The notes under the pieces: generated by a model
The model's database searches: none
What the model was told of the DNA's origin: nothing
What the model saw: the letters and a program-made list of their open reading frames with translations, nothing else
Made by a program: the position numbers and the translations under genes
Part shown: positions 1 through 64,000 of the stretch, piece by piece
How the letters are laid out: every line of letters begins with the position of its first letter
Position numbering within the stretch: position 1 is the stretch's first letter
From: an uncultured virus (IMG/VR IMGVR_UViG_3300020358_000003)
Taxonomy: Duplodnaviria; Heunggongvirae; Uroviricota; Caudoviricetes
Length of the DNA: 64,000 nt
Virus record (IMG/VR): IMGVR_UViG_3300020358_000003
Direction: 5' to 3' (one strand)

Positions 1-1
1 T

Positions 2-103
2 GCTTTTGTCGTGGCCTCGGTGTCAAATAATGGCGGCAACGATTTTACACTTACTTGGGGTGGGTCTGATTATACCATACCAACTGGATTTACTAAATTT
101 TAA
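2..103 (+). CDS. 3' end of an upstream gene, possibly a tail/SPRY-like protein (partial)
   Basis: Open frame from the window edge, ...FTLTWGGSDYTIPTGFTKF*. The Y-x-x-P-T-G-F ending resembles SPRY-containing phage proteins. Confidence 0.4.
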   Translation, partial: AFVVASVSNNGGNDFTLTWGGSDYTIPTGFTKF

Positions 104-132
104 TTGTCACACTTAATTTTGTACTATATACT
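104..132 (+). promoter_or_regulatory. sigma70-like promoter
   Basis: TTGTCA-17 nt-TATACT upstream of ORF 150. Confidence 0.5.
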
Positions 133-149
133 AAGTAAATAAAATTCTT

Positions 150-398
150 ATGGAGAAAAAAATGACTACTGAAAATGAACAAACGAATGAAATGCCAAAA
201 GTTGACATTACACCAAACGATCTTATGGTTATCAGACAAGTATTTGATGCATCAAGCCAAGCAGGAATTTTTAAAGCACAAGATTTAACCACTGTTGGTT
301 TCGTGTATGATAAAGTACATGCTATTGTTGAAGGTATCATTGCTGCCGCCAAAGCAGATGAAGAGAGCAACAGTTCTGAAGAATCAAAAGAAGAATAA
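150..398 (+). CDS. hypothetical protein
   Basis: 82-aa ORF with an acidic tail; GGAG precedes a second ATG at 162. Confidence 0.7.
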   Translation: MEKKMTTENEQTNEMPKVDITPNDLMVIRQVFDASSQAGIFKAQDLTTVGFVYDKVHAIVEGIIAAAKADEESNSSEESKEE

Positions 399-434
399 TT
401 GAATTTTTTGTTATGATCAATCTAAGGAAAGAAC

Positions 435-788
435 ATGGCAAATAAAAAACCAAAGCAACTTGAACATGAATCAAAGTATGAATACCTAGATAGGGACGGG
501 GATGGAATCATCTCTGATGATGAAATGGCAAATGAAAAAAGAATGATTGAACTAGAAGATTTACGTTCTGATATGGAAAATGAGGACAAGAAGCAAGATG
601 CTCAAAGAGCAATGGCATGGTTCGCGCTTGCTGGAATGTTACTATATCCATTTGCTGTTGTCCTCGCTGCATGGGTAGGTCTTGAAAAAGCACCTAATAT
701 TCTTGGTGATATGGCCCCTACATACTTTGTTTCTGTTGCTGCTATTGTTGCAGCATTTTATGCTAAAGAAGTTCTACACAAGAAATGA
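435..788 (+). CDS. EF-hand-containing two-TM membrane protein (holin-like?)
   Basis: DRDGDGIISDDE EF-hand loop, two C-terminal hydrophobic segments, AAGGA RBS. Confidence 0.65.
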   Translation: MANKKPKQLEHESKYEYLDRDGDGIISDDEMANEKRMIELEDLRSDMENEDKKQDAQRAMAWFALAGMLLYPFAVVLAAWVGLEKAPNILGDMAPTYFVSVAAIVAAFYAKEVLHKK

Positions 789-910
789 AAAATATTAACA
801 CGATCAGAGATGTGTGTTATAATTGTAAGTGTAAATCTCACTGCGAGAAAGAATGTAAGTCTTGCAGAAATGATGTTTGTATAAAATGCGAGTGTCCTCG
901 CTGTAAATAA
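785..910 (+). CDS. small Cys-rich metallothionein-like protein (41 aa, not in the ORF track)
   Basis: MKNINTIRDVCYNCKCKSHCEKECKSCRNDVCIKCECPRCK, 10 Cys. ATGA overlap with the upstream stop; it fills the intergenic gap. Confidence 0.65.
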   Translation: MKNINTIRDVCYNCKCKSHCEKECKSCRNDVCIKCECPRCK

Positions 911-924
911 AATTGGAATGTATT

Positions 925-1707
925 ATGAAAAGACTTATATATCAAGTTTACGTTGGAAAGCGTTCAAAACTTTATGACCATTGTACACAGTCTGTGAAAG
1001 ATTATTGTAAACGTCACAGCATAGATTATGAAGTTCAAAGATCACCTATTCTTATGATTAAGCCTGATGTATTTTCTACAAACCGTAGTAAAGAATCGTA
1101 TGAAAAGCATGGTGGCTATCTTCCAATATATGAAAAAGAAAATGCATTCACTTATCTTAGATCATACGATCAAGTAGCAATTATTGATGCTGATGTGTGG
1201 ATTCGTCCAGACGCTCCAAATATCTTTGATGAACTACCTGAAGGTTATGATTTTGGTGCTGTTTGTGAAAGAGAAATGCCTATCAATAATCAGTATATGG
1301 CAAAAATTGCCAATTATTCTAGAATGCAATACAGCACGATTAAATCTGTTGATTGGAAATGGAATAATAAAACAGGTGGTCAGTTTTTCAATATGGGCAT
1401 CATGGTTATGAACAAATCAATTGAAAAGTACTTGAAAGGTGAAACTCCAGCACAATTTATTCGTAGACCAGAGTTCAAACCTTTTGTTGATGGTATGGGT
1501 GCTTGGAAATGGTCAACAGACCAAACACTTCTCAATACTTGGATTAGAGAGGAAAAAATGGCAATCAAGCATTTAGATTGGAAATGGAATGGTTTGTTCA
1601 CTGCTAACACTAAAATTAAAGAATGTCACTTTGTGCATTTCTTCTTAAAAGATAAACTACCAAATCGTGGTGAGAATGTAGAAGAATTGAGAAAGGTTGT
1701 AGAATGA
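925..1707 (+). CDS. glycosyltransferase, GT-A fold (GT8-like)
   Basis: IIDAD DxD motif, FNMG, DQTLLN, HFVHF. Confidence 0.75.
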   Translation: MKRLIYQVYVGKRSKLYDHCTQSVKDYCKRHSIDYEVQRSPILMIKPDVFSTNRSKESYEKHGGYLPIYEKENAFTYLRSYDQVAIIDADVWIRPDAPNIFDELPEGYDFGAVCEREMPINNQYMAKIANYSRMQYSTIKSVDWKWNNKTGGQFFNMGIMVMNKSIEKYLKGETPAQFIRRPEFKPFVDGMGAWKWSTDQTLLNTWIREEKMAIKHLDWKWNGLFTANTKIKECHFVHFFLKDKLPNRGENVEELRKVVE

Positions 1708-2399
1708 TACAAAAGTTTTTTATCCATATTCCGAAAAACGGTGGAATGAGTATTAGACGTAGCAATATTGCTAGACCTAAAGTAATGATTGCAGCACCAC
1801 AAACTCACAAAACTGGCGAATACACCCAAGCGGTTAGAAATAAAATGCAATCGCTTGGTGAGCATGATGGTTTTGAACACGCTAGATGGAAAGATATTAG
1901 CAAGGGTTTACAAGACAAAATGCAGTTTTTTGCGATTGTAAGAAATCCTTGGGACAGAGTTGTTTCTCGTTACTTTTTTGCTAAAAAGGTTATTTACCTT
2001 GAAGAAAATTCAGATCATTATGGTGAGACTGAATATTCAGATTGCTCATCATTTGAGGCTTTTCTTGAGGAAAGGCATAAATGGGGTGGACATGAATACA
2101 TGTGGCACAGAGCCATTCGTGGTTGGTATCCAGCAAAAGATTATGTAACTTGTGATAAAGGTATTATGCGTTGTGATATTTTACGACTTGAGCATTTAGA
2201 TGAAGAGATATGTAAATATTTAAATTTGCCATTTATGACAGGACCAAGAAATGTAACTGCTGTTAATGATAAGCGTTATCAAGACATATATACACCAGAG
2301 ACGATTCAAATTGTTGCGGATTGGTATAAAAATGATATTGAGCAGTGGGGTTTTGATTTTGATACACCTGCACAAAAAAACTATTGGTGTGAAGATTAA
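1704..2399 (+). CDS. sulfotransferase family 2 protein
   Basis: FFIHIPKNGG 5'-PSB motif and VRNPWDRVVS 3'-PB motif. Confidence 0.85.
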   Translation: MIQKFFIHIPKNGGMSIRRSNIARPKVMIAAPQTHKTGEYTQAVRNKMQSLGEHDGFEHARWKDISKGLQDKMQFFAIVRNPWDRVVSRYFFAKKVIYLEENSDHYGETEYSDCSSFEAFLEERHKWGGHEYMWHRAIRGWYPAKDYVTCDKGIMRCDILRLEHLDEEICKYLNLPFMTGPRNVTAVNDKRYQDIYTPETIQIVADWYKNDIEQWGFDFDTPAQKNYWCED

Positions 2400-2412
2400 T
2401 ATTGAGAATTGA

Positions 2413-3108
2413 ATGAAAACTAATATAATATATAATTCTATATCAGAAAAATCATCTGAAAATGCTCTACTTTGTAGACAATCTTTTAATAATTTTAAAG
2501 GTTGGGATGTTGAAATATTTGATGGTTGTAATCCATTAAACTTACATAAATATCACAATAAATATAATTTGAAAACCACTGAGAGAACACTACATCAAGA
2601 TAGACCATTAGTGAAAATACATTCAAAGAAATGTTGTTTTTATTCCCATTACGAGTTATGGAATAGATGTGCTGAATCTGGAAAAAATATGGTTATAGTT
2701 GAGCATGATACTGAGTGTGTATTAGACAACAATATACCAGAGTTTGACCCAAAAGAAAAACTTGCAATGCAATTAAGTACTGATACCATTTTATGGAATT
2801 GGCCTTGGTACAATACCGAAAAAAATAAAGAAAAATATGAAAAAAATGGTAGTGGTGTGCATGAAATATTTTATTCACAACCCAATGGTGTAAAATGTAT
2901 GTCTGGTAATACTGCATATTTAATAACACCAGCGGCATGTGAGCATTTAATACAAGATTGTATTAAAAATGGATGGACGCAAAACGATTTGTTAATAAAT
3001 ACAAGCCAATTTCCATTATATTACTATGCGCCTTCACCAATCGCATATATAAAGTCAAGAGAATTGAGATCATCTAGTGTGGGCGTAATAAAGGATTTTA
3101 TTAAATGA
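2413..3108 (+). CDS. glycosyltransferase family 25-like
   Basis: CFYSHYELW, IVEHD, AYLITP motifs. Confidence 0.75.
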   Translation: MKTNIIYNSISEKSSENALLCRQSFNNFKGWDVEIFDGCNPLNLHKYHNKYNLKTTERTLHQDRPLVKIHSKKCCFYSHYELWNRCAESGKNMVIVEHDTECVLDNNIPEFDPKEKLAMQLSTDTILWNWPWYNTEKNKEKYEKNGSGVHEIFYSQPNGVKCMSGNTAYLITPAACEHLIQDCIKNGWTQNDLLINTSQFPLYYYAPSPIAYIKSRELRSSSVGVIKDFIK

Positions 3109-3677
3109 TTAAAGCAGATTTGTTAGGAATAGATACTTTAGAAGAATGGTATAAATCTATTGTTAATCAACAAGAACAAGCGCATGGAGAACATTATTGT
3201 GCAATGCATAACGCTATTCAAGAGTGTTTGAGCGAAAGTAAGACATACAAAGAACTTGGTACAATGCAAGGTGGGACCGCCGCCGCTGCGTTGTTTTCTA
3301 CACCTCATCCAATAAGAGTTGATTTGGTTGATATTAATATGAGTAGATTTAATCCCCACAAACATCTTTTTGATGATTGGTGTAGTAAAAATAATATTGA
3401 ATTGAATGTTATGGAATGTGATTCAAGGCATCCTGATTGTGTTAGCGAAGTTGACGTTCTACTTATAGACTCAGTGCATTTAAGACCACATATGGAAAGT
3501 GAATTAAAGGCACACGCTAATACTGTGCAAAAATACATAGTATTTCATGATACAACAGCAAGACGCGATCTGGCACAAGGAATCGAAAAATTTTGTAGTA
3601 AGATTAACCCTTGGGTTTTACATGAAAAGTTTTTACCTAATGTTGGATACACCGTATTAAAAAGAGTTGGTGCGTAA
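3105..3677 (+). CDS. class I SAM-dependent methyltransferase (Methyltransf_24-like)
   Basis: ELGTMQG, LLIDSVH, YIVFHDT motifs. Confidence 0.75.
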   Translation: MIKADLLGIDTLEEWYKSIVNQQEQAHGEHYCAMHNAIQECLSESKTYKELGTMQGGTAAAALFSTPHPIRVDLVDINMSRFNPHKHLFDDWCSKNNIELNVMECDSRHPDCVSEVDVLLIDSVHLRPHMESELKAHANTVQKYIVFHDTTARRDLAQGIEKFCSKINPWVLHEKFLPNVGYTVLKRVGA

Positions 3678-3699
3678 TGATAATTGCAGAAAAATGTAA

Positions 3700-4665
3700 A
3701 TGAGTAAAATTTTTATTACAGGTATAGCTGGATTTATCGGTTACCATCTTGCAAGAAAGCTATTCTCCCAAGGACATGACGTTTCGGGATTAGACAGCTT
3801 TAATGATTATTATGATCCATCACTAAAGAGGATCAGAGCATCTAAATTGTCTGATTTGGGAATAGAAGTATTTGAATGCAATCTAACCTCTGATGCGTTC
3901 AAATTTTATAAAAATGCACATAGGCTTACTATACCTCAACCGTCTTTAGACGGTGTTGAAACCGTCATACATCTTGCGGCATATGCTGGTGTTAGACACT
4001 CAATGTTAGACCCGCATCTTTATATCCAGAATAACATTATCGCATCACAAAACTTAATTGACAGGTGTGAGAAAGACGGCGTAAATAGAATTTTATATGC
4101 GTCAACATCGTGCGTCATGGCGGGTAATCCACTGCCTTGGAAAGAGGATGTGAACTTAGGTCACCAATTAAATCCTTACGGCTTTACAAAAGCGACTACA
4201 GAATCTCAGTTCAAAACCAGCAAAATTAAAAATACTACTGGACTTAGATTTTTTACTGTATATGGTCCTTGGGGTCGCCCCGACATGGCACTATTTGACT
4301 TTACTAAAAACATTATTGCGGGCAATCCTATAAAGCTATTCAACAATGGAGATATGACTAGAGATTTTACTTATATTGATGATATTGTAAACGGAATCTT
4401 ACTTCTTTTGACCGCTGATGGCAAAGAAATATATAACATTGGTCGCGGCGAAAAAGTTAAATTGCTAGATTTTGTTCATGAAATTGAAAATAACTTAAAT
4501 ATAAAAGCGATCAAAGAAATGGTGCCTATGCATCCAGCAGATACTCAAACTACATGGTCTGATACAACTAAAATAAAAAAACTAGGATATAATCCAAAAG
4601 TATCAATTGGTGAAGGAATAGAAAATTTCGTAAATTGGTACAAATTTTATTATAAAGTGAATTAA
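3700..4665 (+). CDS. NAD-dependent epimerase, UDP-glucuronate 4-epimerase-like
   Basis: GIAGFIG, HLAAYAGVRHS, YGFTK, RFFTVYGPWGRPDMA, RDFTYIDD. Confidence 0.9.
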   Translation: MSKIFITGIAGFIGYHLARKLFSQGHDVSGLDSFNDYYDPSLKRIRASKLSDLGIEVFECNLTSDAFKFYKNAHRLTIPQPSLDGVETVIHLAAYAGVRHSMLDPHLYIQNNIIASQNLIDRCEKDGVNRILYASTSCVMAGNPLPWKEDVNLGHQLNPYGFTKATTESQFKTSKIKNTTGLRFFTVYGPWGRPDMALFDFTKNIIAGNPIKLFNNGDMTRDFTYIDDIVNGILLLLTADGKEIYNIGRGEKVKLLDFVHEIENNLNIKAIKEMVPMHPADTQTTWSDTTKIKKLGYNPKVSIGEGIENFVNWYKFYYKVN

Positions 4666-4667
4666 AT

Positions 4668-5336
4668 ATGTCAAAAAATATAATACTCCAACATTGGGTT
4701 GGTAAATTAAGCGAATTAGAAAAATCATCTATTGAAGATATGAAGTCTTATGCCGAATATTGTGGGGCTGAACATAGATTAATAGAGGGATATTTTTTAG
4801 ATGGGCTGTGTCCACAAGGGCAAAAACTTCATATGTTAAATGAAGTTTTTGATGATTACGATATCGTAGTAATGTTAGACCCTGATATGTTTACAAACAA
4901 ACTTAAAAAAACAAAAAATATATTCACAGAAGAAACTGGTATTGGTAGGTATTTTGGATTACAACCAAAAATTCATAAAAAAGTAGTAATGAAACATCCT
5001 ATGTTGTCTAATATTAATAATGCATTTTGGGGTGGTGCAATATATAGATTAGAAAGAGAAATGAGAAAAAAATTGCGACAGCATATAGTTATTGGTGAAC
5101 TTTCTCAATTTAATAATGAGTTTTTTGATGAAGGAATGATGCACAGACTTGCTGTTAAAACGGATATTAAAAATGAATCCAAATATCATATTGATAGAGG
5201 TCAATGGGATTCTAGTAGTTATGAAAATAATAATAATTCTGAAATAATACATATTCGGCCTAGAAGATCATTAGGTGGCCCATGGACTCCAAAAATTCAA
5301 ATATATAGAGAATTGAAGGAAAGGGGATTAATATGA
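4668..5336 (+). CDS. putative glycosyltransferase
   Basis: MLDPD DxD motif, DEG motif and glyco-cluster context. Confidence 0.55.
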   Translation: MSKNIILQHWVGKLSELEKSSIEDMKSYAEYCGAEHRLIEGYFLDGLCPQGQKLHMLNEVFDDYDIVVMLDPDMFTNKLKKTKNIFTEETGIGRYFGLQPKIHKKVVMKHPMLSNINNAFWGGAIYRLEREMRKKLRQHIVIGELSQFNNEFFDEGMMHRLAVKTDIKNESKYHIDRGQWDSSSYENNNNSEIIHIRPRRSLGGPWTPKIQIYRELKERGLI

Positions 5337-6028
5337 AGGCATATTGTATAACCCTAAAAGATGATGAACTAAGTGAAAATGGTTTTAACAAAGTATGGCA
5401 AAGTGCTAAAGAACTAAATTGTGATTTCTATGTAGAGAGATTTGATGCTACAAATGAAAAAAATGCTAATAGACAGTTGCTTGATTGGGATTTATTTTGG
5501 AATTATCCATGGGAAGGTAAGGTTACCGATATTGCAACAGGTCTTACTAAATCTGCATATCCTACAGCGATCAAAGAAAGAAGAATTGCTTGTGCTATAA
5601 GTCATTTTAGATTATGGACGAAATGTTTTGAAATAAAAGAACCAATTCTTATATTGGAGCATGATGCCAAATTTGTTAAAAAATTAGATTATCAATATAT
5701 TTTAGATTCAAAATATAAAGTAGTGGGGATAAATAATCCTATTGGTGCAACAAGACGCGCTAGGCAATATCATGATATTATTCAGCGAAACCATAATCCA
5801 ATTCAAGGGATACCTCATATTGACGAATGGAATATTCCTCAAGGTTTGGCGGGAAATTCTGCATATATTATTAAACCAGAGGGGGCCGAAAAACTCATAT
5901 CAAATGTATTTAATTATGGGCTTTGGCCTAATGACGCTATTATGTGTAAACAATTAGTTGATGATATGGGGGTTACTAAAATTTTCTATACCGAAATTCA
6001 AGGTTTAAAATCAACAACAACTCAATAG
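5333..6028 (+). CDS. glycosyltransferase family 25-like
   Basis: CAISHFRLW, ILEHDA, SAYIIKPEGA. Confidence 0.8.
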   Translation: MKAYCITLKDDELSENGFNKVWQSAKELNCDFYVERFDATNEKNANRQLLDWDLFWNYPWEGKVTDIATGLTKSAYPTAIKERRIACAISHFRLWTKCFEIKEPILILEHDAKFVKKLDYQYILDSKYKVVGINNPIGATRRARQYHDIIQRNHNPIQGIPHIDEWNIPQGLAGNSAYIIKPEGAEKLISNVFNYGLWPNDAIMCKQLVDDMGVTKIFYTEIQGLKSTTTQ

Positions 6029-6038
6029 GTAAATTATA

Positions 6039-6701
6039 TTGAAAAAGATTGATATCTTTTATGCTGCTCTAAACGCAAAAAAATTTGAAAGATTAAATGA
6101 TTTCTATTATTACTGTATAGATTATGCTAATAATGGTCTTGCTTTAGATATAGGGTCTGATAATTTTTTAGGTCTAACAAAAAAGTTATTAGACAAACAG
6201 TGGGTTGGAGATATATGTGCATTTGATCTTCAAGATTTAAAAGAATATGATAATAAGATTGAGTTTTATAGTGGCGATGTTTTGGATACAATAACATCAG
6301 TTTTAGAAGATAAGAATAAAAAAATCTCTATTTTGGAGATAGATTTAAGAGAACCTACAATTTCTTTAAATGAGGATTTAGATTTGAAAAGAAATAGGGT
6401 GAATGAAGTATTGACTTTATGTGATGATTATTTGAATGATAATGTAGTGATTATAATAAATGAATTTATGAACGATGTGTGGGGCAGTATAAATCCAGAT
6501 GGGTATTTTCTAGCAGATTTTTTTGAAAAAAATAATAAGTCTTATGAATGTCTGGGATATCTACCGTATTATCTAAGTTATAATGGTGAATTATTAGGTA
6601 ACGAAGGTGCAACTGCTTGGGTTGTATCTGATAGTAAAAGTTTACAAGGAAACGATCTTAAAAATCTTATAAATCAATTATGGACACATAGTCCATTTTA
6701 A
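6039..6701 (+). CDS. hypothetical protein, possibly a degenerate methyltransferase fold
   Basis: 220-aa ORF with TTG start; LDIG and AFD resemble methyltransferase motifs. Confidence 0.5.
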   Translation: MKKIDIFYAALNAKKFERLNDFYYYCIDYANNGLALDIGSDNFLGLTKKLLDKQWVGDICAFDLQDLKEYDNKIEFYSGDVLDTITSVLEDKNKKISILEIDLREPTISLNEDLDLKRNRVNEVLTLCDDYLNDNVVIIINEFMNDVWGSINPDGYFLADFFEKNNKSYECLGYLPYYLSYNGELLGNEGATAWVVSDSKSLQGNDLKNLINQLWTHSPF

Positions 6702-6725
6702 ACAACCAAGAAAGGTTAAAAACAA

Positions 6726-7784
6726 ATGAAAAAACTTTTAGCAATCGTAGCAGCGGGAATGATGTTAGCAACAAGCGCATTCGCTGGGGATAAAGTAAAA
6801 GTAGGGTTTGTCTACGTTGGACCAACTGGTGATCATGGGTGGACATATCGTCATGATATTGGTCGCCAAGGAGTGCAAGACCATTTCGGTGACAAAGTTG
6901 AAACTGTATATGTAGAAAGTGTTAAAGAAGGTCCAGACGCTGCAAGAGTTATTCGTGGTATGGTAATGGACGGTGCTGATATTATTTTTACAACATCTTT
7001 TGGATATATGGAACAAACGCTAAAAATGGCGAAAATGTTTCCTAATGTAAAATTTGAACACGCAACTGGATATAAGCAAGCAAAGAATATGTCTAGTTAT
7101 GGGCTTAGATTATATCAAGCACGACACGTACAAGGTATTATTGCTGGACTTATGACAAAAACAAATAAGATTTGTTATGTTGCAGCATATCCAATTCCAG
7201 AAGTTATTCGTGAAATTAATACCTATTTTATGGGCGCACGTAGAATGAATCCAGACGTTGAAATGGATATTGTATGGGTAAATACTTGGTATGATCCCGG
7301 AAAAGAGTCGGATGCTGCTAAAGCCCTCATGTCCCAAGGTTGTGATATGATTGCACAACACACAGACTCTCCTGCGCCAATGCAAGCAGCAGAGGCACAA
7401 GGTAGACATGGCTTTGGTCAGGCATCAGATCAAATTGTGTTCGCGCCAGATGCACAATTGACTGCAACTATTGATAACTGGACTCCTTATTATATTCGTA
7501 AAGTTGGAGCAGTTATTGATGGAACTTGGGAGAGTGAGAACTATTTTGGTGGTATGAAAGAGGGTGGTGTGCAAATGGCCCCATTTACCAATATGCCAGA
7601 TGCAGTTCGCGCCAAAGCACAAGAGGTAAAAGACCAAATTGAAAATGGCGAATACTTTGCTTTCACTGGGCCATTATATGATAATGAAGGAAATCTTCAA
7701 CTCGCTGAAGGTGAGGTCGCAACTGATTTTCAGTTAAATTCAATGAATTATTATGTTGAAGGAATTAACGCGAAAGTACCTTAA
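6726..7784 (+). CDS. BMP-family ABC transporter substrate-binding protein (purine/nucleoside type)
   Basis: Signal peptide ending AFA; KVGFVYVGPTGDHGWTYRHD, FTTSFGY, FEHATGYK, TWYDPGKE, QHTDS. Confidence 0.92.
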   Translation: MKKLLAIVAAGMMLATSAFAGDKVKVGFVYVGPTGDHGWTYRHDIGRQGVQDHFGDKVETVYVESVKEGPDAARVIRGMVMDGADIIFTTSFGYMEQTLKMAKMFPNVKFEHATGYKQAKNMSSYGLRLYQARHVQGIIAGLMTKTNKICYVAAYPIPEVIREINTYFMGARRMNPDVEMDIVWVNTWYDPGKESDAAKALMSQGCDMIAQHTDSPAPMQAAEAQGRHGFGQASDQIVFAPDAQLTATIDNWTPYYIRKVGAVIDGTWESENYFGGMKEGGVQMAPFTNMPDAVRAKAQEVKDQIENGEYFAFTGPLYDNEGNLQLAEGEVATDFQLNSMNYYVEGINAKVP

Positions 7785-7795
7785 ATAATTATTAA

Positions 7796-7823
7796 TGGAG
7801 ACTCCAATGGAGTCTCCAACTTT
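7796..7823 (+). terminator. stem-loop after the BMP gene
   Basis: TGGAGACTCC-AAT-GGAGTCTCCA perfect 10-bp inverted repeat with a short T tail. Confidence 0.55.
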
Positions 7824-7837
7824 AGGATTGATTTAAT

Positions 7838-8419
7838 ATGAATAATACAACAAATGGCGGTTCACAACCAGCAATGATTCCACCAAAAATGCAATTAATT
7901 TCAAATGGAATGTATGTGTTTATGGGTGATGTGTCTATGGATACGATGAGTCCAATTATTGATTGGATATTATCAGAAAATATGAAAAGAAGTGATAGAC
8001 AAAAAGAATTGACTTTAGGTATTTGCTCAAGAGGTGGTGATCTTAATGCTTGCTTTGCATTAGTTGATGTTTTGAGAGCATCAACAATTCCTGTTAAGAC
8101 TGTAGGATTAGGTATGATTGCATCTTGTGGTTTGCTTTTATTTATATCTGGACAAAAAGGTAAAAGAATTTTAACACCAAATACTGCAATTTTATCTCAT
8201 CAATATTCTTGGGGTAGTGTAGGTAAAGAACATGAATTGTTTGCCAGAGTGAAAGAGATGGAACTCACAACCGAGCGTATGATTAATCATTACAAAAAAT
8301 GCACTGGGATGAATGAAAAAAAAGTAAGAGAGTTTCTTCTTCCACCAGAAGATGTTTGGTTAAGCGCAGAGGAAGCAAAAAGTTTAAAACTTTGTGATAA
8401 AATAGAAGATATACAATAA
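7838..8419 (+). CDS. clpP: ClpP-like ATP-dependent protease proteolytic subunit
   Basis: ICSRGG, GMIASCG (catalytic Ser), ILSHQ (His), DVWLSAEEA. Confidence 0.85.
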   Translation: MNNTTNGGSQPAMIPPKMQLISNGMYVFMGDVSMDTMSPIIDWILSENMKRSDRQKELTLGICSRGGDLNACFALVDVLRASTIPVKTVGLGMIASCGLLLFISGQKGKRILTPNTAILSHQYSWGSVGKEHELFARVKEMELTTERMINHYKKCTGMNEKKVREFLLPPEDVWLSAEEAKSLKLCDKIEDIQ

Positions 8420-8447
8420 AAATATTACTAAATACATCTAATGAGTT

Positions 8448-8474
8448 GAGGAAGCCTTGGCTTCCTCTTTTTTT
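8448..8474 (+). terminator. intrinsic terminator
   Basis: GAGGAAGC-CTTG-GCTTCCTC followed by a T7 run. Confidence 0.75.
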
Positions 8475-8490
8475 AAAAGAAAGAGAGAAA

Positions 8491-9318
8491 ATGACACAAC
8501 TGATAAATCCAAAGAAATTTACTAACACTGTGGGGCTTTTACGCTCCTTTTTTTTGACCAGAGGGTTTCAAGAAGTACATACGCAAAATAGATTAAGCAT
8601 TTTAGCAGCATGTGAAGACCCAGAAAATGTAGCAAGTTATAATTATGAAGGTGAGGTTTGGCCTTTACCGCAAACAGGTCAAATGTGGCTAGAACATGAA
8701 TTATTATCTGATCCCTCTGCGAAGGGATTTTTTTGTGTCTCCACTTCATATAGACAAGAACCAAACGCAATTCCAGGTAGACACGATACGATTTTTCCTA
8801 TGTTTGAATTTGAAATGGCAGGTGATATTAATGATCTTAAAGTTATGGAAAGACAATTAGTAAGTCACTTAGGTTTTGACGATTGCACAGAGAAAACGTA
8901 TGGAGAATGGCAGCAACATTATGGTGTTAGTGCAAATACCGAATTGGATGCCCAACATGAGTTGGCAATGCAAGCATCATTCGGTTCTTGTATGATTACA
9001 GATTTTCCAGAGATAACAAGTCCGTTTTGGAATATGTCTAGAAACGAGGATGGTACAAGTAGAAAAATTGATGTTATCCTTGGTGGTATGGAAACTATTG
9101 GTAGTGCAGAACGCAGTACCGACAAAGAACAAATGAGAAACACATTTAATACAATTTCTAATGGTGAATATGCTGGACTCATCAAGAGTTTATTTGGAGA
9201 TGAAAGGGTTGAGGCAGAACTTGAAAAGTTTCTTGAGTTTGATTTCTTCCCAAGAGTTGGTGGTGGTATAGGGTTGACACGAATGATATCCGCTCTAGAA
9301 ACTCAAAAGAGTAACTAA
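8491..9318 (+). CDS. class IIb aminoacyl-tRNA synthetase catalytic-domain-only protein (AsnRS2/AsnA-like)
   Basis: Motif 2 SYRQE...RHDTIFPMFEFE and motif 3 GGGIGLTRM, ETIGSAER. About 275 aa with no N-terminal OB anticodon-binding domain. Confidence 0.85.
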   Translation: MTQLINPKKFTNTVGLLRSFFLTRGFQEVHTQNRLSILAACEDPENVASYNYEGEVWPLPQTGQMWLEHELLSDPSAKGFFCVSTSYRQEPNAIPGRHDTIFPMFEFEMAGDINDLKVMERQLVSHLGFDDCTEKTYGEWQQHYGVSANTELDAQHELAMQASFGSCMITDFPEITSPFWNMSRNEDGTSRKIDVILGGMETIGSAERSTDKEQMRNTFNTISNGEYAGLIKSLFGDERVEAELEKFLEFDFFPRVGGGIGLTRMISALETQKSN

Positions 9319-9327
9319 AGCGCATAT

Positions 9328-9438
9328 TCTGGGGTGGTGGAATAGGTAGACACGCGATACTGTTTATATCGTGGATATATAGTTAAGTGTAAAAGACTAT
9401 TTATATTCGTGAAGGTTCGAGTCCTTCCCCCAGAGCCA
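9328..9438 (+). tRNA. atypical tRNA-Asn(GTT) with a 39-nt variable region
   Basis: Acceptor TCTGGGG/CCCCAGA, G73, CCA. Anticodon arm CGATA-CTGTTTA-TATCG. T arm GAAGG-TTCGAGT-CCTTC. Length 111 nt. Confidence 0.8.
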
Positions 9439-9452
9439 AAGGAAATAAAAAA

Positions 9453-10316
9453 ATGATACCAGTGATTGATTTAAATTCTTCATATGCAAATCAGCATATT
9501 GAGGATGCCTACACATCTGTGGGTTTTGCAGTTTTTACTAATAGTTTAACTCAAATTGAAAAGTCTGACATAATTAGTTGGTTTAGCGAAATGAAAGCAT
9601 TTTTCAATTTACCTGATGAAATAAAGAAAAAATATCCATATGAAGGCGATACCAATCTAGGATATAGCATGGTGGGTGATGAAAATGTTGATCCAACAGC
9701 ACCTAAAGACATTAAAGAATCTTTCAATTACAATAATACAAGAATGAGCGAATATCTTTGGCCCAAAGAACTTCCAGGATTTAAAGCAACAGCATTACAA
9801 AGTATTGATGTTGCAGACAAACTTACGATTAGAATACTTAGTAGGTTTGATGAAATTCTAAAATGTGGCACTACTCTTGTGGACGCTCATATGAAACCAT
9901 TTAACACTACAAGAGTTATTCATTACCCAGCCCATGATGGTCCAGTAGAAGATAAGCAAATGAGAATAGGTGAACATAGTGACTATGGTACTATCACATT
10001 ACTGTGGCAAATTAATGATGTTCCAGGATTGCAAGTTCAAGACTTAAAAGGAGAGTGGCATCCAGTGCCATATGATGTTGACGGTGTGGTTGTGAATATT
10101 GGCGATCTACTCCAGAGATGGACAAACGATTACTTTAAAAGCACTAAGCATAGAGTAGTTAATTCGCATATACATAAGACTAGATACAGTATGCCACATT
10201 TTGTTGATCCTACTCCAGGAACAATGGTGAAAAATTTGAGAACCCATGAGGTTGACAAGTACTTACCTATTGAGAGTAAAGAATATTTGATGTGGAGACT
10301 AGCACAAAGTTATTGA
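9453..10316 (+). CDS. isopenicillin N synthase-family 2OG-Fe(II) dioxygenase
   Basis: IPVIDL, HSDYGTITLL (HxD), STKHRV, RYS. Confidence 0.9.
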   Translation: MIPVIDLNSSYANQHIEDAYTSVGFAVFTNSLTQIEKSDIISWFSEMKAFFNLPDEIKKKYPYEGDTNLGYSMVGDENVDPTAPKDIKESFNYNNTRMSEYLWPKELPGFKATALQSIDVADKLTIRILSRFDEILKCGTTLVDAHMKPFNTTRVIHYPAHDGPVEDKQMRIGEHSDYGTITLLWQINDVPGLQVQDLKGEWHPVPYDVDGVVVNIGDLLQRWTNDYFKSTKHRVVNSHIHKTRYSMPHFVDPTPGTMVKNLRTHEVDKYLPIESKEYLMWRLAQSY

Positions 10317-10324
10317 GGTATATT

Positions 10325-11101
10325 ATGCATTCTTTAGTACTATTAGGATATGGGTTTGTTGGTAAGGCAGTACATGACGTACTGAAAGATCATCACAATA
10401 TTATTATTGTAGACCCACAATATTCAAACGACACAGTAGAAGATCAAGTTGGAAAGGATGGTTACATAGTTTGCTTGCCCACCCCTCAAGGACAGTATGG
10501 TGAGTGTGATGTAAGTATTATTTTTGAAATGTTAAATAAAATTCCTGCTGTAGATGGTCAAGTTACAGAGGTTCTTATAAAATCTACTATATCAATAGAA
10601 GGTTGGAGAGAAATTGAAAAAGATAATACGCATTTAAATATATGTTTTTCTCCAGAGTTTTTAACTGCTGCAAAAGCATCTGAAGATTTTAAAAATCAAG
10701 ATAAAATGCTTTTCGGTGGTGGGAATGAAGATTTCTGGATTAATGTTTTTGAACCTTGCAAAAAGTTTGATGCAGTCCGATCATCAATTCCTGAACTCAT
10801 CATAACTAAATATGTTAGAAATTCTTTCCTAGCAACAAAAGTCGCGTTTTTTAATGAAGTTTATGATCTTTGTGCTTCTTTGAATATCCAATACGATGAA
10901 GTATCATATCTCGTAGGTATGGATGAAAGGATTGGATATTCACATATAAGTGTTCCAGGTCCAGATGGTGATAGAGGTTTTGGCGGTGCTTGTTTTCCAA
11001 AAGACACACTTGCTTTGCAGCATTCAGCGGAAAGTAGGGATCAGCATCTTAATATTTTAAATGCTGCAATTGCATCAAATAGAAATAAGAGAAAACTATG
11101 A
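10325..11101 (+). CDS. ugd: UDP-glucose/GDP-mannose dehydrogenase
   Basis: GYGFVG, IKST, SPEFL, GFGGACFPKD; GAGG RBS before ATG 10325. Lacks the C-terminal domain. Confidence 0.85.
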   Translation: MHSLVLLGYGFVGKAVHDVLKDHHNIIIVDPQYSNDTVEDQVGKDGYIVCLPTPQGQYGECDVSIIFEMLNKIPAVDGQVTEVLIKSTISIEGWREIEKDNTHLNICFSPEFLTAAKASEDFKNQDKMLFGGGNEDFWINVFEPCKKFDAVRSSIPELIITKYVRNSFLATKVAFFNEVYDLCASLNIQYDEVSYLVGMDERIGYSHISVPGPDGDRGFGGACFPKDTLALQHSAESRDQHLNILNAAIASNRNKRKL

Positions 11102-11781
11102 AATCATATGTAATAACAATTATGGATATGGAAAAATCTGTCAAGGCAGCGGAAAAGTGTATTCAATCTGCTGCTGAATATGGTGTGACGGTAGAGATGT
11201 TTCCTGCGATAACGCCAAAAGATGATCCTTCAAGAATGATGGACGAGCGCAATATACCAACTTTTAGATTTAATGAAAAATGGTCTAGAACCGAAAGATG
11301 TATGGCAGCATTTTTATCTCATCATAGTCTTTGGAAAAAATGTGAAGAAGAAAAAGATCAATCTTATTTAATTTTGGAGCATGATGCAGTTTTTGAAGGA
11401 AATATCCCAAATATAAGTATGCTTGAGATCAACACAGAGCCACTATTAGTATCTTTGGGGGAACCATCTTATGGTTCATATGAAACTCCAAATACTATTG
11501 GTTTAAATAAATTACAATCAAAATCTTACCTTCCAGGCGCACATGCTTACATGATTAACTATAAGGCAGCACACCAACTTGTCGTTAGAGCAAAAAATGA
11601 CCCTTGCCCAACTGATGTTTTTATTGATAATAGAAGATTTTATTTTTTACATGAATGGAGTCCATTTCCTATTACTGTAAAGGATACTTTCACAACTATA
11701 CAAAGAGAAATCGGATGTGCAAGTAAACACTCTTATAAAAAGACGATTGAAACAGGAAAGGGTAAATATGATATTATTTGA
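11098..11781 (+). CDS. glycosyltransferase family 25-like
   Basis: FLSHHSLW, ILEHDA, GAHAYMI. Confidence 0.8.
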   Translation: MKSYVITIMDMEKSVKAAEKCIQSAAEYGVTVEMFPAITPKDDPSRMMDERNIPTFRFNEKWSRTERCMAAFLSHHSLWKKCEEEKDQSYLILEHDAVFEGNIPNISMLEINTEPLLVSLGEPSYGSYETPNTIGLNKLQSKSYLPGAHAYMINYKAAHQLVVRAKNDPCPTDVFIDNRRFYFLHEWSPFPITVKDTFTTIQREIGCASKHSYKKTIETGKGKYDII

Positions 11782-12487
11782 TAAATGTTTCATCACTGGT
11801 TGTGATGAAAATACTGAATGGATGCTTCCTTGGTTTGTTGAAAATTATAAAACCCATAATGATATTCCTTTAGTTTTTGCAGACTTTGGTGTTAGTTTAG
11901 AATTAAAAAATATGTTATCACACTTAGGTTTTGATCATGTTATAGACATGCGAAACACAATTGCAGATTCTACGATTGGTAATCCAAAAAAATTAGTTAA
12001 TTGGTTTAAAAAACCAAAAGCGATGATAAATTGTTCTAAAATTTCAAATTATAGTTGCTGGATAGATAGTGACATAGAAGTTTTAGCAGATATATCAGAT
12101 ATTTTTAGTTATGTTGTTCCTAACAAATTAGGAATGGTTCAAGACCACCCATGGTCAACAAGAATGAAGCAAACTTGGCATAATTCTGGAATTGTTGCAT
12201 TCAAAGATTGTCCAGAAATTTTAAAGAAATGGTCGCAATATATTGAAAAAGGTGGTCATGGTCAGAGAGGCGATCAGGAAGTACTCCATGCATTGTTAAC
12301 AGCCCCACTTAATAGAATGATACATATTACTGATATTCCAAATGAATATAATTGGTTAAGATTACAATTTGAGAATGATAATCAAAAAAGTGACAATGCA
12401 AAGGCGATTCATTGGACAGGTAGAAAAGGAAAAGCGCGAATTATGAGTAAAATGGGAATGGAAATTATGGAAGATTCTAATGCCTAG
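11768..12487 (+). CDS. glycosyltransferase, GT-A fold (GT8-like)
   Basis: WIDSD, NSGIV, GDQEVL, YNW, IHWTG. Confidence 0.75.
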   Translation: MILFDKCFITGCDENTEWMLPWFVENYKTHNDIPLVFADFGVSLELKNMLSHLGFDHVIDMRNTIADSTIGNPKKLVNWFKKPKAMINCSKISNYSCWIDSDIEVLADISDIFSYVVPNKLGMVQDHPWSTRMKQTWHNSGIVAFKDCPEILKKWSQYIEKGGHGQRGDQEVLHALLTAPLNRMIHITDIPNEYNWLRLQFENDNQKSDNAKAIHWTGRKGKARIMSKMGMEIMEDSNA

Positions 12488-13082
12488 TGTAGCACATATT
12501 ATTGGTAACGGAAAAAGTGCTGGCTTATATAATCCATCAAAGGGTTTAAAGATCGTATGTAATCTTCCACCTATGGAAGTTAACAATGTATATACAACAG
12601 TGATGGTTGATTTTAAAATGATGAAAGCCATATCAACAGGAAGTGTTCAAGTTCTTGGGGATTGGGTATTAGGTGCTAGACCAAAGCATTGGATGGAAAT
12701 GAGAAATGATTTCTATATCCATTATTCAAAACAAATTAAAGAGTTTTATACAGTTCTACCTAAATATGCTTCAAACTATACAGATTTTAATTGTGGGCAT
12801 ATGGCAACACATTACACTGCAAATAAATTAAAAAGAGAAGAGATTCATATGTATGGGTTTGATTCAATGTTTGGTTTTGATATTACAAGTCACTCAGATG
12901 TATATTTACCCTCTCCAAGAGATAATTTAAACACTCAAAGATTGACAGAAAATTGGAGACCTATTTGGCATGGACTATTTAGAGAGTTTCCAAAAACTCA
13001 ATTCGTTATTCATCAAGTGAAGGGTAAATCTTTAGTAAAATTACCTGATAATGTTGAAGTGGTTTATCCAAAGCGCAAATAG
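12480..13082 (+). CDS. putative glycosyltransferase/DUF115-like Rossmann protein
   Basis: IIGNGKS...CN...IHMYGFD pattern. Confidence 0.55.
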   Translation: MPSVAHIIGNGKSAGLYNPSKGLKIVCNLPPMEVNNVYTTVMVDFKMMKAISTGSVQVLGDWVLGARPKHWMEMRNDFYIHYSKQIKEFYTVLPKYASNYTDFNCGHMATHYTANKLKREEIHMYGFDSMFGFDITSHSDVYLPSPRDNLNTQRLTENWRPIWHGLFREFPKTQFVIHQVKGKSLVKLPDNVEVVYPKRK

Positions 13083-13113
13083 TATACTACCCTCATCATA
13101 AAGGAGTCTCCTT

Positions 13114-13142
13114 ATTATACATACGATTGGATGATTCGTCAA
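13114..13142 (-). promoter_or_regulatory. near-consensus sigma70 promoter, antisense to the glyco operon
   Basis: Minus strand TTGACG-17 nt-TATAAT, containing GAATC next to the -35. Confidence 0.6.
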
Positions 13143-13156
13143 CCCTAAAAATATAC

Positions 13157-13185
13157 TTGACAGTAATTTAATTATATGATACTTT
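13157..13185 (+). promoter_or_regulatory. early sigma70 promoter
   Basis: TTGACA-17-TACTTT with an extended TG; GAGAATC downstream. Confidence 0.6.
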
Positions 13186-13216
13186 AAGGTGTAATAAGAA
13201 AGCGTGAGAGAATCAT

Positions 13217-13624
13217 ATGATATTAGAAATCTTAAATAGACCTTCAAAAATCTCAGATGAGATGCTTGATTCTATTGTGAATCATGCAGATAGAGTTCTA
13301 GAATTAGAAGAATTAGAAGAACTTCAAATAGTATTCAAAGCAGAAAATAATGATACTTGTGGTTATTTTGATGGTATTGGTGATGAGGAAGAAGGTGTTG
13401 CTGTTATTGAAATCAATAGTAAGAAACCTATAGATGAAATCGTCAAAACAATATTCCACGAAATTGTTCATGTCCAGCAAGTGTTACATGGATTTTTCTG
13501 TGTTGATGAAAAAACTTGGCATGGTGATTATTTTGGTGATCTTGACTATGATGAAAAGCCTTGGGAGATAGATGCTTTCTCAAAAGAGCGTATGCTTTAT
13601 AGTAGTTGGAAAACTTGTACCTAA
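13217..13624 (+). CDS. HExxH zinc metallopeptidase-like protein
   Basis: FHEIVHVQQ and KPWEIDA. Confidence 0.7.
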   Translation: MILEILNRPSKISDEMLDSIVNHADRVLELEELEELQIVFKAENNDTCGYFDGIGDEEEGVAVIEINSKKPIDEIVKTIFHEIVHVQQVLHGFFCVDEKTWHGDYFGDLDYDEKPWEIDAFSKERMLYSSWKTCT

Positions 13625-13677
13625 AGCCGTAAAAAACACTAAATATAGTATGAGATTAACTACAAGTGCGGTAATAC

Positions 13678-13767
13678 ATGCATCACGAAAAACCTGCCCC
13701 AGTTGATGATCCTTGTGACGATTGGAGCAAAGAGATTGATAGGTTGAGAAAATACTTGACAATCTAA
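13678..13767 (+). CDS. small hypothetical peptide (29 aa)
   Basis: MHHEKPAPVDDPCDDWSKEIDRLRKYLTI in an intergenic gap after ACTAAATA. Confidence 0.3.
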   Translation: MHHEKPAPVDDPCDDWSKEIDRLRKYLTI

Positions 13768-13784
13768 AAAAAATATGCGATAAT
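13756..13784 (+). promoter_or_regulatory. early sigma70 promoter
   Basis: TTGACA-17-GATAAT. Confidence 0.6.
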
Positions 13785-13800
13785 AGAAAATCACTAAATA

Positions 13801-14007
13801 ATGGCAAGGGAAATCGCTATGAGTGAAAATGCATATTGGACTGTAAAGGCGTATAATTGGGATTCTCAAAACAAAAATTTTGTACTTTCTGAGTGGGGGT
13901 CTGGATTTACTCATAATAACGCAGATAGTTACTATAAGAAAATGAGAGTGACTAACAAGTTTGCAAAGTTAACTATGGAAAAAATGCTTGTTGACACACC
14001 CTATTAA
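13801..14007 (+). CDS. hypothetical protein
   Basis: ORF directly behind a promoter. Confidence 0.6.
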   Translation: MAREIAMSENAYWTVKAYNWDSQNKNFVLSEWGSGFTHNNADSYYKKMRVTNKFAKLTMEKMLVDTPY

Positions 14008-14047
14008 GTATGCTATAAAATATATGTAATCAAAAAAAGAGAGAATC
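13991..14047 (+). promoter_or_regulatory. early promoter with GAGAATC leader
   Basis: TTGACA-17-TATAAA, then AGAGAGAATC-ATG. Confidence 0.6.
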
Positions 14048-14344
14048 ATGATTGATATGAATACCCCACAACCTGCTACTAATGACTCTAACTGGCATTA
14101 TTTTCGGTGTGAAGAAGATGCTAGGATCAATCCTATGACTGCCCAAGGTGAGCAATCTAATATGATGCAAGCCGACTTTGGAAAATGGGCCAAGGGTAAC
14201 GGAACTTGGACAACAGTATCTTCTTATTACGAAAATGTACAGATGTGGTATGAAGATACTTCAAATGTAATGTGGATAGGTAATTATCGGTACGGTGAAC
14301 CAGTATATCAAACTGAATATGATGGGATGGAAATCTATGGATGA
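14048..14344 (+). CDS. hypothetical protein
   Basis: ORF behind a promoter, in a tightly packed gene string. Confidence 0.65.
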   Translation: MIDMNTPQPATNDSNWHYFRCEEDARINPMTAQGEQSNMMQADFGKWAKGNGTWTTVSSYYENVQMWYEDTSNVMWIGNYRYGEPVYQTEYDGMEIYG

Positions 14345-14513
14345 TAATGATTTTGCGACTAAGGAAGATATGTTAGAACTAGTTGGAGATACAGTTGCAA
14401 ATCTCAATCATAGGATTGATGTATTGAGTTCTGCTGTTGAAAGCATGATGAGGAATATGAAAGTAATACTTGATATTCACATCTCAAACCAAGATGATGG
14501 CGATTTAGAATGA
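14337..14513 (+). CDS. hypothetical protein
   Basis: Overlaps both neighbours; short coiled-coil-like sequence. Confidence 0.55.
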   Translation: MDDNDFATKEDMLELVGDTVANLNHRIDVLSSAVESMMRNMKVILDIHISNQDDGDLE

Positions 14514-14764
14514 TACGCGCAAAAACACCACAATCAGATATTATAATTGATCTTGATGGGCCAGATGGTAATGCTTTTCAACTACTTGCATATGCAAAAA
14601 AATTAGCGCACCATAAGGGTATGAGAGCATCACCTATTATGTCGGAAATGTGTTCTGGTACAGATTATTGGAAATTAGTTAAGATTTTTGATAAACATTT
14701 CGGTGATATGGTCGTTCTAGAAAGTAGTGATAGAAAACTTATGGAGTTTGTAAATGCGGATTAA
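14510..14764 (+). CDS. conserved phage hypothetical protein
   Basis: IDLDGPDGNAF motif; ATGA overlap. Confidence 0.7.
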   Translation: MIRAKTPQSDIIIDLDGPDGNAFQLLAYAKKLAHHKGMRASPIMSEMCSGTDYWKLVKIFDKHFGDMVVLESSDRKLMEFVNAD

Positions 14765-14963
14765 TTCATATGGACGTACAGCCACGGTAATGTCAACAAT
14801 GCAAAATTTGGCTATTAGAAAAACGGCAAAGAGCAATTTTCGTAGTGTAATGGAATTGGAGCAAATGCCTATGGCAAAAGATAGTGCAAGTCATTCTAAA
14901 AATCATGAAATTGATTATCAAAAACTTGTTGATGCCATTATCAAAAGTGGTGATTTAAAATAA
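14754..14963 (+). CDS. hypothetical protein
   Basis: Overlaps both neighbours. Confidence 0.55.
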   Translation: MRINSYGRTATVMSTMQNLAIRKTAKSNFRSVMELEQMPMAKDSASHSKNHEIDYQKLVDAIIKSGDLK

Positions 14964-15271
14964 TGATATTAAACGTCACAGACAAGGCAAAAGAATATAT
15001 GACCCATCAGTTAGTTTTGGCTGAGAAAAATTATGTACTTCTTGAGGTAAAGGGTGGCGGTTGTAGTGGTTTTAAATATGAATGGTCGTATGTTGAGGAT
15101 AATTCAAAAGGCACTCTGATTGATAATATATTGGTTCTTGATGCTATGGCAGAAATGTTTGTCTTTGGATGTACTGTTGATTACATAACAGAACTTGGTG
15201 GTAATTATTTAATAGTACAAAATCCAAATGCAAAAGCACAATGTGGTTGTGGAGAAAGTTTTGCAGTCTAA
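14963..15271 (+). CDS. A-type Fe-S carrier protein (IscA/HesB/ErpA family)
   Basis: VKGGGCSGFKY and NPNAKAQCGCGESF. Confidence 0.92.
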   Translation: MILNVTDKAKEYMTHQLVLAEKNYVLLEVKGGGCSGFKYEWSYVEDNSKGTLIDNILVLDAMAEMFVFGCTVDYITELGGNYLIVQNPNAKAQCGCGESFAV

Positions 15272-15373
15272 AGATTGGTATTGGTTAAATGACGATGGTA
15301 AGTATGTTGTTGATTGGGACTTACTAATGGATGCGATGATAAATGAATTAAAGAAAGAAATATCAAAAAAGAG

Positions 15374-15402
15374 TTGACAAGCCTTCTTAACTATGCTAAA
15401 TT
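15374..15402 (+). promoter_or_regulatory. early promoter
   Basis: TTGACA-17-TAAATT followed by ATAAGAGTA, the shared leader. Confidence 0.6.
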
Positions 15403-15434
15403 ATAAGAGTAGAAAGAATTATGAAAGTGTTACC

Positions 15435-15701
15435 ATGATTTATAAACAGACCATAAAAGATTCTCGCGATAAAAATAATACCTTGTATGGTATTGGTCGT
15501 AAAGATTCTATGCATGGTAAACAACCAGATGAAGGTGGTTATGCTGTTTGGGTTCGTAGAGGTAATTATTCTGGTAGTGCAAAAGGCGGCATCGCATATA
15601 CATGGCGAAAGGTTAAAGGTGATCTAGGTTATGTTGAGGCTGTAAAGTTGATGAATAAAAGACTTAAAAGAAAAGAGTTTGTTGAAGAATTACCAAAATA
15701 A
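15435..15701 (+). CDS. hypothetical protein
   Basis: ORF behind a promoter; start moved to ATG 15435. Confidence 0.6.
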   Translation: MIYKQTIKDSRDKNNTLYGIGRKDSMHGKQPDEGGYAVWVRRGNYSGSAKGGIAYTWRKVKGDLGYVEAVKLMNKRLKRKEFVEELPK

Positions 15702-15708
15702 AAGTTTT

Positions 15709-15784
15709 GGTCTCTTGGCTCAATGGATAGAGCAACGGCCTTCTAAGCCGTAGGTTGCAAGTTCGAGTCTTGCAGAGACCGCCA
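15709..15784 (+). tRNA. tRNA-Arg(TCT)
   Basis: Cloverleaf; ACGGC-CTTCTAA-GCCGT anticodon arm, GTTCGAG T loop, CCA. Confidence 0.95.
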
Positions 15785-15789
15785 AGAAA

Positions 15790-15985
15790 CTGAGTGAAAA
15801 GTTAAATTGGAACACGAAGTGTTGGAGTTTAAAAAATCATTCAGTGAAATCCTAGTTGTTTTGAAGCCTTGCAAGGTCATTCTAGGTCGGTGAATACTCT
15901 GTACCGACGAAAACCAGAGCGGAATTGTCAACGAGAAAGACAAATAGGGGGTGGAGATTGTGCATAGTCTCCACCCTTGACCCTA
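15790..15985 (+). ncRNA. putative structured non-coding RNA
   Basis: Five consecutive stems and a possible pseudoknot between tRNA-Arg and the next RBS. Confidence 0.45.
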
Positions 15986-16002
15986 ATATAAGGAATAACG
16001 AG

Positions 16003-16191
16003 TTGTATAAATTAGAACGAAATGGTAAAATTGTAGAACGTATCGTAATGTCTGGTGATCTGGGATATAAAGTTTATCAGATTCCAGAAATAATTGATTT
16101 AGTGTTTGATACAAAAGAACAAGCCAAACAAGTGGCAAATATATTGGACGCTAAAGTTGTAGTCCATCAAGAATATGCAAGAGTAGCATAA
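16003..16191 (+). CDS. hypothetical protein
   Basis: AAGGA RBS before TTG 16003. Confidence 0.5.
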   Translation: MYKLERNGKIVERIVMSGDLGYKVYQIPEIIDLVFDTKEQAKQVANILDAKVVVHQEYARVA

Positions 16192-16213
16192 GGAATAAAA
16201 TAAGGAGATTGCA

Positions 16214-16438
16214 ATGCTTACATGCTTAATAGTTGCAGGATCATTATGGATAGGTGATGACACTAGGATGTTTCCAACACAAGGAGCGTTTTATTTTATT
16301 AAACAAAGAGATGTGATTGTAATTTATGATAATTCAAAACGAACAAGAATCGCTAGTTTTGTAATACCAAAGAATGTTAAAGGCGATACTATAAAAGAAG
16401 TATTTGAAAATTGTAATAACGCTCCCATGGTGGAATAG
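16214..16438 (+). CDS. hypothetical protein
   Basis: AAGGAG RBS; 3' end overlaps tRNA-Leu. Confidence 0.6.
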   Translation: MLTCLIVAGSLWIGDDTRMFPTQGAFYFIKQRDVIVIYDNSKRTRIASFVIPKNVKGDTIKEVFENCNNAPMVE

Positions 16439-16507
16439 GTAGACACACCAGACTTAAAATCTGTTGCCCATAGTGGCGTCCCAGTTCAAGTCTGGGTGGG
16501 AGTACCA
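16421..16507 (+). tRNA. tRNA-Leu(TAA)
   Basis: Type II cloverleaf; CCAGA-CTTAAAA-TCTGT anticodon arm, A73, CCA. Confidence 0.95.
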
Positions 16508-16513
16508 AATAAC

Positions 16514-16589
16514 GCGAGAGTAGCATAGTGGTTAATGCGCACCGCTCATAACGGTTTGATCGTAGGTTCAAATCCTACCTCTCGCACCA
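16514..16589 (+). tRNA. tRNA(CAT), Ile2 or elongator Met
   Basis: GCGAGAG/CTCTCGC acceptor, ACCG-CTCATAA-CGGT anticodon arm, CCA. No initiator GGG/CCC stem. Confidence 0.9.
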
Positions 16590-16591
16590 AT

Positions 16592-16599
16592 TATAAATA
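16592..16599 (+). promoter_or_regulatory. T4-type late promoter
   Basis: Intergenic TATAAATA before ORF 16631. Confidence 0.7.
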
Positions 16600-16630
16600 G
16601 CACTATATAAACTAACAAAGGATATTTCAA

Positions 16631-16948
16631 ATGGCAATTAAACCCCCCGCATGGGCAAAAGGCTCACATCCAACAATTAGTGGTTGGATGAAAGGTAGAG
16701 AGTTACTTGTGGCAAAAACAATATCTCAATCGGATATTGATGAATGGAATGGTACTTTAGGTCAACCAGTACCACCTGCTCCAAAACCAGAGCCAGAGCC
16801 AGTAGTAGTAGTAGAAGAAGATTTTTCTGAGATTGAAAATATGTCTAAAAGAGAATTAGAAGAATTTGCAAGAACTAAAGGTGTAGAATTAGACAGACGC
16901 CAAAGTAAAAGATCATTGCTTACCATTGTAAAGGATGTTATGAAATAA
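16631..16948 (+). CDS. hypothetical protein with a C-terminal HeH/Rho-N-like motif
   Basis: Pro-rich linker, then MSKRELEEFARTKGVELDRRQSK. Confidence 0.7.
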   Translation: MAIKPPAWAKGSHPTISGWMKGRELLVAKTISQSDIDEWNGTLGQPVPPAPKPEPEPVVVVEEDFSEIENMSKRELEEFARTKGVELDRRQSKRSLLTIVKDVMK

Positions 16949-17211
16949 TGGATATTAAAGGGCCAGCATATTCACATAATTATGCGAGTCAACCACTGGA
17001 ACTAATTGTAAAGACTCAAGCAGCGAAAGAACTTCAAATGAATATAGTTGAACAAACTCGCCGTAGAACTGAGTTAACAGTGAGACAACCACAAAAAGCA
17101 TTAGGTAACTCATATGAAGGTCATGCTGGTACATATGGTGCAGATGGTAAAAAAATGCATATACCACAAGTTGAGGGGGTTAAACCAAAAAGCATAGATA
17201 TTCAAGTATAG
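16948..17211 (+). CDS. hypothetical protein
   Basis: TAATG coupling with the upstream gene. Confidence 0.6.
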   Translation: MDIKGPAYSHNYASQPLELIVKTQAAKELQMNIVEQTRRRTELTVRQPQKALGNSYEGHAGTYGADGKKMHIPQVEGVKPKSIDIQV

Positions 17212-17229
17212 TATAAGGAACTGATTATT

Positions 17230-17487
17230 ATGAAGGTTATAAAAGCACAAGATATTATAAGTGAACCTCGCTCAGTGGGTTGGAATGATCCTATCGCTAA
17301 TAAAACTTTTCCAGAAGATGGTCCACTTAAATTTGCTACAGAAAATGGAACTAACAATGTTTCTAGGCAAGAACTGGTAACATACAAAAGACGTAATGGT
17401 AAAATGGTAAGAGAGACTGTAGTGAGAGTATTTTCAACAAATGATTACATAGATCATACTAATACCGTAATCTTATCCGAATTATAA
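17230..17487 (+). CDS. hypothetical protein
   Basis: AAGGA RBS. Confidence 0.65.
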   Translation: MKVIKAQDIISEPRSVGWNDPIANKTFPEDGPLKFATENGTNNVSRQELVTYKRRNGKMVRETVVRVFSTNDYIDHTNTVILSEL

Positions 17488-17502
17488 AATAAGGAGAGAG
17501 CG

Positions 17503-17712
17503 ATGCGTGAATTATTAATAAGAGCATTTAAAAGCCATTCTCAAGGCCATATTGATAAACACCTAGCCAATTTTGAAGTGTATCTTCATAATGCTGCTGG
17601 AGTTGGAGAACATCCAGATATTATTGAAGCAATGGAAATGGAAATGGAACAAGTTGCAAAATACCACGATTTACTTGAAATGGTGGAAAAATATGTTGAG
17701 AGTGATATTTGA
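17503..17712 (+). CDS. conserved marine T4-like phage hypothetical protein
   Basis: EVYLHNAAGVGEHPDI motif; AAGGAG RBS. Confidence 0.75.
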   Translation: MRELLIRAFKSHSQGHIDKHLANFEVYLHNAAGVGEHPDIIEAMEMEMEQVAKYHDLLEMVEKYVESDI

Positions 17713-18359
17713 CTCTAAATATTAAAAATGGGGTCAACAATTGTTGGGTATCACCTATATTAAAAACATCAATCACTAAGACTGAGTGTGATAGATTGTT
17801 TACTGATATAATGATTGCTCATAGTGTTGACTCCAAAACAGGAAATAAAAAAAGAAAAAACTTTAAAGGTTTAGGTGATAAATCTGATAAGGGTATGCAT
17901 ATTGGGCAAATTGATATAGAGGAAGATTTGCTGCTTAGAACTTGTGCAGATAGATTTTTTGGTGAATATTTTGATAAGGTTTTGGGTATCAATTTAAAAG
18001 ATTTTGATTACAGATATTCATCTGCGTTTAATATTAATCGTGGTAGGGGGTCAATGCCAATTCATCAACATCAAGAGGTTGATTTTATTTCAGTTGTCTA
18101 CTTATATGCAGATGCAGAAGATGGACAAATAGTTCTGCATGATCCAAGATGGGCGATAGCATCTAAAGGTTATAAAACTGAATTTTTAGACCATTATGGT
18201 TCTATAGAATTTACACCAAAAACTGGAGATGTTCTTGTAATGCCAGCCTACATATATCATTCAGTAAAACAAAGTTTAGCACCTCTAAGAGTGTCTATGC
18301 CTATTGACTTAATTATTAATTCAAATGATGAGGAAATAAAAAATGAAATATGTTATTGA
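17709..18359 (+). CDS. putative 2OG-Fe(II) oxygenase (TIGR02466-like)
   Basis: HQH, SVVYL, HDPR, PAYIYHSV, RVS. Confidence 0.75.
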   Translation: MTLNIKNGVNNCWVSPILKTSITKTECDRLFTDIMIAHSVDSKTGNKKRKNFKGLGDKSDKGMHIGQIDIEEDLLLRTCADRFFGEYFDKVLGINLKDFDYRYSSAFNINRGRGSMPIHQHQEVDFISVVYLYADAEDGQIVLHDPRWAIASKGYKTEFLDHYGSIEFTPKTGDVLVMPAYIYHSVKQSLAPLRVSMPIDLIINSNDEEIKNEICY

Positions 18360-18675
18360 TATTGATGGAACGATTTGTAATGAGGTTTTAAAACCTGATG
18401 GTAAAAAAGACTATGAATTGCATGAACCCATGATGAATAGGATTGAAAAGGTAAATAAATTATATGATGCTGGTCATACTATAAAATATATGACTGCAAG
18501 AGGTTGTGTGAGTGGTGTTGATTATGAACCTCTTACTAGGAGACAACTTATGGCTTGGGGTGCAAAATATCACGAATTGAGTGTTGGTAAAAAAGAACAT
18601 TATGATATTTGGATTGATGACAAAGCATTTTGGTCTGAGAACTTTTTCCGAGAAACTGGGGAAACTTATGAGTAG
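18343..18675 (+). CDS. HAD-superfamily (capsule biosynthesis-type) phosphatase
   Basis: IDIDGTIC, TARG, IDDKA. Confidence 0.85.
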   Translation: MKYVIDIDGTICNEVLKPDGKKDYELHEPMMNRIEKVNKLYDAGHTIKYMTARGCVSGVDYEPLTRRQLMAWGAKYHELSVGKKEHYDIWIDDKAFWSENFFRETGETYE

Positions 18676-18820
18676 GATTCCTATGAAGGGCGGTGATGAG
18701 TACGATGGTCTTACTAAGGCTCGTAAATATTACAACTGGAGTAAGGGACAACTTAAAAAAATCAAACGTGGTTATAATAAGAGATTTCGTAAAGTAGGAA
18801 AAAAAATAACATATGAGTGA
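18668..18820 (+). CDS. small basic hypothetical protein
   Basis: MSRIPMKGGDEYDGLTKARKYY...; overlaps both neighbours. Confidence 0.6.
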   Translation: MSRIPMKGGDEYDGLTKARKYYNWSKGQLKKIKRGYNKRFRKVGKKITYE

Positions 18821-19539
18821 TTATGATAATATATTTTAGAAATTATTTTAGAAATAAAACTTTAAATTTAACAGTAAAGAGTGTTAGGTATTTTATGCCT
18901 AACGCAGAAATAAATTGTGTATGTTTTTATGACAAAGATGTATCTGAATATGATAATTTTGAAAAAATATGTGGAGTAGATAATATAATCTATAAGAAAA
19001 CATCCTATCCAAATGATACAAATATTTCTCCAGAAATTTCAAATAATCAAAAAACTTCTGGATCATTGGGTAGTAGAAATTTAAAAATTTTTACTGAGGG
19101 ATATAATACTATTTTTAGTGAGGTAAAAAATAGAGATGAAAAAGTTTTATTACTCACAGAAGATCATTTTTTTACAAATGGAAAAACATTAAAAGAATTG
19201 CTTAATTCTGACTTTAGCCTAGCATATGCAAGATTTGGTAAAGGCGTTCACACAATAAAACAAAACGATAGATTTTTACCTAACGCTAGTATAATTTGTT
19301 TTTTACCTAAAAAAATAAAACATCTATTTCCCTTAAATCTTGTAACTACAAAAAATAGTAAAGACCCTTGGTCTAATGCGATTGAGTACCATCTGAAAAA
19401 AATATTAATAGATCGTGTAAAATTAAACGAATTACATATAATTTCAACTAGAAATCATGCTAACTATATGGGAGATGGATTGCTTACCAATGATTATTTA
19501 GATATTGAAAATAGATTAAAGAATTGTGATATTATATGA
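18817..19539 (+). CDS. putative glycosyltransferase-like protein
   Basis: LTEDHFF DxD-like motif; next to a nucleotidyltransferase. Confidence 0.5.
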   Translation: MIMIIYFRNYFRNKTLNLTVKSVRYFMPNAEINCVCFYDKDVSEYDNFEKICGVDNIIYKKTSYPNDTNISPEISNNQKTSGSLGSRNLKIFTEGYNTIFSEVKNRDEKVLLLTEDHFFTNGKTLKELLNSDFSLAYARFGKGVHTIKQNDRFLPNASIICFLPKKIKHLFPLNLVTTKNSKDPWSNAIEYHLKKILIDRVKLNELHIISTRNHANYMGDGLLTNDYLDIENRLKNCDII

Positions 19540-20204
19540 TAACAGGAATTGTACCTATAGGTGGTTTTGGGACAAGATTAGGAATGACATTTTCAAAAGA
19601 AATGTTACCTCAAAGAAATTACAAATACTATAATCCAGTATCAAATCATTTGGTTTCAAAGATGATAGATGCAGGTGCTAAAAAAATAATATTTATTCAT
19701 GGTGATGAATTAAAAAGTGATGTTACTTCTTTTTTTACTAATGATAATTTTATTCATATTTGTCAGAAAAAATCTGGTTTCGCAAACGTGTTAGTTGAGT
19801 TTTTAGATTATAATCATACGACTAAAAATGATATATTATTTTTTGGTATGCCTGATACTATTTTTGAGAATAACCCCTTTATTGAAATGGCCTCAATTAA
19901 AGGCGTAGTTGCTGGAACATTTATTACTGATGACGAATCTAAAGTTGATAGATTGGAAAAAAATATGAAAAATTTTAAAGTTAAATCTAAAATGGAAAGA
20001 ATGTTATCAAATAGGTTTTGGGGTGTGCTAAAATTTGATGGAAAAAACCTAATTGATGCTTATGAACAAAACCTATTTAAAAAATACACTGAGGTCGGAG
20101 ATATAGTTAATTCATTAGGTTTTAAGATTGTTGATGGTAGAAAGTATATAGATTTAGGTACTTGGAATAATTATAATAGGTACTTATCTCATGGTTACTA
20201 TTGA
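19536..20204 (+). CDS. sugar-phosphate nucleotidyltransferase
   Basis: PIGGFGTRLG...KEMLP, FGMPD, YIDLGT. Confidence 0.8.
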   Translation: MITGIVPIGGFGTRLGMTFSKEMLPQRNYKYYNPVSNHLVSKMIDAGAKKIIFIHGDELKSDVTSFFTNDNFIHICQKKSGFANVLVEFLDYNHTTKNDILFFGMPDTIFENNPFIEMASIKGVVAGTFITDDESKVDRLEKNMKNFKVKSKMERMLSNRFWGVLKFDGKNLIDAYEQNLFKKYTEVGDIVNSLGFKIVDGRKYIDLGTWNNYNRYLSHGYY

Positions 20205-20550
20205 AGTTGATGAATCTTATGCGTTTGATTTTTTAAGCATCGCTTGGGTAAAAAAAATTAAAAAATTAAAAAATGCAGATGAACAATTCTTTTTTTATTT
20301 TGAAAATATCAAATATCAAATAGGTAGCGATCTATTTTATGAAATAATTGAGTCCTCAGAGTATAATTCTTTGATCCACTATAATGAAAGAATATACGAA
20401 AAGTTAGAAGAAATTAGATGTAATAATTGCATAGTTTCAGCAAAAATAATTGACGATTTGAATACTTGTAGATATCATTCAAAAGTAAAACTTCAAAAAA
20501 GTTTTTTTGGGAAAGATATAAAAGAAATTAAAAGTGATATGATGACGTAA
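20191..20550 (+). CDS. hypothetical protein
   Basis: VDESYAFDFLSI; overlaps the upstream gene. Confidence 0.6.
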   Translation: MVTIEVDESYAFDFLSIAWVKKIKKLKNADEQFFFYFENIKYQIGSDLFYEIIESSEYNSLIHYNERIYEKLEEIRCNNCIVSAKIIDDLNTCRYHSKVKLQKSFFGKDIKEIKSDMMT

Positions 20551-20578
20551 CATCACGAAATAATTTCTGTATAATTTG

Positions 20579-20586
20579 TATAAATA
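20579..20586 (+). promoter_or_regulatory. T4-type late promoter
   Basis: Intergenic TATAAATA. Confidence 0.65.
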
Positions 20587-20610
20587 TTACTGAATAACGG
20601 AGTTTTTTTT

Positions 20611-20766
20611 ATGATAAAGTTAACTGAAAACGACGAGATAGCCCAATGTCGCAAAATTATATCAGAACAATATAATCAAATTGAACTATTGAAAAAACAC
20701 TTGGCAGACGAAACAAGAGAGAAATATGGTTATATAAAACGTATAAAGGAATTGTTAAATGGTTAA
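20611..20766 (+). CDS. small coiled-coil hypothetical protein (51 aa, not in the ORF track)
   Basis: GGAG RBS; MIKLTENDEIAQCRKII...KELLNG. Confidence 0.55.
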   Translation: MIKLTENDEIAQCRKIISEQYNQIELLKKHLADETREKYGYIKRIKELLNG

Positions 20767-21157
20767 ATTATATTATGCCTTGATTTTATCTTTTGTTTTA
20801 ATTTCAAGTGCATTCGCTCAAAGTAAAGATAAAGTCCCGAAAGAATCTCCACAAGAGATGCCTCAAATGGACCCTAGTACTTCTACACCCGTTGCTATGA
20901 GAAGTATATGTGATGAACCAAAAAAAATAAAAGAAATAATTGATCAATATGGAGAAAAGAAATTATTTGATGCTTTTGGAATAACCTTTGTAATACCACC
21001 TAATTATCCACCAGAATATGCTAAACAGTTGAACGGAATTACTTCAATGTTTGTTAATCCAGATACTGGAACTTTTTCTATTATATTTAAAGGTGAGGGG
21101 TTTTCATGTCTAATTTTAAATGGAAATAAATTTACTCCAGGTGGAATAGACCAATGA
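20759..21157 (+). CDS. secreted hypothetical protein
   Basis: Signal peptide ending SAFA. Confidence 0.7.
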   Translation: MVKLYYALILSFVLISSAFAQSKDKVPKESPQEMPQMDPSTSTPVAMRSICDEPKKIKEIIDQYGEKKLFDAFGITFVIPPNYPPEYAKQLNGITSMFVNPDTGTFSIIFKGEGFSCLILNGNKFTPGGIDQ

Positions 21158-21465
21158 ATTATGCTGCATGGATATTGTACTCTTTGTTTAGTTTAAACGA
21201 TGGGCAAGCGTATGTTATTCAAGGCCAAAATTTTAAGACTTCTCAAGAATGTGTTGTATTCGCAAAAGCAAATATAAGAGGTCTTGGTACAACAATGTAT
21301 AATGAATTATCTAGACAATATGGAGAAGGAAATTTTGTGCCATTGGAAATAGGATGTGTTCCTAAAAAACCAAACGGTTCAGATGATCCTGCAAAACGTA
21401 TTCCAATTGTTGCTATGCCAAGAGAACTTTATCCAAAGGTAGAAGATCAAGGGATTGCTTTATGA
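21154..21465 (+). CDS. hypothetical protein, possibly exported
   Basis: Hydrophobic N-terminus, F.T..EC...C pair; ATGA overlap. Confidence 0.65.
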   Translation: MNYAAWILYSLFSLNDGQAYVIQGQNFKTSQECVVFAKANIRGLGTTMYNELSRQYGEGNFVPLEIGCVPKKPNGSDDPAKRIPIVAMPRELYPKVEDQGIAL

Positions 21466-21704
21466 TACATGATATGGCTATTTCTTGGTTAAATTTTATA
21501 AAAAGAAAAACTCAGCGTAAAACTGATCCAAAATTTTTAAGAGAATTATCTGATATGTATCATAAAGAGAGAACTGAAAATTTTAGAGAGAATATAAGAA
21601 ATATGCAAAATAGAAGCAGACAAATTAAAGAAATGCAAACTGAAAAGCAAGAATCTTATCACGATTATATTGCAAGAAGATTGAGGGAAACAAAAGATGA
21701 GTGA
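21462..21704 (+). CDS. hypothetical protein
   Basis: ATGA overlap. Confidence 0.6.
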   Translation: MIHDMAISWLNFIKRKTQRKTDPKFLRELSDMYHKERTENFRENIRNMQNRSRQIKEMQTEKQESYHDYIARRLRETKDE

Positions 21705-21960
21705 TGATATTTTTGACTTTGGATTTACAGCAGTTACTGAAGATGAATTAGAGACCGTACAAGAACTCACTCAAAAATCCACATCTAGTGCTGAAAATCT
21801 AGATGCTGTTCAAGATAAAATTGATAAACTTTATAATGCAATAATCCCCTTGCTCAATAACCTTAAAAAGAATCCACAAAAAGATTATATTCATTGGCCC
21901 AACAGACTCACGAAAGTTGAGCAGTTTGAAGAAATGTTAACTAAGATTTATAAATTATAG
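21697..21960 (+). CDS. conserved T4-like phage hypothetical protein
   Basis: DFGF...NLKKNPQKDYIHWPNR. Confidence 0.75.
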   Translation: MSDDIFDFGFTAVTEDELETVQELTQKSTSSAENLDAVQDKIDKLYNAIIPLLNNLKKNPQKDYIHWPNRLTKVEQFEEMLTKIYKL

Positions 21961-21962
21961 AG

Positions 21963-22019
21963 TTGACAATCTAATTTAAATATCGTAAGTTATAAGAGTA
22001 AAGAGAATCACTTGAAAGG
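21963..22019 (+). promoter_or_regulatory. early promoter with conserved leader/RBS cassette
   Basis: TTGACA-17-TAAGTT-ATAAGAGTAAAGAGAATCACTTGAAAGG. Confidence 0.8.
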
Positions 22020-22025
22020 GTTCCT

Positions 22026-22667
22026 ATGCTCATTTATCAAACACACCAAAAGCCCATTGCACAAAATCTACAATCTCTTAACTGGGATAATTCAGATATT
22101 ATGTCATACTTGGCGTATCTCAATAAGAAGCAGACTCTTATTGAAACTGGTCGCAAACATGGCAAGTATAGTCGTGACTCAGATCGTTCAAAAGTTTATA
22201 ATGCTGAGTTTAAGTATGAACGTACTTATGGTATGGGCAAGAAATTCAAAAACCTCGCAGAAGCACAAAAGTATTGTGACCACGTTCTCGCCTCAAAGAC
22301 TTGGCAGAAAATGTCAAACACTACTCATATTGCTTTGTCTACCATGCATGGCAATAGAACTGCTGGTCGCGCTTGGAGAAATAATATTGATCTGAATGTC
22401 AAAGGTGGAATGAACCAGTATGTTCTCATTCATGAGATGGCTCATTGTGCTGGTAATATGCACCACGACACTCAGTTTCGGATTGATCTATTGAAGTTGG
22501 TATCTCGTTTCATTGGTAAAGAGCAAGCAGAATATCTCAAGGCTTGTTTCAAGGAAAAGAAACTCAAACTCAAAATCAATACTAATGTCATGAAGCCTGA
22601 TGCTTGGATGAAAATGAACAAGCGTATGGAAATGGCAAGAGATAAAAGGGTTGACATTGCAGCATAA
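22026..22667 (+). CDS. HExxH metallohydrolase/peptidase-like protein
   Basis: RDSDRSKVYNAE, VLIHEMAH, HDTQF. Confidence 0.75.
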   Translation: MLIYQTHQKPIAQNLQSLNWDNSDIMSYLAYLNKKQTLIETGRKHGKYSRDSDRSKVYNAEFKYERTYGMGKKFKNLAEAQKYCDHVLASKTWQKMSNTTHIALSTMHGNRTAGRAWRNNIDLNVKGGMNQYVLIHEMAHCAGNMHHDTQFRIDLLKLVSRFIGKEQAEYLKACFKEKKLKLKINTNVMKPDAWMKMNKRMEMARDKRVDIAA

Positions 22668-22707
22668 TTATCGTAGTTTATAAGAGTAAAGAGAATCACT
22701 TGAAAGG
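22651..22707 (+). promoter_or_regulatory. early promoter with conserved leader/RBS cassette
   Basis: TTGACA-17-TAGTTT-ATAAGAGTAAAGAGAATCACTTGAAAGG. Confidence 0.8.
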
Positions 22708-22716
22708 ATTTAGACC

Positions 22717-23088
22717 ATGACTAAGTTTAACAAAGCAGATTTTAGCTACCACGGTGGATACTTAACGTACACAGGCGATTATGAAGGTCGCCCAGTATGG
22801 CAGACAACAACAGCAGCGGGAGGCTCAGTCCACCCATCACTTGTTGGAAAAGGCAAAGATTTGTTCATTGCACGGTTCAAGCATCGTGGACCTTTCACCA
22901 AAGCAAAGTTTCTTGCTGAACTAGTAAAGTCTTTTACAGTTGAAGAGTATGTTGAAGAGCGGGCAAAAGATGGACTTGATAGTTCTCCCTTGCAAATCCT
23001 TCGGAATAAAAATGAAGATTGGTACTATAAAGTAATGTTTGCTTGGAAGAATAAAAATACACCAATCTGTGCTTACGATCACGCATAA
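22717..23088 (+). CDS. hypothetical early protein
   Basis: Directly behind a promoter cassette. Confidence 0.75.
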   Translation: MTKFNKADFSYHGGYLTYTGDYEGRPVWQTTTAAGGSVHPSLVGKGKDLFIARFKHRGPFTKAKFLAELVKSFTVEEYVEERAKDGLDSSPLQILRNKNEDWYYKVMFAWKNKNTPICAYDHA

Positions 23089-23107
23089 AGTTTTCTTCTT
23101 AATGGTA

Positions 23108-23163
23108 TTGACACTCTTACTCTTATATCGTAGTTTATAAGAGTAAGAGAATCACTTGAAAGG
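23108..23163 (+). promoter_or_regulatory. early promoter with conserved leader/RBS cassette
   Basis: TTGACA-17-TAGTTT-ATAAGAGTAAGAGAATCACTTGAAAGG. Confidence 0.8.
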
Positions 23164-23170
23164 TTTCATC

Positions 23171-23347
23171 ATGACTGAATATAGGGAAGTCGCCCAAATG
23201 CTTCGGCAGTTGATCAAAAACACAAACTCACCAGAGAGTCCAATTCCTGCTGGACATATTATGGTATTATCAGAGATGCTTGATGAAAAGGCAGATAGTG
23301 TTGAGTTAGAGATGATAATTGAAATGCAAAGAAAGGCAGTCGCATGA
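23171..23347 (+). CDS. hypothetical early protein
   Basis: ATG after the GAAAGG RBS. Confidence 0.65.
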   Translation: MTEYREVAQMLRQLIKNTNSPESPIPAGHIMVLSEMLDEKADSVELEMIIEMQRKAVA

Positions 23348-23592
23348 AAATGAAAGTTGTAAGTTCAAATGGATACACTATTGGTGATTTCCAAGAGGCA
23401 TTTGATAAGTTGACCCAAAATATGGAAAACTGGAAAATGCCAATCAAATCCACAATTCGGATTGCTGAGTTGACATTGATGAGTGAAGCGTGTACTTGGT
23501 TTACTGGATCAGAATTGACTCAAACAAACCACAATGGTGATGGAACTATGGAAGTTAGTGCTGATGGTTATTACATGGCAATAGGAGCATAA
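23344..23592 (+). CDS. hypothetical protein
   Basis: ATGA overlap; WK.PI, ACTWFTG, ADGYY. Confidence 0.7.
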   Translation: MKMKVVSSNGYTIGDFQEAFDKLTQNMENWKMPIKSTIRIAELTLMSEACTWFTGSELTQTNHNGDGTMEVSADGYYMAIGA

Positions 23593-23593
23593 A

Positions 23594-23806
23594 ATGACTA
23601 AATATGATAAAAGACATGGTGGCCCATACGATAGGGGTAGTGCAGATTCTTGGTATCGGCGTGGAGTTGAACCTCACTATTGGTCGCAAGGTACTGGTAG
23701 TGGTATAAAAACAGAAGAAAAAGATATGACGCCCGATGAAATAAAAGCGTATCTTGCTGGCTATGATGAAAATGAAAGTTCTGGCTGTCACAAGGATTGG
23801 TTTTAA
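23594..23806 (+). CDS. conserved phage hypothetical protein
   Basis: RHGGPYDRGSADSWY...EIKAYLAGY; AGGAG RBS. Confidence 0.75.
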   Translation: MTKYDKRHGGPYDRGSADSWYRRGVEPHYWSQGTGSGIKTEEKDMTPDEIKAYLAGYDENESSGCHKDWF

Positions 23807-23817
23807 GGAGCAATAAG

Positions 23818-24024
23818 ATGGCAATATATCGTCACGATAACCTAATACTAGATTTGTCTGGTCCTAGTAATGCCAAAGCAAAAGTGTATCGTGATGGTAT
23901 GTTACTTTTTCAAGGACAAAGCGGATATGCGGTTCCTTTATTTGTAAAAGAATGTAACGACAAAGATGTAACCTTTAAATTTTATTCACAAACCACTAGA
24001 CAAAATTTGACAAATGGGTTATAA
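23818..24024 (+). CDS. hypothetical protein
   Basis: AAGGAG RBS before ATG 23818. Confidence 0.65.
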   Translation: MAIYRHDNLILDLSGPSNAKAKVYRDGMLLFQGQSGYAVPLFVKECNDKDVTFKFYSQTTRQNLTNGL

Positions 24025-24052
24025 TGGTAAAAATAATGATTCGGAGAAAAGT

Positions 24053-24322
24053 ATGAAAACAGCGACTACTCAAGCAGATCGTATGGCACTTATTGCAGAG
24101 GTTCACCAACGACATAAAAAGTTAAAAAGGTTAAAATTAAACAGTAAAAAGCGTCCAATGATCAAACGAGATTTCGCTAAAATCGTGGTAGATGATACTG
24201 ATGAAAATATCAACCATTATACTGATGCAAGTAAATATGCAAAAGAATATTATGCGGATATTTTATACCAAACAATTAAGTATGATAATCCAGGTGTTGG
24301 TGAAGATTGGGGTGATTATTGA
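24053..24322 (+). CDS. hypothetical protein
   Basis: GGAG RBS; NHYTDASKYAKEYY. Confidence 0.65.
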   Translation: MKTATTQADRMALIAEVHQRHKKLKRLKLNSKKRPMIKRDFAKIVVDDTDENINHYTDASKYAKEYYADILYQTIKYDNPGVGEDWGDY

Positions 24323-24687
24323 TGGAAGTCAATACTCATGGGATTGAAGAAGAAGAAAATGAACATGCCATAGAACGGCGTGTTTATATGGATATTACGC
24401 CCAGACCAAAACAATCTGAAATCGTTACTTCTCTTAAAAATCAAGCGGGTAAAGAATGGCAGTCTAGATGTACGGAACATTTTGCGTGGAAAGCGGCAGA
24501 TCATATAATTGAACTTGAAAATAATGCAATCTTAGAAAATGAAATCCAAATTATTATGTGGAAATCTTTAGAGAGAGTTAAAATCCAACAAAATGAACTG
24601 GAAGAAGAAAATAAATTCCTAAAAGGACTTATTAACAAGTATCATTTGGAGCATGATGCCTTTACTGGAAAGGGAAATATAACATGA
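24322..24687 (+). CDS. hypothetical protein
   Basis: TGATG coupling; coiled-coil-like C-terminus. Confidence 0.65.
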   Translation: MEVNTHGIEEEENEHAIERRVYMDITPRPKQSEIVTSLKNQAGKEWQSRCTEHFAWKAADHIIELENNAILENEIQIIMWKSLERVKIQQNELEEENKFLKGLINKYHLEHDAFTGKGNIT

Positions 24688-25028
24688 CTATGCATCTTAT
24701 GCGAGGTATGTCCTCAAACAGTACAAAGAAACGTAAATTGAAAAGAAGTCCGGGCTGGAAAAAACGCCAAGAGGAACATAACGCATTTCTTAAAAAAATG
24801 GGAGTGAGCGATAGACCTAGCACCTATCGCTCAGATATGCCTGATTTAAGTGTCCGAAAAATGCCACAAACTTCAGACAGTATTTGTTCAAATGGTTTGA
24901 AAAAAGAAACACCGACTTACACTGGAAATGAAATTGCTGGTATTGTGACAACACACAAGAGTAATCTTATGCCAATTCGTAAAGATAATAAAAATGCGGC
25001 AATTGATGCTGCTAATATGCGGAGATAA
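24684..25028 (+). CDS. conserved T4-like phage hypothetical protein
   Basis: YTG..IAGI..THKSNLMPI motif. Confidence 0.75.
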   Translation: MTMHLMRGMSSNSTKKRKLKRSPGWKKRQEEHNAFLKKMGVSDRPSTYRSDMPDLSVRKMPQTSDSICSNGLKKETPTYTGNEIAGIVTTHKSNLMPIRKDNKNAAIDAANMRR

Positions 25029-25029
25029 T

Positions 25030-25260
25030 ATGTTTACAGTAGAACATGAATTTGATTACTCTACAGTGGTTGTTATGGATAATCATAATAAAGCAGACGA
25101 TGTTGAAATTATATTTGATGAAGAATATGTATATGTAAGACAGTATGATAAAGAAGATGATTTTAATATCGTTGTAATAACTCCACAAATGTTTAAAGAA
25201 ATAATTGCTGCCTATAATATGTCAGAGGGTTCATATGTAACTGGAAAATTTAAAAAATGA
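25030..25260 (+). CDS. hypothetical protein
   Basis: GGAG RBS; MFTVEHEFD...EGSY. Confidence 0.7.
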   Translation: MFTVEHEFDYSTVVVMDNHNKADDVEIIFDEEYVYVRQYDKEDDFNIVVITPQMFKEIIAAYNMSEGSYVTGKFKK

Positions 25261-25550
25261 ACTTGGCGAGACACGCGAACAAAATTATTAAGATTAACCC
25301 TAATATGATGATACCGTATTATCTTATGGCATCATATGCTTATTATGAAGAATCTGATCCAATTTTTTCTGATAGTTACTTTGATAATTTGGCTAAAAAT
25401 ATTTTAAAAGAATGGGATAACTTAGATCATTACCATAAACATCTACTAGATAGAGATGTTCTTGAAGCAGGAAGTTATATTGGAAAATATCCAACAATCG
25501 TAATTGACTCTTTAGATGAATTGAAAAAAGGAAAAAATAATGCTAATTAA
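25257..25550 (+). CDS. stand-alone protein resembling NAD+-dependent DNA ligase subdomain Ia
   Basis: [17 protein letters not shown] matches the YY...P.ISD..YD motif. Confidence 0.6.
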
Positions 25551-26553
25551 TGATGATGTTAAACTTGATTATTCTGACGTTTTGATCAGACCAAAACGAT
25601 CAACACTAACTTCGCGGTATGATGTTGACTTAGAGAGAAAATACAAATTTAAACATAGTAAAAAAACTTGGATGGGAACTCCAATTATGGCATCAAACAT
25701 GGATACTGTGGGAACATTTTCCATGGCAGATGTGTTGACTAATTATAATATGATAACTTGCCTCGCCAAACATTATAATGCAGAAGGTGTATGGCCCACT
25801 AAAATTCTAGAGCCAAATCATTTATGCGTTATGGGTGGAATATCTGATACTGACATTCAAAACACTCAAAAAATATACCAATCAAGTGAAGCATTTTTCA
25901 TTGGTTTAGATGTAGCCAATGGCTACACAATTAGTTTTGTAGATGCTGTAAAGAAAATGCGTGATTTAGAACCAGACGCTACAATTATTGCGGGTAATGT
26001 TGTCACTGCTGATATGACGCAAGAACTAATCCTTGCTGGTGCAGACATTGTAAAAGTTGGTGTTGGTCCTGGTTCAGTTTGTACAACAAGAATTAAAACT
26101 GGTATTGGTATGCCTCAACTGAGTGCGGTTATTGAATGTGCTGATGCAGCGCATGGTATGGATGCTCATATCATTGCGGATGGTGGATGTACTACTTCTG
26201 GTGATATGGTGAAAGCATTTGCCGCAGGTGCAGATTTTGTAATGATTGGTGGTATGCTTGCTGGGCATGATGAATGTGATGGTATTATAGACAATGGTAA
26301 AATGAAATTTTATGGTATGGCGTCAGGCTCTGCGATGGATAGACACAAAGTTGGTCATAGAGAATATAGAGGCGTTGAAGGTAAAACCGTCACAGTAGAT
26401 CATAAAGGGCCAGTGGAGTTAACACTAATTGATATTTTATCTGGCATCAGATCAGCGTGTACTTATGTTGGTGCAAGCAGATTAAAAGATTTATCAAAAT
26501 GCGCGACATTTGTAAGAGTAAATAATACGCATAATACAGTTTATGGCTCTTGA
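25540..26553 (+). CDS. guaC: GMP reductase
   Basis: [53 protein letters not shown]. Confidence 0.93.
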
Positions 26554-26612
26554 CAGTGGTTAATTCTTCTGCTAATTTATAAGAGTAAAGAGAATCATCT
26601 AGTCTTGAAAGG
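26550..26612 (+). promoter_or_regulatory. early promoter with conserved leader/RBS cassette
   Basis: TTGACA-17-TAATTT-ATAAGAGTAAAGAGAATCA-TCTAGT-CTTGAAAGG. Confidence 0.8.
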
Positions 26613-26619
26613 ACGCATC

Positions 26620-26823
26620 ATGAACTTACATATCGGTTTAGACATTATCGGAAATTTCGGTGCTACGGTTTCGGAAATGTACGGTCGAATCTCTAGGATA
26701 GACGGTAATCTAATTGATGTGAAGTGGTCAAACGGTTCTCTCCACTATATCACCGCAGAGGATATTCGGGACGATTACTGCGATAGCAATCTGATTGGTT
26801 TTTATATCAATCCTTTTAAATAG
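26620..26823 (+). CDS. hypothetical early protein
   Basis: ATG after GAAAGGA. Confidence 0.65.
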   Translation: MNLHIGLDIIGNFGATVSEMYGRISRIDGNLIDVKWSNGSLHYITAEDIRDDYCDSNLIGFYINPFK

Positions 26824-26825
26824 GG

Positions 26826-26888
26826 TTGACAATCAAGTAAAAATTGTCTATATTATAAAAGTAAAGAGAATCACATAGTCTTGAAAGG
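26826..26888 (+). promoter_or_regulatory. early promoter with conserved leader/RBS cassette
   Basis: TTGACA-17-TATATT-ATAAAAGTAAAGAGAATCA-CATAGT-CTTGAAAGG. Confidence 0.8.
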
Positions 26889-26895
26889 ACACAAC

Positions 26896-27243
26896 ATGAC
26901 TGATATCACTTCTAATGTAAATGCTCTGATTTCAGATATTATTTCAGACTATGGAAAACGATCAAAATCTTCTGATCCATCTCTTGCTGACCATATAGCA
27001 AAAATGGACAAAGAATTTGCAGAAAAAATCACATTCACTGTGGGTAAGAAATATATCCGAATTGTAAATGGCTCTGGTGGAGTGTGGGGTTTTATTGTCA
27101 ATACTGCTGACGATAAGAAATTCAATCTTGGCGATATTCTTATGGCTGCTGGTTGGAAAACTCCAGCGCGGAATTCATCTCGCGGAAATGTTGTTGATGG
27201 TGATTATAGCATCTCTTGGACAGGTCCGGGATACCTTCGCTGA
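26896..27243 (+). CDS. conserved phage hypothetical protein
   Basis: GKKYIRI...VWGFI...GDILMAAGWKTPARN..RGN...WTGP.YL motif. Confidence 0.75.
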   Translation: MTDITSNVNALISDIISDYGKRSKSSDPSLADHIAKMDKEFAEKITFTVGKKYIRIVNGSGGVWGFIVNTADDKKFNLGDILMAAGWKTPARNSSRGNVVDGDYSISWTGPGYLR

Positions 27244-27398
27244 TGAAAACTGAAGTATATGAAATTTCAGTGGATGGTAAGTTCGTAACTACCATCCGCG
27301 AAATAAGTGAATTTTGTGCGATAAACAAATTCAAAGATATGTGGGATTATCCAAAGAATGGAAAAATCATTGCAAAAATATGGGAGCCTAAGTTATGA
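27243..27398 (+). CDS. hypothetical protein
   Basis: TGATG coupling. Confidence 0.55.
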   Translation: MKTEVYEISVDGKFVTTIREISEFCAINKFKDMWDYPKNGKIIAKIWEPKL

Positions 27399-27655
27399 AA
27401 TTTTCTGAGTTAGAATTTGAACCTATGAGTAACGGTGGCAATCGTGCAGTTGTGCGGTTTGGTGACTATGGATTATCTATCATAGATAATGGGTATGGCA
27501 GAGAACGTGATTTATATGAAGTAGGTACGTTTTATAAGAATAAACTTGCAAACCTCTTACCTTCCCATACTGGTGATGATACTGTTGTAGGTAATTGTAC
27601 TGAAAGTCATGTTGAGTTTGTTATAGAAGCAATGAAAACAAGAAGTTTATGGTAA
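27395..27655 (+). CDS. hypothetical protein
   Basis: ATGA overlap; YGLSII...YG....LYEV. Confidence 0.65.
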   Translation: MKFSELEFEPMSNGGNRAVVRFGDYGLSIIDNGYGRERDLYEVGTFYKNKLANLLPSHTGDDTVVGNCTESHVEFVIEAMKTRSLW

Positions 27656-27664
27656 GGGGATTAC

Positions 27665-27856
27665 GTGGTTAATACTTATGAAGATGATGACGATGTTGTT
27701 CTGACAGCCTTCAATAATTACCAAATAGCAATTTTAAAAGAAGAAATTGATCGTATTTCCGCGCTAGATGATTGCGATTATCATAATAACATTTTAATAT
27801 ATTTGAATACAAGAGTAACTACACTTCGCGCTCTAAAATTCAAAATTGCGTTCTAA
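27665..27856 (+). CDS. hypothetical protein
   Basis: GTG start with RBS; shares ILxEEI...DC...L..R with the next ORF. Confidence 0.55.
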   Translation: MVNTYEDDDDVVLTAFNNYQIAILKEEIDRISALDDCDYHNNILIYLNTRVTTLRALKFKIAF

Positions 27857-27883
27857 AATTCAAAATCTATAGGGAGATAATTA

Positions 27884-28084
27884 ATGGGAATGGAGAATGA
27901 AAACTATGTTTGGGAACCAATTAAACACATTGATAATGTGCGAATACAAATTCTACAAGAAGAAATAGAGTATTATAGGACTCTAATTCAACCACATGAT
28001 TGTGGTCATATCTATACTACCATAAGTTTTTTAGAACAAAGAATAAAAAATCTTGCTGGTGGTAAAAAGGAATTCCCTTTCTAA
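27884..28084 (+). CDS. hypothetical protein
   Basis: GGAG RBS; QPHDCGHIYTTISFL. Confidence 0.7.
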   Translation: MGMENENYVWEPIKHIDNVRIQILQEEIEYYRTLIQPHDCGHIYTTISFLEQRIKNLAGGKKEFPF

Positions 28085-28115
28085 TATTAGGCCATTTTTC
28101 AACTTTGTGGTTAAG

Positions 28116-28165
28116 TATAAATAATTAAAATATAAGTTGACAACTTAAACAAACTATGATACAAT
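28116..28165 (+). promoter_or_regulatory. tandem late and sigma70 promoters
   Basis: TATAAATA at 28116-28123; TTGACA(28137)-17-TACAAT. Confidence 0.65.
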
Positions 28166-28190
28166 TCAGTATATCATGAAAGGAAACTAT

Positions 28191-28445
28191 ATGCTAACGA
28201 AATCAGAACTAATTGAACAACTCCAAACTGGAGTTTATGAAGTAACATTTACAAAAGTAAATGGTGATAATCGTATTATGCCTTGTACTTTGATGGGAGA
28301 TTATCTACCAGAGTTTGATACTAAATTAAAAGAACCTAATCCTGTTGACACTGATCTAGATCGTATTTCAGTTTGGTGTACGGATGCTAACGCTTGGAGA
28401 GCATTTAAACCATCAAAACTCATTTCCTTTGAGCGGATGGTATGA
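28191..28445 (+). CDS. WYL-like/SH3 beta-barrel protein (DUF2693-like)
   Basis: VTFTKVNGDNR.M.CTL...WRAF. Confidence 0.7.
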   Translation: MLTKSELIEQLQTGVYEVTFTKVNGDNRIMPCTLMGDYLPEFDTKLKEPNPVDTDLDRISVWCTDANAWRAFKPSKLISFERMV

Positions 28446-28696
28446 TTGTAATTGACCAATATATATTAAGCGCAATCGTCACGTTTGCGCTTTTTATTGC
28501 CTATCGTCTAGGACTTAAATCAGCAGTTGAAAAAAACGATACTCTTAGAGTAGAAAGAATTGTTGATCATACCGTTGATAAACTTTGTGACGAAGGTTAC
28601 GTTGTCTATAAGAAACATGATGATGGTGAGGTAGAATTAATTCAATTGCCAGAATGGATTTTAGAAAAAGAAGACTTGACTTTCATTGAAAAATAG
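28442..28696 (+). CDS. hypothetical membrane-anchored protein
   Basis: N-terminal hydrophobic helix. Confidence 0.65.
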   Translation: MIVIDQYILSAIVTFALFIAYRLGLKSAVEKNDTLRVERIVDHTVDKLCDEGYVVYKKHDDGEVELIQLPEWILEKEDLTFIEK

Positions 28697-28733
28697 TTTA
28701 GGGTTATGGAAATAATCACTAGGAGTGAACCAC

Positions 28734-29840
28734 ATGGCACAATCAAAAAAAAGAAAAACTTTCTCTAGAAAAACTAAAACTGGCTTTGCTGCTGCGCCGA
28801 CTGATAACTTTCAACACTTCAATGACTATATAAGGATAGAAGTGGATAGGAAAGATATCGCTATAAAAATAAAAAACCATGTGAAAAAGTCTCTATCTAA
28901 GGAAGATGCTAAAATTGCATTACAAGCACCAGAATGGGCAATCAGTCAATCTCCTGGTTTAGCAGCAACCATTGCATGGGCAGAACTACAATTAGAATTT
29001 CCTACTTGGTGGAACGCTGAAAAGGTTCTCACAAAACAAGTTAATGAAATTCTGCGTCTTGGCAAGCGTAAACTTTTAAATAAAACTGATAATATTGGAG
29101 TTGTTACGACTCCGAGAAAATCACCAGCAGAAATTATTAAAGAGCGTACTAGTGATTTTATTGGTGGTATTGAAATTATTATTGATAATTGGAAAGATGA
29201 AAAAGATTTCTCCATTTATAGTGAAATGAAAAAACACGATGTGCCTTACATTACAGCCAAAACAACTTATGATCATTACGTCCCATTAAAAGATGAATTG
29301 GACGAATTAATAAACAAAAAAACTCCCGATCTTGTTGAGGGTTATTCATCTATGAAAGTGAGTGATCAGAAAAAATATCAAAAGTTTGTAAATAACATTC
29401 TTACTGACATTGAAAAATATATGATAGCAAAGAAAGCAACTCGTAAGACACGTAAGCCTATAGTAAAATCTGCTGAAAAACAAGTAGCGAAAATTCAACA
29501 CTTAAAGGACTCTGTAGAATTTAAACTAGCGTCTATTAATCCATCATCCTTGATTGGAGCCATGCGAGTTTATTTATTCAATGTAAAGACTAGGGCATTA
29601 ACCGAATTGGTTTGCGAAAAGAGTTGTGGTTTTGAGGTAAAAGGGACAACCCTTCAAGGTGTTGATCTTGCGGCATCAAGAGTTACAAAATTGCGTAAAC
29701 CAGAGGTCTTTATTCCAATGGTACTTAAAAAGACTTCAAACCAGATAAACAAAGAGTGGTCTAGTCTTACCACAAAAACAACTATCGCAAATGGTAGGAT
29801 TAATAAAGATACCATAATTTTAAGGGCAATGAATAAATGA
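28734..29840 (+). CDS. conserved T4-like hypothetical protein upstream of gp33
   Basis: AGGAG RBS; C-terminal KLRKPE...NGRINKDTIIL. Confidence 0.75.
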   Translation: MAQSKKRKTFSRKTKTGFAAAPTDNFQHFNDYIRIEVDRKDIAIKIKNHVKKSLSKEDAKIALQAPEWAISQSPGLAATIAWAELQLEFPTWWNAEKVLTKQVNEILRLGKRKLLNKTDNIGVVTTPRKSPAEIIKERTSDFIGGIEIIIDNWKDEKDFSIYSEMKKHDVPYITAKTTYDHYVPLKDELDELINKKTPDLVEGYSSMKVSDQKKYQKFVNNILTDIEKYMIAKKATRKTRKPIVKSAEKQVAKIQHLKDSVEFKLASINPSSLIGAMRVYLFNVKTRALTELVCEKSCGFEVKGTTLQGVDLAASRVTKLRKPEVFIPMVLKKTSNQINKEWSSLTTKTTIANGRINKDTIILRAMNK

Positions 29841-30067
29841 TAGACAAAAGTTTTATGAACAGAGCAAAATTTAGCAAACTGATTGAGGAACAAGTAATTG
29901 ATAAAAAACTAGGTTATATTGATGCAGTTGTTGAGGTGTGTGATATAACCAAACTTGAACCAGAAGATGTGAGCAAATTTATCTCACCAGTAATAAAGGA
30001 AAAGATTGAGGCTGAAGCAATGAGTCTTAATTTTTTACCTAAACAGAATGAATTGATTTTTGAATGA
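29837..30067 (+). CDS. gp33: late-transcription coactivator gp33
   Basis: FS..IE...YIDAVVEVC...KEKIEAEAMSLNFL; located near gp32. Confidence 0.85.
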   Translation: MIDKSFMNRAKFSKLIEEQVIDKKLGYIDAVVEVCDITKLEPEDVSKFISPVIKEKIEAEAMSLNFLPKQNELIFE

Positions 30068-30237
30068 TACGGTGGTATGATTATTTTGTTATTGCAATAA
30101 CGTCAGTTCTTATATTTCCGTTTGCAATGATAATACTACCACCAATTATAAATCTAAATGCAGTTTTCCCTTTATATGCCTTTTGGTGGTTTTGGGAAAT
30201 GTATTGTGATAAAAGACAGAGTATAGAAAATGTCTGA
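30064..30237 (+). CDS. small membrane protein (57 aa, not in the ORF track)
   Basis: MIRWYDYFVIAITSVLIFPFAMIILPP...; ATGA overlap with gp33. Confidence 0.55.
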   Translation: MIRWYDYFVIAITSVLIFPFAMIILPPIINLNAVFPLYAFWWFWEMYCDKRQSIENV

Positions 30238-30352
30238 TAAAGAGATAAAAGAATTTATAACAATGTTTAAAGGAGTACTACCAGACCCAGACAATTATCC
30301 AACATCTTTTGAATACTATTACCAACTATACAAACATATAAAAGGAAAATAA
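30230..30352 (+). CDS. small hypothetical protein (40 aa, not in the ORF track)
   Basis: MSDKEIKEFITMFKGVLPDPDNYPTSFEYYYQLYKHIKGK; fills the gap exactly. Confidence 0.55.
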   Translation: MSDKEIKEFITMFKGVLPDPDNYPTSFEYYYQLYKHIKGK

Positions 30353-30353
30353 A

Positions 30354-30548
30354 ATGTTTGAACTGATTTTTATCGCGTCACTCTTTCTAAATGATAACGA
30401 AGATTTTTTTGCTGCAAGTGAAGCAAATCAAAAAGCGGGTACTACATGGCAATATGTGGGAACAAAGCCTGTACCAGATGGTCATGTTGCAATTCCATCA
30501 GTGAATCCAGACACTGGTAAAGAGACTATTATTTTTCAGAGAAAGTAA
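30354..30548 (+). CDS. hypothetical protein
   Basis: AAGGA RBS. Confidence 0.6.
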   Translation: MFELIFIASLFLNDNEDFFAASEANQKAGTTWQYVGTKPVPDGHVAIPSVNPDTGKETIIFQRK

Positions 30549-30562
30549 TCTGATAAATATGG

Positions 30563-30591
30563 TTGACACACACACAAAAATATGATATAAT
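30563..30591 (+). promoter_or_regulatory. consensus sigma70 promoter of gp32
   Basis: TTGACA-17-TATAAT. Confidence 0.85.
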
Positions 30592-30647
30592 ACAGATATA
30601 CTAAAAAATATTACAGCAATAATTCAGCATATATGGAGAAATAAAAT

Positions 30648-31544
30648 ATGTCTTTTGCAAATCTAAAACGTAATCGTGGTCAGATTGACCGATTAAGTGC
30701 TGCCGCAACAGCAACACAAACCACTACAAAATCTTATGTGGATGAACGCATGTGGAAACCCACTGTTGATAAACAGAATAATGGCTATGCTGTTATTCGT
30801 TTCTTGCCAGATGGGAAAGAAGGTTCTGAAGTACATTTTGTACGTTATTGGGATCATGCCTTTAAAGGTCCAACTGGTAAATGGTACATTGAGAAGTCTT
30901 TGACTTCAATTGAACAACAAGACCCAGTTGGTGAATACAATTCCAAACTTTGGAATAGTGGTATTGAATCTGATAAAGAAACAGCGCGGCGTCAAAAGCG
31001 GCGTCTGCATCATGTTTCAAATATTCTGGTAGTTTCTGATCCAGGAAATCCAGAAAATGAAGGCAAAGTTTTCATGTACCAATATGGTAAGAAAATCTTT
31101 GATAAACTTATGGATGCTTGGTCGCCAGAATTTGCAGATGAAACACCTATGAATCCATTTTGTATGTGGGAAGGTGCAGATTTCAAACTTAAAATTCGTG
31201 ATGTTGAAGGTTATCGTAATTACGATAAATCTGAATTTTCCTCAACTCGCGTATTATCAGAAAGTGATGAACGCTTGGAAGAAGTATATGACAAGTGTTA
31301 CGATCTTTCAGAGTTTACTGATCCAGCAAACTATAAGTCTTATGCAGAACTAGAAACTAAGATGCGTAATGTTTTAGGTCAAACTGAACCTCAACCAACA
31401 ATGGCACAAACTGCTTCATTGGGTGTGGAAAAGGCTCCAGCATTGGATGATAATATTCCAGATTATGCTGCGCCTAAAAAGACAGAAGTAGAAGGCGAAG
31501 ATAATACTATGGATTACTTTGCAAGTCTAGTTAACGAAGACTAA
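30648..31544 (+). CDS. gp32: single-stranded DNA-binding protein gp32
   Basis: DERMWKP...GYAVIRFLP, YGKKIFDK, GADFKLKIR, NYDKSEF, acidic tail. Confidence 0.96.
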   Translation: MSFANLKRNRGQIDRLSAAATATQTTTKSYVDERMWKPTVDKQNNGYAVIRFLPDGKEGSEVHFVRYWDHAFKGPTGKWYIEKSLTSIEQQDPVGEYNSKLWNSGIESDKETARRQKRRLHHVSNILVVSDPGNPENEGKVFMYQYGKKIFDKLMDAWSPEFADETPMNPFCMWEGADFKLKIRDVEGYRNYDKSEFSSTRVLSESDERLEEVYDKCYDLSEFTDPANYKSYAELETKMRNVLGQTEPQPTMAQTASLGVEKAPALDDNIPDYAAPKKTEVEGEDNTMDYFASLVNED

Positions 31545-33442
31545 TTTCCATAATGAGGAAATGCCCAGCGTAGCGAATTATCTGCTACGCTGGTCAACAC
31601 CCCACCATTTAGATTGGTGGTATTCTGTTGAACATTTGATAATGTAGAATTATCCATTATAACGGTTGGTTGTTTTTTTCCAATACCAGTAGCAGCAACT
31701 GCCATATTTTCAGCAGCACGAACTTCACTTTCTAATCTTGATGCTAAAAGTGCTCTGTTATTTTCACTTTCTACAAAAAGTCGGCGGTTTTCTGGTAAAT
31801 TTGACATATCAGGGCCATTCATCTCTTCAATTTTTTCCTTTGTGTCTAATGACCACTTTAAAAAAGTATCTCTCATATCAGTGACACCACCTGCTAAGTC
31901 GGTATTAAACCCAAATACTCCAGTTGCCATATCTGCTAATCCAGCAAAACTTTTTGTAATTCCAGCAGCAGCACCAACCATACCCACTTCAATACTATCT
32001 GTAAGAGTTTGCGGTTTAAATGTTTTTAAAGCATCCCCAGCACCTGTGACACCATCAAATACTGCCATACCAGCAGCAAGAACTTGTCCAGCAATTGGAA
32101 TACCTCTGGCAAGGCCACCGAATTTTCCACCGAATTTTGCAAGTTTCCCAAGTTTACTTTTGGATTTTCTATCAGCAGCATCCATTGCAGCATCTGACAT
32201 AAAGTCTCCACCAACCGCTTTGCCATTGATTTTTGTTCCTGCTGGATATTGACGCCTTACTCTTCCTTTTTTATCATCACCATCAATATCAACAATATCA
32301 TCCATTCCAAAGCCAAACATATTTTTAAATCTTTGAAATTTGCTTCTTTTCCCTCTTGGTTTTTTACCATCACCATCAATACCAAGACCACCTAATCCCC
32401 TAGCCCGTATTGCGGCGGTCAGTGCGACCATTGCAGCAGTGTTCGCGAGTGTATTAATCGCTTGAATCCCAGAAATAACAGCCCTTACTCCCGATATCGC
32501 CACCCCCAACAATCTCATAGGCCCACCTAATGCAATTATTGCTGCTGTTAATCCAAGCATTTCTGCGATGCCAAACTCTTTACCCATAAACTCAGTTATT
32601 TTATCTCTCAATGGTCCAAGACCTAAAGTCTGTACTACATCTTCAAAAAATATTTTTGTATTTTCCCACATAGTTGTCATACCATCAAGTGCAGTCTGGA
32701 GAGATGGAAATGCAGTGAGCATTTGATTCACACTTTCTTTCAAGGCATCAAAAGCACCACCTTCAGCAAAAGCACCACCGATTGATTTCAAAGCACTAGT
32801 CATTGTCTCACCAAAGAGAGGCATACCAAAAAGTTCATCTGCTTTGTTATTTATTGCATCAAGTATACTAAAGCCTGGATCAATACCTAACTGATCCCTA
32901 AATCTCGCCACTAGAAATGCAACAGCACCACCAGCAAGAACTGTCGCTAAAATTGCTCCAGTAAAACCACCAAACCCTTGCATAATTTCAGACATATTTG
33001 CTAGGTTTCCAAGCATTCCACCTTGTCTATTTCCAGAACGCATAACTCCCTTTTTTTGCAGTGCGCCATCAACCTTTTTTCTATCACGTTTTTCTTCAAT
33101 CGCATCAAGTCTTGACATTTGTTGGTTTGCAAGAAATTTAGAAAACATAGTAACCAATCTAAACATATTTTTACCTATGTCTTTAACTTCATTAGTTAAT
33201 TTTAAATCGGTACTCAATGTTTTAGGCATTATTGATAAGGATTTTACCATATCAGTAAGGTTTTTCATACCAGGAACTTTTACTCCAACATCTATTTTTT
33301 GAACAGATTTTTCCAAATTATTGAAACCTTTTTTGATTTCATCAAGTGTTGATTTATTCAACTGCATATTTTTGAAGTTAATATCAGCAATTCCATCGCT
33401 GTTTATTTCTCTAACTTCATTTACTGTTGCTCCAAATGCCAT
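31541..33442 (-). CDS. probable tape measure / baseplate hub protein (gp29 position)
   Basis: 633 aa, Ala/Gly-rich and helical with hydrophobic segments; follows gp26/gp51. Confidence 0.65.
   Translation of the reverse strand: MAFGATVNEVREINSDGIADINFKNMQLNKSTLDEIKKGFNNLEKSVQKIDVGVKVPGMKNLTDMVKSLSIMPKTLSTDLKLTNEVKDIGKNMFRLVTMFSKFLANQQMSRLDAIEEKRDRKKVDGALQKKGVMRSGNRQGGMLGNLANMSEIMQGFGGFTGAILATVLAGGAVAFLVARFRDQLGIDPGFSILDAINNKADELFGMPLFGETMTSALKSIGGAFAEGGAFDALKESVNQMLTAFPSLQTALDGMTTMWENTKIFFEDVVQTLGLGPLRDKITEFMGKEFGIAEMLGLTAAIIALGGPMRLLGVAISGVRAVISGIQAINTLANTAAMVALTAAIRARGLGGLGIDGDGKKPRGKRSKFQRFKNMFGFGMDDIVDIDGDDKKGRVRRQYPAGTKINGKAVGGDFMSDAAMDAADRKSKSKLGKLAKFGGKFGGLARGIPIAGQVLAAGMAVFDGVTGAGDALKTFKPQTLTDSIEVGMVGAAAGITKSFAGLADMATGVFGFNTDLAGGVTDMRDTFLKWSLDTKEKIEEMNGPDMSNLPENRRLFVESENNRALLASRLESEVRAAENMAVAATGIGKKQPTVIMDNSTLSNVQQNTTNLNGGVLTSVADNSLRWAFPHYGN
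31565..31593. terminator. 10-bp hairpin at the convergence of gp32 and the tape measure gene
   Basis: CCAGCGTAGC-N9-GCTACGCTGG; no U tract. Confidence 0.4.
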
Positions 33443-33451
33443 CTTTTATTC

Positions 33452-33640
33452 CTAGTTTTGTTGTTGTGCTTTTATTCTATCGTTTTCTTCCTCAACGTGT
33501 TGTATCAATAATGTAATGTATATCTCTCTTTCCCACGGCATCATATTATCAAGTTCTGTTAATGAATATTTGTGATCTTGCATTAATTGAAAATTGGTCT
33601 TATAATGACTTAACAGGTTATCATGAGAAAGAGCAATTAA
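33452..33640 (-). CDS. gp51: gp51-like baseplate hub assembly protein; no obvious start, likely reached by a -1 frameshift from gp26
   Basis: LIALSHDNLLSHYKTNFQLMQDHKYSLTELDNMMPWEREIYITLL...; the first ATG is only at 33583. Confidence 0.8.
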   Translation of the reverse strand, partial: LIALSHDNLLSHYKTNFQLMQDHKYSLTELDNMMPWEREIYITLLIQHVEEENDRIKAQQQN

Positions 33641-34344
33641 AAAAAATCATCTAATCCTTCTAATGTAAATTCGTTTGAGTGATTGCATTTTACGCAATTA
33701 AAATTTACAGTTTCAGACAATTTTGGCATAGTCTGAATCCACTCTTTTACTTTATCAAATTGAGTTGATGATAGTGATCCAATAAAATCTTGAATTTCAT
33801 CTTGGCTCTCATCCGCAAGATCATATCTTTCTTCTGCTGTTTCCAAAACTTTCATACATTTACTAATCATTTGAAAAGTCTTTACTGTGTCGCTCAGTGT
33901 ATCATCTCCATCAGCATCCATGATAGATTTAAAATTTGGATAGCCCATGTGTAAAACCATGTCTTCTGTAATCTTTATTTTACTACTAACAGATTGTTCG
34001 GTAACCTCAATTGTAGATAGGTCAATTGGTACTGGATTGTCGGCCTCACATTCTTCACATTTTATTGTGACATTGGCGTTCTCTCCTACAGATTTTGACC
34101 TAAGTTTGAGAAACATATATTCAACATCAAAAGAGGTTAATTTATTTTGGTCAACATCACCTTCAAGACACGCCATAATAGTATCAACAATAGCATTTAC
34201 TGTCGCCCTTTTATCTTCAGACTCCATTGCTAACATTAACACTTTTTCTTCTTTAACCAAATAAGGTCTAAACTTTACATTTGTCTTGGTTGAGGGGATT
34301 GTTAATTCATATTTTGGTTTATCATTTAGTTTTGGTAGTGCCAT
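33637..34344 (-). CDS. gp26: baseplate hub subunit/assembly chaperone gp26
   Basis: MALPKL..PKYELTIPS, RPYLVKEEKVL, LRSKSVGE, two CxxC, ends LEGLDDFF. Confidence 0.88.
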   Translation of the reverse strand: MALPKLNDKPKYELTIPSTKTNVKFRPYLVKEEKVLMLAMESEDKRATVNAIVDTIMACLEGDVDQNKLTSFDVEYMFLKLRSKSVGENANVTIKCEECEADNPVPIDLSTIEVTEQSVSSKIKITEDMVLHMGYPNFKSIMDADGDDTLSDTVKTFQMISKCMKVLETAEERYDLADESQDEIQDFIGSLSSTQFDKVKEWIQTMPKLSETVNFNCVKCNHSNEFTLEGLDDFF

Positions 34345-34928
34345 TATTTACTTCTCCAATTTGTATACGTCAATGATAGACTTACTTCAACAAGCCCATC
34401 TAATTCATTAGTTAATTCAATTGAACCCAAAGTAGTTGGAAACGCTCTTTCAAGTACACATGTATATACTTTTTTTGATAAATGCATACTAACTCCACCT
34501 GGAACAACAAGTGGGTTGTCCGTATAATGTGTTTCTCTATTATCGTGTGCGAGTTGATGTATTACGACTTCTTTGCCATATCCATTTGGCCCATACTTAT
34601 AGCCCAACTCATAAGTATCATTATCTACTGCTAGATTCATCCAACTTTCAATATACTTTTTTATGTTATAATCATTAGTTACATAAAACGATAGATTAAT
34701 ATCGTCTGTTACAAATGTATTTGCAACTTTTTCAGTCACAATTCCAATAACCCTATCTACTGATGAAATCTGTCTTGAGGGTAGCGTAACATTTTTACAG
34801 AGTATATTTAAATCATTTGTGGTTATTTGTACGTCAGAAATTGACGGTAATTCTACATGAAAAAGATTTGATCTTCCAATTCCTTTTTTGATACTACTTT
34901 TGAAATTCTCTATAGTTTGTGCTTGCAT
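34344..34928 (-). CDS. tail tube-family protein (gp19/gp54-like)
   Basis: RSNLF.V, LC..VTLPSR, ESWM, AFPTTLGSIEL, LTYTNW. Confidence 0.7.
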   Translation of the reverse strand: MQAQTIENFKSSIKKGIGRSNLFHVELPSISDVQITTNDLNILCKNVTLPSRQISSVDRVIGIVTEKVANTFVTDDINLSFYVTNDYNIKKYIESWMNLAVDNDTYELGYKYGPNGYGKEVVIHQLAHDNRETHYTDNPLVVPGGVSMHLSKKVYTCVLERAFPTTLGSIELTNELDGLVEVSLSLTYTNWRSK

Positions 34929-35512
34929 TAGACCATACCTCTTGATATTTTATGTACTTTTGCTTGAGACATTTTCTGAAAATCAGCAGTTGGTAAAAAT
35001 GCAGCAATTTCCCATTCTGGGGCTGGGACCAAAGCAAAACGACTTCTTACATGATTTGCCAAATAGTGCTTATAACAAGGTCTGAAGTATTTAAACTTTG
35101 CTGCACCTTGAAGTAAATCATACGACATTTTGAACTTGGTTGTATCGTTATATTTCTTATTATTAGTAATCTCTAATAAACTATCAAGAAATTTTGCTCT
35201 TAATGTCATAGGCAAATAGTGTAGATTTAGTCCAGCGAAGCCACCTTTCGCTTTGCCGACAATTATAGTAAGAGGAAAACTATCATAGTATGGTAGTGTG
35301 GACTTACCTTTTGGATCATAGAAATACATAAACATCTTGCCGACTGCTTGCCGATTTTGAAGTCTGAGTGTATCATCTTTCATGAGTTCGTTTCTATTTA
35401 TTTTACCCATTTTGGATGCTTTATCCTTGAACCAAGAAATTGATTCCTTAGTTCTAGGGGTAATTCCCGCTCTAAACGCTTGTACTTCTAAATTTTGAAA
35501 CAGATTAGACAT
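34928..35512 (-). CDS. gp2: DNA end protector protein gp2
   Basis: YFYDPKGK.TLPYYD.FPL, GLNLHYLP, KHYL, FLPTADF. Confidence 0.9.
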   Translation of the reverse strand: MSNLFQNLEVQAFRAGITPRTKESISWFKDKASKMGKINRNELMKDDTLRLQNRQAVGKMFMYFYDPKGKSTLPYYDSFPLTIIVGKAKGGFAGLNLHYLPMTLRAKFLDSLLEITNNKKYNDTTKFKMSYDLLQGAAKFKYFRPCYKHYLANHVRSRFALVPAPEWEIAAFLPTADFQKMSQAKVHKISRGMV

Positions 35513-35537
35513 TTATATTCCCAAAGTTATTCATTGT

Positions 35538-35545
35538 TATTTATA
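35538..35545 (-). promoter_or_regulatory. T4-type late promoter
   Basis: TATAAATA on the minus strand upstream of gp2. Confidence 0.75.
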
Positions 35546-35550
35546 TCAAT

Positions 35551-36033
35551 TTATAGACGTTTTAATTTTTTCAACTTGGGTAATGGTTTCAATTGCTTGG
35601 GCATAATACCCATTTTAATCAATGTTTTTTCAGTCCAAATTTCAAAGGTCCAACCCCTATCTTTGGCATAAGATTCTGCTGCTTTCCACTTATTCATATT
35701 TTTTACATAAGCCATACCTTCATTAATATAACGCTTAGTTTTGCGAGATGGTACTTTTGGCGGTCTAGTTTGTGAATCTGGTTTTATTTCTATGAGGTAA
35801 ACTTTATCATTTAATTTTATTTTTAGGTCCATAAAATATCTATGATACTTCCTATCAACATCATAAAAATAAGGAATTACAACTTCCTCACTTGACCATT
35901 CAGTGATTTGTGTTTGACTGTCGCACCATTGAAAAGCATACCTTTCCCAACCAGAGCGATATACGACATTATCTGGATCACCCTTGTACTTTTTACGATT
36001 TTTTATTTTATATTTGCCTTTGTGTGTTCTCAT
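35551..36033 (-). CDS. gp4: head completion nuclease gp4
   Basis: KYKGDP..VVYRSGWE, WSSEE, HRYFMD, IEIKP, KWKAA; start moved to MRTHKG. Confidence 0.9.
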   Translation of the reverse strand: MRTHKGKYKIKNRKKYKGDPDNVVYRSGWERYAFQWCDSQTQITEWSSEEVVIPYFYDVDRKYHRYFMDLKIKLNDKVYLIEIKPDSQTRPPKVPSRKTKRYINEGMAYVKNMNKWKAAESYAKDRGWTFEIWTEKTLIKMGIMPKQLKPLPKLKKLKRL

Positions 36034-36041
36034 TTTTCTCA

Positions 36042-36072
36042 TATAAATAATGGTAGTATTAATGTATTTATG
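36042..36072. promoter_or_regulatory. late promoter pair serving the divergent gp4 and gp48 genes
   Basis: TATAAATA (+, 36042-36049) and CATAAATA (-, 36065-36072). Confidence 0.7.
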
Positions 36073-36082
36073 GAAAAAAAAC

Positions 36083-37072
36083 ATGCCAGGAAATAGACTA
36101 GAATTCCCAATCCATGAGAGAGATCGTTATAAAGCGAGAATACGGTTTGAAACATTAGTGATTGATCCTATTGAGGTGGGAAGTGTCATAAATGCTCACG
36201 CTGCAAATTCTACAGATAAGAGAATGGGTATTGGTCCTAGTGGACTTCTATCTGCTGATGCGTTGAGTAGGGCATTTCAGGAAAAAGGTCAATTATTTAA
36301 TACTAAAGAAATATTGAAAAAACAAGTAAAAAGAAGAAGTGGTGAAACTTGTCATTTATATATGCCACCATCAATTCAAATACAAGACGGTGTTATGTAT
36401 GAAAATATGGAGTTCGGAACATTTGCTACTGGTTTAAATGATATTTTAAATAGCGGTTCTGGTGGTGTTACGGCAGTTGCTAAAGCACTTAAAGAATCTA
36501 GTATTTTTACAGATGCTGCAAAAATTATGAGAAGTGAATTTGAAAGCCAAGACTTGGCAAGAGTAGGAATTTCAAAACTCGTAAATAAATTTGGTTCAGC
36601 GGGTGGTGCAGTAAGATCATCTTTGCAAACAACACCAAATCCTAATATGAGAGCAATATTTAAATCTGTTAATTTAAGAGAATTTTCTTGGTCATTTAAA
36701 CTTATCCCAAACTCAAAAATTGAGGCAGAAGAAATTAAGGATATTATTAATTGGTTTAGAAGAAATTTATATCCAGAAGGAATAGTTAGAGGTGGTATTG
36801 TTGTTGGTTACAGGTTCCCACCTATGTTTAGAATCCATTTACTTTATGATTCAAAAGAAATGAATCGCACCAATGAAGCATTTATATTTAAAGATATGCA
36901 TATGAAATCATTTAACGCCACCTATAATTCTGGAACCGCAGGTTTTCATGCTGGTGGTGATTATTCTGAAGTTGATATTAGTATATCGTTTGTTGAAAGT
37001 GAAACATTCACCAGACAAGATTTTGATAAAACAAATGCTAGGACGATGCTTGATGGAATGGGGGTAGGATAA
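36083..37072 (+). CDS. gp48: baseplate tail tube cap gp48-like
   Basis: LYMP, NPN...F..V.LREFSWSFKLIP.S..EA..I..II; synteny with gp53. Confidence 0.75.
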   Translation: MPGNRLEFPIHERDRYKARIRFETLVIDPIEVGSVINAHAANSTDKRMGIGPSGLLSADALSRAFQEKGQLFNTKEILKKQVKRRSGETCHLYMPPSIQIQDGVMYENMEFGTFATGLNDILNSGSGGVTAVAKALKESSIFTDAAKIMRSEFESQDLARVGISKLVNKFGSAGGAVRSSLQTTPNPNMRAIFKSVNLREFSWSFKLIPNSKIEAEEIKDIINWFRRNLYPEGIVRGGIVVGYRFPPMFRIHLLYDSKEMNRTNEAFIFKDMHMKSFNATYNSGTAGFHAGGDYSEVDISISFVESETFTRQDFDKTNARTMLDGMGVG

Positions 37073-37791
37073 TGACATTTTTTAACAGATTTCCAGTAGA
37101 GTTATATAACTTTGGGGATGAAACTGATCCTTCCATAATTCAAAATATATCAGCATATGTAGATATTATAGATGAATTAAAAGATAATGTTTCTATATAT
37201 GAAAAATATGAAATTATTGAAGGCGAAAGGCCAGATACTCTTTCACAAAAATTATATGGATCAACCAAGTATTACTGGACATTTTATCTTATGAATGATA
37301 AAATTCGTAGAAATGGATTTCCACTACGGTCAAATGATGTGGTTACTTGGTCAAAGAAAAAACATCCAAATACAACTTTGGTTACAAGAGATTATTTTTT
37401 TACCAAAATGCAAATAGGTGATAGCATTACAGGAGTTACTTCTAATACAGTTGCTGAGATTATTGATAGAGATGTGAACTTAGGTCATATTGTTGTAAAA
37501 GGTACTAAATCGTTTACTAACGGCGAAACTATTCAAAAAACTGGAGATTCTACTCAATCAATAATTCTACAATCACATTCAAGTGAACATCTTGCAGCCA
37601 GATATTTTACTAATGCCTCTGGTGATCAAGTTGATATTGATCCAACAGTCGGCGGCGGCTCAAACACTGAGGTTACACATCTTGATTATTATCAAAAATT
37701 AAATAATGAAACTAGAATAATCAGAGTTATAAAAGCAGATAGTATTTTAGAGATATATGATAATTACAAATTATCATTATTGGTGGACTAG
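37072..37791 (+). CDS. gp53: baseplate wedge subunit gp53
   Basis: FF..FP...Y, GERPDTLSQKLYG...YYW...LMN. Confidence 0.85.
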   Translation: MTFFNRFPVELYNFGDETDPSIIQNISAYVDIIDELKDNVSIYEKYEIIEGERPDTLSQKLYGSTKYYWTFYLMNDKIRRNGFPLRSNDVVTWSKKKHPNTTLVTRDYFFTKMQIGDSITGVTSNTVAEIIDRDVNLGHIVVKGTKSFTNGETIQKTGDSTQSIILQSHSSEHLAARYFTNASGDQVDIDPTVGGGSNTEVTHLDYYQKLNNETRIIRVIKADSILEIYDNYKLSLLVD

Positions 37792-37794
37792 ATT

Positions 37795-39129
37795 ATGATA
37801 ACTCGTAGTATTGAACCAGAAAATAGATCACCGTTCAATTATAATTTAAAAAAATGTGAAATCAGTGGAGAAAGAATGTCTGGTTCAATTGACTTGAGCG
37901 CGGTTTCTATTGAAATTAAATTGTTTGAAAATATTAATAATCCATTTATTAGTGGAGAAATCGCTATATTAGATAATGATGATTTGATGAACAGAATAGG
38001 TTTTTCTGGTACAGAAAAATTATCAGTAGAGATTGAAACTGAATTTGCAAATATAAGAAAGAAATTTATTGTTACTGAAGTTATTAACACATTAAGTACG
38101 AATGGTAAAGATAAAGTAATTTTATTACAAATTTTAGAAGATATTTCATTTTTATCTAAATTAATAAGAGTTTCTAAATCATACAGCGGCTCTCCAGATA
38201 TCATAATAAAAAATATTTTAAAGGAACATCTTAATAGAGATATGTTTAATATATCATCTCAAGAACATAATGATGGGCCGATGAAAGTAATCGTTCCAAA
38301 TTTGACGCCATTAGGTGCATGTGAATGGATACAAAGACGCGCAGTAACAAAAAGTGGTATGCCATTTTATCTTTTTTCAACTTTGTCCGATGATAAGATA
38401 AGGTATAATGATCTAGAATCTATATTAACATCTAAACCATTGAATGAAAATAATACGCCATATTTTTATAATCAAGGAATTGCGAACAATAATTTGGATG
38501 AAAATGGACAATCATTTATAATTAGTGATACTACACAGTCTCACGCTGAAAATACGATAATGTTATGTCAGTTAGGTTTTATGTCTAGTACCTATACAAA
38601 TATTGATACTGTAAAAGGTTCTAAATTAGAGAATATGCATATTATGGCAGATGTTCTTAAAGACTTGAAAAGTAGTGTTTTTAGATCAGGTCAAAAAGAA
38701 GCAATTATTGATACAACAAATACATTTAATAATAAAAAAATTCAAGAATATGATACAAGACAGATTACCAGAATTACTCCAACAAATTCATATGAAAATG
38801 AATATAAAAATTATAGTGAAGCGAATGATGTTTCTGCACATATGTTAAAAGCAAAGGCTATATCTTTAAGAGGAATATTAAGTAAATCTCCTATAGATAT
38901 ATCGGTGCCGGGAAGAAATTTCTGCCAAACAAATAAAAATGTTAGTATCGGTAATACAATAAATTTAGACTTTTCAAGGATGTTGGAGTTTGAAAAAAAA
39001 ATTCAGCATGACCCAAAGAAATCTGGAACCTATATGATTCACGCAGTGCGACACGTATTTTCTGGGCCAAAATATATGGCAACGGTTGGATGCAGTCGCT
39101 TGTCTCAAAAAACTCCAGAAAGAGGATAA
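37795..39129 (+). CDS. probable baseplate hub protein (gp27-like)
   Basis: Lies between gp53 and gp5; FENI..PFISG, G.E, VPG, SGTYMI..VRH. Confidence 0.6.
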   Translation: MITRSIEPENRSPFNYNLKKCEISGERMSGSIDLSAVSIEIKLFENINNPFISGEIAILDNDDLMNRIGFSGTEKLSVEIETEFANIRKKFIVTEVINTLSTNGKDKVILLQILEDISFLSKLIRVSKSYSGSPDIIIKNILKEHLNRDMFNISSQEHNDGPMKVIVPNLTPLGACEWIQRRAVTKSGMPFYLFSTLSDDKIRYNDLESILTSKPLNENNTPYFYNQGIANNNLDENGQSFIISDTTQSHAENTIMLCQLGFMSSTYTNIDTVKGSKLENMHIMADVLKDLKSSVFRSGQKEAIIDTTNTFNNKKIQEYDTRQITRITPTNSYENEYKNYSEANDVSAHMLKAKAISLRGILSKSPIDISVPGRNFCQTNKNVSIGNTINLDFSRMLEFEKKIQHDPKKSGTYMIHAVRHVFSGPKYMATVGCSRLSQKTPERG

Positions 39130-39134
39130 TTATT

Positions 39135-40013
39135 ATGCAACCACAAGATTTTTATGGTGATACAATGCGTTGGTTTGTGGGTGTTGTTGAAGATAATTTA
39201 GACCCTTTAAAACTTGGAAGAGTTAGGGTAAGGATACAAGGTATTCATAGTGAAAGATTAACAGACATTCCTTTAAATGATCTTCCTTGGGCGCAAGTAA
39301 TGCTTCCAACAACAGAGGGTGGTATTTCTGGTATAGGAAAAATGCCTAGACTTCAGCCGGGTGCTATGGTAGTCGGTTTTTTTACTGATGGTATTAATTC
39401 TCAAAATCCACTTGTTATAGGATCAATTCCTACTATGGAATCTGAATGGAATAGTCCACCGATACACGGTTATGATGAAGGTTACCTTGAAAATTATCAA
39501 CCGAAAGACTATTATGATGGGAAAGTTAAAAAGTTGAACTTACCTGGCGGTAGTAATCCAGAACAGTCATATCATTATTTTTTAAGCCAAGGATTTTCTC
39601 CAGAACAATCAGCAGGAATAGTTGGAAATTTTATGGTTGAATCTACTCCAAAAATGAGTACTAAAGCGAGAAATCAAGGTGATGGTAGAGATGGTAGTGA
39701 TAGCATAGGTATTGCCCAATGGAACTCTGGCAGAGCAAAATCACTGCATTCCTTTGCAGATACAAATGGATTAACTTGGGATGATTTAGACACACAACTT
39801 CAATTTGTTATGGTAGAATTAAGGGGTACTCACAAGCATGTTTATACTGCAATGAAAAATGCTAAGACTATAAAAGATTCTGCATGGATATGGGAAAGAA
39901 AATATGAAATACCAAAGTTGGGTTCTCATCCAGAAAGGTTTAAGTTTGCAAGAGAAGTTTTTGCTACTTATCTAACAACAGTTACTGAATATGAACCGCA
40001 AGCAGGAGAATAA
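39135..40013 (+). CDS. gp5: gp5 N-terminal OB-fold domain fused to a phage tail lysozyme domain
   Basis: WFVGVVED..DPLKLGRVRVRI.G.H, LPWA; AGIVGNFMVES...GIAQWN..R. Confidence 0.85.
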   Translation: MQPQDFYGDTMRWFVGVVEDNLDPLKLGRVRVRIQGIHSERLTDIPLNDLPWAQVMLPTTEGGISGIGKMPRLQPGAMVVGFFTDGINSQNPLVIGSIPTMESEWNSPPIHGYDEGYLENYQPKDYYDGKVKKLNLPGGSNPEQSYHYFLSQGFSPEQSAGIVGNFMVESTPKMSTKARNQGDGRDGSDSIGIAQWNSGRAKSLHSFADTNGLTWDDLDTQLQFVMVELRGTHKHVYTAMKNAKTIKDSAWIWERKYEIPKLGSHPERFKFAREVFATYLTTVTEYEPQAGE

Positions 40014-40016
40014 TAG

Positions 40017-41930
40017 ATGCCATTAACAAATAGTATAGATTTTTCTCAAGTAAATCAAGCGTTAGGCGATTTGAAAAATGTTTCCGATCTTTCAGCAACA
40101 GCAGATAAGATGTTAAATTCCGCGCAGAATTTAGTAAATGTTAAGTCTACGCCACTTGGGAGTGAGGTTGGTGAGGTTGTAGGTGGAATTCAATCTTTAG
40201 TTCAAGAAGTAGATTACTTAGACCCAAACTCTTTAATTGAGAATTTAGGTGTCGCTAAAATAACTTCAGAACTTGAAGGATTTTCAGATTTACAAAAAAT
40301 TCCTACTGGTCCTGTTATACTTGAGGCTCTTACTGGGTTGAGTTCAGAGTTATCTTCTATCCCAATACAATTGAACCAAATAATAACTTCACCTGCCCCA
40401 GCATCAATTGCTGCTAACTTAGAGTCTGTAATGGGAAAACTACCTAATGCTAGTGCTTTAAGTAAACTAAGTGGAAATTCTATAGACGCGCTTTCATCAG
40501 TAACTGATATGTTAGGTAGTTTAACCACCCTCTCACAAGGCATTGGTGGAATTGAAGACAAATTTAAAAATGCAGCAGCAACTTTTGAATCCCAAATAAA
40601 TAATAATTTAGCAGATGTGAAGGGCGGTATCATAAATAGATTGTTAGAAAACACCAATCCTGTTATTGGTAATGAGATAACTTCATTGTCCAAAGGTTTA
40701 TTAAATGCATCAGAACAATTAGAAACATTACAAAATATTTTAAATGGAAGAAATGATATAGTATCAGACCTAATATCAGAAAAGATTTCAAAAGCGTTCC
40801 CTCTTGATGATATATCAGTTTTACAAGGTATGATTGGTTTGCTAGACCCATCTATTACAAATATGGTTAATTCTGGTAGCTTATCAGTACAAAAGAAAAC
40901 TTTGGGTAATAGGGTATCAACTAAGACTGAACAAGCATGGAAAAATCCAGATGAGAAATATGTTTTTACAAGGATTCATTCTTATGAAGAAGTAATATCA
41001 GAATTTAGAGGTGCTACAAGAGAAATAAGTGAGGTGGTTGTTCATTGGAGTGCCACATATATTAATCAAAATATTGGTGCGGAAGAAATTGATCAGTGGC
41101 ACAAAGCCAGAGATTTTTCGGGAATAGGATATCATTATGTTATCCGTAGAGATGGGTCACTACAAAGAGGTAGACCGTTGAATGAGATTGGCGCACATGC
41201 TAAAACTGGTGGTCATAATAATTTTAGTGTTGGAATATGTCTTGTTGGTGGATATAATTGCGCTAGTGGAACTAAAAATCCAGATCAGTTCGCTAATAGC
41301 ACATCAATAAATAACGCACAGTGGGCTTCACTTAAAAACTTTTTAAGGGCGTTTTATTCAGTTCATCCGGGAGGTCAAGTTTGGGGTCATAATGATACTG
41401 ATCCAAATAGTAAAATTGATCCGGGGGTATCTATGGAAAATTTCGTATTTAAACATTTTAAAAAAAGAAATCTAAGTATTGAAGGACGAAAAAGTTCTAT
41501 AAGTCCATCAGTAATTGCAACTGGTATAAGAGATGTTTCAGTATCAAATGCAGTCGCTCCACAGACTCAAGAAGTTATTGAACCTAAAGCGAATACGCGA
41601 GATGGTCCTTTTGTGGGTTCACAATATCTTGCAGAATCAAAAGGATTTTCTCAACACGCATCCTATCCAGAAATGTATGATTTTCAATATGTAACTGAAG
41701 ATTGGAAAGATGCAAGCAGATATCCAATTGGAACAAAATTCACCGAATATACTGGACACCAGTTCTACGAAAAGGGATTTGACACAAATGTTTGGCAAAT
41801 ATGGGAACATTTGGTTGGTGACCGACCTGGCTCTAGAATTTTAGTGGATACTAGTGATAGTGAGGAAGTAAATAGATGGGCGCGATTAGAAAAACGTCAA
41901 GCACCCATGGGAAGAATTAATAGAGGTTAG
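40017..41930 (+). CDS. structural protein with an N-acetylmuramoyl-L-alanine amidase (Amidase_2) domain
   Basis: VVHWSAT, IDQWH, IGYHYVIRRDG..Q.GR, GAH, S.GICLVGG, GHND. Confidence 0.85.
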   Translation: MPLTNSIDFSQVNQALGDLKNVSDLSATADKMLNSAQNLVNVKSTPLGSEVGEVVGGIQSLVQEVDYLDPNSLIENLGVAKITSELEGFSDLQKIPTGPVILEALTGLSSELSSIPIQLNQIITSPAPASIAANLESVMGKLPNASALSKLSGNSIDALSSVTDMLGSLTTLSQGIGGIEDKFKNAAATFESQINNNLADVKGGIINRLLENTNPVIGNEITSLSKGLLNASEQLETLQNILNGRNDIVSDLISEKISKAFPLDDISVLQGMIGLLDPSITNMVNSGSLSVQKKTLGNRVSTKTEQAWKNPDEKYVFTRIHSYEEVISEFRGATREISEVVVHWSATYINQNIGAEEIDQWHKARDFSGIGYHYVIRRDGSLQRGRPLNEIGAHAKTGGHNNFSVGICLVGGYNCASGTKNPDQFANSTSINNAQWASLKNFLRAFYSVHPGGQVWGHNDTDPNSKIDPGVSMENFVFKHFKKRNLSIEGRKSSISPSVIATGIRDVSVSNAVAPQTQEVIEPKANTRDGPFVGSQYLAESKGFSQHASYPEMYDFQYVTEDWKDASRYPIGTKFTEYTGHQFYEKGFDTNVWQIWEHLVGDRPGSRILVDTSDSEEVNRWARLEKRQAPMGRINRG

Positions 41931-41933
41931 AAT

Positions 41934-44051
41934 ATGACAACAGAAATAGACGATATTATAACCAGAGAAAAGAATTTTCCATTTGCCAATGAAAACCAAG
42001 GCATTGGGAAAGGTTTTTCTGATCCCTCAAATCAGTTTCCCAAAGCAGAATATACTGGAAAAAGTTCTATAAACGAATCTGCTAGAGGTGAGAATACAAA
42101 TAATTTAAATATTAAAAATGGTATTCCTGGAAAAGGTATGGGTTACCAACCAGTTCACGATTATGATTACTCCAAAGTTCAAGTTGATGAGTCTCTATGC
42201 GGTCACGTAATTGAAGTAAACGACACTCCGGGTGGAGAGAGAATACTTTTGAAACATGCTTGCGGTGCTGGAGTTGACATACAACCAGATGGTACTATAA
42301 TTATTAATAGTACTGGCAATAGAGTTGATATTTGTAATGGCGAACATACAATGACGATTGAGGGTGATGGTACAGTTTTATACACTGGAAATTTGAATAT
42401 GACAGTTACTGGTGATTACAATTTAAATGTAAAAGGTGACTACAATATCAATGTTGGTGGCAGAAAAGTTTTAGATATAGTTGGCTCTTTCACCAAAACT
42501 GTTGGTGGAGTAATGAGAGAATATATTAAAAAATCTAAATCAGTGACAGTTCTTAAACAATCCACTAATACTTTGCTAGGTAATGTTACAAATGCAATTA
42601 AAGGTAGTTTAACAAATATTATAGACGGTTCTAGTGATTATTCACATAAAGGTTCTTTGACGTTTACCTCAGAAACAGATTTAGCGATAAGTTCTCCAAA
42701 TATTAATATGGTTGCCGAAAATATGACTTGTATTGGTACTGCTGGAACTATTGGCGGTAAAGATATGATAACTTACTCTAAAAATATTTTTGTTAATGAG
42801 ACCGTTCAAACTAAAAATTTATATATAACCAATAACGCCAAAGCAGACGGAAAATTTGTAGGTTATTTGGCTGGGAATGCTTCTGGTGCAGAATTTGCAA
42901 ATAAGGCAGGAGTTGCAAAATCTGGTGTAGGTAAGATACCATCTGATCAAAAATTTGAAACGCAAACAAATTTTGAAGCGAATTTAGACGAAACTGCACA
43001 GCCAGTAGACTCTGAAATAAAAAGAATATTATCAGAAACTCGCTTTGGAATTAGACAATGTAGCGTTGATGGTGATGGTGGTATTACTAATTCAATAGAT
43101 TTATCTGTTCCAACTGGTGGGATTACTGAGAAAGACCTAACAACAAGAGGCGTAAGGTCAAAACTTAAAAACTCTAATAACTTACAAAACAATAAGTTTG
43201 TTTTAAGGCAAGTGAGTAAAGGAGTCCTATCTCCCACATATAGTGATCCAGCACCAACTGAATTGGGGAGAATGGTTAATAAAAAAGAAAATACGGTGGC
43301 AGGTTCTAAAGATATTGGGCCGCATGGAAGAGAGTCTAGAATTACTAGAACATTACATTCAGAGGCCGCAGAAACAGATAAGCATCATCAGTTGATACCA
43401 AATCCACTATTCAATCCATCAACATTAACTGTAATTAACTCAAACACAAAATTATCAAATAATACCTCAATATCAAAATTTTCTGCATCTGAAGGTGATT
43501 CAACGACTATTTCACATATAGTTGCTTTAGAGGATAGGAGAGCAATCGCAAGGAATCTTATTCCTCACGCCAGAATTATTGATCTATACCAAACTCTTGA
43601 TCAGTTTGATGGATATTCTTTAAATGTCGCAGAAGGTATTTACAAACTAGGCCCAGAAGAAGTTGTAGAAAGTGAAAGTATTAATGAATTAAAGCAAACT
43701 GGTAGAGCAATAGTTTATGAATTAATTTCTGTTACAACTGGAAAAGTAGCATTAAGTAAAACCTATGATTTGGCTGTATATCTTAAAGATAATATTCAGT
43801 ACGATAAAATGTCATTATACTATGATATATTAGACCCGAATGATACATCACACCATGCTCAGATTGCAATAAGTACTCCAAAAATACCATCTAACTATAA
43901 ATCATTTTTTAAAATGGATTTGGAGACACTATGGAATAATAATATTTTAAGTTCAACAGATTTGGTAGAAATTCCAGAACAAAATGTTGGTAAAATATCA
44001 GATTCAATGAATATTGTTGACGCATATGGTGAGGATTATAGTTCAAGTTAG
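41934..44051 (+). CDS. gp5 C-terminal beta-helix spike-like protein
   Basis: GHVIEVNDTPGGERI...H..G, then V.GDY-type 8-residue repeats. Confidence 0.75.
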   Translation: MTTEIDDIITREKNFPFANENQGIGKGFSDPSNQFPKAEYTGKSSINESARGENTNNLNIKNGIPGKGMGYQPVHDYDYSKVQVDESLCGHVIEVNDTPGGERILLKHACGAGVDIQPDGTIIINSTGNRVDICNGEHTMTIEGDGTVLYTGNLNMTVTGDYNLNVKGDYNINVGGRKVLDIVGSFTKTVGGVMREYIKKSKSVTVLKQSTNTLLGNVTNAIKGSLTNIIDGSSDYSHKGSLTFTSETDLAISSPNINMVAENMTCIGTAGTIGGKDMITYSKNIFVNETVQTKNLYITNNAKADGKFVGYLAGNASGAEFANKAGVAKSGVGKIPSDQKFETQTNFEANLDETAQPVDSEIKRILSETRFGIRQCSVDGDGGITNSIDLSVPTGGITEKDLTTRGVRSKLKNSNNLQNNKFVLRQVSKGVLSPTYSDPAPTELGRMVNKKENTVAGSKDIGPHGRESRITRTLHSEAAETDKHHQLIPNPLFNPSTLTVINSNTKLSNNTSISKFSASEGDSTTISHIVALEDRRAIARNLIPHARIIDLYQTLDQFDGYSLNVAEGIYKLGPEEVVESESINELKQTGRAIVYELISVTTGKVALSKTYDLAVYLKDNIQYDKMSLYYDILDPNDTSHHAQIAISTPKIPSNYKSFFKMDLETLWNNNILSSTDLVEIPEQNVGKISDSMNIVDAYGEDYSSS

Positions 44052-44061
44052 ATTAAAACTT

Positions 44062-44069
44062 TATAAATA
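44062..44069 (+). promoter_or_regulatory. T4-type late promoter
   Basis: Intergenic TATAAATA before gp25. Confidence 0.75.
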
Positions 44070-44096
44070 CTATAAACGAAAGTAAAGAGAAATTAA

Positions 44097-44537
44097 ATGG
44101 CAAGAAATTTATCACTTGAAGATAAAAATTTAGGAGTACTATCTCAAATAACTTTGAGAACTTCTTCCTATAGTGATATTGATTTATCCTTTACTAAAAG
44201 AAAAAACGGTGATATTTTCAAAAAAAATGATGCGGCGGCTGTAAAACAAGCAGTAAAAAACTTGATTTTGACCAATCATTATGAGAAGCCATTTAATATG
44301 TTTTACGGTGGTAATATTGTAAGGCTGCTGTTTGATTTAGCGGATGACGTTAATTCAAATGAGATTGAAAATCAAATAAGAGATGTGATTGAAAATTATG
44401 AACCAAGAGTAAGGGTGTTAGATATATCTGCTAATATAAAAGGTCAGTATAATTCTTGTTCAGTAATTATTACATTTCAAGTTATCAATAGTAATGAAAT
44501 ATTAACATTAGAAACAGATATTGCAAGGTTAAGATAA
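44097..44537 (+). CDS. gp25: baseplate wedge subunit gp25
   Basis: YSDIDLSF, AVKQAVKNLILTN..EKPF, YEPRV. Confidence 0.9.
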   Translation: MARNLSLEDKNLGVLSQITLRTSSYSDIDLSFTKRKNGDIFKKNDAAAVKQAVKNLILTNHYEKPFNMFYGGNIVRLLFDLADDVNSNEIENQIRDVIENYEPRVRVLDISANIKGQYNSCSVIITFQVINSNEILTLETDIARLR

Positions 44538-46355
44538 ATGACAACAAATATTACATCAACTCAATTAGATTTTGATCAAATAAAATCATCCTTAAAAACT
44601 TATCTTGCGAATAGTACTGAGTTTAGCGACTTTGATTTTGAAACATCAGGCTTATCAAATATTTTAGACGTTTTGGCATATAATACACATTTTAATGGAT
44701 TGATAGCAAACTTTGCTACTAATGAGTCTTTTCTAAATACTGCACAATTAAGATCATCTGTAGTATCTCATGCTGAAGGGCTTGGTTATAGACCAAAATC
44801 AAGAAATGCGTCAAAATCAACAATAACAGCATCTGTTGATTTATCTGGAGTTGGGGGTAGGCCATCTTCAATAACTTTACCTATAGGAACAACATTCACG
44901 GCCTCAAATGACTCAGCATCATATCAATTTTCTAGTCGGGCGGCTGTGACCGCAAATGATGTAAGTGGACTTTATACATTTGAAGATGTATTAGTTTACG
45001 AAGGTACAATAAAAACAAAAACTTTTTTGGTTGATTCTTTATCAACAAATCAAACATATGTTATTCCAGATGAAAATATAGATACAAGTACTCTTGACGT
45101 TAGGGTATATAATACTCCAACAACAAGCACTTATAGCACATATACTTTTTTAGAGGATGCTATTGAAGTATCTGCGACAACTGAGTATTATGACATAAAA
45201 GAATCCCCTAATGGATACTATGAGATTAATTTCGGTGATGGTGTGTCTTTTGGAAAGGCACCGCCTGTAGGTGGAAAAATATTAGTGACATATAATGTAG
45301 TTTCTGGACCAGATGCAAATGGTTCTTCTACGTTTTCTGCGGTTAACTCTTTACAGGTAAATAGTGTTAATTATAACATTAGTGTTGGAACTCAAATCGC
45401 ATCACATTCTGGAACAACCAAAGAATCTATTGATGCAATTAAAAAACTTGCACCTATACAATTTTCTTCGCAGCAAAGATTGGTTACACCTTTAGATTAT
45501 AAAGGTATGATATTATCTAAGTTTCCTACCGTTGTAGATGCAGCGGTTTGGGGTGGAGAACAGAATGTTCCAAAAGATCATGGAAAGGTTTATATGTCAT
45601 TGAAGTTCCCAGATGGAACAAGCGATGCTATAAAAACATCTACACAAAATCAAATAAAAACATCGTTTACTGATAATTTATCTATTATGTCTATAGACAA
45701 TGTATTCGTAGAGCCACAAATCACATATGTTGAAACAACTACAGAATTTTATTATAATAATGGTTTAACATCGTCAACATTATCAACACTAGAGACTTTA
45801 GTTAATAGTTATATTTCAACATATTTTGTAAACAATTTAGGTAAATTTGAAAATAAATTTAGAAGGTCGCCATTGCTAACAGGCATTGATAGTGTTGATC
45901 GTTCTATATTATCTTCTAAAATGGACATAAAAGTTCAACAGAGATTTTCACCAATTTTAGGAAGTAGCAATTCATATTCTTTGAATTTTCCAATTCCATT
46001 AGCATCATTTAACGATACTACACATACTATACAATCTTCACAATTTGTTTATAGAGACAGTGTTTGCATTTTTAGAAATAAGTTATCTTCAAATAAAATA
46101 GAAATTTTTGTTCCCGCTACTGGAACTATTCTTGAAACTGGCATAGGTTCATATAATAATATGAATGGTACGCTAACAATTAACACTTTCGCACCAACTT
46201 CTATTGTTGGTGGGCTATCAGAAATAAAAGTATCGGCAGTTCCGCAAGATCAAGCAGTCATCTCTCCTTTAAGAAATTACATACTTACGTTGGATATCGG
46301 TGCTTCGCGATCTTATGGAAATGTAGAAAATACAGATCAAAAGATAGTATTATAA
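44538..46355 (+). CDS. gp6: baseplate wedge subunit gp6
   Basis: LDFDQIK..LK.YL, DVLAYNTH, NESFL.TAQLRSSVVSHA, FGDG, QQRLVT..DY. Confidence 0.93.
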   Translation: MTTNITSTQLDFDQIKSSLKTYLANSTEFSDFDFETSGLSNILDVLAYNTHFNGLIANFATNESFLNTAQLRSSVVSHAEGLGYRPKSRNASKSTITASVDLSGVGGRPSSITLPIGTTFTASNDSASYQFSSRAAVTANDVSGLYTFEDVLVYEGTIKTKTFLVDSLSTNQTYVIPDENIDTSTLDVRVYNTPTTSTYSTYTFLEDAIEVSATTEYYDIKESPNGYYEINFGDGVSFGKAPPVGGKILVTYNVVSGPDANGSSTFSAVNSLQVNSVNYNISVGTQIASHSGTTKESIDAIKKLAPIQFSSQQRLVTPLDYKGMILSKFPTVVDAAVWGGEQNVPKDHGKVYMSLKFPDGTSDAIKTSTQNQIKTSFTDNLSIMSIDNVFVEPQITYVETTTEFYYNNGLTSSTLSTLETLVNSYISTYFVNNLGKFENKFRRSPLLTGIDSVDRSILSSKMDIKVQQRFSPILGSSNSYSLNFPIPLASFNDTTHTIQSSQFVYRDSVCIFRNKLSSNKIEIFVPATGTILETGIGSYNNMNGTLTINTFAPTSIVGGLSEIKVSAVPQDQAVISPLRNYILTLDIGASRSYGNVENTDQKIVL

Positions 46356-46356
46356 A

Positions 46357-47562
46357 ATGAAAGAAAATAGAATTGATCATATTATAAAATCTAGTTTGGT
46401 AAAAGAAGTTTTACCAGAATATTTTGCCAGTTCTTACCCAAATCTTATAGCATTTATAGAGACCTATTACGATTATATGGATTCTGATGGTCAATTTAAT
46501 GATGTTATTAAAGACTTATATGATATCAGAGATATAGGAACTACTAAACTTTCATATATTGATAATATGTTTGAAGAATTTGCTTTAGGTATGGGTCAAG
46601 AATTTTTTAATGAGCCAAGAGAAGTTCTAAGAAACTTTGCGAAATTTTTTAGAGTTAAAGGTTCGCTATACTCAGCGAAAGGCTTTTTCAGATCATTTTA
46701 TAACGATACTACTAGTGAGATCATATACCCCAAAAAAGACTTATTCATGGTTGGGGATAGTGCTTCTGAAATTGGCGCACATTCCACAAAAGTAATTCAA
46801 GATGGTGGGGTTTATCAAGTTCTTTCGGTACTCATCAGATCAAAAACATCACTTGGAGAATATGAAGATTTTTACAGAAAATTCGTACATCCAGCAGGAT
46901 TTCATCTTGCAGCAGAAATGGAAATTAATACTGATACTTCAGTAACTATAAAGTCAGAAACTCCAACACCCACAGTTGATCCTGATCTAGCAATAGAGGA
47001 TTCAAGTCATAAATTTTCTATGGAACATATTGCTTTAGGTTGCACCGCGATTGTGCCTTCTGGAAACTGTGTTATAATAGAGGCAAATAGTGGTTCATAT
47101 GATCAAGATAAAATTCTTTACATAGATGACTCGTCTGGAATGCTGGAGTGGGGATTATCATATGATGCTTCTATTGGTAATATGTATGGCCCAACTGGAT
47201 TTAGTCCAAGTCTTATTACTCATGAAAGAGTGAATAGTAAACCTTTAACACAAATACAATCTTCTATAGATTCTAATTACTATGCGTCTGGTAATCATTT
47301 TAGAGATCATAGTTTGGATAGTATTGATATTGGCACACTTACCGTTCAAAACTTTTGTTTTCAATCGGCGGCGGCTAATGCGCCTTATGACAGTGTAGGA
47401 AATTCCCTTAATTTTCCAGCACCAAGATATAGAACAATTAAAGAGTTTTGTGACTGTAAAGGTGATTCTAACTATATAAATACAAAGTATAGCATAGGTT
47501 CAACTCTTATAAGTGATATTAAGGGAAAAACAATACAAGAAACTAAGGACGCTTTAATCTAA
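46357..47562 (+). CDS. baseplate wedge protein (gp7-like)
   Basis: LPEYF...YP, FF..KGS, VHPAGF; lies between gp6 and gp8. Confidence 0.65.
   Translation: MKENRIDHIIKSSLVKEVLPEYFASSYPNLIAFIETYYDYMDSDGQFNDVIKDLYDIRDIGTTKLSYIDNMFEEFALGMGQEFFNEPREVLRNFAKFFRVKGSLYSAKGFFRSFYNDTTSEIIYPKKDLFMVGDSASEIGAHSTKVIQDGGVYQVLSVLIRSKTSLGEYEDFYRKFVHPAGFHLAAEMEINTDTSVTIKSETPTPTVDPDLAIEDSSHKFSMEHIALGCTAIVPSGNCVIIEANSGSYDQDKILYIDDSSGMLEWGLSYDASIGNMYGPTGFSPSLITHERVNSKPLTQIQSSIDSNYYASGNHFRDHSLDSIDIGTLTVQNFCFQSAAANAPYDSVGNSLNFPAPRYRTIKEFCDCKGDSNYINTKYSIGSTLISDIKGKTIQETKDALI
47475..47482 (+). promoter_or_regulatory. T4-type late promoter
   Basis: TATAAATA about 95 nt upstream of gp8. Confidence 0.55.
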
Positions 47563-47575
47563 AGTAGGAAATAAT

Positions 47576-48952
47576 ATGGCATCAATTGTAACGGAAACAC
47601 TCAAGCAAGAACTAATTCAACCAGTGTTGAAAAATATTACTACTGGTGTTAGTCCATCTTTTTATCTAGGATTATCAAAATCTCAATCTTGGGGAAATGG
47701 TTCTGATGCAGCACCAACACCAAGAAATGATGTTGATGAGGAAAATGATTTCAGAAAAGGATTACAGAGTATAATAAAGATTAATTCTGCATCACTTGTT
47801 GTTAAAAGACAAAATTGGACAACTGGTGTGACTTATGCTCAATACGATGATGAGAGAACTATGAGCCAATATGATTCTGATGGTATACCATATTATATTA
47901 TGACTGACGCTCAAGATGTTTATATTTGTTTTGTAACTGGTAGAGATGCGAATGGTGCAACCGTTCCATCAACTGTAAAACCAACTGGACAAAATAATCA
48001 TGTATTTGGAACTACTGATGGTTATAGATGGAAATTTGTATATAGCGTTTCTCCTTTAGAAGCAAACTATTATATGACGCAAGATTGGATGCCTGTTAGA
48101 CACATAGAGAGTGTGGATTCAAACTCAACTGGCGCAGAAAACAAACAATATGCAGTTCAACAAACTTCTAGACGTAGTGAAATCACTTCATTTATTGTAG
48201 ATAGTGGCGGGTTAAATTACACAGATTCTTGTAGAATACAAGTTAATGGTGTGATTGATGCTAATATATTAGTGAAAACTAGTGGAGGTGTAATAAAAAA
48301 TATTCTGTTCGCCGCAGATTCTAGTACTTTTCACACTAAAGAAGATTTAGATGGTGCGATATTAACAACTGTGCATGGTACTGGTACAACAGCATCAATC
48401 AGACCAGTATTTTCAAATGCAAACGGTATAGGTGCTAATGCTTCTGTTGATTTACGTGCTAAATCTATGATGGTAAATTCAAAAATTACTGGAAACCAAA
48501 CAGACTTCATAAATGGGCAAGATTTCAGACAAATTGGAATCATGAAAAATGTAAAAGACTCTCATGGATCAACTGGTAAATTTTTTGCTGATAATTCTGG
48601 AAATGCTCTATATCAAATGAAGGTAACACCAAGCGTAGGATTTACAAAAGATAGATATGTTGTAGGTGCCACAAGTGGCGCGAGAGCATTTCTTGACAAT
48701 GTAGTTGATAGCAATCTATTTTATCATCAATTTGACTCAACAGGTTATATTTCGTTTGTTGACGGTGAAACTGTTAATGAGGATGGTGGGTCTGGAAGCG
48801 GTGTCATATCTTCTAACTCTTCCAAAATTAAACCAGAGGTACACCCAAGGTCTGGTGATGTTTTATACATAGATAATAGAGCAGCAGTACAAAGAGTTGC
48901 AAACCAAACTGAAGATATTAAAATAGTTATTAAACTAGACAAATGTACTTGA
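47576..48952 (+). CDS. gp8: baseplate wedge subunit gp8
   Basis: R.NWT.G..Y..YDD, VYIC, PSTVKPT, DGYRWKF, SGDVLYIDNR...R...Q.EDIKIVI. Confidence 0.88.
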   Translation: MASIVTETLKQELIQPVLKNITTGVSPSFYLGLSKSQSWGNGSDAAPTPRNDVDEENDFRKGLQSIIKINSASLVVKRQNWTTGVTYAQYDDERTMSQYDSDGIPYYIMTDAQDVYICFVTGRDANGATVPSTVKPTGQNNHVFGTTDGYRWKFVYSVSPLEANYYMTQDWMPVRHIESVDSNSTGAENKQYAVQQTSRRSEITSFIVDSGGLNYTDSCRIQVNGVIDANILVKTSGGVIKNILFAADSSTFHTKEDLDGAILTTVHGTGTTASIRPVFSNANGIGANASVDLRAKSMMVNSKITGNQTDFINGQDFRQIGIMKNVKDSHGSTGKFFADNSGNALYQMKVTPSVGFTKDRYVVGATSGARAFLDNVVDSNLFYHQFDSTGYISFVDGETVNEDGGSGSGVISSNSSKIKPEVHPRSGDVLYIDNRAAVQRVANQTEDIKIVIKLDKCT

Positions 48953-48967
48953 TAGAAAGAAACTATA

Positions 48968-49921
48968 ATGGTTAAGACATTCACCACAAATACTTTTGCA
49001 AATGTTTATAGTGATGACTACGATGAAGATAAAAGTTTTCAACGTATCCTCTTTAACAATAAAAAAGCATTACAAGCAAGAGAACTTACTCAACTTCAAA
49101 CTATTATTCAAGAGGGTATAAACCGCTTCGGAAAAAATATATTTAAAGAAGGTGCGGCGGTTTCTGCTGGTGGTGTTGCAATTAATAATAGATATAGATT
49201 TATTAAATTGGATACATCTATAAATGCACTACCAGCCAACCCAAGTTCTTTAGTTGGTAAATCTTTTGTTGGGCAAACTTCTGGAGTGACTGTAAAAATA
49301 TTAGAAGTTGTGTTAGCAGCATCCCCAGACCCTGCGACAATATATGTTCAATACACAAATACTCTTAGTGGGGCATCTTCAACTGAAACGATTAACGTCA
49401 CACCATCAGAAGAATTAGTTGAAAATAATGGATCAACTCGTTTTATAGTTCAAACAACTAATACGACAGTTAATCCAGCATTTGGTTTTGGAACTAGATT
49501 TTCAAGTGCAAGTCAAGACTTTTTTACACAAGGTTTTTTTGTTCATGCCTCTCAGCAAGAAATAATAATTTCAAAATATACCAATGATATCTCAAAGGTG
49601 GTTGGTTTTAGAGTAGAGCAAGATATTGTCACAGTAGATGACGATGTTACTTTATACGATAATCAAGGTAGTGTTCCAAACCAAACCGCACCTGGCGCAG
49701 ATAGATTTAGAATTAAATTAGTACTTACGACTCAAGACCTTATAACATCAGGACAAACATTCGTGTATATCGCCAATGTTGTAAATTCAAAAATAACAGA
49801 AAGAGTTACTGGATTAAATCAATATAATTTGATTAACGATTTAATGGCAGTTAGAACAAATGATGAGTCTGGAGATTACACAGTTACACCGTTTTTCATA
49901 AGATTCGAGGATAGCGCATAA
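48968..49921 (+). CDS. virion structural protein, VrlC/DUF4815-like, N-terminal part
   Basis: Y.DDYD.DK.F.RILF, LQARELTQLQ, APGADRF, RTNDESGDY.V.PF. Confidence 0.8.
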   Translation: MVKTFTTNTFANVYSDDYDEDKSFQRILFNNKKALQARELTQLQTIIQEGINRFGKNIFKEGAAVSAGGVAINNRYRFIKLDTSINALPANPSSLVGKSFVGQTSGVTVKILEVVLAASPDPATIYVQYTNTLSGASSTETINVTPSEELVENNGSTRFIVQTTNTTVNPAFGFGTRFSSASQDFFTQGFFVHASQQEIIISKYTNDISKVVGFRVEQDIVTVDDDVTLYDNQGSVPNQTAPGADRFRIKLVLTTQDLITSGQTFVYIANVVNSKITERVTGLNQYNLINDLMAVRTNDESGDYTVTPFFIRFEDSA

Positions 49922-52900
49922 TGGCGAAGATTAAACTAAGGGTTTCTCCCGGTAAAGCATATGTTAATGGTTACAAAATACAGAAAAATATTCCTACATT
50001 TTTATCTGTAAGTAAAGCAACTGCAACCGAAACTATTATAAATGATAGTGTTGGTGCAGCATACGGACATTATGTTATTATTTCGGTTTCTGGTCTAAAA
50101 GGTATTCCAAATATATCGGAACTTGGTGTTGTTCACGTTAAGGATAGTGTTGATTGGGGTGGTAATACTGTTGGTAGTTGTAGAGTTAGAGCAATTGAAA
50201 AATATGATGAAATAGTAGATTCTTCTGGTGTAGCGGTGGTCGCATATAAACTTTATATCTTTGATCTCCAAATGAACTCTACAAAATTCTTTTCTACTGA
50301 TGCAAAGAGTGTTGGTTTAACCACTAGTGATTATGCTAACATATATCAAGAAAACTCTAGGTCTATTATTCATGGCACAAACAATAAAGGACTTCTTTTC
50401 TCAACATCAAATATCAGAGCAAAAGCGGTAACAAATCTATCAATTTATCAACAGAAGAAATTTGCGGCAACTCTCTCAGCAGGTTCTACAACATTAACTT
50501 TCACTTGTGCATCTGGTGAAGTCTTTTCTGATATATCCGATTGGATTGTATCAAATGGTTCTGGTACTATTCAATCGCACAGCGTGACTAGTGGAAGCCT
50601 TAACTCTTCATCAGCAACTATTAATAGTTTAGTCGCTACAGATACGAGTATAGATGAAACATTCACGATTATTGCTTATGTGTATAAAGCATCTGCCACT
50701 CTCGCATCAAAAACAAAACAAACTGGAACAAGAAATTATACGGTTGCTTGGACTGCTGGTGCTACTAATGTCTCAGTGGATTTAAATGAAGTTGATATTA
50801 TATCTGTTCCAGAAATTAGATATGGTGATGAAACTGGCGATATTATTACTGATAAATTTATATTGGATAATGGGCAGAGGGATGCCTTTTATGAAACTGG
50901 AAAATTAAGATTAAAAAATGGTCACTCTTTAGATAACACTACCATTTGGGTTTCATTTACATATTTTGAACATGGTCAAGGAGATTACTTTGCACCTAAT
51001 TCCTATGTTGGTGCTGGGTTTACTTATGATAATATTCAAACATATACTATGGAAAATGGCTCAGAAGTTGATTTAAAAGACGTTATTGATATGAGACCAT
51101 CCAAAGGCCAAAGTGGTAATAATTTCACTCATTCATCTGCAAGAGTTCCAGCAATTCCGAAACCAACATCTCTTATGACAGGAGATATTGAGTATTATTT
51201 GCCAAGATATGATAAATTAATAGTTCAACAATCTGGAGAATTTAAGTATATTGAAGGAACACCATCGTTTAGTCCAAAATTTCCAGATGTTCCATCAAAC
51301 TCTATGGAAATTTATCGTGTGAGGGTCAATCCATTTACATTGAATAGTAAAGATTTAACTTTCAGCATGATTGAAAATAAACGATATACTATGCGTGATA
51401 TTGGTAAAATTGATAAGAGAGTGGATGACTTAGAAGAACAAGTAACACTTTCTTTGCTTGAAGTTGATACTAAAAACATTCAAGTGTTGGATGAAAATGG
51501 AAATCCTAGAACCAAAACTGGTTTCGTTGCGGATAATTTTTCTGATCAAAGTCATATAGATGTAAAAAATCAAGAATATAAAGGGTCAATTGATCCCCAA
51601 GAACAATTCGCAAGACCAAAATTTAGCGCAAATAATATTGGCTTAGTTTATGATGATGCGCTTTCTACTAGAACTACTATAGTTGGTGATAATATTTATT
51701 TAGATTACACACATGCTGATTATTTAGAACAGAGTTTGGCATCTGGAACTGAAAATGTTAATCCATTTATGGTTATAGGATTTAGAGGGCATGTTAAAAT
51801 GTCTCCATCTAGTGATGATTGGAAAGAGGTTGAATATCTCGCTGATAATATGATTGATGGTGGTACAAGACTTAATACTGATGCAGCAGTTCTTTGGAAT
51901 GAATGGGAATGGAACTGGGGCGGTTCTGATTTAAATGGCCTTGATGTTGGTTCGGAAACAACTCAAACAGGTGTCACAGGTGAGCAAGCATTTACTGATG
52001 TAAGTCAATTTACTACTCGCAGTGGAGCATTTGGTACAAGTCGTAGACATTGGAGAAGAACTACTACAGGAGTTGAAAGAACAAACACTACAGTTGTAAA
52101 TAGAATTATCGGAAGCAGTACTGTTAATGAAGTTGTTGGTGATAGACTCGTTCAATGGGCATTTATTCCATTCATGCGTTCTAAAATGATTTTCTTTAGG
52201 GCGGCTGGGCTTCAACCAAATACCGAAATGTTTGCATTTTTTGATCAGATTTCTGTTGCTGATTGGGTTAAACAAGAATCATTTAACGCATATAATTCTC
52301 ATAAACAAACTGAATATGGTAACAGTCAAGTAAACGCAACATCTCATCCTAGTGGTTCATCTAAATTATATAGTGATGGTAATGGTCAAGTTGAAGGATC
52401 ATTTTTTATCCCAAGCACAGATGCTATTAGATTTAAAACTGGTAGTATAGAATTTAAACTAACTGATATAACAAGTGTAGATGATAGTAAAGCAATAACT
52501 ACTGCCTCTGGAATCTTTATTTCTACAGGAGTATTAGATACTAGACAAGAGGATGTTGAATCAACTAGAGTATTAGAAGTTGTCGGAACAACTACTGAAA
52601 GGGTTGATAGAGAAGTCACTGGATCAAATACCGTAAGAATTGATCCTCTTGCACAATCATTTACAGTTAATGAAGAAACTGGAGTATTCATTACTAAAGC
52701 CACATTGTATTTTAAACAAAAAAGTTCCAATATGCCTGTTTGGATTCAAATGAGGCCAATGGTAAACGGTTTTCCATCTTCTGATGTAATTCTTCCTGGT
52801 TCTCAAAAACTACTAACATCTTCTCAAGTTTCTATAAGTGCAGATGCTACTGTTGGAACAACATTTGAATTTGATGAACCAATTTATTTAAAAGGTAATA

Positions 52901-54255
52901 CTGATTATGCTATAGTTTGTTTAACAGATAATACTGATTATTTACTTTATACTTCAAAGGTTGGTGAGTTTGTTTTAGGTACTACAGAAGAAAAAATAAA
53001 CAGACAACCATTTTTAGGATCACTATTTAAATCGCAAAATAGCGTAACTTGGGAAGCAGCACAATGGGAAGATATGAAATTCAAATTGGAAAGAGCGTCT
53101 TTTGATACAACTGGCGGTATTGCTACTCTCAAAAACGCTAATGTACCTGTAAGAGTTCTAAGTAATAATCCTATTACGTTGTTCGCAAAGGGCGCACCCA
53201 CAACTGTTGTTGGTAAAACAACTATTAAGGTAAATGCTCCACATCACGGATTAATTATTGGTGATAGTGTTGTAATATCAGGGGTGGTAGATGCAACATA
53301 TGGTGTTGCTGTTAACAATGGTGGTACAGCACATACTGTAACAGAAATTGATGCTAGTAGTTTTGCGTTTGTCTCTGCTGCCTCTGCAATAACTACACCT
53401 GCTGGAACTGCGGCAAGCGGAACACCGTTATCTCCAATTTTAACTGGTGGAGTTGCTGTAACTATAACACCACAATATTCTTACAATTTGGCTTGGCCTA
53501 ATATTGAAACTTTATCGCCTATAAATTCATCTATTAATTTTACAGAAAAAGGTATTAGTGGAAAATCTTATGCTGGTAGTGAATCTCCATATGTTCAATA
53601 CTCAACAGCAACAGCACTTATACCAAAATATAATAACTATTATGCTTTCCCAAGATCAATAGCACATTCTACAAGAGAAGGTAGTATGGGCCACTCTTCA
53701 CTTCTCGTTTATGGAACCATGACAACTACTTCAAACTTTGTTTCGCCAGTAATTGATATGCAAAGAGCATCTGTTAATCTAATTGAAAATATTATTGATA
53801 GTCCAGTTTCACAAGCGACTAGTGGCGGTAGTAAGGTTGTTCTTGATGTTGCAACATCTGGATATGAAACATATATACCAGAAACTGATGCCCTAAACGG
53901 ATCAGCATCTGCAAAACATATCACGAAATCTGTAAGATTATTATCTCCTGCAAATGGATTGAAAGTTTTTGCTGGTATTAATAAACCATCTGTTTGTGAA
54001 GTTGAGTTGTATTATAAAGCACAAATGGGTGACGTTGAGTTTGACAGTGTTCCTTGGAATTTAGCAACAGTAGATACTGCTATGCCAAGCGATGATGATA
54101 ATATTACATTTAGGGAATATATTTACACTATTGGTGGGGATACAGGCACAATGCCTGATTTTACTAAATTTAAATTAAAAATAGTAATGAAATCAACAAA
54201 TTCTTCCAGAGTTCCAGCCATCCGCGATTTAAGAGCAATAAGTTTAGGTGATTGA
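49921..54255 (+). CDS. virion structural protein, VrlC/DUF4815-like, C-terminal part
   Basis: VSPGKAYVNGY, DNGQRD, RYTMRDIG.I..R, GFVADNF, DPLAQSF, GSLFKSQN, SPVID. Confidence 0.85.
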   Translation: MAKIKLRVSPGKAYVNGYKIQKNIPTFLSVSKATATETIINDSVGAAYGHYVIISVSGLKGIPNISELGVVHVKDSVDWGGNTVGSCRVRAIEKYDEIVDSSGVAVVAYKLYIFDLQMNSTKFFSTDAKSVGLTTSDYANIYQENSRSIIHGTNNKGLLFSTSNIRAKAVTNLSIYQQKKFAATLSAGSTTLTFTCASGEVFSDISDWIVSNGSGTIQSHSVTSGSLNSSSATINSLVATDTSIDETFTIIAYVYKASATLASKTKQTGTRNYTVAWTAGATNVSVDLNEVDIISVPEIRYGDETGDIITDKFILDNGQRDAFYETGKLRLKNGHSLDNTTIWVSFTYFEHGQGDYFAPNSYVGAGFTYDNIQTYTMENGSEVDLKDVIDMRPSKGQSGNNFTHSSARVPAIPKPTSLMTGDIEYYLPRYDKLIVQQSGEFKYIEGTPSFSPKFPDVPSNSMEIYRVRVNPFTLNSKDLTFSMIENKRYTMRDIGKIDKRVDDLEEQVTLSLLEVDTKNIQVLDENGNPRTKTGFVADNFSDQSHIDVKNQEYKGSIDPQEQFARPKFSANNIGLVYDDALSTRTTIVGDNIYLDYTHADYLEQSLASGTENVNPFMVIGFRGHVKMSPSSDDWKEVEYLADNMIDGGTRLNTDAAVLWNEWEWNWGGSDLNGLDVGSETTQTGVTGEQAFTDVSQFTTRSGAFGTSRRHWRRTTTGVERTNTTVVNRIIGSSTVNEVVGDRLVQWAFIPFMRSKMIFFRAAGLQPNTEMFAFFDQISVADWVKQESFNAYNSHKQTEYGNSQVNATSHPSGSSKLYSDGNGQVEGSFFIPSTDAIRFKTGSIEFKLTDITSVDDSKAITTASGIFISTGVLDTRQEDVESTRVLEVVGTTTERVDREVTGSNTVRIDPLAQSFTVNEETGVFITKATLYFKQKSSNMPVWIQMRPMVNGFPSSDVILPGSQKLLTSSQVSISADATVGTTFEFDEPIYLKGNTDYAIVCLTDNTDYLLYTSKVGEFVLGTTEEKINRQPFLGSLFKSQNSVTWEAAQWEDMKFKLERASFDTTGGIATLKNANVPVRVLSNNPITLFAKGAPTTVVGKTTIKVNAPHHGLIIGDSVVISGVVDATYGVAVNNGGTAHTVTEIDASSFAFVSAASAITTPAGTAASGTPLSPILTGGVAVTITPQYSYNLAWPNIETLSPINSSINFTEKGISGKSYAGSESPYVQYSTATALIPKYNNYYAFPRSIAHSTREGSMGHSSLLVYGTMTTTSNFVSPVIDMQRASVNLIENIIDSPVSQATSGGSKVVLDVATSGYETYIPETDALNGSASAKHITKSVRLLSPANGLKVFAGINKPSVCEVELYYKAQMGDVEFDSVPWNLATVDTAMPSDDDNITFREYIYTIGGDTGTMPDFTKFKLKIVMKSTNSSRVPAIRDLRAISLGD

Positions 54256-54256
54256 T

Positions 54257-54466
54257 ATGTTATTTTCTAAAATTCAAGGCGAAAAAAATTACGTTAAAGA
54301 TTTAGAATCTGGTGCTATAATTAATAGTGATTGCGTAGAAATTGAAAAAGCGAAGGTAAGAAAGAAAAAGATGCGAGAAGAAAAAGAAGAATTTCAAGTA
54401 TTAAAATCAGAAGTGGCAGATATGAAAAATCTGCTTGTAGAAATTTCCAGAAAGTTAGGTGACTAA
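54257..54466 (+). CDS. small coiled-coil hypothetical protein
   Basis: KD..SGAIIN...LKSEVADMK.LL; typical position after the VrlC-like gene. Confidence 0.7.
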   Translation: MLFSKIQGEKNYVKDLESGAIINSDCVEIEKAKVRKKKMREEKEEFQVLKSEVADMKNLLVEISRKLGD

Positions 54467-55668
54467 TGGCTAGATTAGAAAATGTTGATCTCAGTAATTC
54501 AGTAAATGCTTGGAGAATGAAAACAAATCTTACCGCATCTTATGTTGGTGATTTGGATGATTTAAATACCACTGACAGTGGAAGTATTGTAGGTGCAGTA
54601 AATTCAATTCAAACTAAATTTGCTGTTAATGGTGAGGTGCAAGGATTAGCAAGAACTGCATTAGCATTATCAACTGGTGGGTCTGGTACATATTCAAGTT
54701 TATCTTATGTAGATTCAGCAGGAATTGGTGGAGGGGTTTTCACGTTTACTTGTAATCCACTCACGGCAAGCGATATTCCTAATTTAGATGCTGGAAAACT
54801 AACAACTGGAACTATTAATCCATCATTAATACCAGCAATAGATGCTGGGGTTATAACAACTGGAACATTAGCAACTGCGAGATTACCATATCTATCTGCA
54901 AATCAAACCACTGCTGGGCAATTTGATAGTGATCGTATCCCATCTTTACACGCTAATAAAATTAATAGGGGAACTTTTTTAATCGGAAGAATACCTGATA
55001 TTCCTTCTAGTAAAGTAGTGAGTGATGGTACTACAATACCATTAGAAGCAATGGACCCATCACTTGTAAGAAATAATCTTTCCACATCATACACTGGTAC
55101 AAGAGTATATAATGGAACTAGCACTTTTTACAATACGGTTACTGTTGGGACTTCTGCTCTTCCTGTTACATCAACATTTAATGGTCAAATAAATCACGCT
55201 GGGCATATTATTCCAGACACAGATAACTCTTACAGTGTGGGTAGTTCATCATTTAAATACGCAAATATGTATGCGACAACATTTAATGGTAATGCTACGT
55301 CTGCTAATTTCGCTGACCTTGCGGAGAAATATACCACAGATGAAGATTATCCAATAGGAACTGTTATGATGGTTAATTTTGATACTAATGGTGAAACTAC
55401 AAAATGCGGCAATTCTGGTATTCCAGTTGGGGTTATCTCAGCAGAACCAGCGTTTTTAATGAACGCTGAAGCAGAAGGACAAGCACTTGCTCTTAAAGGT
55501 AGGGTTCCTGTTAGAGTATGTGGTCAAATTAGAAAAGGTGAGGCTGTTTATACTTGGAAAAATGGGTGTGGTAGTACAGAATTTAATGGCGCACATATGA
55601 TTGGAATATCACTTGAGACCAGTGATATTGAAGATGAAAAAATGATTGAGTGTGTTCTTAAACTTTAA
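54466..55668 (+). CDS. tail fibre protein with a C-terminal intramolecular chaperone (peptidase G2-like) domain
   Basis: About five 17-aa IPxLxAxKxTxG repeats; ADLAEKY...GVIS..PA..MN...ALKGRVPV. Confidence 0.75.
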   Translation: MARLENVDLSNSVNAWRMKTNLTASYVGDLDDLNTTDSGSIVGAVNSIQTKFAVNGEVQGLARTALALSTGGSGTYSSLSYVDSAGIGGGVFTFTCNPLTASDIPNLDAGKLTTGTINPSLIPAIDAGVITTGTLATARLPYLSANQTTAGQFDSDRIPSLHANKINRGTFLIGRIPDIPSSKVVSDGTTIPLEAMDPSLVRNNLSTSYTGTRVYNGTSTFYNTVTVGTSALPVTSTFNGQINHAGHIIPDTDNSYSVGSSSFKYANMYATTFNGNATSANFADLAEKYTTDEDYPIGTVMMVNFDTNGETTKCGNSGIPVGVISAEPAFLMNAEAEGQALALKGRVPVRVCGQIRKGEAVYTWKNGCGSTEFNGAHMIGISLETSDIEDEKMIECVLKL

Positions 55669-55676
55669 ATTGTCTA

Positions 55677-55705
55677 TTGACATTCTAAATTATAAGGTTT
55701 ATAAT
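55677..55705 (+). promoter_or_regulatory. consensus sigma70 promoter of the rSAM/oxygenase cluster
   Basis: TTGACA-17-TATAAT, then AAGGA RBS. Confidence 0.85.
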
Positions 55706-55731
55706 AACTTTAGTCATTAAAGGATTTTGTT

Positions 55732-56250
55732 ATGATCACCAAAAGTCAATTCTTGAGTATAATCTCAAGTGATATTGCTTATGAGCAAAATATGGTCTAT
55801 GCCATAGACGAAAATGGTAGAGAACATCTCATGAAAAATTTTGCAGATACACTTGCAAATAAAGATACAAATTCAATAAAAATTGAAAGAATGGAAGCAT
55901 ACAACTCGGAAATTTTTTCCTATTGTTTAGAACTAGAAGATATGTATGAGCATAATGGCCCAATAACATGTCATTTATTTTATGCTGAAAAAAATGCTCA
56001 TTCATTCAAAAAACATACTGATCCAGATAATGTTGTTATATATTGTTGTGAAGGTATGAAAACTATAGCAATGGAAGGTCATACTATGGGTGGTGAGCCA
56101 GTATTTACTTTGAAGGCAGGTGCAATACTACATATTCCTGCGAATACTCTTCACCAAGCATTTAATGAACATGAGGCACTTACTTTGAGTTTTGGCTTAG
56201 AAAAATTTATAGAGGATAAAATGAATAGTGTTTTGGTCAGTATACCTTAA
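55732..56250 (+). CDS. JmjC/cupin-4-like oxygenase
   Basis: SFKKHTD (HxD), EG.K, HIPANTLH, LSFG. Confidence 0.75.
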   Translation: MITKSQFLSIISSDIAYEQNMVYAIDENGREHLMKNFADTLANKDTNSIKIERMEAYNSEIFSYCLELEDMYEHNGPITCHLFYAEKNAHSFKKHTDPDNVVIYCCEGMKTIAMEGHTMGGEPVFTLKAGAILHIPANTLHQAFNEHEALTLSFGLEKFIEDKMNSVLVSIP

Positions 56251-57247
56251 AACCACAGAAACTTGTCAATTAAACTGTAAGCACTGTTTTACTTCTGGTA
56301 GCAATGGTGCTAAAATTTATTGGAATACTGATAAGATAGTTGATTGGATACATAGATTTCGTGAAGAAAAACCTGCAAAGGGTGATGGTATTCATTTAGA
56401 GTTTCATGGAGGCGAACCATTTCTTGTACCTGTAGGGCAAATGAGAAAGGTGTATGATGCTTGTGATGGTCTTTGGGATAATATGAGTTGGGGAGCCACA
56501 ACCAATTTAGTGTATAAATTAAAAGATCAGCATAGAGAATTTATAAAAGGTCCACTTAGAAATAGGTTAGGAACTTCATGGGACCGTAAGATAAGATTTG
56601 ATAATCAAAAACAATATAACTTGTGGCATAAAAACGTCAAGTCTCTTTTAGCAGATGGTGTAACTATACGTTTGTTTATTAGTCTTACTAAAGATACTTT
56701 AGAAAAAGACCCTATTGTATTATTAAGATGGTGTAGAAGATTGGGAGTTCAAGAGGTATCTTTAGAGAGATTGACCAATAATGGTTCAGCGCGTGAAGCA
56801 TCAGAAATATTTCCATCAAATAAAGAGTTAGATGCTTATTTTTTGAAAATGCACCAGCAAAGTGAAGAATATGGAGCGCGAGATTGGTTTGAAAATGATT
56901 TTTTTGAAAATATATATGCTAAATTTGAAAAAACTCTTACGACATGTGGTACTTTTTGTAGAGATTGCGAAACAAAACTATTCACGATAAATGGTGATGG
57001 TACAATAAGTGGTTGTCCAAATTCAGCACCAGAATTTCAGTTTGGAACTTTAGATGATCCCATTAAAACTCTTATAAATAGTCCTAGAAGAATAAGAACT
57101 ATCATTGAAGAAAAAATGAGAAACCCCAATTGTCTTTCTTGTCCTGTTGCGAAATATTGTGGTGGCGATTGTCATCAATTAGGATGGGAAGGTGATGTGT
57201 GTGGCGCACCTAAAAGTTTAATGATGGAATTGGCAAAGAATGTCTAG
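56228..57247 (+). CDS. radical SAM/SPASM domain protein
   Basis: CQLNCKHC, FHGGEP, CRDC...DG...GCP, CLSC....YCGGDC...C. Confidence 0.92.
   Translation: MFWSVYLKTTETCQLNCKHCFTSGSNGAKIYWNTDKIVDWIHRFREEKPAKGDGIHLEFHGGEPFLVPVGQMRKVYDACDGLWDNMSWGATTNLVYKLKDQHREFIKGPLRNRLGTSWDRKIRFDNQKQYNLWHKNVKSLLADGVTIRLFISLTKDTLEKDPIVLLRWCRRLGVQEVSLERLTNNGSAREASEIFPSNKELDAYFLKMHQQSEEYGARDWFENDFFENIYAKFEKTLTTCGTFCRDCETKLFTINGDGTISGCPNSAPEFQFGTLDDPIKTLINSPRRIRTIIEEKMRNPNCLSCPVAKYCGGDCHQLGWEGDVCGAPKSLMMELAKNV
57073..57080 (+). promoter_or_regulatory. possible internal T4-type late promoter
   Basis: TATAAATA about 180 nt upstream of ORF 57258; could be chance in AT-rich DNA. Confidence 0.4.
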
Positions 57248-57257
57248 GAGATAAAGA

Positions 57258-58097
57258 ATGGCGATATCAGACCCTATTACAGAAAATCCTGTAATTACAA
57301 AATACAGACAGTTTGTGACTGATAAAATTAATAGTGCTATCGTGTTTGGTGATGATAATGTACCAGACGCATCTGTTGCCAGTTATTTTCATGGCACTAG
57401 AAGTGGTGTGACCACTAGTCCTGATTTAATAGATGGGCCTATAACAGCATCAAATATTTTTGCTGTTCTATTGAAGGATGTTAACAAATATACTAGAATT
57501 AGAAAATTTAATGCTACAAGAACGGTAACAGGTATTCCAGGTGGCAACACACCAATCCCAACACGCAATAGTTCTTCTACTGCAAATGCAGATGCTGAAA
57601 AAAACTTTGCGTGTGAATGGCAATCTGCTTTAGATGATGAAATTGCCTCGCGAAGTTTTAGGGGAAATACGCCCACATTTGGTGACCATATTTCAGCGTT
57701 CTTCACAAAATATAATACCTATGGAATTGGTGGAAAGCCTACTACAAAGCAAGAAGCAAGAGACCTACAACCTGCTGCTCAAAGTGCATGTGTTGCAGCA
57801 ACTCAAAAATATGGCGTAAGTCTGAGAACTGGTGCTAAAATCAATACACCTTTAAATGTTAGTGGAGTCGGTATTCTAACAGCAAAACATAGTTTTTTTA
57901 TTGATTCTAGTGATGTTGATCATTCAATGATTGTAGCAGGAGATTTAATTGATGATGCTGATATGGAGTCATTATTCAATAACCTATATCAAGCATGGAA
58001 AAGTGTTGCATTAGACGGTACGGTAACAGGATATAGCGAGTCTGTGTGTCATTCCAATTGCCACTCTAATTGTCACTCATCAAGGAATAGGAGATAA
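57258..58097 (+). CDS. putative rSAM substrate protein with a C-terminal (CHSx)3 repeat
   Basis: AGGAG RBS; ends VCHSNCHSNCHSSRNRR; flanked by rSAM genes. Confidence 0.75.
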   Translation: MAISDPITENPVITKYRQFVTDKINSAIVFGDDNVPDASVASYFHGTRSGVTTSPDLIDGPITASNIFAVLLKDVNKYTRIRKFNATRTVTGIPGGNTPIPTRNSSSTANADAEKNFACEWQSALDDEIASRSFRGNTPTFGDHISAFFTKYNTYGIGGKPTTKQEARDLQPAAQSACVAATQKYGVSLRTGAKINTPLNVSGVGILTAKHSFFIDSSDVDHSMIVAGDLIDDADMESLFNNLYQAWKSVALDGTVTGYSESVCHSNCHSNCHSSRNRR

Positions 58098-58104
58098 ATT
58101 TATT

Positions 58105-58758
58105 ATGAATAATTATGTTACAGTGACTGCCCCTCTAGGTATTGATGACTTGCAGAAATATTTTTCTGATGACAGCATTAATTTTATTATTGATTATGAA
58201 AATAGTGAGTTACAAGGTGAGAAATTGCTTGTCTATTTAAGCAACTTAGAATTACCTTGTGATATTAAAGTTGAAAGAAATGATTTAGAAACCCTTGCAA
58301 AAATTTATCTCCAGTTTCCGCAAATATTAAATATTAAAGTTTTAGAAGAATTTATTATTAAGGTTCTTTTGGTAAGAAAAAAACTATCTTTAGAATCTTT
58401 AGATTACTATCAAGATTTCATTGATGATAATGAAGAAGTGATTGATACTTGGATTAAAAAGTTGGACTCATTGACACTTTATAATATGTATATTATCCAA
58501 GATGATGAAATGAAAGATTGGGTACTATCCCATAAAGAAGATGATACTGATGATATAAAAGGTATAAATTTTGTATCTGTATTAAAACATGAAGATTTTT
58601 ATTACTACTACAATGGTTTAGATGAAAAAAACTTGACCTATTATTCAAAATATTTTAATGAATATATGTTTAATGGGAAAGGTTTATTCGATTATTGGTC
58701 CTATGAAAAAAATCCAATTTTCCTATTAACTTGGGGAGTTGGTGCAGGAGAAGTTTAA
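58105..58758 (+). CDS. hypothetical protein of the rSAM cluster
   Basis: Acidic 217-aa ORF; AGGAG RBS. Confidence 0.75.
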   Translation: MNNYVTVTAPLGIDDLQKYFSDDSINFIIDYENSELQGEKLLVYLSNLELPCDIKVERNDLETLAKIYLQFPQILNIKVLEEFIIKVLLVRKKLSLESLDYYQDFIDDNEEVIDTWIKKLDSLTLYNMYIIQDDEMKDWVLSHKEDDTDDIKGINFVSVLKHEDFYYYYNGLDEKNLTYYSKYFNEYMFNGKGLFDYWSYEKNPIFLLTWGVGAGEV

Positions 58759-59799
58759 TTGGATTTAGTAGATTTTATTTTAAGAGATAAAAGAGATAAG
58801 CAGCAAGAATACACAATTCATTTATTTGAATTTTGTAATCTGTCTTGTCCATTTTGCTGGCAAGACCATGACAACATTGTGGGTATTGATACTGTATTGG
58901 ACAAGTTGGAATCAATAGAAAAGTTTTTTCAAAAAGAGATGAGGAAACATGTAGTTTTAAACATCATGGGTGGTGAGATATTCGCTGATGAAATTTTTGA
59001 TGAAAAATTGAAGAACGACTATATTGCTCTTGCCCAAGGAATAGTAGACTTAGGAAAAAAATATAAGTTTGAGAGTATAGGAATTAATTGGGTCACTAAC
59101 CTAGTAATTAGTAAAAGAGACTATGTGCGAGATATATTGAAGGCGTGTAGAGATATGGGCTGTAACTCAAAACTCGTAACTTCATATGATCCTAGAGGTA
59201 GATTCAATAAACCAAACTTAGAAATTTTCAAAGAAAATGTATATGATTTCTGGGATGATCTTGAAGGAATTGGTGTTCTTTTAACCAAGTCTAATATTAA
59301 ATATTGGTTGACTGATCCTAAAGATTTTATGCACGAATTATATCATAAGGGCGTAAAGGTTTATGCTGATTATTACATGCCTGATTGTCAAGCAGAACGA
59401 AGTATGCCAACAGACAAAGAACATTATGATATTTTCACGCATTTTATAGATAAGTATCCTAAAATTGAGCCTATTCGTTCTTGGATAGAAAATGAGCGTA
59501 ATGTTGTTTCATGCAGATCATCTAAATTAGTTCTTGAGGATGGAACCATGTGTTTGTGTGGAAATCTTGTTCAAGAGCCAAGAGATAAAGCGATGTACAA
59601 AACAGACATACAGAAGGCTAATAACAAACCTATTGAAAAGGCTTTCCTTGAAAAGTATAATTGCTCTACTTGTGAATATTTTCATAGATGTACTCTTGGG
59701 TGTTTCATGGCACATGATTATAAATATGCAGAAGAGGTTTTTGATGAATGTGTCTATAAAATGACACATAGATACATTGAAAATAAAGGATTAAGATGA
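58759..59799 (+). CDS. radical SAM protein with a SPASM-like C-terminus
   Basis: CNLSCPFC, MGGE, C...DG..CLC, CSTC....RCTLGC...C; TTG start after AGGAG. Confidence 0.88.
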   Translation: MDLVDFILRDKRDKQQEYTIHLFEFCNLSCPFCWQDHDNIVGIDTVLDKLESIEKFFQKEMRKHVVLNIMGGEIFADEIFDEKLKNDYIALAQGIVDLGKKYKFESIGINWVTNLVISKRDYVRDILKACRDMGCNSKLVTSYDPRGRFNKPNLEIFKENVYDFWDDLEGIGVLLTKSNIKYWLTDPKDFMHELYHKGVKVYADYYMPDCQAERSMPTDKEHYDIFTHFIDKYPKIEPIRSWIENERNVVSCRSSKLVLEDGTMCLCGNLVQEPRDKAMYKTDIQKANNKPIEKAFLEKYNCSTCEYFHRCTLGCFMAHDYKYAEEVFDECVYKMTHRYIENKGLR

Positions 59800-59800
59800 G

Positions 59801-60436
59801 ATGTTTTTTTATAAAAATGGCGATAAATCTCCAATTAGCCAATCCTTTATAAATAGATTTCCAACAAGAAAAAGATTAACTAATCCAATTAAAGAAATTG
59901 ATATAGAGTATAATGTATGCCATACAGTATTTGATTATTTAGTTGATACTAAATTACCACCATGCATTCATTTTTTAGATAATTTTTTGAAAAGTGAAGT
60001 GTATGTGTTTAGTGTTCCACTATCAAGTAATTTATTATCTAAAGTTAATAGTAAATCTATGATGGAAGATTATACTACTCAATTTACTGGATCACCCAAA
60101 ACAGTAGTAAATAATGATTATGAGTTAGGATGGATTGGCATAGAGAAAACTAAAAATTATACAATAATGTCAAATATTCAAATAAATGGAATTTATAGAG
60201 ATTGCTTAACCAGAAGGCAAGAAATAGATTTTTATAAAACTATGATCAAGTTTTGTAAAGGTGAAATATTGAATATGCCAATTTATGTGCCTACAGCCGA
60301 AACACTATACACACAAATGAAAAAAAATCCTGCACATCCTGATAGTGCTATAATGGAAACACCTTACACATCTAAGGTTTTAAAGGGGTTCACAAAGATA
60401 CAATTTATGAACATGGAGTTTTATAAAAATGATTAA
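59801..60436 (+). CDS. hypothetical protein
   Basis: 211-aa ORF coupled to both neighbours. Confidence 0.65.
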   Translation: MFFYKNGDKSPISQSFINRFPTRKRLTNPIKEIDIEYNVCHTVFDYLVDTKLPPCIHFLDNFLKSEVYVFSVPLSSNLLSKVNSKSMMEDYTTQFTGSPKTVVNNDYELGWIGIEKTKNYTIMSNIQINGIYRDCLTRRQEIDFYKTMIKFCKGEILNMPIYVPTAETLYTQMKKNPAHPDSAIMETPYTSKVLKGFTKIQFMNMEFYKND

Positions 60437-62096
60437 CGTAGGTTATGTGAATCCAACAGGAATACCCTCAAGAGCAGAATTTAACTATCATTGGATGCTT
60501 TTTAAATGTTTTTATGAAGATTATGGAAAATATCCAGAAAAAGTTACTTGGGTGGAGCCAATATTCAAATGGAATGAAGTTACAATACAAGATTGTTTGG
60601 ATAATGTTAAAGGGTGTTCCATTGTATTTTTTACCAACTATGTTTGGAATTATAAAATTAACCAAAGGATACGAAATGGTCTTGATCCAGATACCATAGT
60701 AGTTATGGGTGGTCCTCAACAAGACCCTGATATAATAAAAGATTATGACTATGTTGCAGACCCTCTTGCTCCAGGAGAAATATTTGTACAATACTTTCTT
60801 GATATGTATCTAGAGGATTCTGTTGATAAGAAAAAGATTCCATTTTATTTGGGTAGTTCTTTAAAAATTCCTCTTCCATTTGGACATACGAATGTATATA
60901 AGAGATGTGAAGATTATTTTACCAAAGAATATGAACACTTCATAAAAAATATAGACCTATATGAGCGAATAACATTGATATATGAAAGCACTAGAGGATG
61001 CCCATTTAAGTGTTCTTATTGCGAGTGGGGTGGTGGTACTGGAACAAAAGTTCTAAAAAAACCTATGGCTGTGATAAAGGATGAAATGGAATTTATAGGG
61101 CGGTTCAAGGGTGTGCATATTGATTTGTGTGATGCTAATACAGGAATGTTTAAAGAACGTGACCGAGAAATGATGATGCATATGGTGGATAATGGAGTTC
61201 AAATTGGTGAAAATCTATCAGTATTAAAAACTTTAAAATTGGAACAGAAAAAAGAAATGCTTGATTTTATGATTGAGCATGACATTACTCGCCAAGTCAT
61301 CAGTATTAGTTTACAGTCTATTTCAGAAGAAGCGAGAAGAATAGCAAATAGGAGAGACCTTAATGTTGAAGAAACCTATGAATTGGTGGATCATTTAACT
61401 AGTAAATGGAATAATTTTAAAGAAAAGGAATTATGGTTAGATTTAGAATTAATTTTAGCGATGCCAGGGTCTACATTAAAAGATTTTTACGAAGAATTTA
61501 AGGTATATTATAGAGTTGGATATAATGAAGGAAAAGATTGGGAAGAATGGAAAGGTCTTGATGTATGGGCAGACACTAGATATCCCTACATGGTTTTACC
61601 AGCAACTGAGGCCGCTAGTAAAGAATATCAAGAAAAATATAAAATAAAAACCTCAAAGGTATTGACACAATTTGATGGCAACTATAGTGGAAAATGGGAT
61701 AATGTTGAAGTAAATCCAATATATGGTGATGTGGCGTATGAATATGATACTATAGTTGAATGTTTTTCATATACGTTTGAAGAATATTTAGAAATGTTTA
61801 TAATGAATTTATTCACGCCACATGTAGGTTTAAGTTTTATAAAAGAGTACACCACTTATGAAAACGTGGCTGAAGTGGCAAAAGAGTTATGGAATATATT
61901 GAATGATATACCAATGTTTTTTGTTTACAAAGAACTGATAAGAAATATATTTCTTGATAATAATTCTCATAGTATAGATAAGTTTGATGTTGGACACTTT
62001 AAGGATAAAGATATTGTTAATGAGATGAAAATATTACTAGAAAAAAATGAAGAAATGATAAAGGAAAGATTAGATGAATTCTGTAGAAATTTATGA
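60429..62096 (+). CDS. radical SAM protein with a B12-binding-like N-terminal domain
   Basis: YVWN...VVMGGPQ, YESTRGCPFKCSYCEWG, DAN.G, SLQS, ELIL.MPG.T. Confidence 0.85.
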   Translation: MINVGYVNPTGIPSRAEFNYHWMLFKCFYEDYGKYPEKVTWVEPIFKWNEVTIQDCLDNVKGCSIVFFTNYVWNYKINQRIRNGLDPDTIVVMGGPQQDPDIIKDYDYVADPLAPGEIFVQYFLDMYLEDSVDKKKIPFYLGSSLKIPLPFGHTNVYKRCEDYFTKEYEHFIKNIDLYERITLIYESTRGCPFKCSYCEWGGGTGTKVLKKPMAVIKDEMEFIGRFKGVHIDLCDANTGMFKERDREMMMHMVDNGVQIGENLSVLKTLKLEQKKEMLDFMIEHDITRQVISISLQSISEEARRIANRRDLNVEETYELVDHLTSKWNNFKEKELWLDLELILAMPGSTLKDFYEEFKVYYRVGYNEGKDWEEWKGLDVWADTRYPYMVLPATEAASKEYQEKYKIKTSKVLTQFDGNYSGKWDNVEVNPIYGDVAYEYDTIVECFSYTFEEYLEMFIMNLFTPHVGLSFIKEYTTYENVAEVAKELWNILNDIPMFFVYKELIRNIFLDNNSHSIDKFDVGHFKDKDIVNEMKILLEKNEEMIKERLDEFCRNL

Positions 62097-62604
62097 CGAT
62101 TTTTTAAGCCAAGAAGAACTCAACAAGATAAAACATAAGTTTTCTTTTGATAAATCAGCAATGGATGATCTGCCAAGATTTAATATGCAAAAAAATATGG
62201 CAATAAATATTAAAAATCATATGGATGATTTTCCAAATTTAAATAAGGCAAAAACTATTGCGTTATGTAAAGATTCAAATATAAGTAAAATTGCTATATC
62301 ACATTTAATTAAGATCGTCAAGTATGAAGAAGATAATAATGAAAATATGATTTGGGAACCACATCATGATGGAACAGAGTCTAAAATTATTACTTTATTT
62401 TTTATAGATATAGATAATAGTGGTTGGCAAGGTGGTGAGTTAGATATTTATGATTCTCTTGATATTTTTCAATATCCAAAAAATAAAACTAGAATAGAGC
62501 CGAAAGTAGGTAGATTAGTAGTTTTTAATAGTTCTATGGTGCATTGTATTAGACCCTATTTCGGAGATAAACCAAGAATGACTGTAAGTGTGGGTTGGGA
62601 GTAA
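62074..62604 (+). CDS. 2OG-Fe(II) oxygenase (prolyl hydroxylase-like)
   Basis: PHHD, W.GGEL, P..GRLVVF...HC.RP...R. Confidence 0.85.
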   Translation: MNSVEIYDDFLSQEELNKIKHKFSFDKSAMDDLPRFNMQKNMAINIKNHMDDFPNLNKAKTIALCKDSNISKIAISHLIKIVKYEEDNNENMIWEPHHDGTESKIITLFFIDIDNSGWQGGELDIYDSLDIFQYPKNKTRIEPKVGRLVVFNSSMVHCIRPYFGDKPRMTVSVGWE

Positions 62605-62605
62605 A

Positions 62606-63160
62606 ATGAATATTGATAAAAATTCTGGATGCTTTATTGAGAATAATCCTAATATGTTTATTTATCTACAAGACACGTTGCCAAAATTAAGATGGTTGCA
62701 TATAAAAAGAAGTGATTCAAAAAAGTCTGATAGATGGCAAAGTGTAGCATGGAATTATTATTTTCACTCTATGAAAAGTAAGATGTTAAAAACTGCTGAT
62801 TTACTTTGCGAAACCTATTTACCGTTAGAAACGGAAAAGAACTTAGATTATTATACTATGTGGAATGGTACGGATACAGGTTCGTGTGAATGGCATCATG
62901 ATACTGAGGGTGGAAATTTACAATTTAATTTATATTTTACAGACTTACCACCTAATAATGGTGGTGAGATAATGTATAGAAATATGCAACAAAATAAAAG
63001 AATAACTGCATTTCATTCACCTAAAAAATATGATATAGTGATGGGAAGTGTTGGTGATGATTTAAAGTTTCAACATAGAGTTGAGCATACAAAAGAATTG
63101 AAACAAGAAAGAATAACAATGCTTTTTAGGTTTAAAGTGAAGAATTCACCATGGACCTAA
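62606..63160 (+). CDS. 2OG-Fe(II) oxygenase
   Basis: WHHD, LYFTD, GGE, F.HRV...R. Confidence 0.8.
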   Translation: MNIDKNSGCFIENNPNMFIYLQDTLPKLRWLHIKRSDSKKSDRWQSVAWNYYFHSMKSKMLKTADLLCETYLPLETEKNLDYYTMWNGTDTGSCEWHHDTEGGNLQFNLYFTDLPPNNGGEIMYRNMQQNKRITAFHSPKKYDIVMGSVGDDLKFQHRVEHTKELKQERITMLFRFKVKNSPWT

Positions 63161-64000
63161 TCATTAAACCAACAGAACTATGCAATTTTAAATGCTCTTT
63201 CTGTTCTTCTTCTAAAATTACTCAAGAGGATAACACTGCCGTACTTGATTTGAATAAGATATTTAAATTTCTTAAAAGATTTCCTGAAACGCAAACTATC
63301 ATCGTAAATGGTGGTGATCCTTTAATGATGAGGCCAAATTACTATTGGAAGTTAATAGAGTTTTTAGATAAGCATGACATGCCAGCGACGATATCTCTTA
63401 CAACTAATTTGTATCCTTTTTTAATGAAACCAAAAAAATGGGTAGAACTCTTTAATCATAATAGAATTGGTGTTGGAACTTCATTTCAATATGGTGGTGG
63501 TAGGCTCAAGGGAGATTACAGTGAATTTACAGAAGAAGATTTTTGGAAATGTTCTGATGCGATGCTTGAGCATGTAGGCTATAGACCATCATTTATTGCA
63601 GTGATTGTGGATGAAAATGAAGATACTGTAATACAGACTGTAGAACTTGCTAAGAAGATGGATGTTGTTTGTAAGGTGAATTATGCTATGGCATCTGGTT
63701 CTCAATCTGCGCCATATAGACTTTCAAAAATATACGAAAGATATATTCAAATTTGGAAAGCAGGTTTAAGTGATTGGGAACATAACACTCAACAAATGTT
63801 AAATAGGTTGAGAAAAAAGCCAACCATATGCCCTCAGTCCAGAAACTGCGATAGTGGTATTCGTAATATCCAACCAGAAGGTGATTACTATTCTTGCGGT
63901 TCTTTCGGTGATGATTTTGACAAACCAATAGATTTTGAATATGAAATGAATGGGGGTTTTGAAACACCTCTCAGTAATGATTTGAGTTTAATGAGTCTTA
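63151..64000 (+). CDS. radical SAM/SPASM protein, truncated by the window end (not in the ORF track)
   Basis: MDLIIKPTELCNFKCSFC, NGGDP, TTNL, CPQSRNC...PEGDYYSCG. Confidence 0.88.
   Translation, partial: MDLIIKPTELCNFKCSFCSSSKITQEDNTAVLDLNKIFKFLKRFPETQTIIVNGGDPLMMRPNYYWKLIEFLDKHDMPATISLTTNLYPFLMKPKKWVELFNHNRIGVGTSFQYGGGRLKGDYSEFTEEDFWKCSDAMLEHVGYRPSFIAVIVDENEDTVIQTVELAKKMDVVCKVNYAMASGSQSAPYRLSKIYERYIQIWKAGLSDWEHNTQQMLNRLRKKPTICPQSRNCDSGIRNIQPEGDYYSCGSFGDDFDKPIDFEYEMNGGFETPLSNDLSLMSL

Follow-up and report, generated by a model that had tools for sequence, protein, structure and literature searches.

Several stand-alone relatives of the aminoacyl-tRNA synthetases have been described. AS-AR ('AsnRS2', 3P8T/3REU), the asparagine synthetase A of archaea, and bacterial AsnA are class II cores of about 290 aa which derive from an Asx synthetase and lack an anticodon domain. 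EpmA/GenX (PoxA), a LysRS paralogue with a domain-less class IIb core, modifies EF-P and moves the activated amino acid onto a non-tRNA acceptor. The domain-less AsnRS relatives (AS-AR, EpmA) are not known to charge tRNA. In other systems, such as GatCAB transamidation, the use of Glu-tRNA in haem synthesis and the staphylococcal cell-wall tRNA-Gly, a tRNA serves as the handle for an amino acid that is altered or donated outside ordinary decoding. None of these carrier systems is known to join a domain-less synthetase paralogue to a chimeric tRNA of its own, or to be tied to pyrimidine genes.

The window analyzed here (the whole stretch of 64,000 nucleotides) derives from a marine cyanobacterial virus and carries the gene of a synthetase-like protein, called enzyme X below, and a tRNA gene, tRNA(GUU), as a tandem pair (Table 1). 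The same pair was found in the same order in the Prochlorococcus phages P-SSM2, P-SSM5 and P-SSM7, with 64-69% identity and a tRNA that begins 7-9 nt past the stop codon. The window tRNA differs from that of these phages in its encoded CCA and in the length of its variable region (39 vs 17 nt). The names deposited for these phages, 'tRNA ligase' (T4-GC 194) and tRNA-Asn, were assigned by similarity only. The gene occupies one table row, without discussion, in the accessible part of Sullivan et al. (2010). No paper on the function of the pair was found in CC-licensed PubMed Central and bioRxiv. An earlier note had described a class IIb core without an OB domain ending 9 nt before a GTT-anticodon tRNA that lies far from the other three tRNA genes; this anatomy was confirmed by the PF00152 match, the alignment of the AF2 model and an RF00005 score of 43.8 bits, and the remaining tRNAs (Arg, Leu and Met; called by ARAGORN at 15709-16589) were located about 6.3 kb away.

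Table 1. Features of the enzyme X/tRNA(GUU) locus (positions in the window)
Feature	Position	Strand	Description
Terminator-like hairpin and T run	8448..8467	+	Separates the enzyme X gene from the upstream ClpP-like gene, 5' edge of the putative module; 8 pairs (5 G-C), T tail
Enzyme X	8491..9318	+	Stand-alone class IIb synthetase-like catalytic core, AsnRS type, 275 aa; ATG at 8491, TAA at 9316-9318
Spacer	9319..9327	+	9 nt, X stop codon to first tRNA base
tRNA(GUU), chimeric	9328..9438	+	111 nt, CCA encoded; starts 9 nt past the X stop
Anticodon GTT	9362..9364	+	Loop CUGUUUA; position 37 (window 9365) is T
Variable region	9372..9410	+	39 nt, long A+U-rich helix

Enzyme X matched Pfam PF00152 (class II D/K/N core) with an E value of 1.7e-15 over profile positions 27-296 of 308, and the match began at residue 12. 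No other domain was found with Pfam, and an OB fold would not fit; the N-terminal OB-fold anticodon-binding domain of canonical AsnRS was absent. The AF2 model (pLDDT 96.6) covered only the catalytic part of AsnRS, e.g., residues 119-415 of 1x54, showing that enzyme X is an AsnRS-like core without an anticodon-binding domain. AsnRS was the top match by profile (3.6e-15) and by structure (human AsnRS: Z 27.6, rmsd 2.1 over 248 residues; Z 26.7-27.6 for 1X54, 8H53, 2XTI and 9SH8), with about 20-23% sequence identity. AS-AR and AsnA resembled X in being stand-alone cores of Asx-synthetase descent, but AS-AR was a weaker match than AsnRS (Z 23.4-24.0, profile E value 1e-6) and, unlike the X family, neither AS-AR nor AsnA is known to have a dedicated tRNA or pyrimidine-gene fusions. 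EpmA was similar in fold (Z 23.9), whereas its pocket is of the Lys type.

The class IIb core, motifs 2 and 3 and the Asn-type pocket residues of canonical AsnRS were all present in enzyme X, including the QS.Q..LE and E..G.S.R contacts. When aligned to the Brugia and human AsnRS, QTGQMWLE of enzyme X paired with QSSQLYLE, SYR.E..GRH...E.E with SYRAE..RH...E.E, and ETIGSAER with E.VGGSMR. The Glu that separates AsnRS from AspRS was conserved; AspRS has Asp at the first Glu of the E.E pair. By our own reading of the alignment, the motif-1 Pro of AsnRS was replaced by Gln. Enzyme X scored below the curated cut-offs for asnS (TIGR00457, 24.1 vs 342.6 bits; NF003037, 23.8 vs 414), asparagine synthetase A (NF005055, 16.9 vs 389 bits) and EpmA (TIGR00462, 16.8 vs 286.9 bits; NF006828, 14.6 vs 264). 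The protein was strongly acidic, with a net charge of -18. The median charge was -19 in the tRNA-linked clade compared with -10 in distant members, giving no hint of an acquired RNA-binding surface.

The tRNA scored 43.8 bits against Rfam RF00005 (gathering score 29), and 36 nt of its variable region aligned as an insertion. The minimum free energy fold of this region had 12 pairs and one 2-nt bulge. Over 53 distinct homologous tRNAs, 99.9% of the cloverleaf cells were paired, 15 of 20 pairs showed compensatory changes, and none of 500 shuffles reached the covariation score of the set, indicating a cloverleaf beyond chance and a real tRNA at this position. ARAGORN did not call the tRNA(GUU) of the window and took long-arm tRNAs of relatives for Asp(atc), Gly(acc), Ile(aat), Glu(ctc) or Stop(tta); detection therefore relied on Rfam, a custom parser and a covariance model. 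Blastn with a 101-nt tRNA query returned zero matches in the phage collection.

tRNA(GUU) is a chimera in which a Leu-type D arm and variable arm are joined to Asn-type identity marks. The bacterial tRNA-Asn identity set consists of the GUU anticodon, G73 and U1-A72, and host tRNA-Asn carries the same marks. The anticodon was GUU in 74 of 74 related loci, and U1-A72 and G73 were kept in 53 of 53 distinct tRNAs while the remaining acceptor pairs covaried. The T arm of the window tRNA also resembled host tRNA-Asn. On the other side, the D stem (3 bp) and D loop (11 nt) are of the Leu type, with no difference from the D arm of tRNA-Leu(TAA) in the window, and the host tRNA matching the covariance model best was tRNA-Leu (57-59 bits, compared with about 41 bits for tRNA-Asn). 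The likeness to type II tRNA-Leu held for the D arm and the long variable arm and failed at the anticodon and A73, since GUU and G73 were found in all sequences. The tRNA departs from the type I body of bacterial tRNA-Asn, which has a short variable loop and A37. A decoding tRNA is expected to carry a purine at position 37; U or C was found there in 60 of 74 tRNAs, a poor fit with a tRNA optimized for decoding. An intron was rejected as the source of the insertion, because the inserted bases form a helix with covariation where the variable arm belongs. Charging by LeuRS is considered improbable, as G73 argues against Leu (the tRNA-Leu discriminator is A73), and so is charging by SerRS, given acceptor and D-arm pairs unlike those of tRNA-Ser.

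Linkage between the two genes was examined in both directions. A tRNA was located beside X in 75 of 80 related IMG/VR loci, starting 4-11 nt past the X stop codon. When loci were retrieved by a pattern for the tRNA alone, X was upstream on the same strand in 75 of 75 testable loci (5 further loci were untestable for X and are outside this count), including a pair in which X was only 54% identical. The flanks varied over the same 80 X loci, with a ClpP-like gene in 2, Bmp in 15 and a 2OG oxygenase in 14. At the 5 of 80 close loci without the pair (X 76-85% identical), the tRNA was found neither beside X nor elsewhere on the contig, these contigs being 2-21% complete. The pair was present in at least 597 IMG/VR loci, and X proteins formed at least 8000 clusters at 90% identity in public data of mainly marine origin. 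In two studies, metatranscriptome contigs overlapped parts of X, and a contig of a relative spanned X and the tRNA; these data are assembled contigs, in which uncovered stretches carry no meaning, and they hint weakly at expression of the pair. The linkage is best explained if X and tRNA(GUU) form one putative functional unit in the cyanophage clade. The expectation that homologues would have an adjacent long-arm GUU tRNA thus held within this clade for adjacency. It did not hold for the arm, which measured 39 nt in the window, 17 nt in P-SSM2, P-SSM5 and P-SSM7, and 13-39 nt across related tRNAs; its helix covaried in the 28-31-nt class. A fixed long arm is therefore not the shared feature of the family.

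Relatives of X that were 42-56% identical and had the same invariant active-site residues lacked such a tRNA nearby; the clades without an adjacent tRNA comprised 2 huge phages, 8 phage loci and the giant-virus loci. A total of 61 residues did not vary among members of the family, whether tRNA-linked, tRNA-less, fused or from giant viruses; this fits a single common chemistry, and ACEDP and SPFWNM were invariant motifs specific to the family. Only viral clusters of X's family were recovered in a protein atlas search. Neighbors of X in the huge phages and the 8 other phage loci included a DNA polymerase, a RimK-like ATP-grasp protein, GIY-YIG endonucleases, an ankyrin protein and a GNAT protein, and gave no functional clue. 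One divergent pair had an ammonium-transporter-like ORF after the tRNA. No relative turned up when IMG/VR was scanned with P0175, and psbA was absent from G001.

Ties of the X family to the pyrimidine pathway were found by fusion, clustering and co-occurrence with pyr genes. DHO_dh was combined with X in 9 of 13 longer homologues (one of these also confirmed by hmmscan), and one homologue was a fusion of X with OMPdecase. One giant-virus-like contig had pyrD, a fused pyrE-pyrF gene and X in immediate succession on one strand. In a giant-virus bin, X lay roughly 10 kb from an OTCace_N gene, apparently on the same contig as judged from contig numbering; Amidohydro_1 was not found in this bin. 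Among 50,697 phage records, the isolates with X were exactly those with this PyrE, namely P-SSM2, P-SSM5 and P-SSM7, with scores of 130 bits in P-SSM2 and 131 bits in P-SSM7 (NCBIfam pyrE cut-off, 106.8 bits). The sole complete IMG/VR genome with the pair also encoded pyrE (125 bits), so that PyrE was present in 4 of 4 complete phage genomes bearing the pair. Over 18 X contigs, pyrE exceeded the cut-off on one, the other 17 being 12-55% complete. DHODH was found in 0 of 10 X-bearing phage and giant-virus records (two sets, 0 of 5 each), and OMPdecase and Amidohydro_1 in 0 of 6 each, indicating that X is usually the sole pyrimidine-like gene besides pyrE.

Hosts were compared using five Prochlorococcus/Synechococcus genomes. 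No asnS over the cut-off was found in any of the five, gatB was present in all of them, and an asnB-type gene was found in three and missing in two. With AsnRS missing and GatB present in the hosts examined, the idea in the earlier note that the pair could bypass GatCAB is a meaningful one.

In ocean phages, the X gene and the tRNA are hardly ever found separately, and the relatives of X are tied to pyrimidine synthesis; the pair is therefore probably a putative enzyme-tRNA module rather than a gene beside an ordinary decoding tRNA. Our leading reading, which we favor tentatively, is that X may well be an adenylating enzyme of the Asn type, active in pyrimidine-precursor metabolism and working with a carrier tRNA that is loaded by enzymes of the host. 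Its family would then be one of adenylate-forming enzymes that descend from AsnRS, occur across viruses, no longer have the anticodon-binding domain and act in, or supply, the steps of de novo pyrimidine synthesis before orotate. In cyanophages, whose hosts lacked AsnRS in all five genomes compared and would make Asn only on tRNA, X would be coupled to a dedicated tRNA(GUU) that seems poorly built for decoding. The GUU anticodon, G73 and U1-A72 are marks read by AspRS and GatCAB, and tRNA(GUU) may have kept them for the non-discriminating AspRS and GatCAB of the host. These host enzymes would load Asp and then amidate it to Asn on the tRNA, and the AsnRS-like pocket of X would then take up or handle the Asx carried on the 3' end. 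Against this reading, activation in a pocket of the AsnRS type takes place at the alpha-carboxyl, whereas closing a pyrimidine ring needs another bond. It is further weakened by the 5 of 80 close loci without the tRNA, by the absence of DHODH, OMPdecase and Amidohydro_1 from the records examined, by pyrE on only one of 18 X contigs and by the acidity of X in the tRNA-linked clade.

It is possible, though less likely, that X and tRNA(GUU) are a private mini-AsnRS/tRNA pair for translation, in which X would charge the tRNA with free Asn by reading its acceptor end and overall shape and not its anticodon, supply Asn-tRNA to a host without AsnRS, and bypass AspRS and GatCAB. The intact ATP and amino-acid binding motifs, the AsnRS-type discriminating residues and the AsnRS fold as nearest known neighbor would suit such an enzyme, although it has no RNA-binding domain, is highly acidic and scored far under the asnS cut-off (24.1 vs 342.6 bits). 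The fixed place of the gene beside a tRNA with GUU, G73 and an encoded CCA, the two-way linkage and the lack of AsnRS in the hosts (found in 0 of 5) are also consistent with it, as are, weakly, the metatranscriptome contigs over parts of X and over X with the tRNA. However, the tRNA mostly has a pyrimidine at position 37 and an inconstant variable arm, relatives sharing the invariant residues have ties to pyrD, pyrE and pyrF but no such tRNA, and free Asn may be scarce in the two hosts missing an asnB-type gene. The orthogonal pair put forward in the earlier note was thus strengthened by the two-way linkage and weakened by the tRNA-less relatives with the same active site, the charge of -18 and the pyrimidine at position 37.

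That X is a tRNA-independent metabolic enzyme and the tRNA an ordinary decoding tRNA-Asn in a shared cassette is unlikely. X could then be an asparagine synthetase resembling AS-AR or AsnA, or an enzyme that forms dihydroorotate from carbamoyl-aspartate at the expense of ATP. In most clades of the family X is without an adjacent tRNA, the tRNA was missing at 5 of 80 close loci, the structural neighbors AS-AR (Z 24.0) and EpmA (Z 23.9) are not known to charge tRNA, and the pyrimidine fusions and clusters point to metabolism. By contrast, X was present in 75 of 75 testable tRNA loci despite changing flanks, and the chimeric tRNA, mostly with a pyrimidine at 37, was seen only with X. Further, hosts without AsnRS cannot use free Asn in translation, and the score of 16.9 bits against the 389-bit cut-off argues against asparagine synthetase A.

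Quite unlikely, in our estimate, is a version in which X converts asparagine, CO2 and ATP straight to dihydroorotate, with Asn-tRNA(GUU) as the substrate. Asn would supply 5 of the 6 ring atoms (N1, C6, C5, C4 and N3), and one enzyme would bypass carbamoyl-phosphate synthetase, aspartate carbamoyltransferase and dihydroorotase. The phage would provide a non-decoding tRNA(GUU) on which Asn is built by host AspRS and GatCAB, in picocyanobacteria that would have no AsnRS and often no asparagine synthetase. A very improbable role for X is that of a substitute for the glutamine-dependent GatCAB, converting Asp-tRNA(GUU) made by host AspRS to Asn-tRNA with ATP and ammonia: the AspRS identity marks are kept, the large Leu-type D loop could hinder GatCAB and one pair is followed by the ammonium-transporter-like ORF, but the contacts match the AsnRS mode, in which ATP would face the alpha- and not the beta-carboxyl, the pyrimidine ties are left unexplained, and U1-A72, a GatCAB mark, would not need to be invariant.

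The pair is abundant and has been labeled 'tRNA ligase' and 'tRNA-Asn', by similarity, since the first cyanomyovirus genomes. X and tRNA(GUU) are two small, easily made molecules, and the question is directly testable. If X were a mini-AsnRS, the pair would be a natural anticodon-blind synthetase with its own tRNA, of interest to synthetase evolution and to work on orthogonal pairs. If, as we favor, tRNA(GUU) is a carrier for a metabolic enzyme, it would represent a new viral use of tRNA and a new entry to pyrimidine synthesis, which limits phage DNA production in nutrient-poor oceans.

The window belongs to a T4-like cyanomyovirus; of the isolates that encode X, three Prochlorococcus phages come closest, P-SSM7 (at 69% protein identity), P-SSM2 (at 64%) and P-SSM5. 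X, the AsnRS-like protein, and the tRNA(GUU) encoded just 3' of it travel as one unit. When the protein was used as the first query, at least 597 IMG/VR stretches encoding X relatives were found; of the best 80, which were fetched, 75 carried tRNA(GUU) on the same strand. The tRNA started 4-11 nt past the X stop in 72 parsed copies, including the window and three isolates; the exceptions were one copy 133 nt downstream and one truncated at a contig end. No tRNA was present in the remaining five loci (L010, L016, L032, L035 and L071), and a covariance-model search of their contigs, which were 2-21% complete, retrieved no copy elsewhere. When the tRNA alone was used as a search pattern (Leu-type D arm, GUU and T loop), at least 120 IMG/VR stretches were matched and 80 were fetched. 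X lay just upstream in all 75 testable loci, one of which (L284) encoded an X just 54% identical to that of the window; the other five had too little upstream DNA. Flanking genes varied, with a ClpP-like gene in 2, a Bmp-like gene in 15 and a 2OG oxygenase gene in 14 of the 80 X loci. The anatomy described in the earlier note (a synthetase core without an anticodon-binding domain, a GTT tRNA 9 nt on, and the other tRNA genes distant) was correct in every detail.

Features of the X-tRNA(GUU) module and its surroundings in the window
Feature	Position	Strand	Description
Sugar/envelope gene run	3700-13100	+	surrounds the module; NAD-dependent epimerase, two family-25 glycosyltransferases, UDP-glucose dehydrogenase-like, Bmp/PnrA-like substrate-binding protein, 2OG-Fe(II) oxygenase
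ClpP-like protease gene	7838-8419	+	PF00574, E 1.1e-26; directly upstream of X, an adjacency seen in 2/80 related loci
Terminator-like hairpin	8448-8467		between ClpP-like gene and X
X	8491-9318	+	275 aa; PF00152 class II D/K/N synthetase core
tRNA(GUU)	9328-9438	+	111 nt; 9 bases past X stop; Rfam RF00005
Remaining three tRNA genes	15709-16589
IMPDH/GMP-reductase-family gene	25540-26553	+	PF00478, E 2e-67; further nucleotide-metabolism gene in the phage

In the divergent pair of L284, a small Cys/His-containing ORF was located between X and the tRNA, and the ORF 3' of the tRNA resembled an ammonium transporter by eye.

PF00152 was the sole Pfam domain in X (E 1.7e-15, profile positions 27-296 of 308). 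PHROGs assigned the protein to phrog_29758, "unknown function" (E 6e-129), and its homologues are labelled "tRNA ligase" in GenBank. When a profile built from 57 diverse family members was searched against the PDB, AsnRS was the top match (3.6e-15), followed by archaeal-type AspRS (about 1e-12) and, more weakly, by archaeal asparagine synthetase A (1e-6), the LysRS paralogue EpmA (4e-5) and LysRS (about 1e-4). The AlphaFold model of X was confident (pLDDT 96.6), and the structures closest to it were catalytic domains of AsnRS (1x54, Foldseek 5.3e-18). Human AsnRS aligned with the model over 248 residues (Z 27.6, rmsd 2.1), whereas AspRS scored lower (Z 26.1); the values for archaeal asparagine synthetase A and EpmA were 24.0 and 23.9. 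In printed alignments, X shared the amino-acid- and ATP-site residues of AsnRS, including Leu-Glu downstream of the QS.Q motif; like AsnRS, it carried Glu at a position where an AspRS has Asp. We take the aligned positions to be the AsnRS amino-acid/ATP-site residues, with their functional meaning drawn from the synthetase literature. X fell under every curated family cut-off (asnS, 24.1 vs 342.6; asparagine synthetase A, 16.9 vs 389; EpmA, 16.8 vs 286.9) and therefore represents a separate family. In a library clustered at 50% identity, 663 representative clusters matched this family at E <=0.001, most of them free-standing proteins 270-300 aa long. Members with and without the tRNA, those from giant viruses and the fused forms have 61 invariant residues in common, which argues for a single chemistry shared across the family.

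The tRNA of the window scored 43.8 bits against RF00005 (gathering score 29), with 36 nt inserted where the variable arm lies; it had an anticodon loop CUGUUUA (anticodon GUU), U1-A72, G73 and an encoded CCA. Across 53 distinct homologous tRNAs, 99.9% of cells in the cloverleaf were paired and compensatory changes occurred at 15 of 20 pairs; none of the shuffled and slid controls came near this pairing and covariation score. U1-A72 and G73 were constant in this set, and the other acceptor pairs covaried. The earlier note had asked whether phage homologues regularly have a long-armed GTT tRNA beside them. Adjacency held in the proportion reported for the X loci, and the anticodon was GTT in all 74 complete IMG/VR copies, but the long arm was not universal: of 68 measurable loci, the variable region was 28-39 nt in 50 and 13-17 nt in 18. 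Where long, it formed a helix whose pairs covaried; the 3' strand (UAUUU) was conserved and the loop contained GCAA. At position 37, 56 of the 74 complete copies had T, 14 had A and 4 had C. When the tRNA covariance model was run against host genomes, tRNA-Leu ranked highest (57-59 bits), then tRNA-Ser (46-50), and the best type I match was tRNA-Asn (about 41 bits). The D arm matched that of tRNA-Leu(TAA) from the same window base for base, whereas the acceptor end, anticodon and T arm resembled host tRNA-Asn. Judged by these likenesses, tRNA(GUU) is a chimera, with putative Asn-type identity marks on a Leu-type body.

ARAGORN missed the window's tRNA, and other long-arm copies (L006-L085) were missed or misread as Asp atc, Gly acc, Ile aat, Glu ctc or Stop tta; automatic annotation therefore under-counts or mislabels tRNA(GUU). 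In P-SSM2 (L002, AY939844.2), the deposited tRNA-Asn PSSM2_199 sits within PSSM2_205, about 2 kb downstream of its proper place; ARAGORN located the tRNA at locus positions 3813-3900, directly 3' of the "tRNA ligase" gene.

The gene pair is already annotated in GenBank, and Sullivan et al. 2010 give it a single row of a table; the words orotate, pyrE and pyrimidine are absent from the main text of that paper. No functional study of the pair was found among CC-licensed PubMed Central papers and bioRxiv. Assembled metatranscriptome contigs from two studies covered parts of X, with identical pieces at 8677-8825, 9041-9337 and 9090-9260, and one contig, from a relative with 93% identity, extended from X across the tRNA into the beginning of the following gene. 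These give a weak hint that the pair is expressed, because contigs hide transcript ends and DNA may contaminate the libraries.

Outside cyanophages, X was linked to pyrimidine synthesis genes. Among the 13 homologues that exceeded 482 aa, 9 joined DHO_dh and X (one confirmed by hmmscan), a full DHODH-X fusion lay alongside giant-virus-like genes in L180, and X was fused to OMP decarboxylase in one protein. Contig L181 carried pyrD, a pyrE-pyrF fusion and X in direct succession, all on one strand; purC adjoined X in L188, and ThyX or a deoxynucleoside kinase lay near X in three loci. X also occurred on giant-virus contigs, one locus having an ordinary tRNA array 3.6 kb off. In one giant-virus bin, a gene of the ATCase/OTCase type lay about 10 kb away from X, apparently on the same contig as judged by contig numbering, and no dihydroorotase-type gene was present. 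Two huge phages encoded X at 42-47% identity with no tRNA within 3 kb, and eight other phage loci had none within 1.5 kb. Downstream of X in a 735-kb huge phage (LR756501.1, 80000-96000) lay genes for a RimK-like ATP-grasp protein and for a 669-aa protein showing a weak phosphoribosyltransferase motif, with an unknown 210-aa ORF between them. Within the cyanophages, PyrE of P-SSM7 and P-SSM2 exceeded the curated cut-off, and a search of 50,697 phage records gave the same three cultured phages for X as for this PyrE; the sole complete IMG/VR genome with the pair contained pyrE. Other results speak against the pyrimidine link. Only 1 of 18 X contigs had pyrE over cut-off, the other 17 being fragments. 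DHODH was absent from 10 of 10 X-bearing viral records tested, and OMPdecase and Amidohydro_1 were each absent from 6 of 6. On the contigs of L033, L034 and L074, a phosphoribosyltransferase-like ORF of 176-201 aa lay about 2.5 kb upstream of X and scored 24-29 bits to pyrE, under the cut-off.

Host genomes were sampled via psbA loci (three Prochlorococcus and two Synechococcus). None of the five had asnS over cut-off, weak matches being LysRS- and AspRS-sized frames, and all five had gatB; from established knowledge, these hosts would therefore have to make Asn-tRNA via AspRS and GatCAB. An asnB-type asparagine synthetase was present in three.

X may possibly be a private AsnRS that charges its own tRNA. 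However, this would not account for the relatives that lack the tRNA, are linked to pyrimidine genes and have the same active-site residues; X also bore no sign of an RNA-binding surface, its net charge being -18 and the tRNA-linked clade being more acidic than other members. A plain decoding role for tRNA(GUU) does not explain the chimera, the pyrimidine at position 37 or the finding that the tRNA never occurred without X in testable loci. Were X a plain asparagine synthetase, a host that lacks AsnRS could not use its free Asn for translation.

Of the readings considered, most facts are accounted for by one that we favour tentatively, in which X would be an adenylating enzyme of Asn type that helps to supply pyrimidine precursors. 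Where the host has Asn only in tRNA-bound form, X would be coupled to a carrier tRNA, which would retain the marks read by AspRS and GatCAB of the host and would offer its Asx residue to the AsnRS-like pocket of the enzyme. In the boldest and wholly conjectural version, X would convert Asn, CO2 and ATP to dihydroorotate, which is chemically economical.

Follow-up and report, generated by a model that had tools for sequence, protein, structure and literature searches.

A widespread, almost phage-only gene module proposed to mature a virus-particle protein chemically

Introduction

Why should a marine T4-like phage carry a set of radical SAM (rSAM) and oxygenase genes among its tail-fibre genes? 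We addressed this question in a 64,000-nucleotide stretch of uncultured virus DNA (IMG/VR record IMGVR_UViG_3300020358_000003; hereafter the window), in which an original prediction had placed a dedicated, 'RiPP-like' post-translational modification pathway. The literature searched holds only annotations for these genes.

Locus organisation

All 10 ORFs of the cluster are present on the + strand with the starts given in Table 1, and the nine junctions from 55732 to 63151 measure -23, +10, +7, 0, +1, -8, -23, -17 and -10 nt, indicative of the tightly coupled operon that had been predicted. The consensus sigma70-type promoter proposed for it is the sole 12/12 match across positions 49000-64000, a region with no enrichment of promoter-like sites (62 observed versus 77 +/- 8.5 expected), and both hexamers are kept in the window and five close relatives, with a spacer that varies. 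A promoter of this type would place expression in the early or middle phase, an unusual timing for a structural protein and a point against a maturation reading. The window end cuts rSAM3, and in relatives the operon runs on into a fourth rSAM (rSAM4), a 148-aa protein (p148) and a second fibre gene.

The tail-fibre gene expected to adjoin the cluster lies directly upstream of it. In 50 of 74 loci a homologue of it ends at most 120 nt from the cupin gene, and one further locus has it at most 1 kb away; the homologue in phage Atu_ph07, gp176, is a virion protein. The C-terminal part of the window's fibre protein has an Atlas link (score 0.98) to clusters partly carrying PF11962 Peptidase_G2, which we treat as a lead only. 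Sugar-modifying enzymes are encoded in the window's first 30 kb.

Table 1. Features of the locus, in window coordinates
Feature	Position	Strand	Details
Tail-fibre-like protein, chaperone-like C-terminal domain	54466..55668	+	Matches phrog_22593 and tail-fibre family phrog_19602, residues 248-385
Sigma70-type promoter	55677..55705	+	TTGACA-17-TATAAT, within the 63-nt gap 5' of the first gene
Cupin / JmjC-like Fe(II) oxygenase ('Cup', core)	55732..56250	+	PF08007 JmjC_2 29.8 bits (cut-off 22); phrog_8014 4e-28
rSAM1, full SPASM domain (core)	56228..57247	+	TIGR04085 SPASM 34.8 bits (cut-off 27)
CH protein, 279 aa, presumed substrate (core)	57258..58097	+	Ends CHSNCHSNCHSSRNRR
Hypervariable helical-hairpin insertion of CH	57540..57900	+	About residues 95-215; variable block among close relatives
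C-terminal tail of CH	58047..58094	+	CHSNCHSNCHSSRNRR, residues 264-279; stop codon immediately after
U1, conserved (core)	58105..58758	+	Only phrog_20767 (unknown function), E 7e-52
rSAM2, radical SAM / SPASM-type (core)	58759..59799	+	phrog_1802 2.8e-41
U2, lineage-specific (accessory)	59801..60436	+	Only a weak Pfam match, under cut-off
B12-type (class B) rSAM (accessory)	60429..62096	+	TokK (7kdx) E 2.9e-15, residues 40-355; CysS (9n1b) 2.6e-13
2OG-Fe(II) oxygenase a (accessory)	62074..62604	+	PF13640 2OG-FeII_Oxy_3 32.6 bits (cut-off 27); H97, D99, H157, R168 conserved
2OG-Fe(II) oxygenase b (accessory)	62588..63160	+	PF13640 19 bits, under cut-off; HxD...H...R kept
rSAM3, radical SAM / SPASM (core), cut by window end	63151..64000	+	PF04055 41.2 bits (cut-off 29.5)

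A conserved gene module

This cluster represents one copy of a module that is widespread and almost confined to phages. The module has a core of cupin, rSAM1, CH, U1, rSAM2, rSAM3, rSAM4 and p148, to which the B12-rSAM, both 2OG oxygenases and U2 are accessory. Among 63 full loci selected by CH, with at least 2 kb of upstream and at least 9 kb of downstream flank, all seven partners stand beside CH in 55 (rSAM2 63, rSAM4 63, rSAM1 62, U1 62, rSAM3 62, cupin 61, p148 57), and in nearly all loci CH lies between rSAM1 and U1. Conversely, 51 of 56 loci selected by rSAM3 (at least 8 kb of upstream flank) have a canonical tail ORF within 10 kb, the two sets containing overlapping contigs and so not being fully independent. 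The five exceptions share a common compact enzymes-only gene order, and the two longest of these records carry two tandem CH genes of ~127 aa just past the flank. Matches to rSAM1 and to rSAM3 fall in the identical 15 of 50,697 phage records (12 phages), every one of which also encodes a CH protein. The rSAM and cupin genes thus do not occur independently of CH. Across four phage lineages unrelated to one another, the genes around the module include those for baseplate and fibre.

The CH protein

CH belongs to no Pfam or NCBIfam family and recruits 190 cluster representatives at E<=1e-3. Its AF2 model (pLDDT 88, pTM 0.83) predicts a folded protein with no significant counterpart in the PDB: Foldseek found no PDB match at E<=0.001, and VIA-align gave only generic helical-hairpin matches (Z up to 7.6, residues 103-192). 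BFVD yielded two matches at E<=0.001, both uncharacterized phage proteins similar in size to family members (178 and 173 aa), with the 296-aa Atu_ph07 homologue next at E 1.6e-3. The helical-hairpin insertion, modelled as helices 105-130, 143-152 and 164-190, is missing from family members of ~180-200 aa, and one relative's contig has 267 other letters in place of 57620-57900. CH has the highest dN/dS in the locus (0.22-0.38; rSAMs 0.02-0.05, fibre 0.15-0.29).

The Cys/His repeat tail that had been noticed in this protein is far from a chance ending. Residues C264, H265, C268, H269, C272, H273, R276, R278 and R279 are invariant among 52 diverse sequences with a mean column identity of 24%, and 225 of 239 distinct CH-family proteins end in C[HY]xxC[HY]xxC[HY]xxRxRR-stop, summarized as [VI]CHxxCHxxCHxxRxRR and laid out as (Cys-His-x-Ser/Asn)x3-Arg-x-Arg-Arg. 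Nine invariant residues on a divergent body read as a core-peptide-like signature. AF2 confidence falls in the tail (pLDDT 69, then 53), which is therefore probably flexible.

Core and accessory enzymes

The assignment of a JmjC-like oxygenase held up, the cupin exceeding the PF08007 cut-off and its H95/D97/H141 being retained in at least 92% of 51 homologues. So did that of three rSAMs with Cys-rich, SPASM-type tails, since rSAM1 (C13/C17/C20, C244/C247/C263, C302/C305/C311/C315/C325), rSAM2 (C26/C30/C33, C252/C267, C302/C305/C311/C315/C331) and rSAM3 (C11/C15/C18, C227/C233/C249, C287/C290/C296/C299/C316) each combine CX3CX2C with a family-wide conserved C-terminal Cys array; rSAM2 scores 15.8 bits against the TIGR04085 SPASM model (cut-off 27), and rSAM4 of the relatives has one auxiliary-cluster motif. 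Identity to jumbo-phage proteins is 39-51% for rSAM1 (12 phages) and 53-59% for rSAM3. The best matches are to peptide- or protein-maturing SPASM families and not to nucleotide or cofactor families: TIGR04083, PapB, DynA and anSME over the full length of rSAM1, all far under cut-offs, and DynA (56.8 bits, cut-off 450) and anSME for the full 344-aa form of rSAM3 taken from a relative (locus L003). The curated cut-offs of characterised maturases are missed by every module enzyme, which leaves the chemistry to guesswork.

The two proteins without assignment in the original prediction, U1 and U2, match no family of known function, and the RRE domains suspected in both were found in neither; p148 likewise gave no RRE signal, and no HxsD signal was seen in U1 or p148. 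For U1, a profile search returned no PDB match, the Atlas held nothing at >=0.9, and a single-sequence fold was unusable (pLDDT 47.5). U2 has homologues in only eight loci in all and in six of the 63 full loci.

The predicted B12-type rSAM, present in 25 of the 63 full loci, is on sequence a probable C-methyltransferase: C191/C195/C198 are conserved and TokK is matched, with 84.6 bits against the KedN5 family, well under the cut-off of 700. Both predicted 2OG-Fe(II) oxygenases were likewise recovered, the second by motif (H103, D105, H163 and R175 conserved across 51 homologues), and relatives carry a second paralogue of it (for example L003 15885-16469).

Virion evidence and the proposed pathway

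A CH homologue, gp170, was found in purified Atu_ph07 virions (8 peptides, 35% coverage), this being the one virion record for the family and a distant homologue with about 30% identity over the tail region. Its mass of 31.89 kDa agrees with the L001 ORF, and it was most abundant in band 1, the top gel band, where proteins of 75-139 kDa peak; this migration comes from one gel and one proteome in which many proteins smear over many bands, and gp321 (~36 kDa) likewise peaks there. The Atu_ph07 virion proteome has no entry for the enzyme homologues gp171, gp168 and gp165, for the cupin gp172 or for gp169, the homologue of U1.

We regard it as probable that the module serves the phage as a pathway for the chemical maturation of a virion protein, with CH as substrate, its tail as the modified site and the product in the baseplate or fibre region. 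In this view a flexible 16-mer at the C-terminus would extend from the folded body of CH, and it is on this 16-mer that the core enzymes would act inside the infected cell. The four rSAMs may abstract hydrogen atoms, with thioether or carbon-carbon cross-links at the three Cys-His units as the most likely outcome; the cupin may hydroxylate a side chain, and U1 and p148 could be dedicated helpers. Lineage-specific extras, here the TokK-like B12-rSAM methyltransferase and the two 2OG oxygenases, might decorate the product further before it joins the particle in the baseplate or tail-fibre region, with the fast-evolving helical hairpin presumably facing outward. Counting against a pathway within one cell, rSAM enzymes are oxygen-sensitive whereas cupin and 2OG oxygenases need O2. 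The fixed gene set and near-invariant 16-residue tail point to a step, so far undescribed, in which a virus-particle protein is finished chemically. The predicted dedicated modification pathway is supported by co-occurrence and by maturase-like enzymes, its chemistry remaining conjectural; of the products envisaged (a modified virion component, a metal-binding peptide or a bioactive peptide), evidence was found for the first alone, through gp170. 'RiPP-like' fits only loosely: the substrate would be a protein of 279 aa with a folded body, and neither a leader nor a protease or exporter turned up.

Alternative explanations

The enzymes might instead act on another substrate, such as the tail fibre, a sugar, a nucleotide or a cofactor, leaving CH as an unmodified metal-binding structural, Fe-S or electron-donor partner whose CxxxCxxxC and His residues could ligate Zn, Fe or a cluster. 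We consider this unlikely. A fibre gene directly 5' of the module in 51 of 74 loci, the window's sugar-modifying enzymes and weak N-terminal matches to MoaA, viperin and NrdG speak for it, but the nucleotide and cofactor matches span only the ~60-90 residues around CX3CX2C (18-36 bits) whereas those to peptide maturases are full length, the upstream fibre is lacking in 23 of 74 loci while CH linkage holds, and CH keeps its place between rSAM1 and U1 in nearly all loci; nor would one expect to meet an accessory redox protein in virions or to see it evolve this fast. A true RiPP, in which the 16-mer is modified and cleaved off as a small diffusible metallophore, toxin or signal while the 260-aa body serves as leader or scaffold, seems very improbable. 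In its favour, CH has the layout of a classic precursor, with a divergent body ahead of an invariant C-terminal 'core'; the enzymes are similar to RiPP maturases, and a Cys3His3 product could bind metal. Yet no protease- or exporter-like gene occurs among the conserved module genes, the body is confidently folded in the model and evolves like a host-facing structural protein, gp170 was recovered from virions, and the module sits amid baseplate and fibre genes.

By analogy, the module could also be a counter-defence or entry device mimicking the effector of the bacterial HXS system, its matured tail acting in the periplasm on DNA or envelope at genome delivery and not as a structural stabiliser, a proposal we rate as distinctly unlikely. 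In the available description, HxsA has HxS repeats, is basic-rich and is matured by two rSAM enzymes and a small protein; the modification lies within the last repeat (SHRSS), and the protein binds DNA and functions at the stage of DNA entry (PMC13128918). The CH tail carries H-x-[S/N] three times, then RxRR, and a CH homologue travels in the particle. Against this, no homology was detected: CH matches no NCBIfam model, the HxsB model gives rSAM1 31.6 bits (cut-off 370) and the HxsC model gives rSAM3 32.9 (cut-off 267.9), HxsD is matched by none of 32 p148 proteins, and the invariant Cys residues of CH are without counterpart in the HxS description available (PMC13128918). Maturation of a virion protein, and not of a released peptide, remains our preferred reading, for which the structural genes around the module and the fast evolution of CH also speak.

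Comparison with known systems

The bacterial HXS system is the closest analogue, although membership fails. As far as its description extends, HXS is an antiphage system of an effector (HxsA), two rSAM enzymes (HxsB and HxsC) and a small protein (HxsD), and gives a precedent for maturation of a whole protein by rSAM enzymes (PMC13128918). Both systems would use several rSAMs and small helpers on a whole protein and not a short peptide, with a functional site of His-x-Ser repeats flanked by basic residues, modified in HxsA in the last repeat. They differ in that HXS is described as bacterial defence whereas ours is a phage virion gene set, with an invariant Cys per repeat, repeats at the extreme C-terminus, four rSAMs and a cupin; in the module neither a signal peptide nor a peptidoglycan-binding domain was seen, and no component reached the Hxs model cut-offs. 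Compared by description, CrpC of Methanococcus voltae offers a second precedent for rSAM enzymes working on whole proteins: it is likewise a SPASM rSAM, with three [4Fe-4S] clusters, that modifies Cys of an adjacently encoded, protein-sized substrate, forming ranthionine thioethers on the Cys-rich protein CrpA (PMC13692751). The archaeal system has a single enzyme, and its substrate is Cys-rich in general, whereas here three Cys lie in a fixed 16-mer, with four rSAMs and a virion context.

Residues 4-317 of rSAM1 align to positions 4-318 of the 330 in the model of PapB, the freyrasin enzyme (NF047865, ranthipeptide/sactipeptide maturases), but with 41.6 bits against a cut-off of 340, and the module has a folded substrate, several non-redundant rSAMs and oxygenases. 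The PapB substrate pattern, which we take to be Cys-x3-acceptor repeats, resembles the Cys spacing of 4 in the CH tail. The anSMEs (TIGR03942) are SPASM rSAMs acting on Cys of a full-length protein, and rSAM1 and rSAM3 match them over most of their length, though at 37.7 and 46.7 bits against a cut-off of 349. The last CH repeat, C-H-[GS]-[SN]-R, has the same Cys/Arg spacing as the sulfatase motif, presumably C-x-[PA]-x-R, but with Gly/Ser at the Pro/Ala position and no sulfatase fold. The B12-rSAM aligns to TokK, which like CysS is a cobalamin-dependent rSAM C-methyltransferase; the substrates of TokK and CysS are small-molecule antibiotic intermediates, whereas the phage enzyme would be an accessory member of a protein-tailoring module. 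Finally, the cupin keeps the HxD...H iron triad of the PF08007 hydroxylases, although only 34 of its residues align to the model and, at 172 aa, it is much smaller. The JmjC enzymes of that family, YcfD/RoxA, NO66 and MINA53, hydroxylate Arg or His of ribosomal proteins, and Arg and His are both invariant in the CH tail.

Operon layout and genomic setting

The ORF listing bears out the tightly coupled operon of the original prediction, in that ten co-directional ORFs run from 55732 to the end of the window with junctions of -23, +10, +7, 0, +1, -8, -23, -17 and -10 nt; the 3' end of the operon beyond rSAM3, the last of these radical SAM (rSAM) genes, was deduced from relatives, the nearest genome record (G001) having no match to 62000-64000. 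Oxygen-labile and oxygen-requiring enzymes are encoded together in the same operon. The claim that it has its own consensus sigma70 promoter was also upheld by a site in the 63-nt gap 5' of the cupin gene, the sole 12/12 match in 49000-64000, a region without any general enrichment of promoter-like sites (62 versus 77 +/- 8.5 in shuffles). The window and five of its close relatives share both hexamers unchanged and differ in the spacer, which argues that the promoter is functional, and its sigma70 type suggests expression ahead of the late structural genes. The T4 late-promoter motif TATAAATA is at chance level in the window (12 copies versus 12.6 expected), so that no weight is given to a copy at 57073-57080 within rSAM1, 185 nt 5' of the start codon of the gene for the Cys-His-tailed protein (CH), the presumed substrate.

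The rest of the window is that of a T4-like myovirus, with a gp32-like SSB, tail tube, head closure, gp5-like hub-lysozyme and baseplate wedge subunits. The wedge genes are followed 3' by a giant DUF4815/phrog_358 protein (48968-54255, two ORFs), a 72-aa ORF and a 400-aa fibre-like protein, placing the cluster at the usual T4-like site of peripheral baseplate and fibre genes. The abutting ORFs 48968-49921 and 49921-54255 align to phrog_358 positions 5-318 and 572-1615 of 2056; here the giant structural protein is apparently split or comes as two coding pieces. Of 74 eligible loci, 50 have a fibre-like gene ending at most 120 nt 5' of the cupin gene and one further locus has it within 1 kb, the final ~130 to 150 residues of these proteins being similar to those of the window's 54466 product. 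Atlas ties the C-terminal domain of the latter, as a lead only, to clusters partly bearing Peptidase_G2, an autoproteolytic fibre-chaperone domain. Relatives carry a second fibre gene 3' of p148, a gene for a 148-aa protein. On two contigs binned as Bdellovibrio MAGs (L091 4421-8163 and L089) the module is preceded by three tandem Peptidase_S74 fibre-like genes; such contigs may represent prophages, mis-binned phage contigs or the predator's own genes. The first 30 kb of the window hold sugar and nucleotide-sugar enzymes (sulfotransferase-like, nucleotide-sugar epimerase, UDP-glucose-dehydrogenase-like and a dehydrogenase) and one more 2OG-Fe(II) oxygenase (1704-2399, 3700-4665, 10292-11101, 17709-18359, 25540-26553), the whole looking like a glycan- or metabolite-modifying block.

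Features of the module. Occurrence is among the 63 CH-selected loci whose flanks reach at least 2 kb on the upstream and 9 kb on the downstream side of CH; CX3CX2C cysteines are kept in at least 92% of homologues; the PF04055 cut-off is 29.5 and the PF13640 cut-off 27 bits
Feature	Position	Strand	Full loci	Family match and conserved residues
Promoter	55677-55705			TTGACA-17-TATAAT
Cupin	55732	+	61/63	PF08007 JmjC_2 29.8 bits (cut-off 22), only residues 125-158 align; facial triad H95, D97, H141 kept in at least 92% of 51 homologues
rSAM1	56228		62/63	PF04055 19.3 (below); CX3CX2C C13/17/20
CH	57258-58097			
U1	58105		62/63	
rSAM2	58759		63/63	PF04055 23.5 (below); CX3CX2C C26/30/33
U2	59801		6/63	
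B12-rSAM	60429		25/63	PF04055 35.9 (passes); CX3CX2C C191/195/198
2OG oxygenase	62074			PF13640 32.6 bits (passes); H97/D99/H157/R168 conserved
2OG oxygenase	62588			PF13640 19 bits (below); H103/D105/H163/R175 conserved
Any 2OG oxygenase			50/63	
rSAM3	63151		62/63	PF04055 41.2 (passes); CX3CX2C C11/15/18
rSAM4			63/63	PF04055 33.2 (passes); CX3CX2C C11/15/18
p148			57/63	
All seven partners together			55/63	

Enzymes of the module

The cupin was correctly recognized as a JmjC-like oxygenase, since it passes the PF08007 cut-off and has the HxD/E...H triad. PF08007 enzymes hydroxylate Arg or His in ribosomal proteins. Both predicted 2OG-Fe(II) oxygenases keep HxD...H...R, in which the Arg binds 2OG, with the PF13640 cut-off passed by 62074 only. 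Close relatives (L003 15885-16469; also L004, L005, L010-L012) have a second 62588 paralogue, 46 to 49% identical and absent from the window, between the 62588 homologue and rSAM3, and RSL2-like jumbo phages have genes annotated as dihydrofolate reductase between rSAM2 and rSAM3 (L002 16042-16578, L009 18406-19583).

By their sequences, the four rSAMs and the B12-rSAM belong to the radical SAM superfamily PF04055, whose CX3CX2C motif binds the [4Fe-4S] cluster that cleaves SAM. SPASM domains (TIGR04085) are defined by a C-terminal seven-Cys array, CX2CX5CX3C with flanking Cys, for two auxiliary clusters, and the Cys-rich SPASM-type tails ascribed to three rSAMs are indeed present as conserved arrays in rSAM1, rSAM2 and rSAM3, rSAM1 also passing TIGR04085 (34.8 bits versus a cut-off of 27; eight conserved C-terminal Cys). 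rSAM2 reaches just 15.8 bits, yet CX2CX5CX3C and C252/C267/C331 are conserved, and rSAM3 has CX2CX5CX2C plus four further conserved Cys. rSAM4 conserves only four C-terminal Cys and is therefore a partial, twitch-like form at most. Cobalamin-dependent (class B) rSAM methyltransferases combine an N-terminal cobalamin-binding domain with an rSAM core of the TokK and KedN5 type. The B12-rSAM core is clearly related in sequence to these enzymes: it matches solved TokK at E 2.9e-15 (residues 40-355 on 45-364), the KedN5 family at E 4.5e-24, and also CysS; no separate B12-binding domain was matched in Pfam.

The best full-length matches of rSAM1, rSAM2 and rSAM3 are the peptide- or protein-maturing families TIGR04083 (46.3, cut-off 300), PapB (41.6, cut-off 340), DynA (56.8, cut-off 450) and anSME (46.7, cut-off 349), all far under curated cut-offs, as is QhpD (20.7, cut-off 453), and the NCBIfam cut-off of no characterised rSAM maturase equivalog was reached, DarE and CteB-type models included. 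A nucleotide- or cofactor-modifying role might be read from matches to MoaA, NrdG and viperin; these are confined to the first 60 to 90 residues and cover only the CX3CX2C region, for which reason we reject it as the main explanation. The only PADLOC matches were short ones to viperin models, over the N-terminal rSAM core, and one candidate family, PDC-M51A, for the B12-rSAM.

The Cys-His-tailed protein and the proteins without a known family

The 279-aa CH protein has no Pfam or NCBIfam family (no NCBIfam match at E<=0.1). When 1.84 billion proteins were searched with a profile of four close relatives, 190 cluster representatives (50% identity) matched at E<=1e-3. Across 52 diverse members mean column identity is 24%, and the sole invariant columns are C264, H265, C268, H269, C272, H273, R276, R278 and R279, all in the 16-residue tail. 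C[HY]xxC[HY]xxC[HY]xxRxRR-stop ends 225 of 239 distinct family proteins, with the logo [VI]-C-H-[SA]-[SN]-C-H-x-[SN]-C-H-[GS]-[SN]-R-[GS]-R-R, in which the Ser/Asn positions are S 84%/N 16%, S 71%/N 27% and S 88%/N 8% in repeats 1 to 3. An AlphaFold2 model from the 52-sequence alignment is compact alpha/beta (pLDDT 88, pTM 0.83), with a poorly ordered tail that begins where the last strand ends. Foldseek found nothing in the PDB at E<=0.001, VIA-align wide gave only generic helical-hairpin matches (Z<=7.6, residues 103-192), and matches in BFVD were solely uncharacterized phage proteins, including the homologue from phage Atu_ph07 at E 1.6e-3.

Most members are ~180 to 200 aa (median 195), the window's protein having an extra helical-hairpin insertion of ~90 residues, which is the variable part of CH. 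Among four close relatives the enzymes are 83 to 98% identical and CH 54 to 76%, with dN/dS of 0.22 to 0.38 for CH, 0.02 to 0.05 for the four rSAM genes tested and 0.15 to 0.29 for the fibre. The insertion is replaced cassette-like in a ~91%-identical relative on a 3.7-kb contig of sequencing run X17, where 57620-57900 is exchanged for 267 unrelated letters with both flanks retained and rSAM1, U1 and rSAM2 kept beside it. RNA-library contigs span 57598-58089, which is no proof of transcription, and the libraries may contain DNA; RNA library X15 has no contigs over 58519-62025, and contigs cannot show absence or expression level.

U1 and U2 belong to no known family. Profiles of U1 and p148 found nothing below E 0.2 among PDB sequences, the best Atlas scores for U1 (0.86 to 0.87) are a lead at most, and its single-sequence fold (pLDDT 47.5) is too low to use. 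At the sequence level, Pfam, NCBIfam and PDB-profile searches gave no RRE/PqqD signal in U1, U2 or p148. In hhalign U1 is unrelated to CH (2.4% probability) and p148 to U1 (0.7%); the U1 and CH N-termini have a similar short motif, ...(A/N)PI..(D/N)(L/I)...(Y/R)F, within the 28 columns that hhalign aligned at that 2.4%.

Co-occurrence and distribution

A CH relative is encoded on 181 IMG/VR contigs, found from the tail pattern, and we analysed 80 of these loci with HMMs from the window proteins and the relatives' rSAM3, rSAM4 and p148, run over all ORFs. Gene order is near-fixed: cupin, rSAM1, CH, U1, rSAM2, (B12-rSAM), (2OG oxygenase, variable), rSAM3, (2OG oxygenase), rSAM4, p148. In reverse, a profile search found rSAM3 relatives on 365 contigs, of which 80 loci were taken, 56 having at least 8 kb upstream. 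Occurrence of the rSAM genes independently of CH, which the original prediction named as evidence against it, was not seen: all seven partners accompany CH in 55/63 loci, a canonical tail ORF lies 2.8 to 7.4 kb 5' of rSAM3 in 51/56, and CH is present in all 15 isolate-phage records with the enzymes. The two selected sets are not independent samples because many contigs are shared. The five reverse exceptions have the compact order cupin, rSAM1, rSAM3, rSAM4, p148, rSAM2; the two longest have two tandem ~127-aa CH genes just past the flank, and the other three are short fragments. Variants with two tandem short CH genes (~127 to 137 aa) several kb from an enzymes-only block (L087 6062-6879, G004 C1 24262-24677, G008 C1 2853-3265) had no U1 detected nearby.

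Among 50,697 isolate-phage records, rSAM1 and rSAM3 each match the same 15, representing 12 phages (Atu_ph07, Phosso, pPa_SNUABM_DT01 and nine RSL2/RSF1-like), all of which encode the tail protein in the same gene order. Neither near-identical DNA nor a CH-protein tblastn match was found in isolate phages, in which the CH family was reached only via the rSAM matches and a closer query. One representative genome for each of 185,579 prokaryote species yielded only six candidates, of which three are real, all MAG contigs with the module. Enzyme identity is 53 to 59% between marine T4-like and soil jumbo phages, and the kit may move among phages of the T4-like, phiKZ-like and Rak2-like groups and contigs that fall into bins of predatory bacteria.

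Virion evidence and proposed role

The virion proteins of Atu_ph07 include gp170, listed as hypothetical, 31.89 kDa, with eight unique peptides and 35.16% coverage (Table S5, PMC6102473). The CH homologue ORF of this phage (L001 11047-11937) computes to 31.89 kDa, and its neighbours, the gp176 and gp177 ORFs, to the listed 66.07 and 21.66 kDa; because computed and listed masses are equal, the gp numbering is secure. Table S5 includes fibre-like gp176 and lacks the enzyme homologues of the cluster, namely rSAMs gp171, gp168 and gp165 and cupin gp172, as well as gp169, the homologue of U1 (PMC6102473). gp170 was seen in gel bands 1 to 9 with peak abundance in band 1, where proteins of 75 to 139 kDa also peak (PMC6102473). 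The peak of a 32-kDa protein in this band fits an SDS-resistant or covalent high-mass form without proving it; against this, many proteins smear and gp321 (36 kDa) likewise peaks in band 1 (PMC6102473). Presence in purified particles has been shown solely for this distant homologue, by homology to which the window's CH protein is a putative structural protein.

The reading we favour is that the module is devoted to maturing a particle protein associated with the baseplate or fibre, and that the invariant tail is its target. The chemistry is not derivable from sequence; Cys-centred cross-links of the thioether type by the SPASM enzymes would be most likely, with hydroxylation of side chains, by the cupin and the 2OG oxygenases, ranking second, and C-methylation by the B12-rSAM would apply where this enzyme is present. 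A more specific reading, which we consider unlikely, is that radical chemistry serves to weld or arm particles: the four rSAMs would make of the (Cys-His-x-Ser)x3-RxRR tail a cationic warhead that carries cross-links and possibly binds metal. This warhead would either fix the protein in the baseplate or fibre by a covalent bond, accounting for a 32-kDa protein that peaks in the top gel band, or act in the periplasm at DNA entry, as the viral counterpart of the bacterial gatekeeper HxsA. In both cases a virus structural protein would for the first time be known to undergo enzymatic modification by radical-SAM chemistry.

Hardly any work has addressed post-translational chemistry in phage particles. 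The module is common (365 IMG/VR contigs with an rSAM3 relative, 190 tail-protein cluster representatives); phage lineages unrelated to one another retain it, its enzymes being unusually similar in sequence, and its place is always the genome region for host recognition. Should the tail prove to be modified, it would constitute a new substrate family, probably with rSAM reactions of new kinds on Cys/His/Ser/Arg motifs, and would reveal a further layer in the building and tuning of the phage adsorption apparatus; there may also be a link to HXS defence, which blocks DNA entry. Such modification is directly testable, as culturable carriers exist and the protein is already in one published virion proteome.

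Comparison with known systems

No description of radical-SAM tailoring of a virion protein was found in the literature searched, and the available parts of jumbo-phage genome papers give cupin, rSAM and 2OG genes as gene-list annotations without a functional reading (PMC8066314, PMC5468394, PMC11898562). A canonical RiPP cluster has a short leader-core precursor, a leader protease and/or exporter, and an RRE domain. The predicted RiPP-like cluster stands only in part: the likeness to rSAM maturases remains, and the canonical RiPP reading does not, the precursor being a folded 279-aa protein (pLDDT 88) and no conserved module gene matching a peptidase or transporter.

Membership of HXS requires an HxsA-family effector, HxsB and HxsC equivalogs, and HxsD with LYW and LLNDYxLRE motifs (TIGR03976-03979). 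The p148 consensus contains 'LLND', and p148 was considered as HxsD and rejected, with 0/32 p148 proteins matching TIGR03976 at E<=10; a search of the two MAG genomes and 14 control genomes gave no match to this model. HxsB scores 31.6 for rSAM1 (cut-off 370) and HxsC 32.9 for rSAM3 (cut-off 267.9), model scores which exclude HXS membership. CrpC/CrpA is an example of thioether formation by a SPASM enzyme on a substrate of protein size (PMC13692751). The closest working analogue in print is HXS defence. Its effector HxsA, an HxS-repeat protein, is matured by HxsB, HxsC and HxsD and shows a +8 Da change in the last repeat (PMC13128918); the present module resembles that system in its tandem His-x-Ser repeats and basic residues on a protein-sized substrate, here with four linked rSAM genes.

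What the first reader, a model, noticed from the sequence alone, without database searches (positions are those of the whole stretch)
57258..58097. Candidate substrate ending in VCHSNCHSNCHSSRNRR, possibly late-expressed and virion-borne
Seen in sequence: three CHSx units whose codons differ synonymously (TGT CAT TCC AAT / TGC CAC TCT AAT / TGT CAC TCA TCA), which fits protein-level selection rather than recent slippage, followed by a basic RNRR end. The body is Thr/Ser/Gly/Ala-rich like the structural proteins, and TATAAATA lies at 57073 inside the upstream rSAM gene. Established: Cys-Xaa3 repeat and His-Xaa-Ser repeat peptides are predicted rSAM targets in bacteria. Inference: this is an unusually long (279 aa) precursor or virion protein. 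The enzymes would be made early and the substrate late, giving a crosslinked or metal-chelating tip that might be used for receptor or iron-uptake mimicry.
Basis: partly seen in the sequence, partly recalled or inferred. Interest (0 to 1): 0.8.

Follow-up and report, generated by a model that had tools for sequence, protein, structure and literature searches.

The report
Enzyme-modified tail on phage particle protein
A small, late-made protein of this marine virus of bacteria ends in a nearly invariant cysteine-histidine repeat and is always encoded among radical-SAM enzymes, so the virus probably cross-links that tail chemically before building the protein into its particle, perhaps at the tip of a host-gripping fibre.

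Summary
The 279-aa ORF of this T4-like phage ends in (C-H-x-S/N)3-R-N-R-R. The tail is nearly invariant: 117 of 120 homologues found by the body alone end in it, while the body is the fastest-diverging gene of the cassette among close relatives.

The gene sits in a conserved cassette behind a fibre gene: JmjC oxygenase, rSAM/SPASM enzyme, this gene, an unknown gene, then further rSAM enzymes and oxygenases. 75 of 76 loci with full flanks carry two or more rSAM genes.

The internal TATAAATA is under selection: it lies upstream of this gene in 43 of 44 T4-like loci, against 0 of 44 for the two upstream enzymes, and relocates when lost. The homologue in phage Atu_ph07 (gp170) is in the published virion proteome, its enzymes are not, and it peaks far above its mass.

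Best reading: a virion protein whose tail is cross-linked by the cassette. No modification is shown; iron mimicry is untested. New leads: a three-fold internal repeat and fibre neighbours (also in a Bdellovibrio locus) suggest a fibre-tip cap. I found no paper describing it. This scan found the same cassette before on other DNA.

The parts
57258..58097 (+). CH-tail protein, 279 aa; folded body with three similar helix-start segments and a variable helical insertion (about residues 95-200); probable virion protein
   Evidence: virion location by homology to Atu_ph07 gp170
58047..58094 (+). tail (C-H-x-S/N)3-R-N-R-R, residues 264-279; predicted modification site; low model confidence
57073..57080 (+). 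T4-type late promoter TATAAATA inside the rSAM1 coding sequence (codons L-I-N-S)
   Evidence: no start site measured
55677..55705 (+). perfect sigma-70 consensus TTGACA-17-TATAAT in front of the cupin; candidate early promoter
   Evidence: consensus match only
55732..56250 (+). JmjC/cupin oxygenase (PF08007, 29.8 bits, cut-off 22), HxD...H visible in the sequence
56228..57247 (+). rSAM1: radical SAM/SPASM enzyme, CxxxCxxC at residues 13-20, so no room for an N-terminal RRE; directly upstream of the CH gene in 69 of 76 loci
58105..58758 (+). conserved protein of unknown function (phrog_20767), directly downstream in 71 of 76 loci; no fold match
58759..59799 (+). rSAM2: radical SAM enzyme with SPASM-like cysteines (phrog_1802)
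59801..60436 (+). 211-aa unknown gene, found in few loci
60429..62096 (+). rSAM3: 555-aa radical SAM enzyme, nearest to B12-dependent methyltransferase families, far below their cut-offs
62074..63160 (+). two 2OG-Fe(II) oxygenases (the second below Pfam cut-off)
63151..64000 (+). rSAM4 (phrog_1802), cut by the window end; close relatives carry five or more rSAM genes
54466..55668 (+). 400-aa fibre-like protein with an invariant ADLAE motif before a C-terminal domain resembling a self-cleaving chaperone; proposed partner of the CH protein

Best explanation
The ORF encodes a late-made virion protein whose 16-residue C-terminal tail is the substrate of the phage's own enzyme cassette. Steps: (1) cupin and rSAM1 are transcribed from a host-type promoter and the CH protein from a late promoter inside rSAM1 (late site supported by comparison; timing inferred). 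(2) One or more rSAM/SPASM enzymes abstract hydrogen at the Ser/Asn of each C-H-x-S/N unit and close rings to the His two residues before (triceptide-like) and/or the Cys three residues before (thioether); the JmjC and 2OG oxygenases and the methyltransferase-like rSAM3 may add hydroxyls or methyls (all inferred). (3) The finished protein joins the particle (shown for one homologue), where its fast-changing body faces the host and the rigid, basic tail serves as a covalent or metal-binding staple or a binding tip (inferred). The most likely site is the distal end of the fibre encoded just upstream (inferred, about 40%).
For: Tail invariant while the body drifts: 146 of 150 best profile hits; 117 of 121 hits that pass on the body alone; 117 of the 120 listed hits of a body-only search. 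The fourth position is S 753, N 105, A 24, D 5, Q 1 of 888, never G, T or V, while the third takes 16 residue types including G 141 times: this fits an unbranched beta-carbon as the reacting site. One homologue has Tyr for His in the third unit. Cassette linkage: 75 of 76 full-flank loci have two or more rSAM genes by profile and the exception has divergent CxxxCxxC proteins; same order in T4-like phages, Atu_ph07, Phosso, RSL2 and DT01. rSAM1's best NCBIfam hits are mostly peptide-modifying SPASM families. Late site: 43 of 44 against 0 of 44, relocation, 26 of 30 against 10 of 218 codon contexts. Virion: gp170 has 8 peptides and 35% coverage, while gp165-169, 171 and 172 are absent from Table S5 of PMC6102473; its body scores 46.2 bits against a best shuffle of 8.8. 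gp170 (31.89 kDa) peaks in band 1, with 127-139 kDa proteins; it is the only one of 28 proteins of 25-37 kDa with 3 or more peptides to do so (24, 4 more read).
Against: No modified residue has been observed. The band-1 behaviour can come from disulfides or a stable oligomer: the loading buffer as printed lists no reducing agent, and two poorly covered proteins of similar size also peak in band 1. The published coverage does not tell whether the tail peptide was seen: 2 peptide sets give 104 residues, 1 with the tail. All rSAM family scores are far below cut-off (best 46 bits against 300), so substrate class is not assigned. rSAM1 lacks room for an N-terminal RRE. Four or more rSAM genes and three oxygenases are many for one 16-mer; some may act on other proteins or small molecules. 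Virion evidence comes from one distant phage; the RP31 virion table does not bear on it because RP31 has a different cassette. Loci are related, so counts are not independent events.
Confidence: 0.72

Rival explanations
1. The tail is an unmodified metal-binding or disulfide-forming motif (three Cys on one helix face, three His beside them) that holds an oligomer together; the enzymes modify something else, such as the fibre, DNA, tRNA or a small molecule, and co-travel with the gene.
For: Cys and His at i, i+4, i+8 with a predicted helix at 270-277; non-reduced gel can explain band 1. His-based metal sites in trimeric fibre tips are known (recalled, no call). The number of enzymes exceeds what three rings need.
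Against: A metal site does not explain the restriction of the fourth position to S/N/A/D/Q, the fixed distance to the stop (142 of 146 end six residues after the last His), or rSAM1 sitting directly upstream in 69 of 76 loci across unrelated phage groups.
Confidence: 0.15
2. The tail is a RiPP core that is modified and cut off, with the body acting as a large leader; the product is a free peptide (metallophore or signal), not part of the particle.
For: Motif resembles RiPP cores; the tail has low model confidence (68 and 56 in the last two blocks); the genome carries an Fe-S carrier gene.
Against: The body is confidently folded, varies like a surface protein and is in virions; none of the cassette genes that could be assigned is a protease or exporter, although two are unassigned.
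Confidence: 0.06
3. The protein is an internal or ejected virion protein whose modified, basic tail binds DNA or counters a host HXS-type block of DNA entry.
For: HxsA uses basic His-x-Ser repeats to bind DNA in the periplasm, with an rSAM-dependent +8 Da change (PMC13128918); the tail here has three H-x-S/N units and RxRR.
Against: Gene position behind fibre genes (58 of 77 loci), fast divergence of the body and the Bdellovibrio locus beside pilin-like fibre genes point to a surface role.
Confidence: 0.07

Closest known systems
HXS anti-phage system (HxsA matured by HxsB/HxsC with HxsD; PMC13128918; abstract, one results section and discussion read)
   Same: A folded protein with repeated His-x-Ser units and basic residues, matured by more than one rSAM enzyme plus a small partner protein, acting at the cell envelope.
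   Different: Bacterial defence, not phage; four-residue C-H-x-S period at the very C-terminus here; rSAM1 scores 31.6 bits against HxsB's cut-off of 370; the CH protein matches no NCBIfam model.
Triceptides, His-containing: HaaB, YhhB, HtkB (PMC11499958; passages read)
   Same: Aromatic-X2-X3 motif with a cross-link from His to the beta-carbon of X3; here H-x-S/N/A with no Gly at X3.
   Different: Triceptide precursors are small peptides; here the carrier is a 125-300 aa virion protein with a Cys before each His; rSAM1 scores 28.8 against YhhB's 445.
CXXX-repeat targets and ranthipeptides (TIGR04115 maturase; PapB, NF047865)
   Same: Cys every fourth residue next to rSAM/SPASM enzymes; nearest named Atlas cluster is the Cys-rich repeat target family, at 0.79, a lead only.
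   Different: Only three units, fixed His and Ser/Asn; scores 37.2 against 350 and 41.6 against 340.
T-even gp37/gp38 fibre and tip adhesin (recalled; search listing only)
   Same: A small, fast-changing protein encoded just downstream of a fibre that carries a self-cleaving chaperone domain.
   Different: No sequence or fold match found; no enzyme cassette is recalled for gp38; binding to the fibre was not tested.
Marine T4-like genomes rich in radical SAM and Fe-S carrier genes (Nishimura et al. 2017, PMC5332604; passages read)
   Same: T4-like phage with many rSAM genes and an A-type Fe-S carrier; the nearest record here has one.
   Different: In the passages read they are treated as Fe-S auxiliary metabolism and no substrate is named; I did not check whether their genome carries this cassette.

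Membership tests
HXS system (HxsA/B/C/D) | rSAM enzymes matching HxsB/HxsC models | tested here: not met
   rSAM1 31.6 bits against cut-off 370 for TIGR03978; no HxsC row shown for any cassette enzyme scanned (best 25 of 35 rows shown for rSAM1)
HXS system (HxsA/B/C/D) | substrate matching the His-Xaa-Ser repeat protein models | tested here: not met
   query matches no NCBIfam model; no His-Xaa-Ser family matched by two or more of 150 members (first 25 of 62 families shown)
HXS system (HxsA/B/C/D) | repeated H-x-S units essential for function | tested here: inconclusive
   H-x-S/N present three times and conserved; function not testable
Triceptides | aromatic-X2-X3 motif with a beta-carbon at X3 | tested here: met
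   X3 is S/N/A/D/Q in 888 of 888 positions
Triceptides | maturase in a known cyclophane-synthase family | tested here: not met
   YhhB 28.8/445, AmcB 19.6/425, FxsB 17.8/370
Triceptides | aromatic-to-beta-carbon cross-link | not testable with these tools
   needs MS and NMR
CXXX-repeat / ranthipeptide systems | Cys-x3 repeat beside an rSAM/SPASM enzyme | tested here: met
CXXX-repeat / ranthipeptide systems | maturase above family cut-off (TIGR04115, PapB) | tested here: not met
   37.2/350 and 41.6/340
RiPP in the strict sense | short leader plus core, N-terminal RRE on the enzyme | tested here: not met
   body is a folded domain found in virions; CxxxCxxC at residues 13-20 of rSAM1
T4-like late virion gene | conserved TATAAATA upstream | tested here: met
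T4-like late virion gene | product in purified particles | tested here: inconclusive
   shown for the homologue gp170 in PEG-purified Atu_ph07; not testable for this uncultured phage
Fibre-tip adhesin of gp38 type | binds the tip of a trimeric fibre | not tested
   the complex prediction did not run; only gene order and a three-fold internal repeat bear on it
Fibre-tip adhesin of gp38 type | gp38-like fold | tested here: inconclusive
   no match; the core was barely tested because the helical insertion filled the list

The most novel reading that the evidence does not exclude
A pseudo-three-fold cap protein sits on the end of self-cleaving trimeric fibres in large phages and in predatory Bdellovibrio, and its tail is turned by four or more radical-SAM enzymes and several oxygenases into a polycyclic His/Cys structure that either locks it covalently into the appendage or forms the host-binding (possibly metal-loaded) tip. 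That would be a natural-product-like chemical group built onto a virus particle for prey recognition.
Probability: 0.3. Interest if true: 0.92.

Novelty: new variant of a known kind. Interest (0 to 1): 0.76.

Why it matters
Radical-SAM maturation of a phage structural protein appears in none of the papers my searches reached. The cassette is widespread (510 clusters at 50% identity) and crosses T4-like, Atu_ph07-like and phiKZ-like phages and at least one predatory bacterium. It offers a concrete reason why some marine T4-like phages carry many rSAM genes and Fe-S carriers that were filed as auxiliary metabolism. It is testable now, because cultured phages carry it and one already has a virion proteome.

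Tried and rejected
Direct tblastn of the ORF and of a short homologue against cultured phages found nothing real; cultured homologues were reached through neighbours. No Pfam or NCBIfam family for the ORF, and only a weak PHROG hit on the tail region. No solved structure by profile or fold (best Z 5.4 on the inserted hairpin only), which does not show the fold is new. phrog_20767: no Pfam, PDB profile, Atlas or fold assignment; two rSAM chains at Z about 3 are too weak to call it a pseudo-rSAM. The 360-aa gene that follows phrog_20767 in most loci has no Pfam match above cut-off and was not found in five searched records (four are fragments, and no positive control was included). Peptide arithmetic on gp170 coverage is ambiguous. 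RNA-library contigs 99% alike cover parts of 57093-58089 in two runs of one study, and one begins near 57090, but contigs show neither start nor strand and DNA is not excluded. The window-wide count of TATAAATA is at chance level. Body-only scores of RSL2 ORF068 and of the short tandem proteins of L086/L089 (4.6-8.6 bits) do not exceed shuffles (best 8.8): their kinship rests on tail and synteny. A likeness of RP31's small proteins to the body is not above shuffles. No complex prediction was obtained, so binding to the fibre and self-association are open. Literature: nine completed searches bearing on description in print plus term look-ups in PMC7824862 ('radical' 0 times), PMC11898562, PMC8066314 and PMC5468394 found only gene lists. 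The RSL2/RSF1 proteome paper was not in the listings; bioRxiv supplements and subscription journals were not visible.

Full report
Observation. It holds the only CHxxCH in the window's six frames. The window is a T4-like phage: gp32, tail tube, baseplate hub and wedge genes run from 30648 to 54255. They are followed by a 400-aa fibre-like gene, a JmjC oxygenase, rSAM1, the ORF, phrog_20767, rSAM2, an unknown gene, rSAM3, two 2OG oxygenases and rSAM4. RNA runs that hold parts of the region are marine. The host was not determined.

The tail is a family trait. Fifteen close homologues share all three Cys, three His and three Arg. A profile search gave 510 clusters at E<=0.001. Of the best 150, 146 carry CHxxCHxxCH, and 142 of these end six residues later. 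Because the profile contains the tail, I repeated the test without it. Of 147 hits rescored, 121 pass on the body alone and 117 of those carry the motif. A body-only search gave 550 hits; 117 of the 120 listed end exactly in CHxxCHxxCHxxRxRR. Over 296 distinct proteins the fourth position of each unit is S, N, A, D or Q in all 888 cases, while the third is free and often Gly. The body diverges fastest among close relatives: against L011 the rSAM1 is 99% identical, cupin 95%, phrog_20767 91%, fibre segments 70-98%, and this protein 58%, with 41% in its middle. In a more distant comparison set (reference L039) the fibre diverges more than this protein.

The cassette travels with it. I annotated 90 loci plus the window; 89 have a motif-bearing ORF (L055 has a variant tail, L092 is a false hit). 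Of 76 with at least 2.5 kb on both sides, 75 have two or more rSAM genes, 69 have rSAM1 directly upstream, 71 have phrog_20767 directly downstream and 72 have the cupin. These loci are the best 80 of 181 viral matches, six genome matches and four cultured phages reached through phrog_20767; they were not dereplicated for this count. The one exception, L086, has divergent CxxxCxxC proteins. Cultured carriers include Atu_ph07, Phosso, pPa_SNUABM_DT01 and the RSL2 group. The enzymes hit peptide-modifying rSAM/SPASM models only far below cut-off.

Late expression. TATAAATA is not enriched in the window, although four of the twelve copies lie 8-101 nt before structural genes. Across 44 dereplicated T4-like loci, the window included, it lies within 300 nt upstream of this gene in 43. 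The counts for other genes are 0 of 44 for cupin, 0 of 44 for rSAM1, 0 of 42 for phrog_20767, 5 of 40 for rSAM2 and 6 of 44 for the fibre. Where rSAM1 reads LLKSP instead of LINSP, the octamer reappears at -34 or -163; other lineages place it at -97 in another reading phase. Compatible four-residue contexts near the end of rSAM1 spell the octamer in 26 of 30 distinct cases, against 10 of 218 elsewhere. A perfect sigma-70 site precedes the cupin, but only 13 of 44 loci reach 11/12 there. No start site was measured.

Virion location. Atu_ph07 gp170 has the same tail and neighbours. Its body scores 46.2 bits on a tail-less profile against 8.8 for the best of 800 shuffles, and a 296-aa Atu_ph07 protein is the third structural hit of the model. 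In Table S5 of PMC6102473 (passages and the whole table read) gp170 has 8 peptides and 35% coverage, the fibre homologue gp176 is also present, and the cassette enzymes are absent. The listed mass matches my translation (31.89 kDa). It peaks in band 1, where 127-139 kDa proteins lie, alone among 28 proteins of 25-37 kDa with three or more peptides. The printed loading buffer names no reductant, so this shows a resistant assembly, not its chemistry.

Anatomy. The model is confident (pLDDT 89.9, pTM 0.87) except for the tail. Three long strands and three helices form the core, and residues of about 95-200 are an insertion present in few family members. The three core helices begin with similar consensus segments (PItaqNI, pItAsnI, lItaanL), which suggests an internal three-fold repeat; I did not test its significance. 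No solved structure matched. A fibre of the upstream family lies within 3 kb in 58 of 77 loci and directly precedes the gene where the enzymes have moved (L081, L086, L089). It has an invariant ADLAE motif and weak, sub-threshold hits to the Peptidase_G2 self-cleaving domain. In a Bdellovibrio bin (L093) the cassette follows three proteins with Peptidase_S74 domains above cut-off and sub-threshold prepilin motifs. The phiKZ-like phages place it behind a different type of virion protein. By analogy with T-even gp37/gp38 (recalled), the protein may cap a chaperone-matured trimeric fibre; this was not tested.

Mechanism. Supported by data: conserved tail, fixed enzyme neighbours, selected late site, virion presence of one homologue. 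Inferred: that the enzymes act on the tail; that rings form from His or Cys to the Ser/Asn beta-carbon, as His-X2-X3 motifs do in triceptides (PMC11499958); that oxygenases and rSAM3 decorate further; and that the product works at the fibre tip. I put tail modification of a virion protein at 0.72, an unmodified metal or disulfide motif at 0.15, an ejected DNA-binding role at 0.07 and a released peptide at 0.06.

Comparison and novelty. It works like HXS maturation (PMC13128918) and like triceptide or CXXX systems, but fails the enzyme-family tests for all of them. My searches found only gene lists (PMC11898562, PMC8066314, PMC5468394; passages read) and the remark that marine T4-like genomes carry up to 12 rSAM genes (PMC5332604). 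Earlier notes of this scan describe the same cassette on other genomes; they are not independent support, but they gave the HXS paper and the Bdellovibrio lead, which I checked. Verdict: real, widespread, undescribed in the literature I could reach, chemically unproven.

Noticed in passing
L098:3634-3831 (Ralstonia phage RP31): An unannotated 65-aa ORF ending in N-C-N-C-N-C-A-C-T-R-G-S-L lies at the equivalent place (behind virion genes, before a different rSAM set), suggesting a second tail type used the same way. Its likeness to the CH body is not above shuffles.
   Followed up: partly
L055:6623-7162: A family member whose tail is a hybrid, two C-H-x-S units followed by C-N-C-N-R-G-R-R, bridging the two tail types.
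   Followed up: partly
L086:6983-7746 and L089:6062-6879: Two tandem short (about 125-140 aa) CH-tail proteins directly behind the fibre gene, with divergent rSAM genes after them.
   Followed up: partly
L093:1421-13146 and L091:3322-13481: The cassette in two uncultured Bdellovibrio bins; in L093 it follows three pilin-like proteins with S74 chaperone domains.
   Followed up: partly
window 58758-58759 compared with L016:8538-9644: A conserved unknown gene of about 360 aa, found in 72 loci mostly right after phrog_20767, is missing from the window's clade (L009-L015) and was not detected in Atu_ph07 or Phosso loci.
   Followed up: partly
G001:C1:44270-44563: The nearest virus record carries an A-type Fe-S carrier gene (PF01521 above cut-off), a plausible support for the many Fe-S enzymes.
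   Followed up: partly
P0052: A 453-aa homologue with a glycine-rich N-terminal extension in front of the whole CH domain.
   Followed up: no
window 1704-4665: A sulfotransferase-like gene and a nucleotide-sugar epimerase at the start of the window, possibly a surface-glycan cluster.
   Followed up: no
window 59633-59661 and 59719-59726: A near-consensus sigma-70 site (11/12) and a TATAAATA lie near the end of rSAM2, before the 211-aa gene.
   Followed up: no
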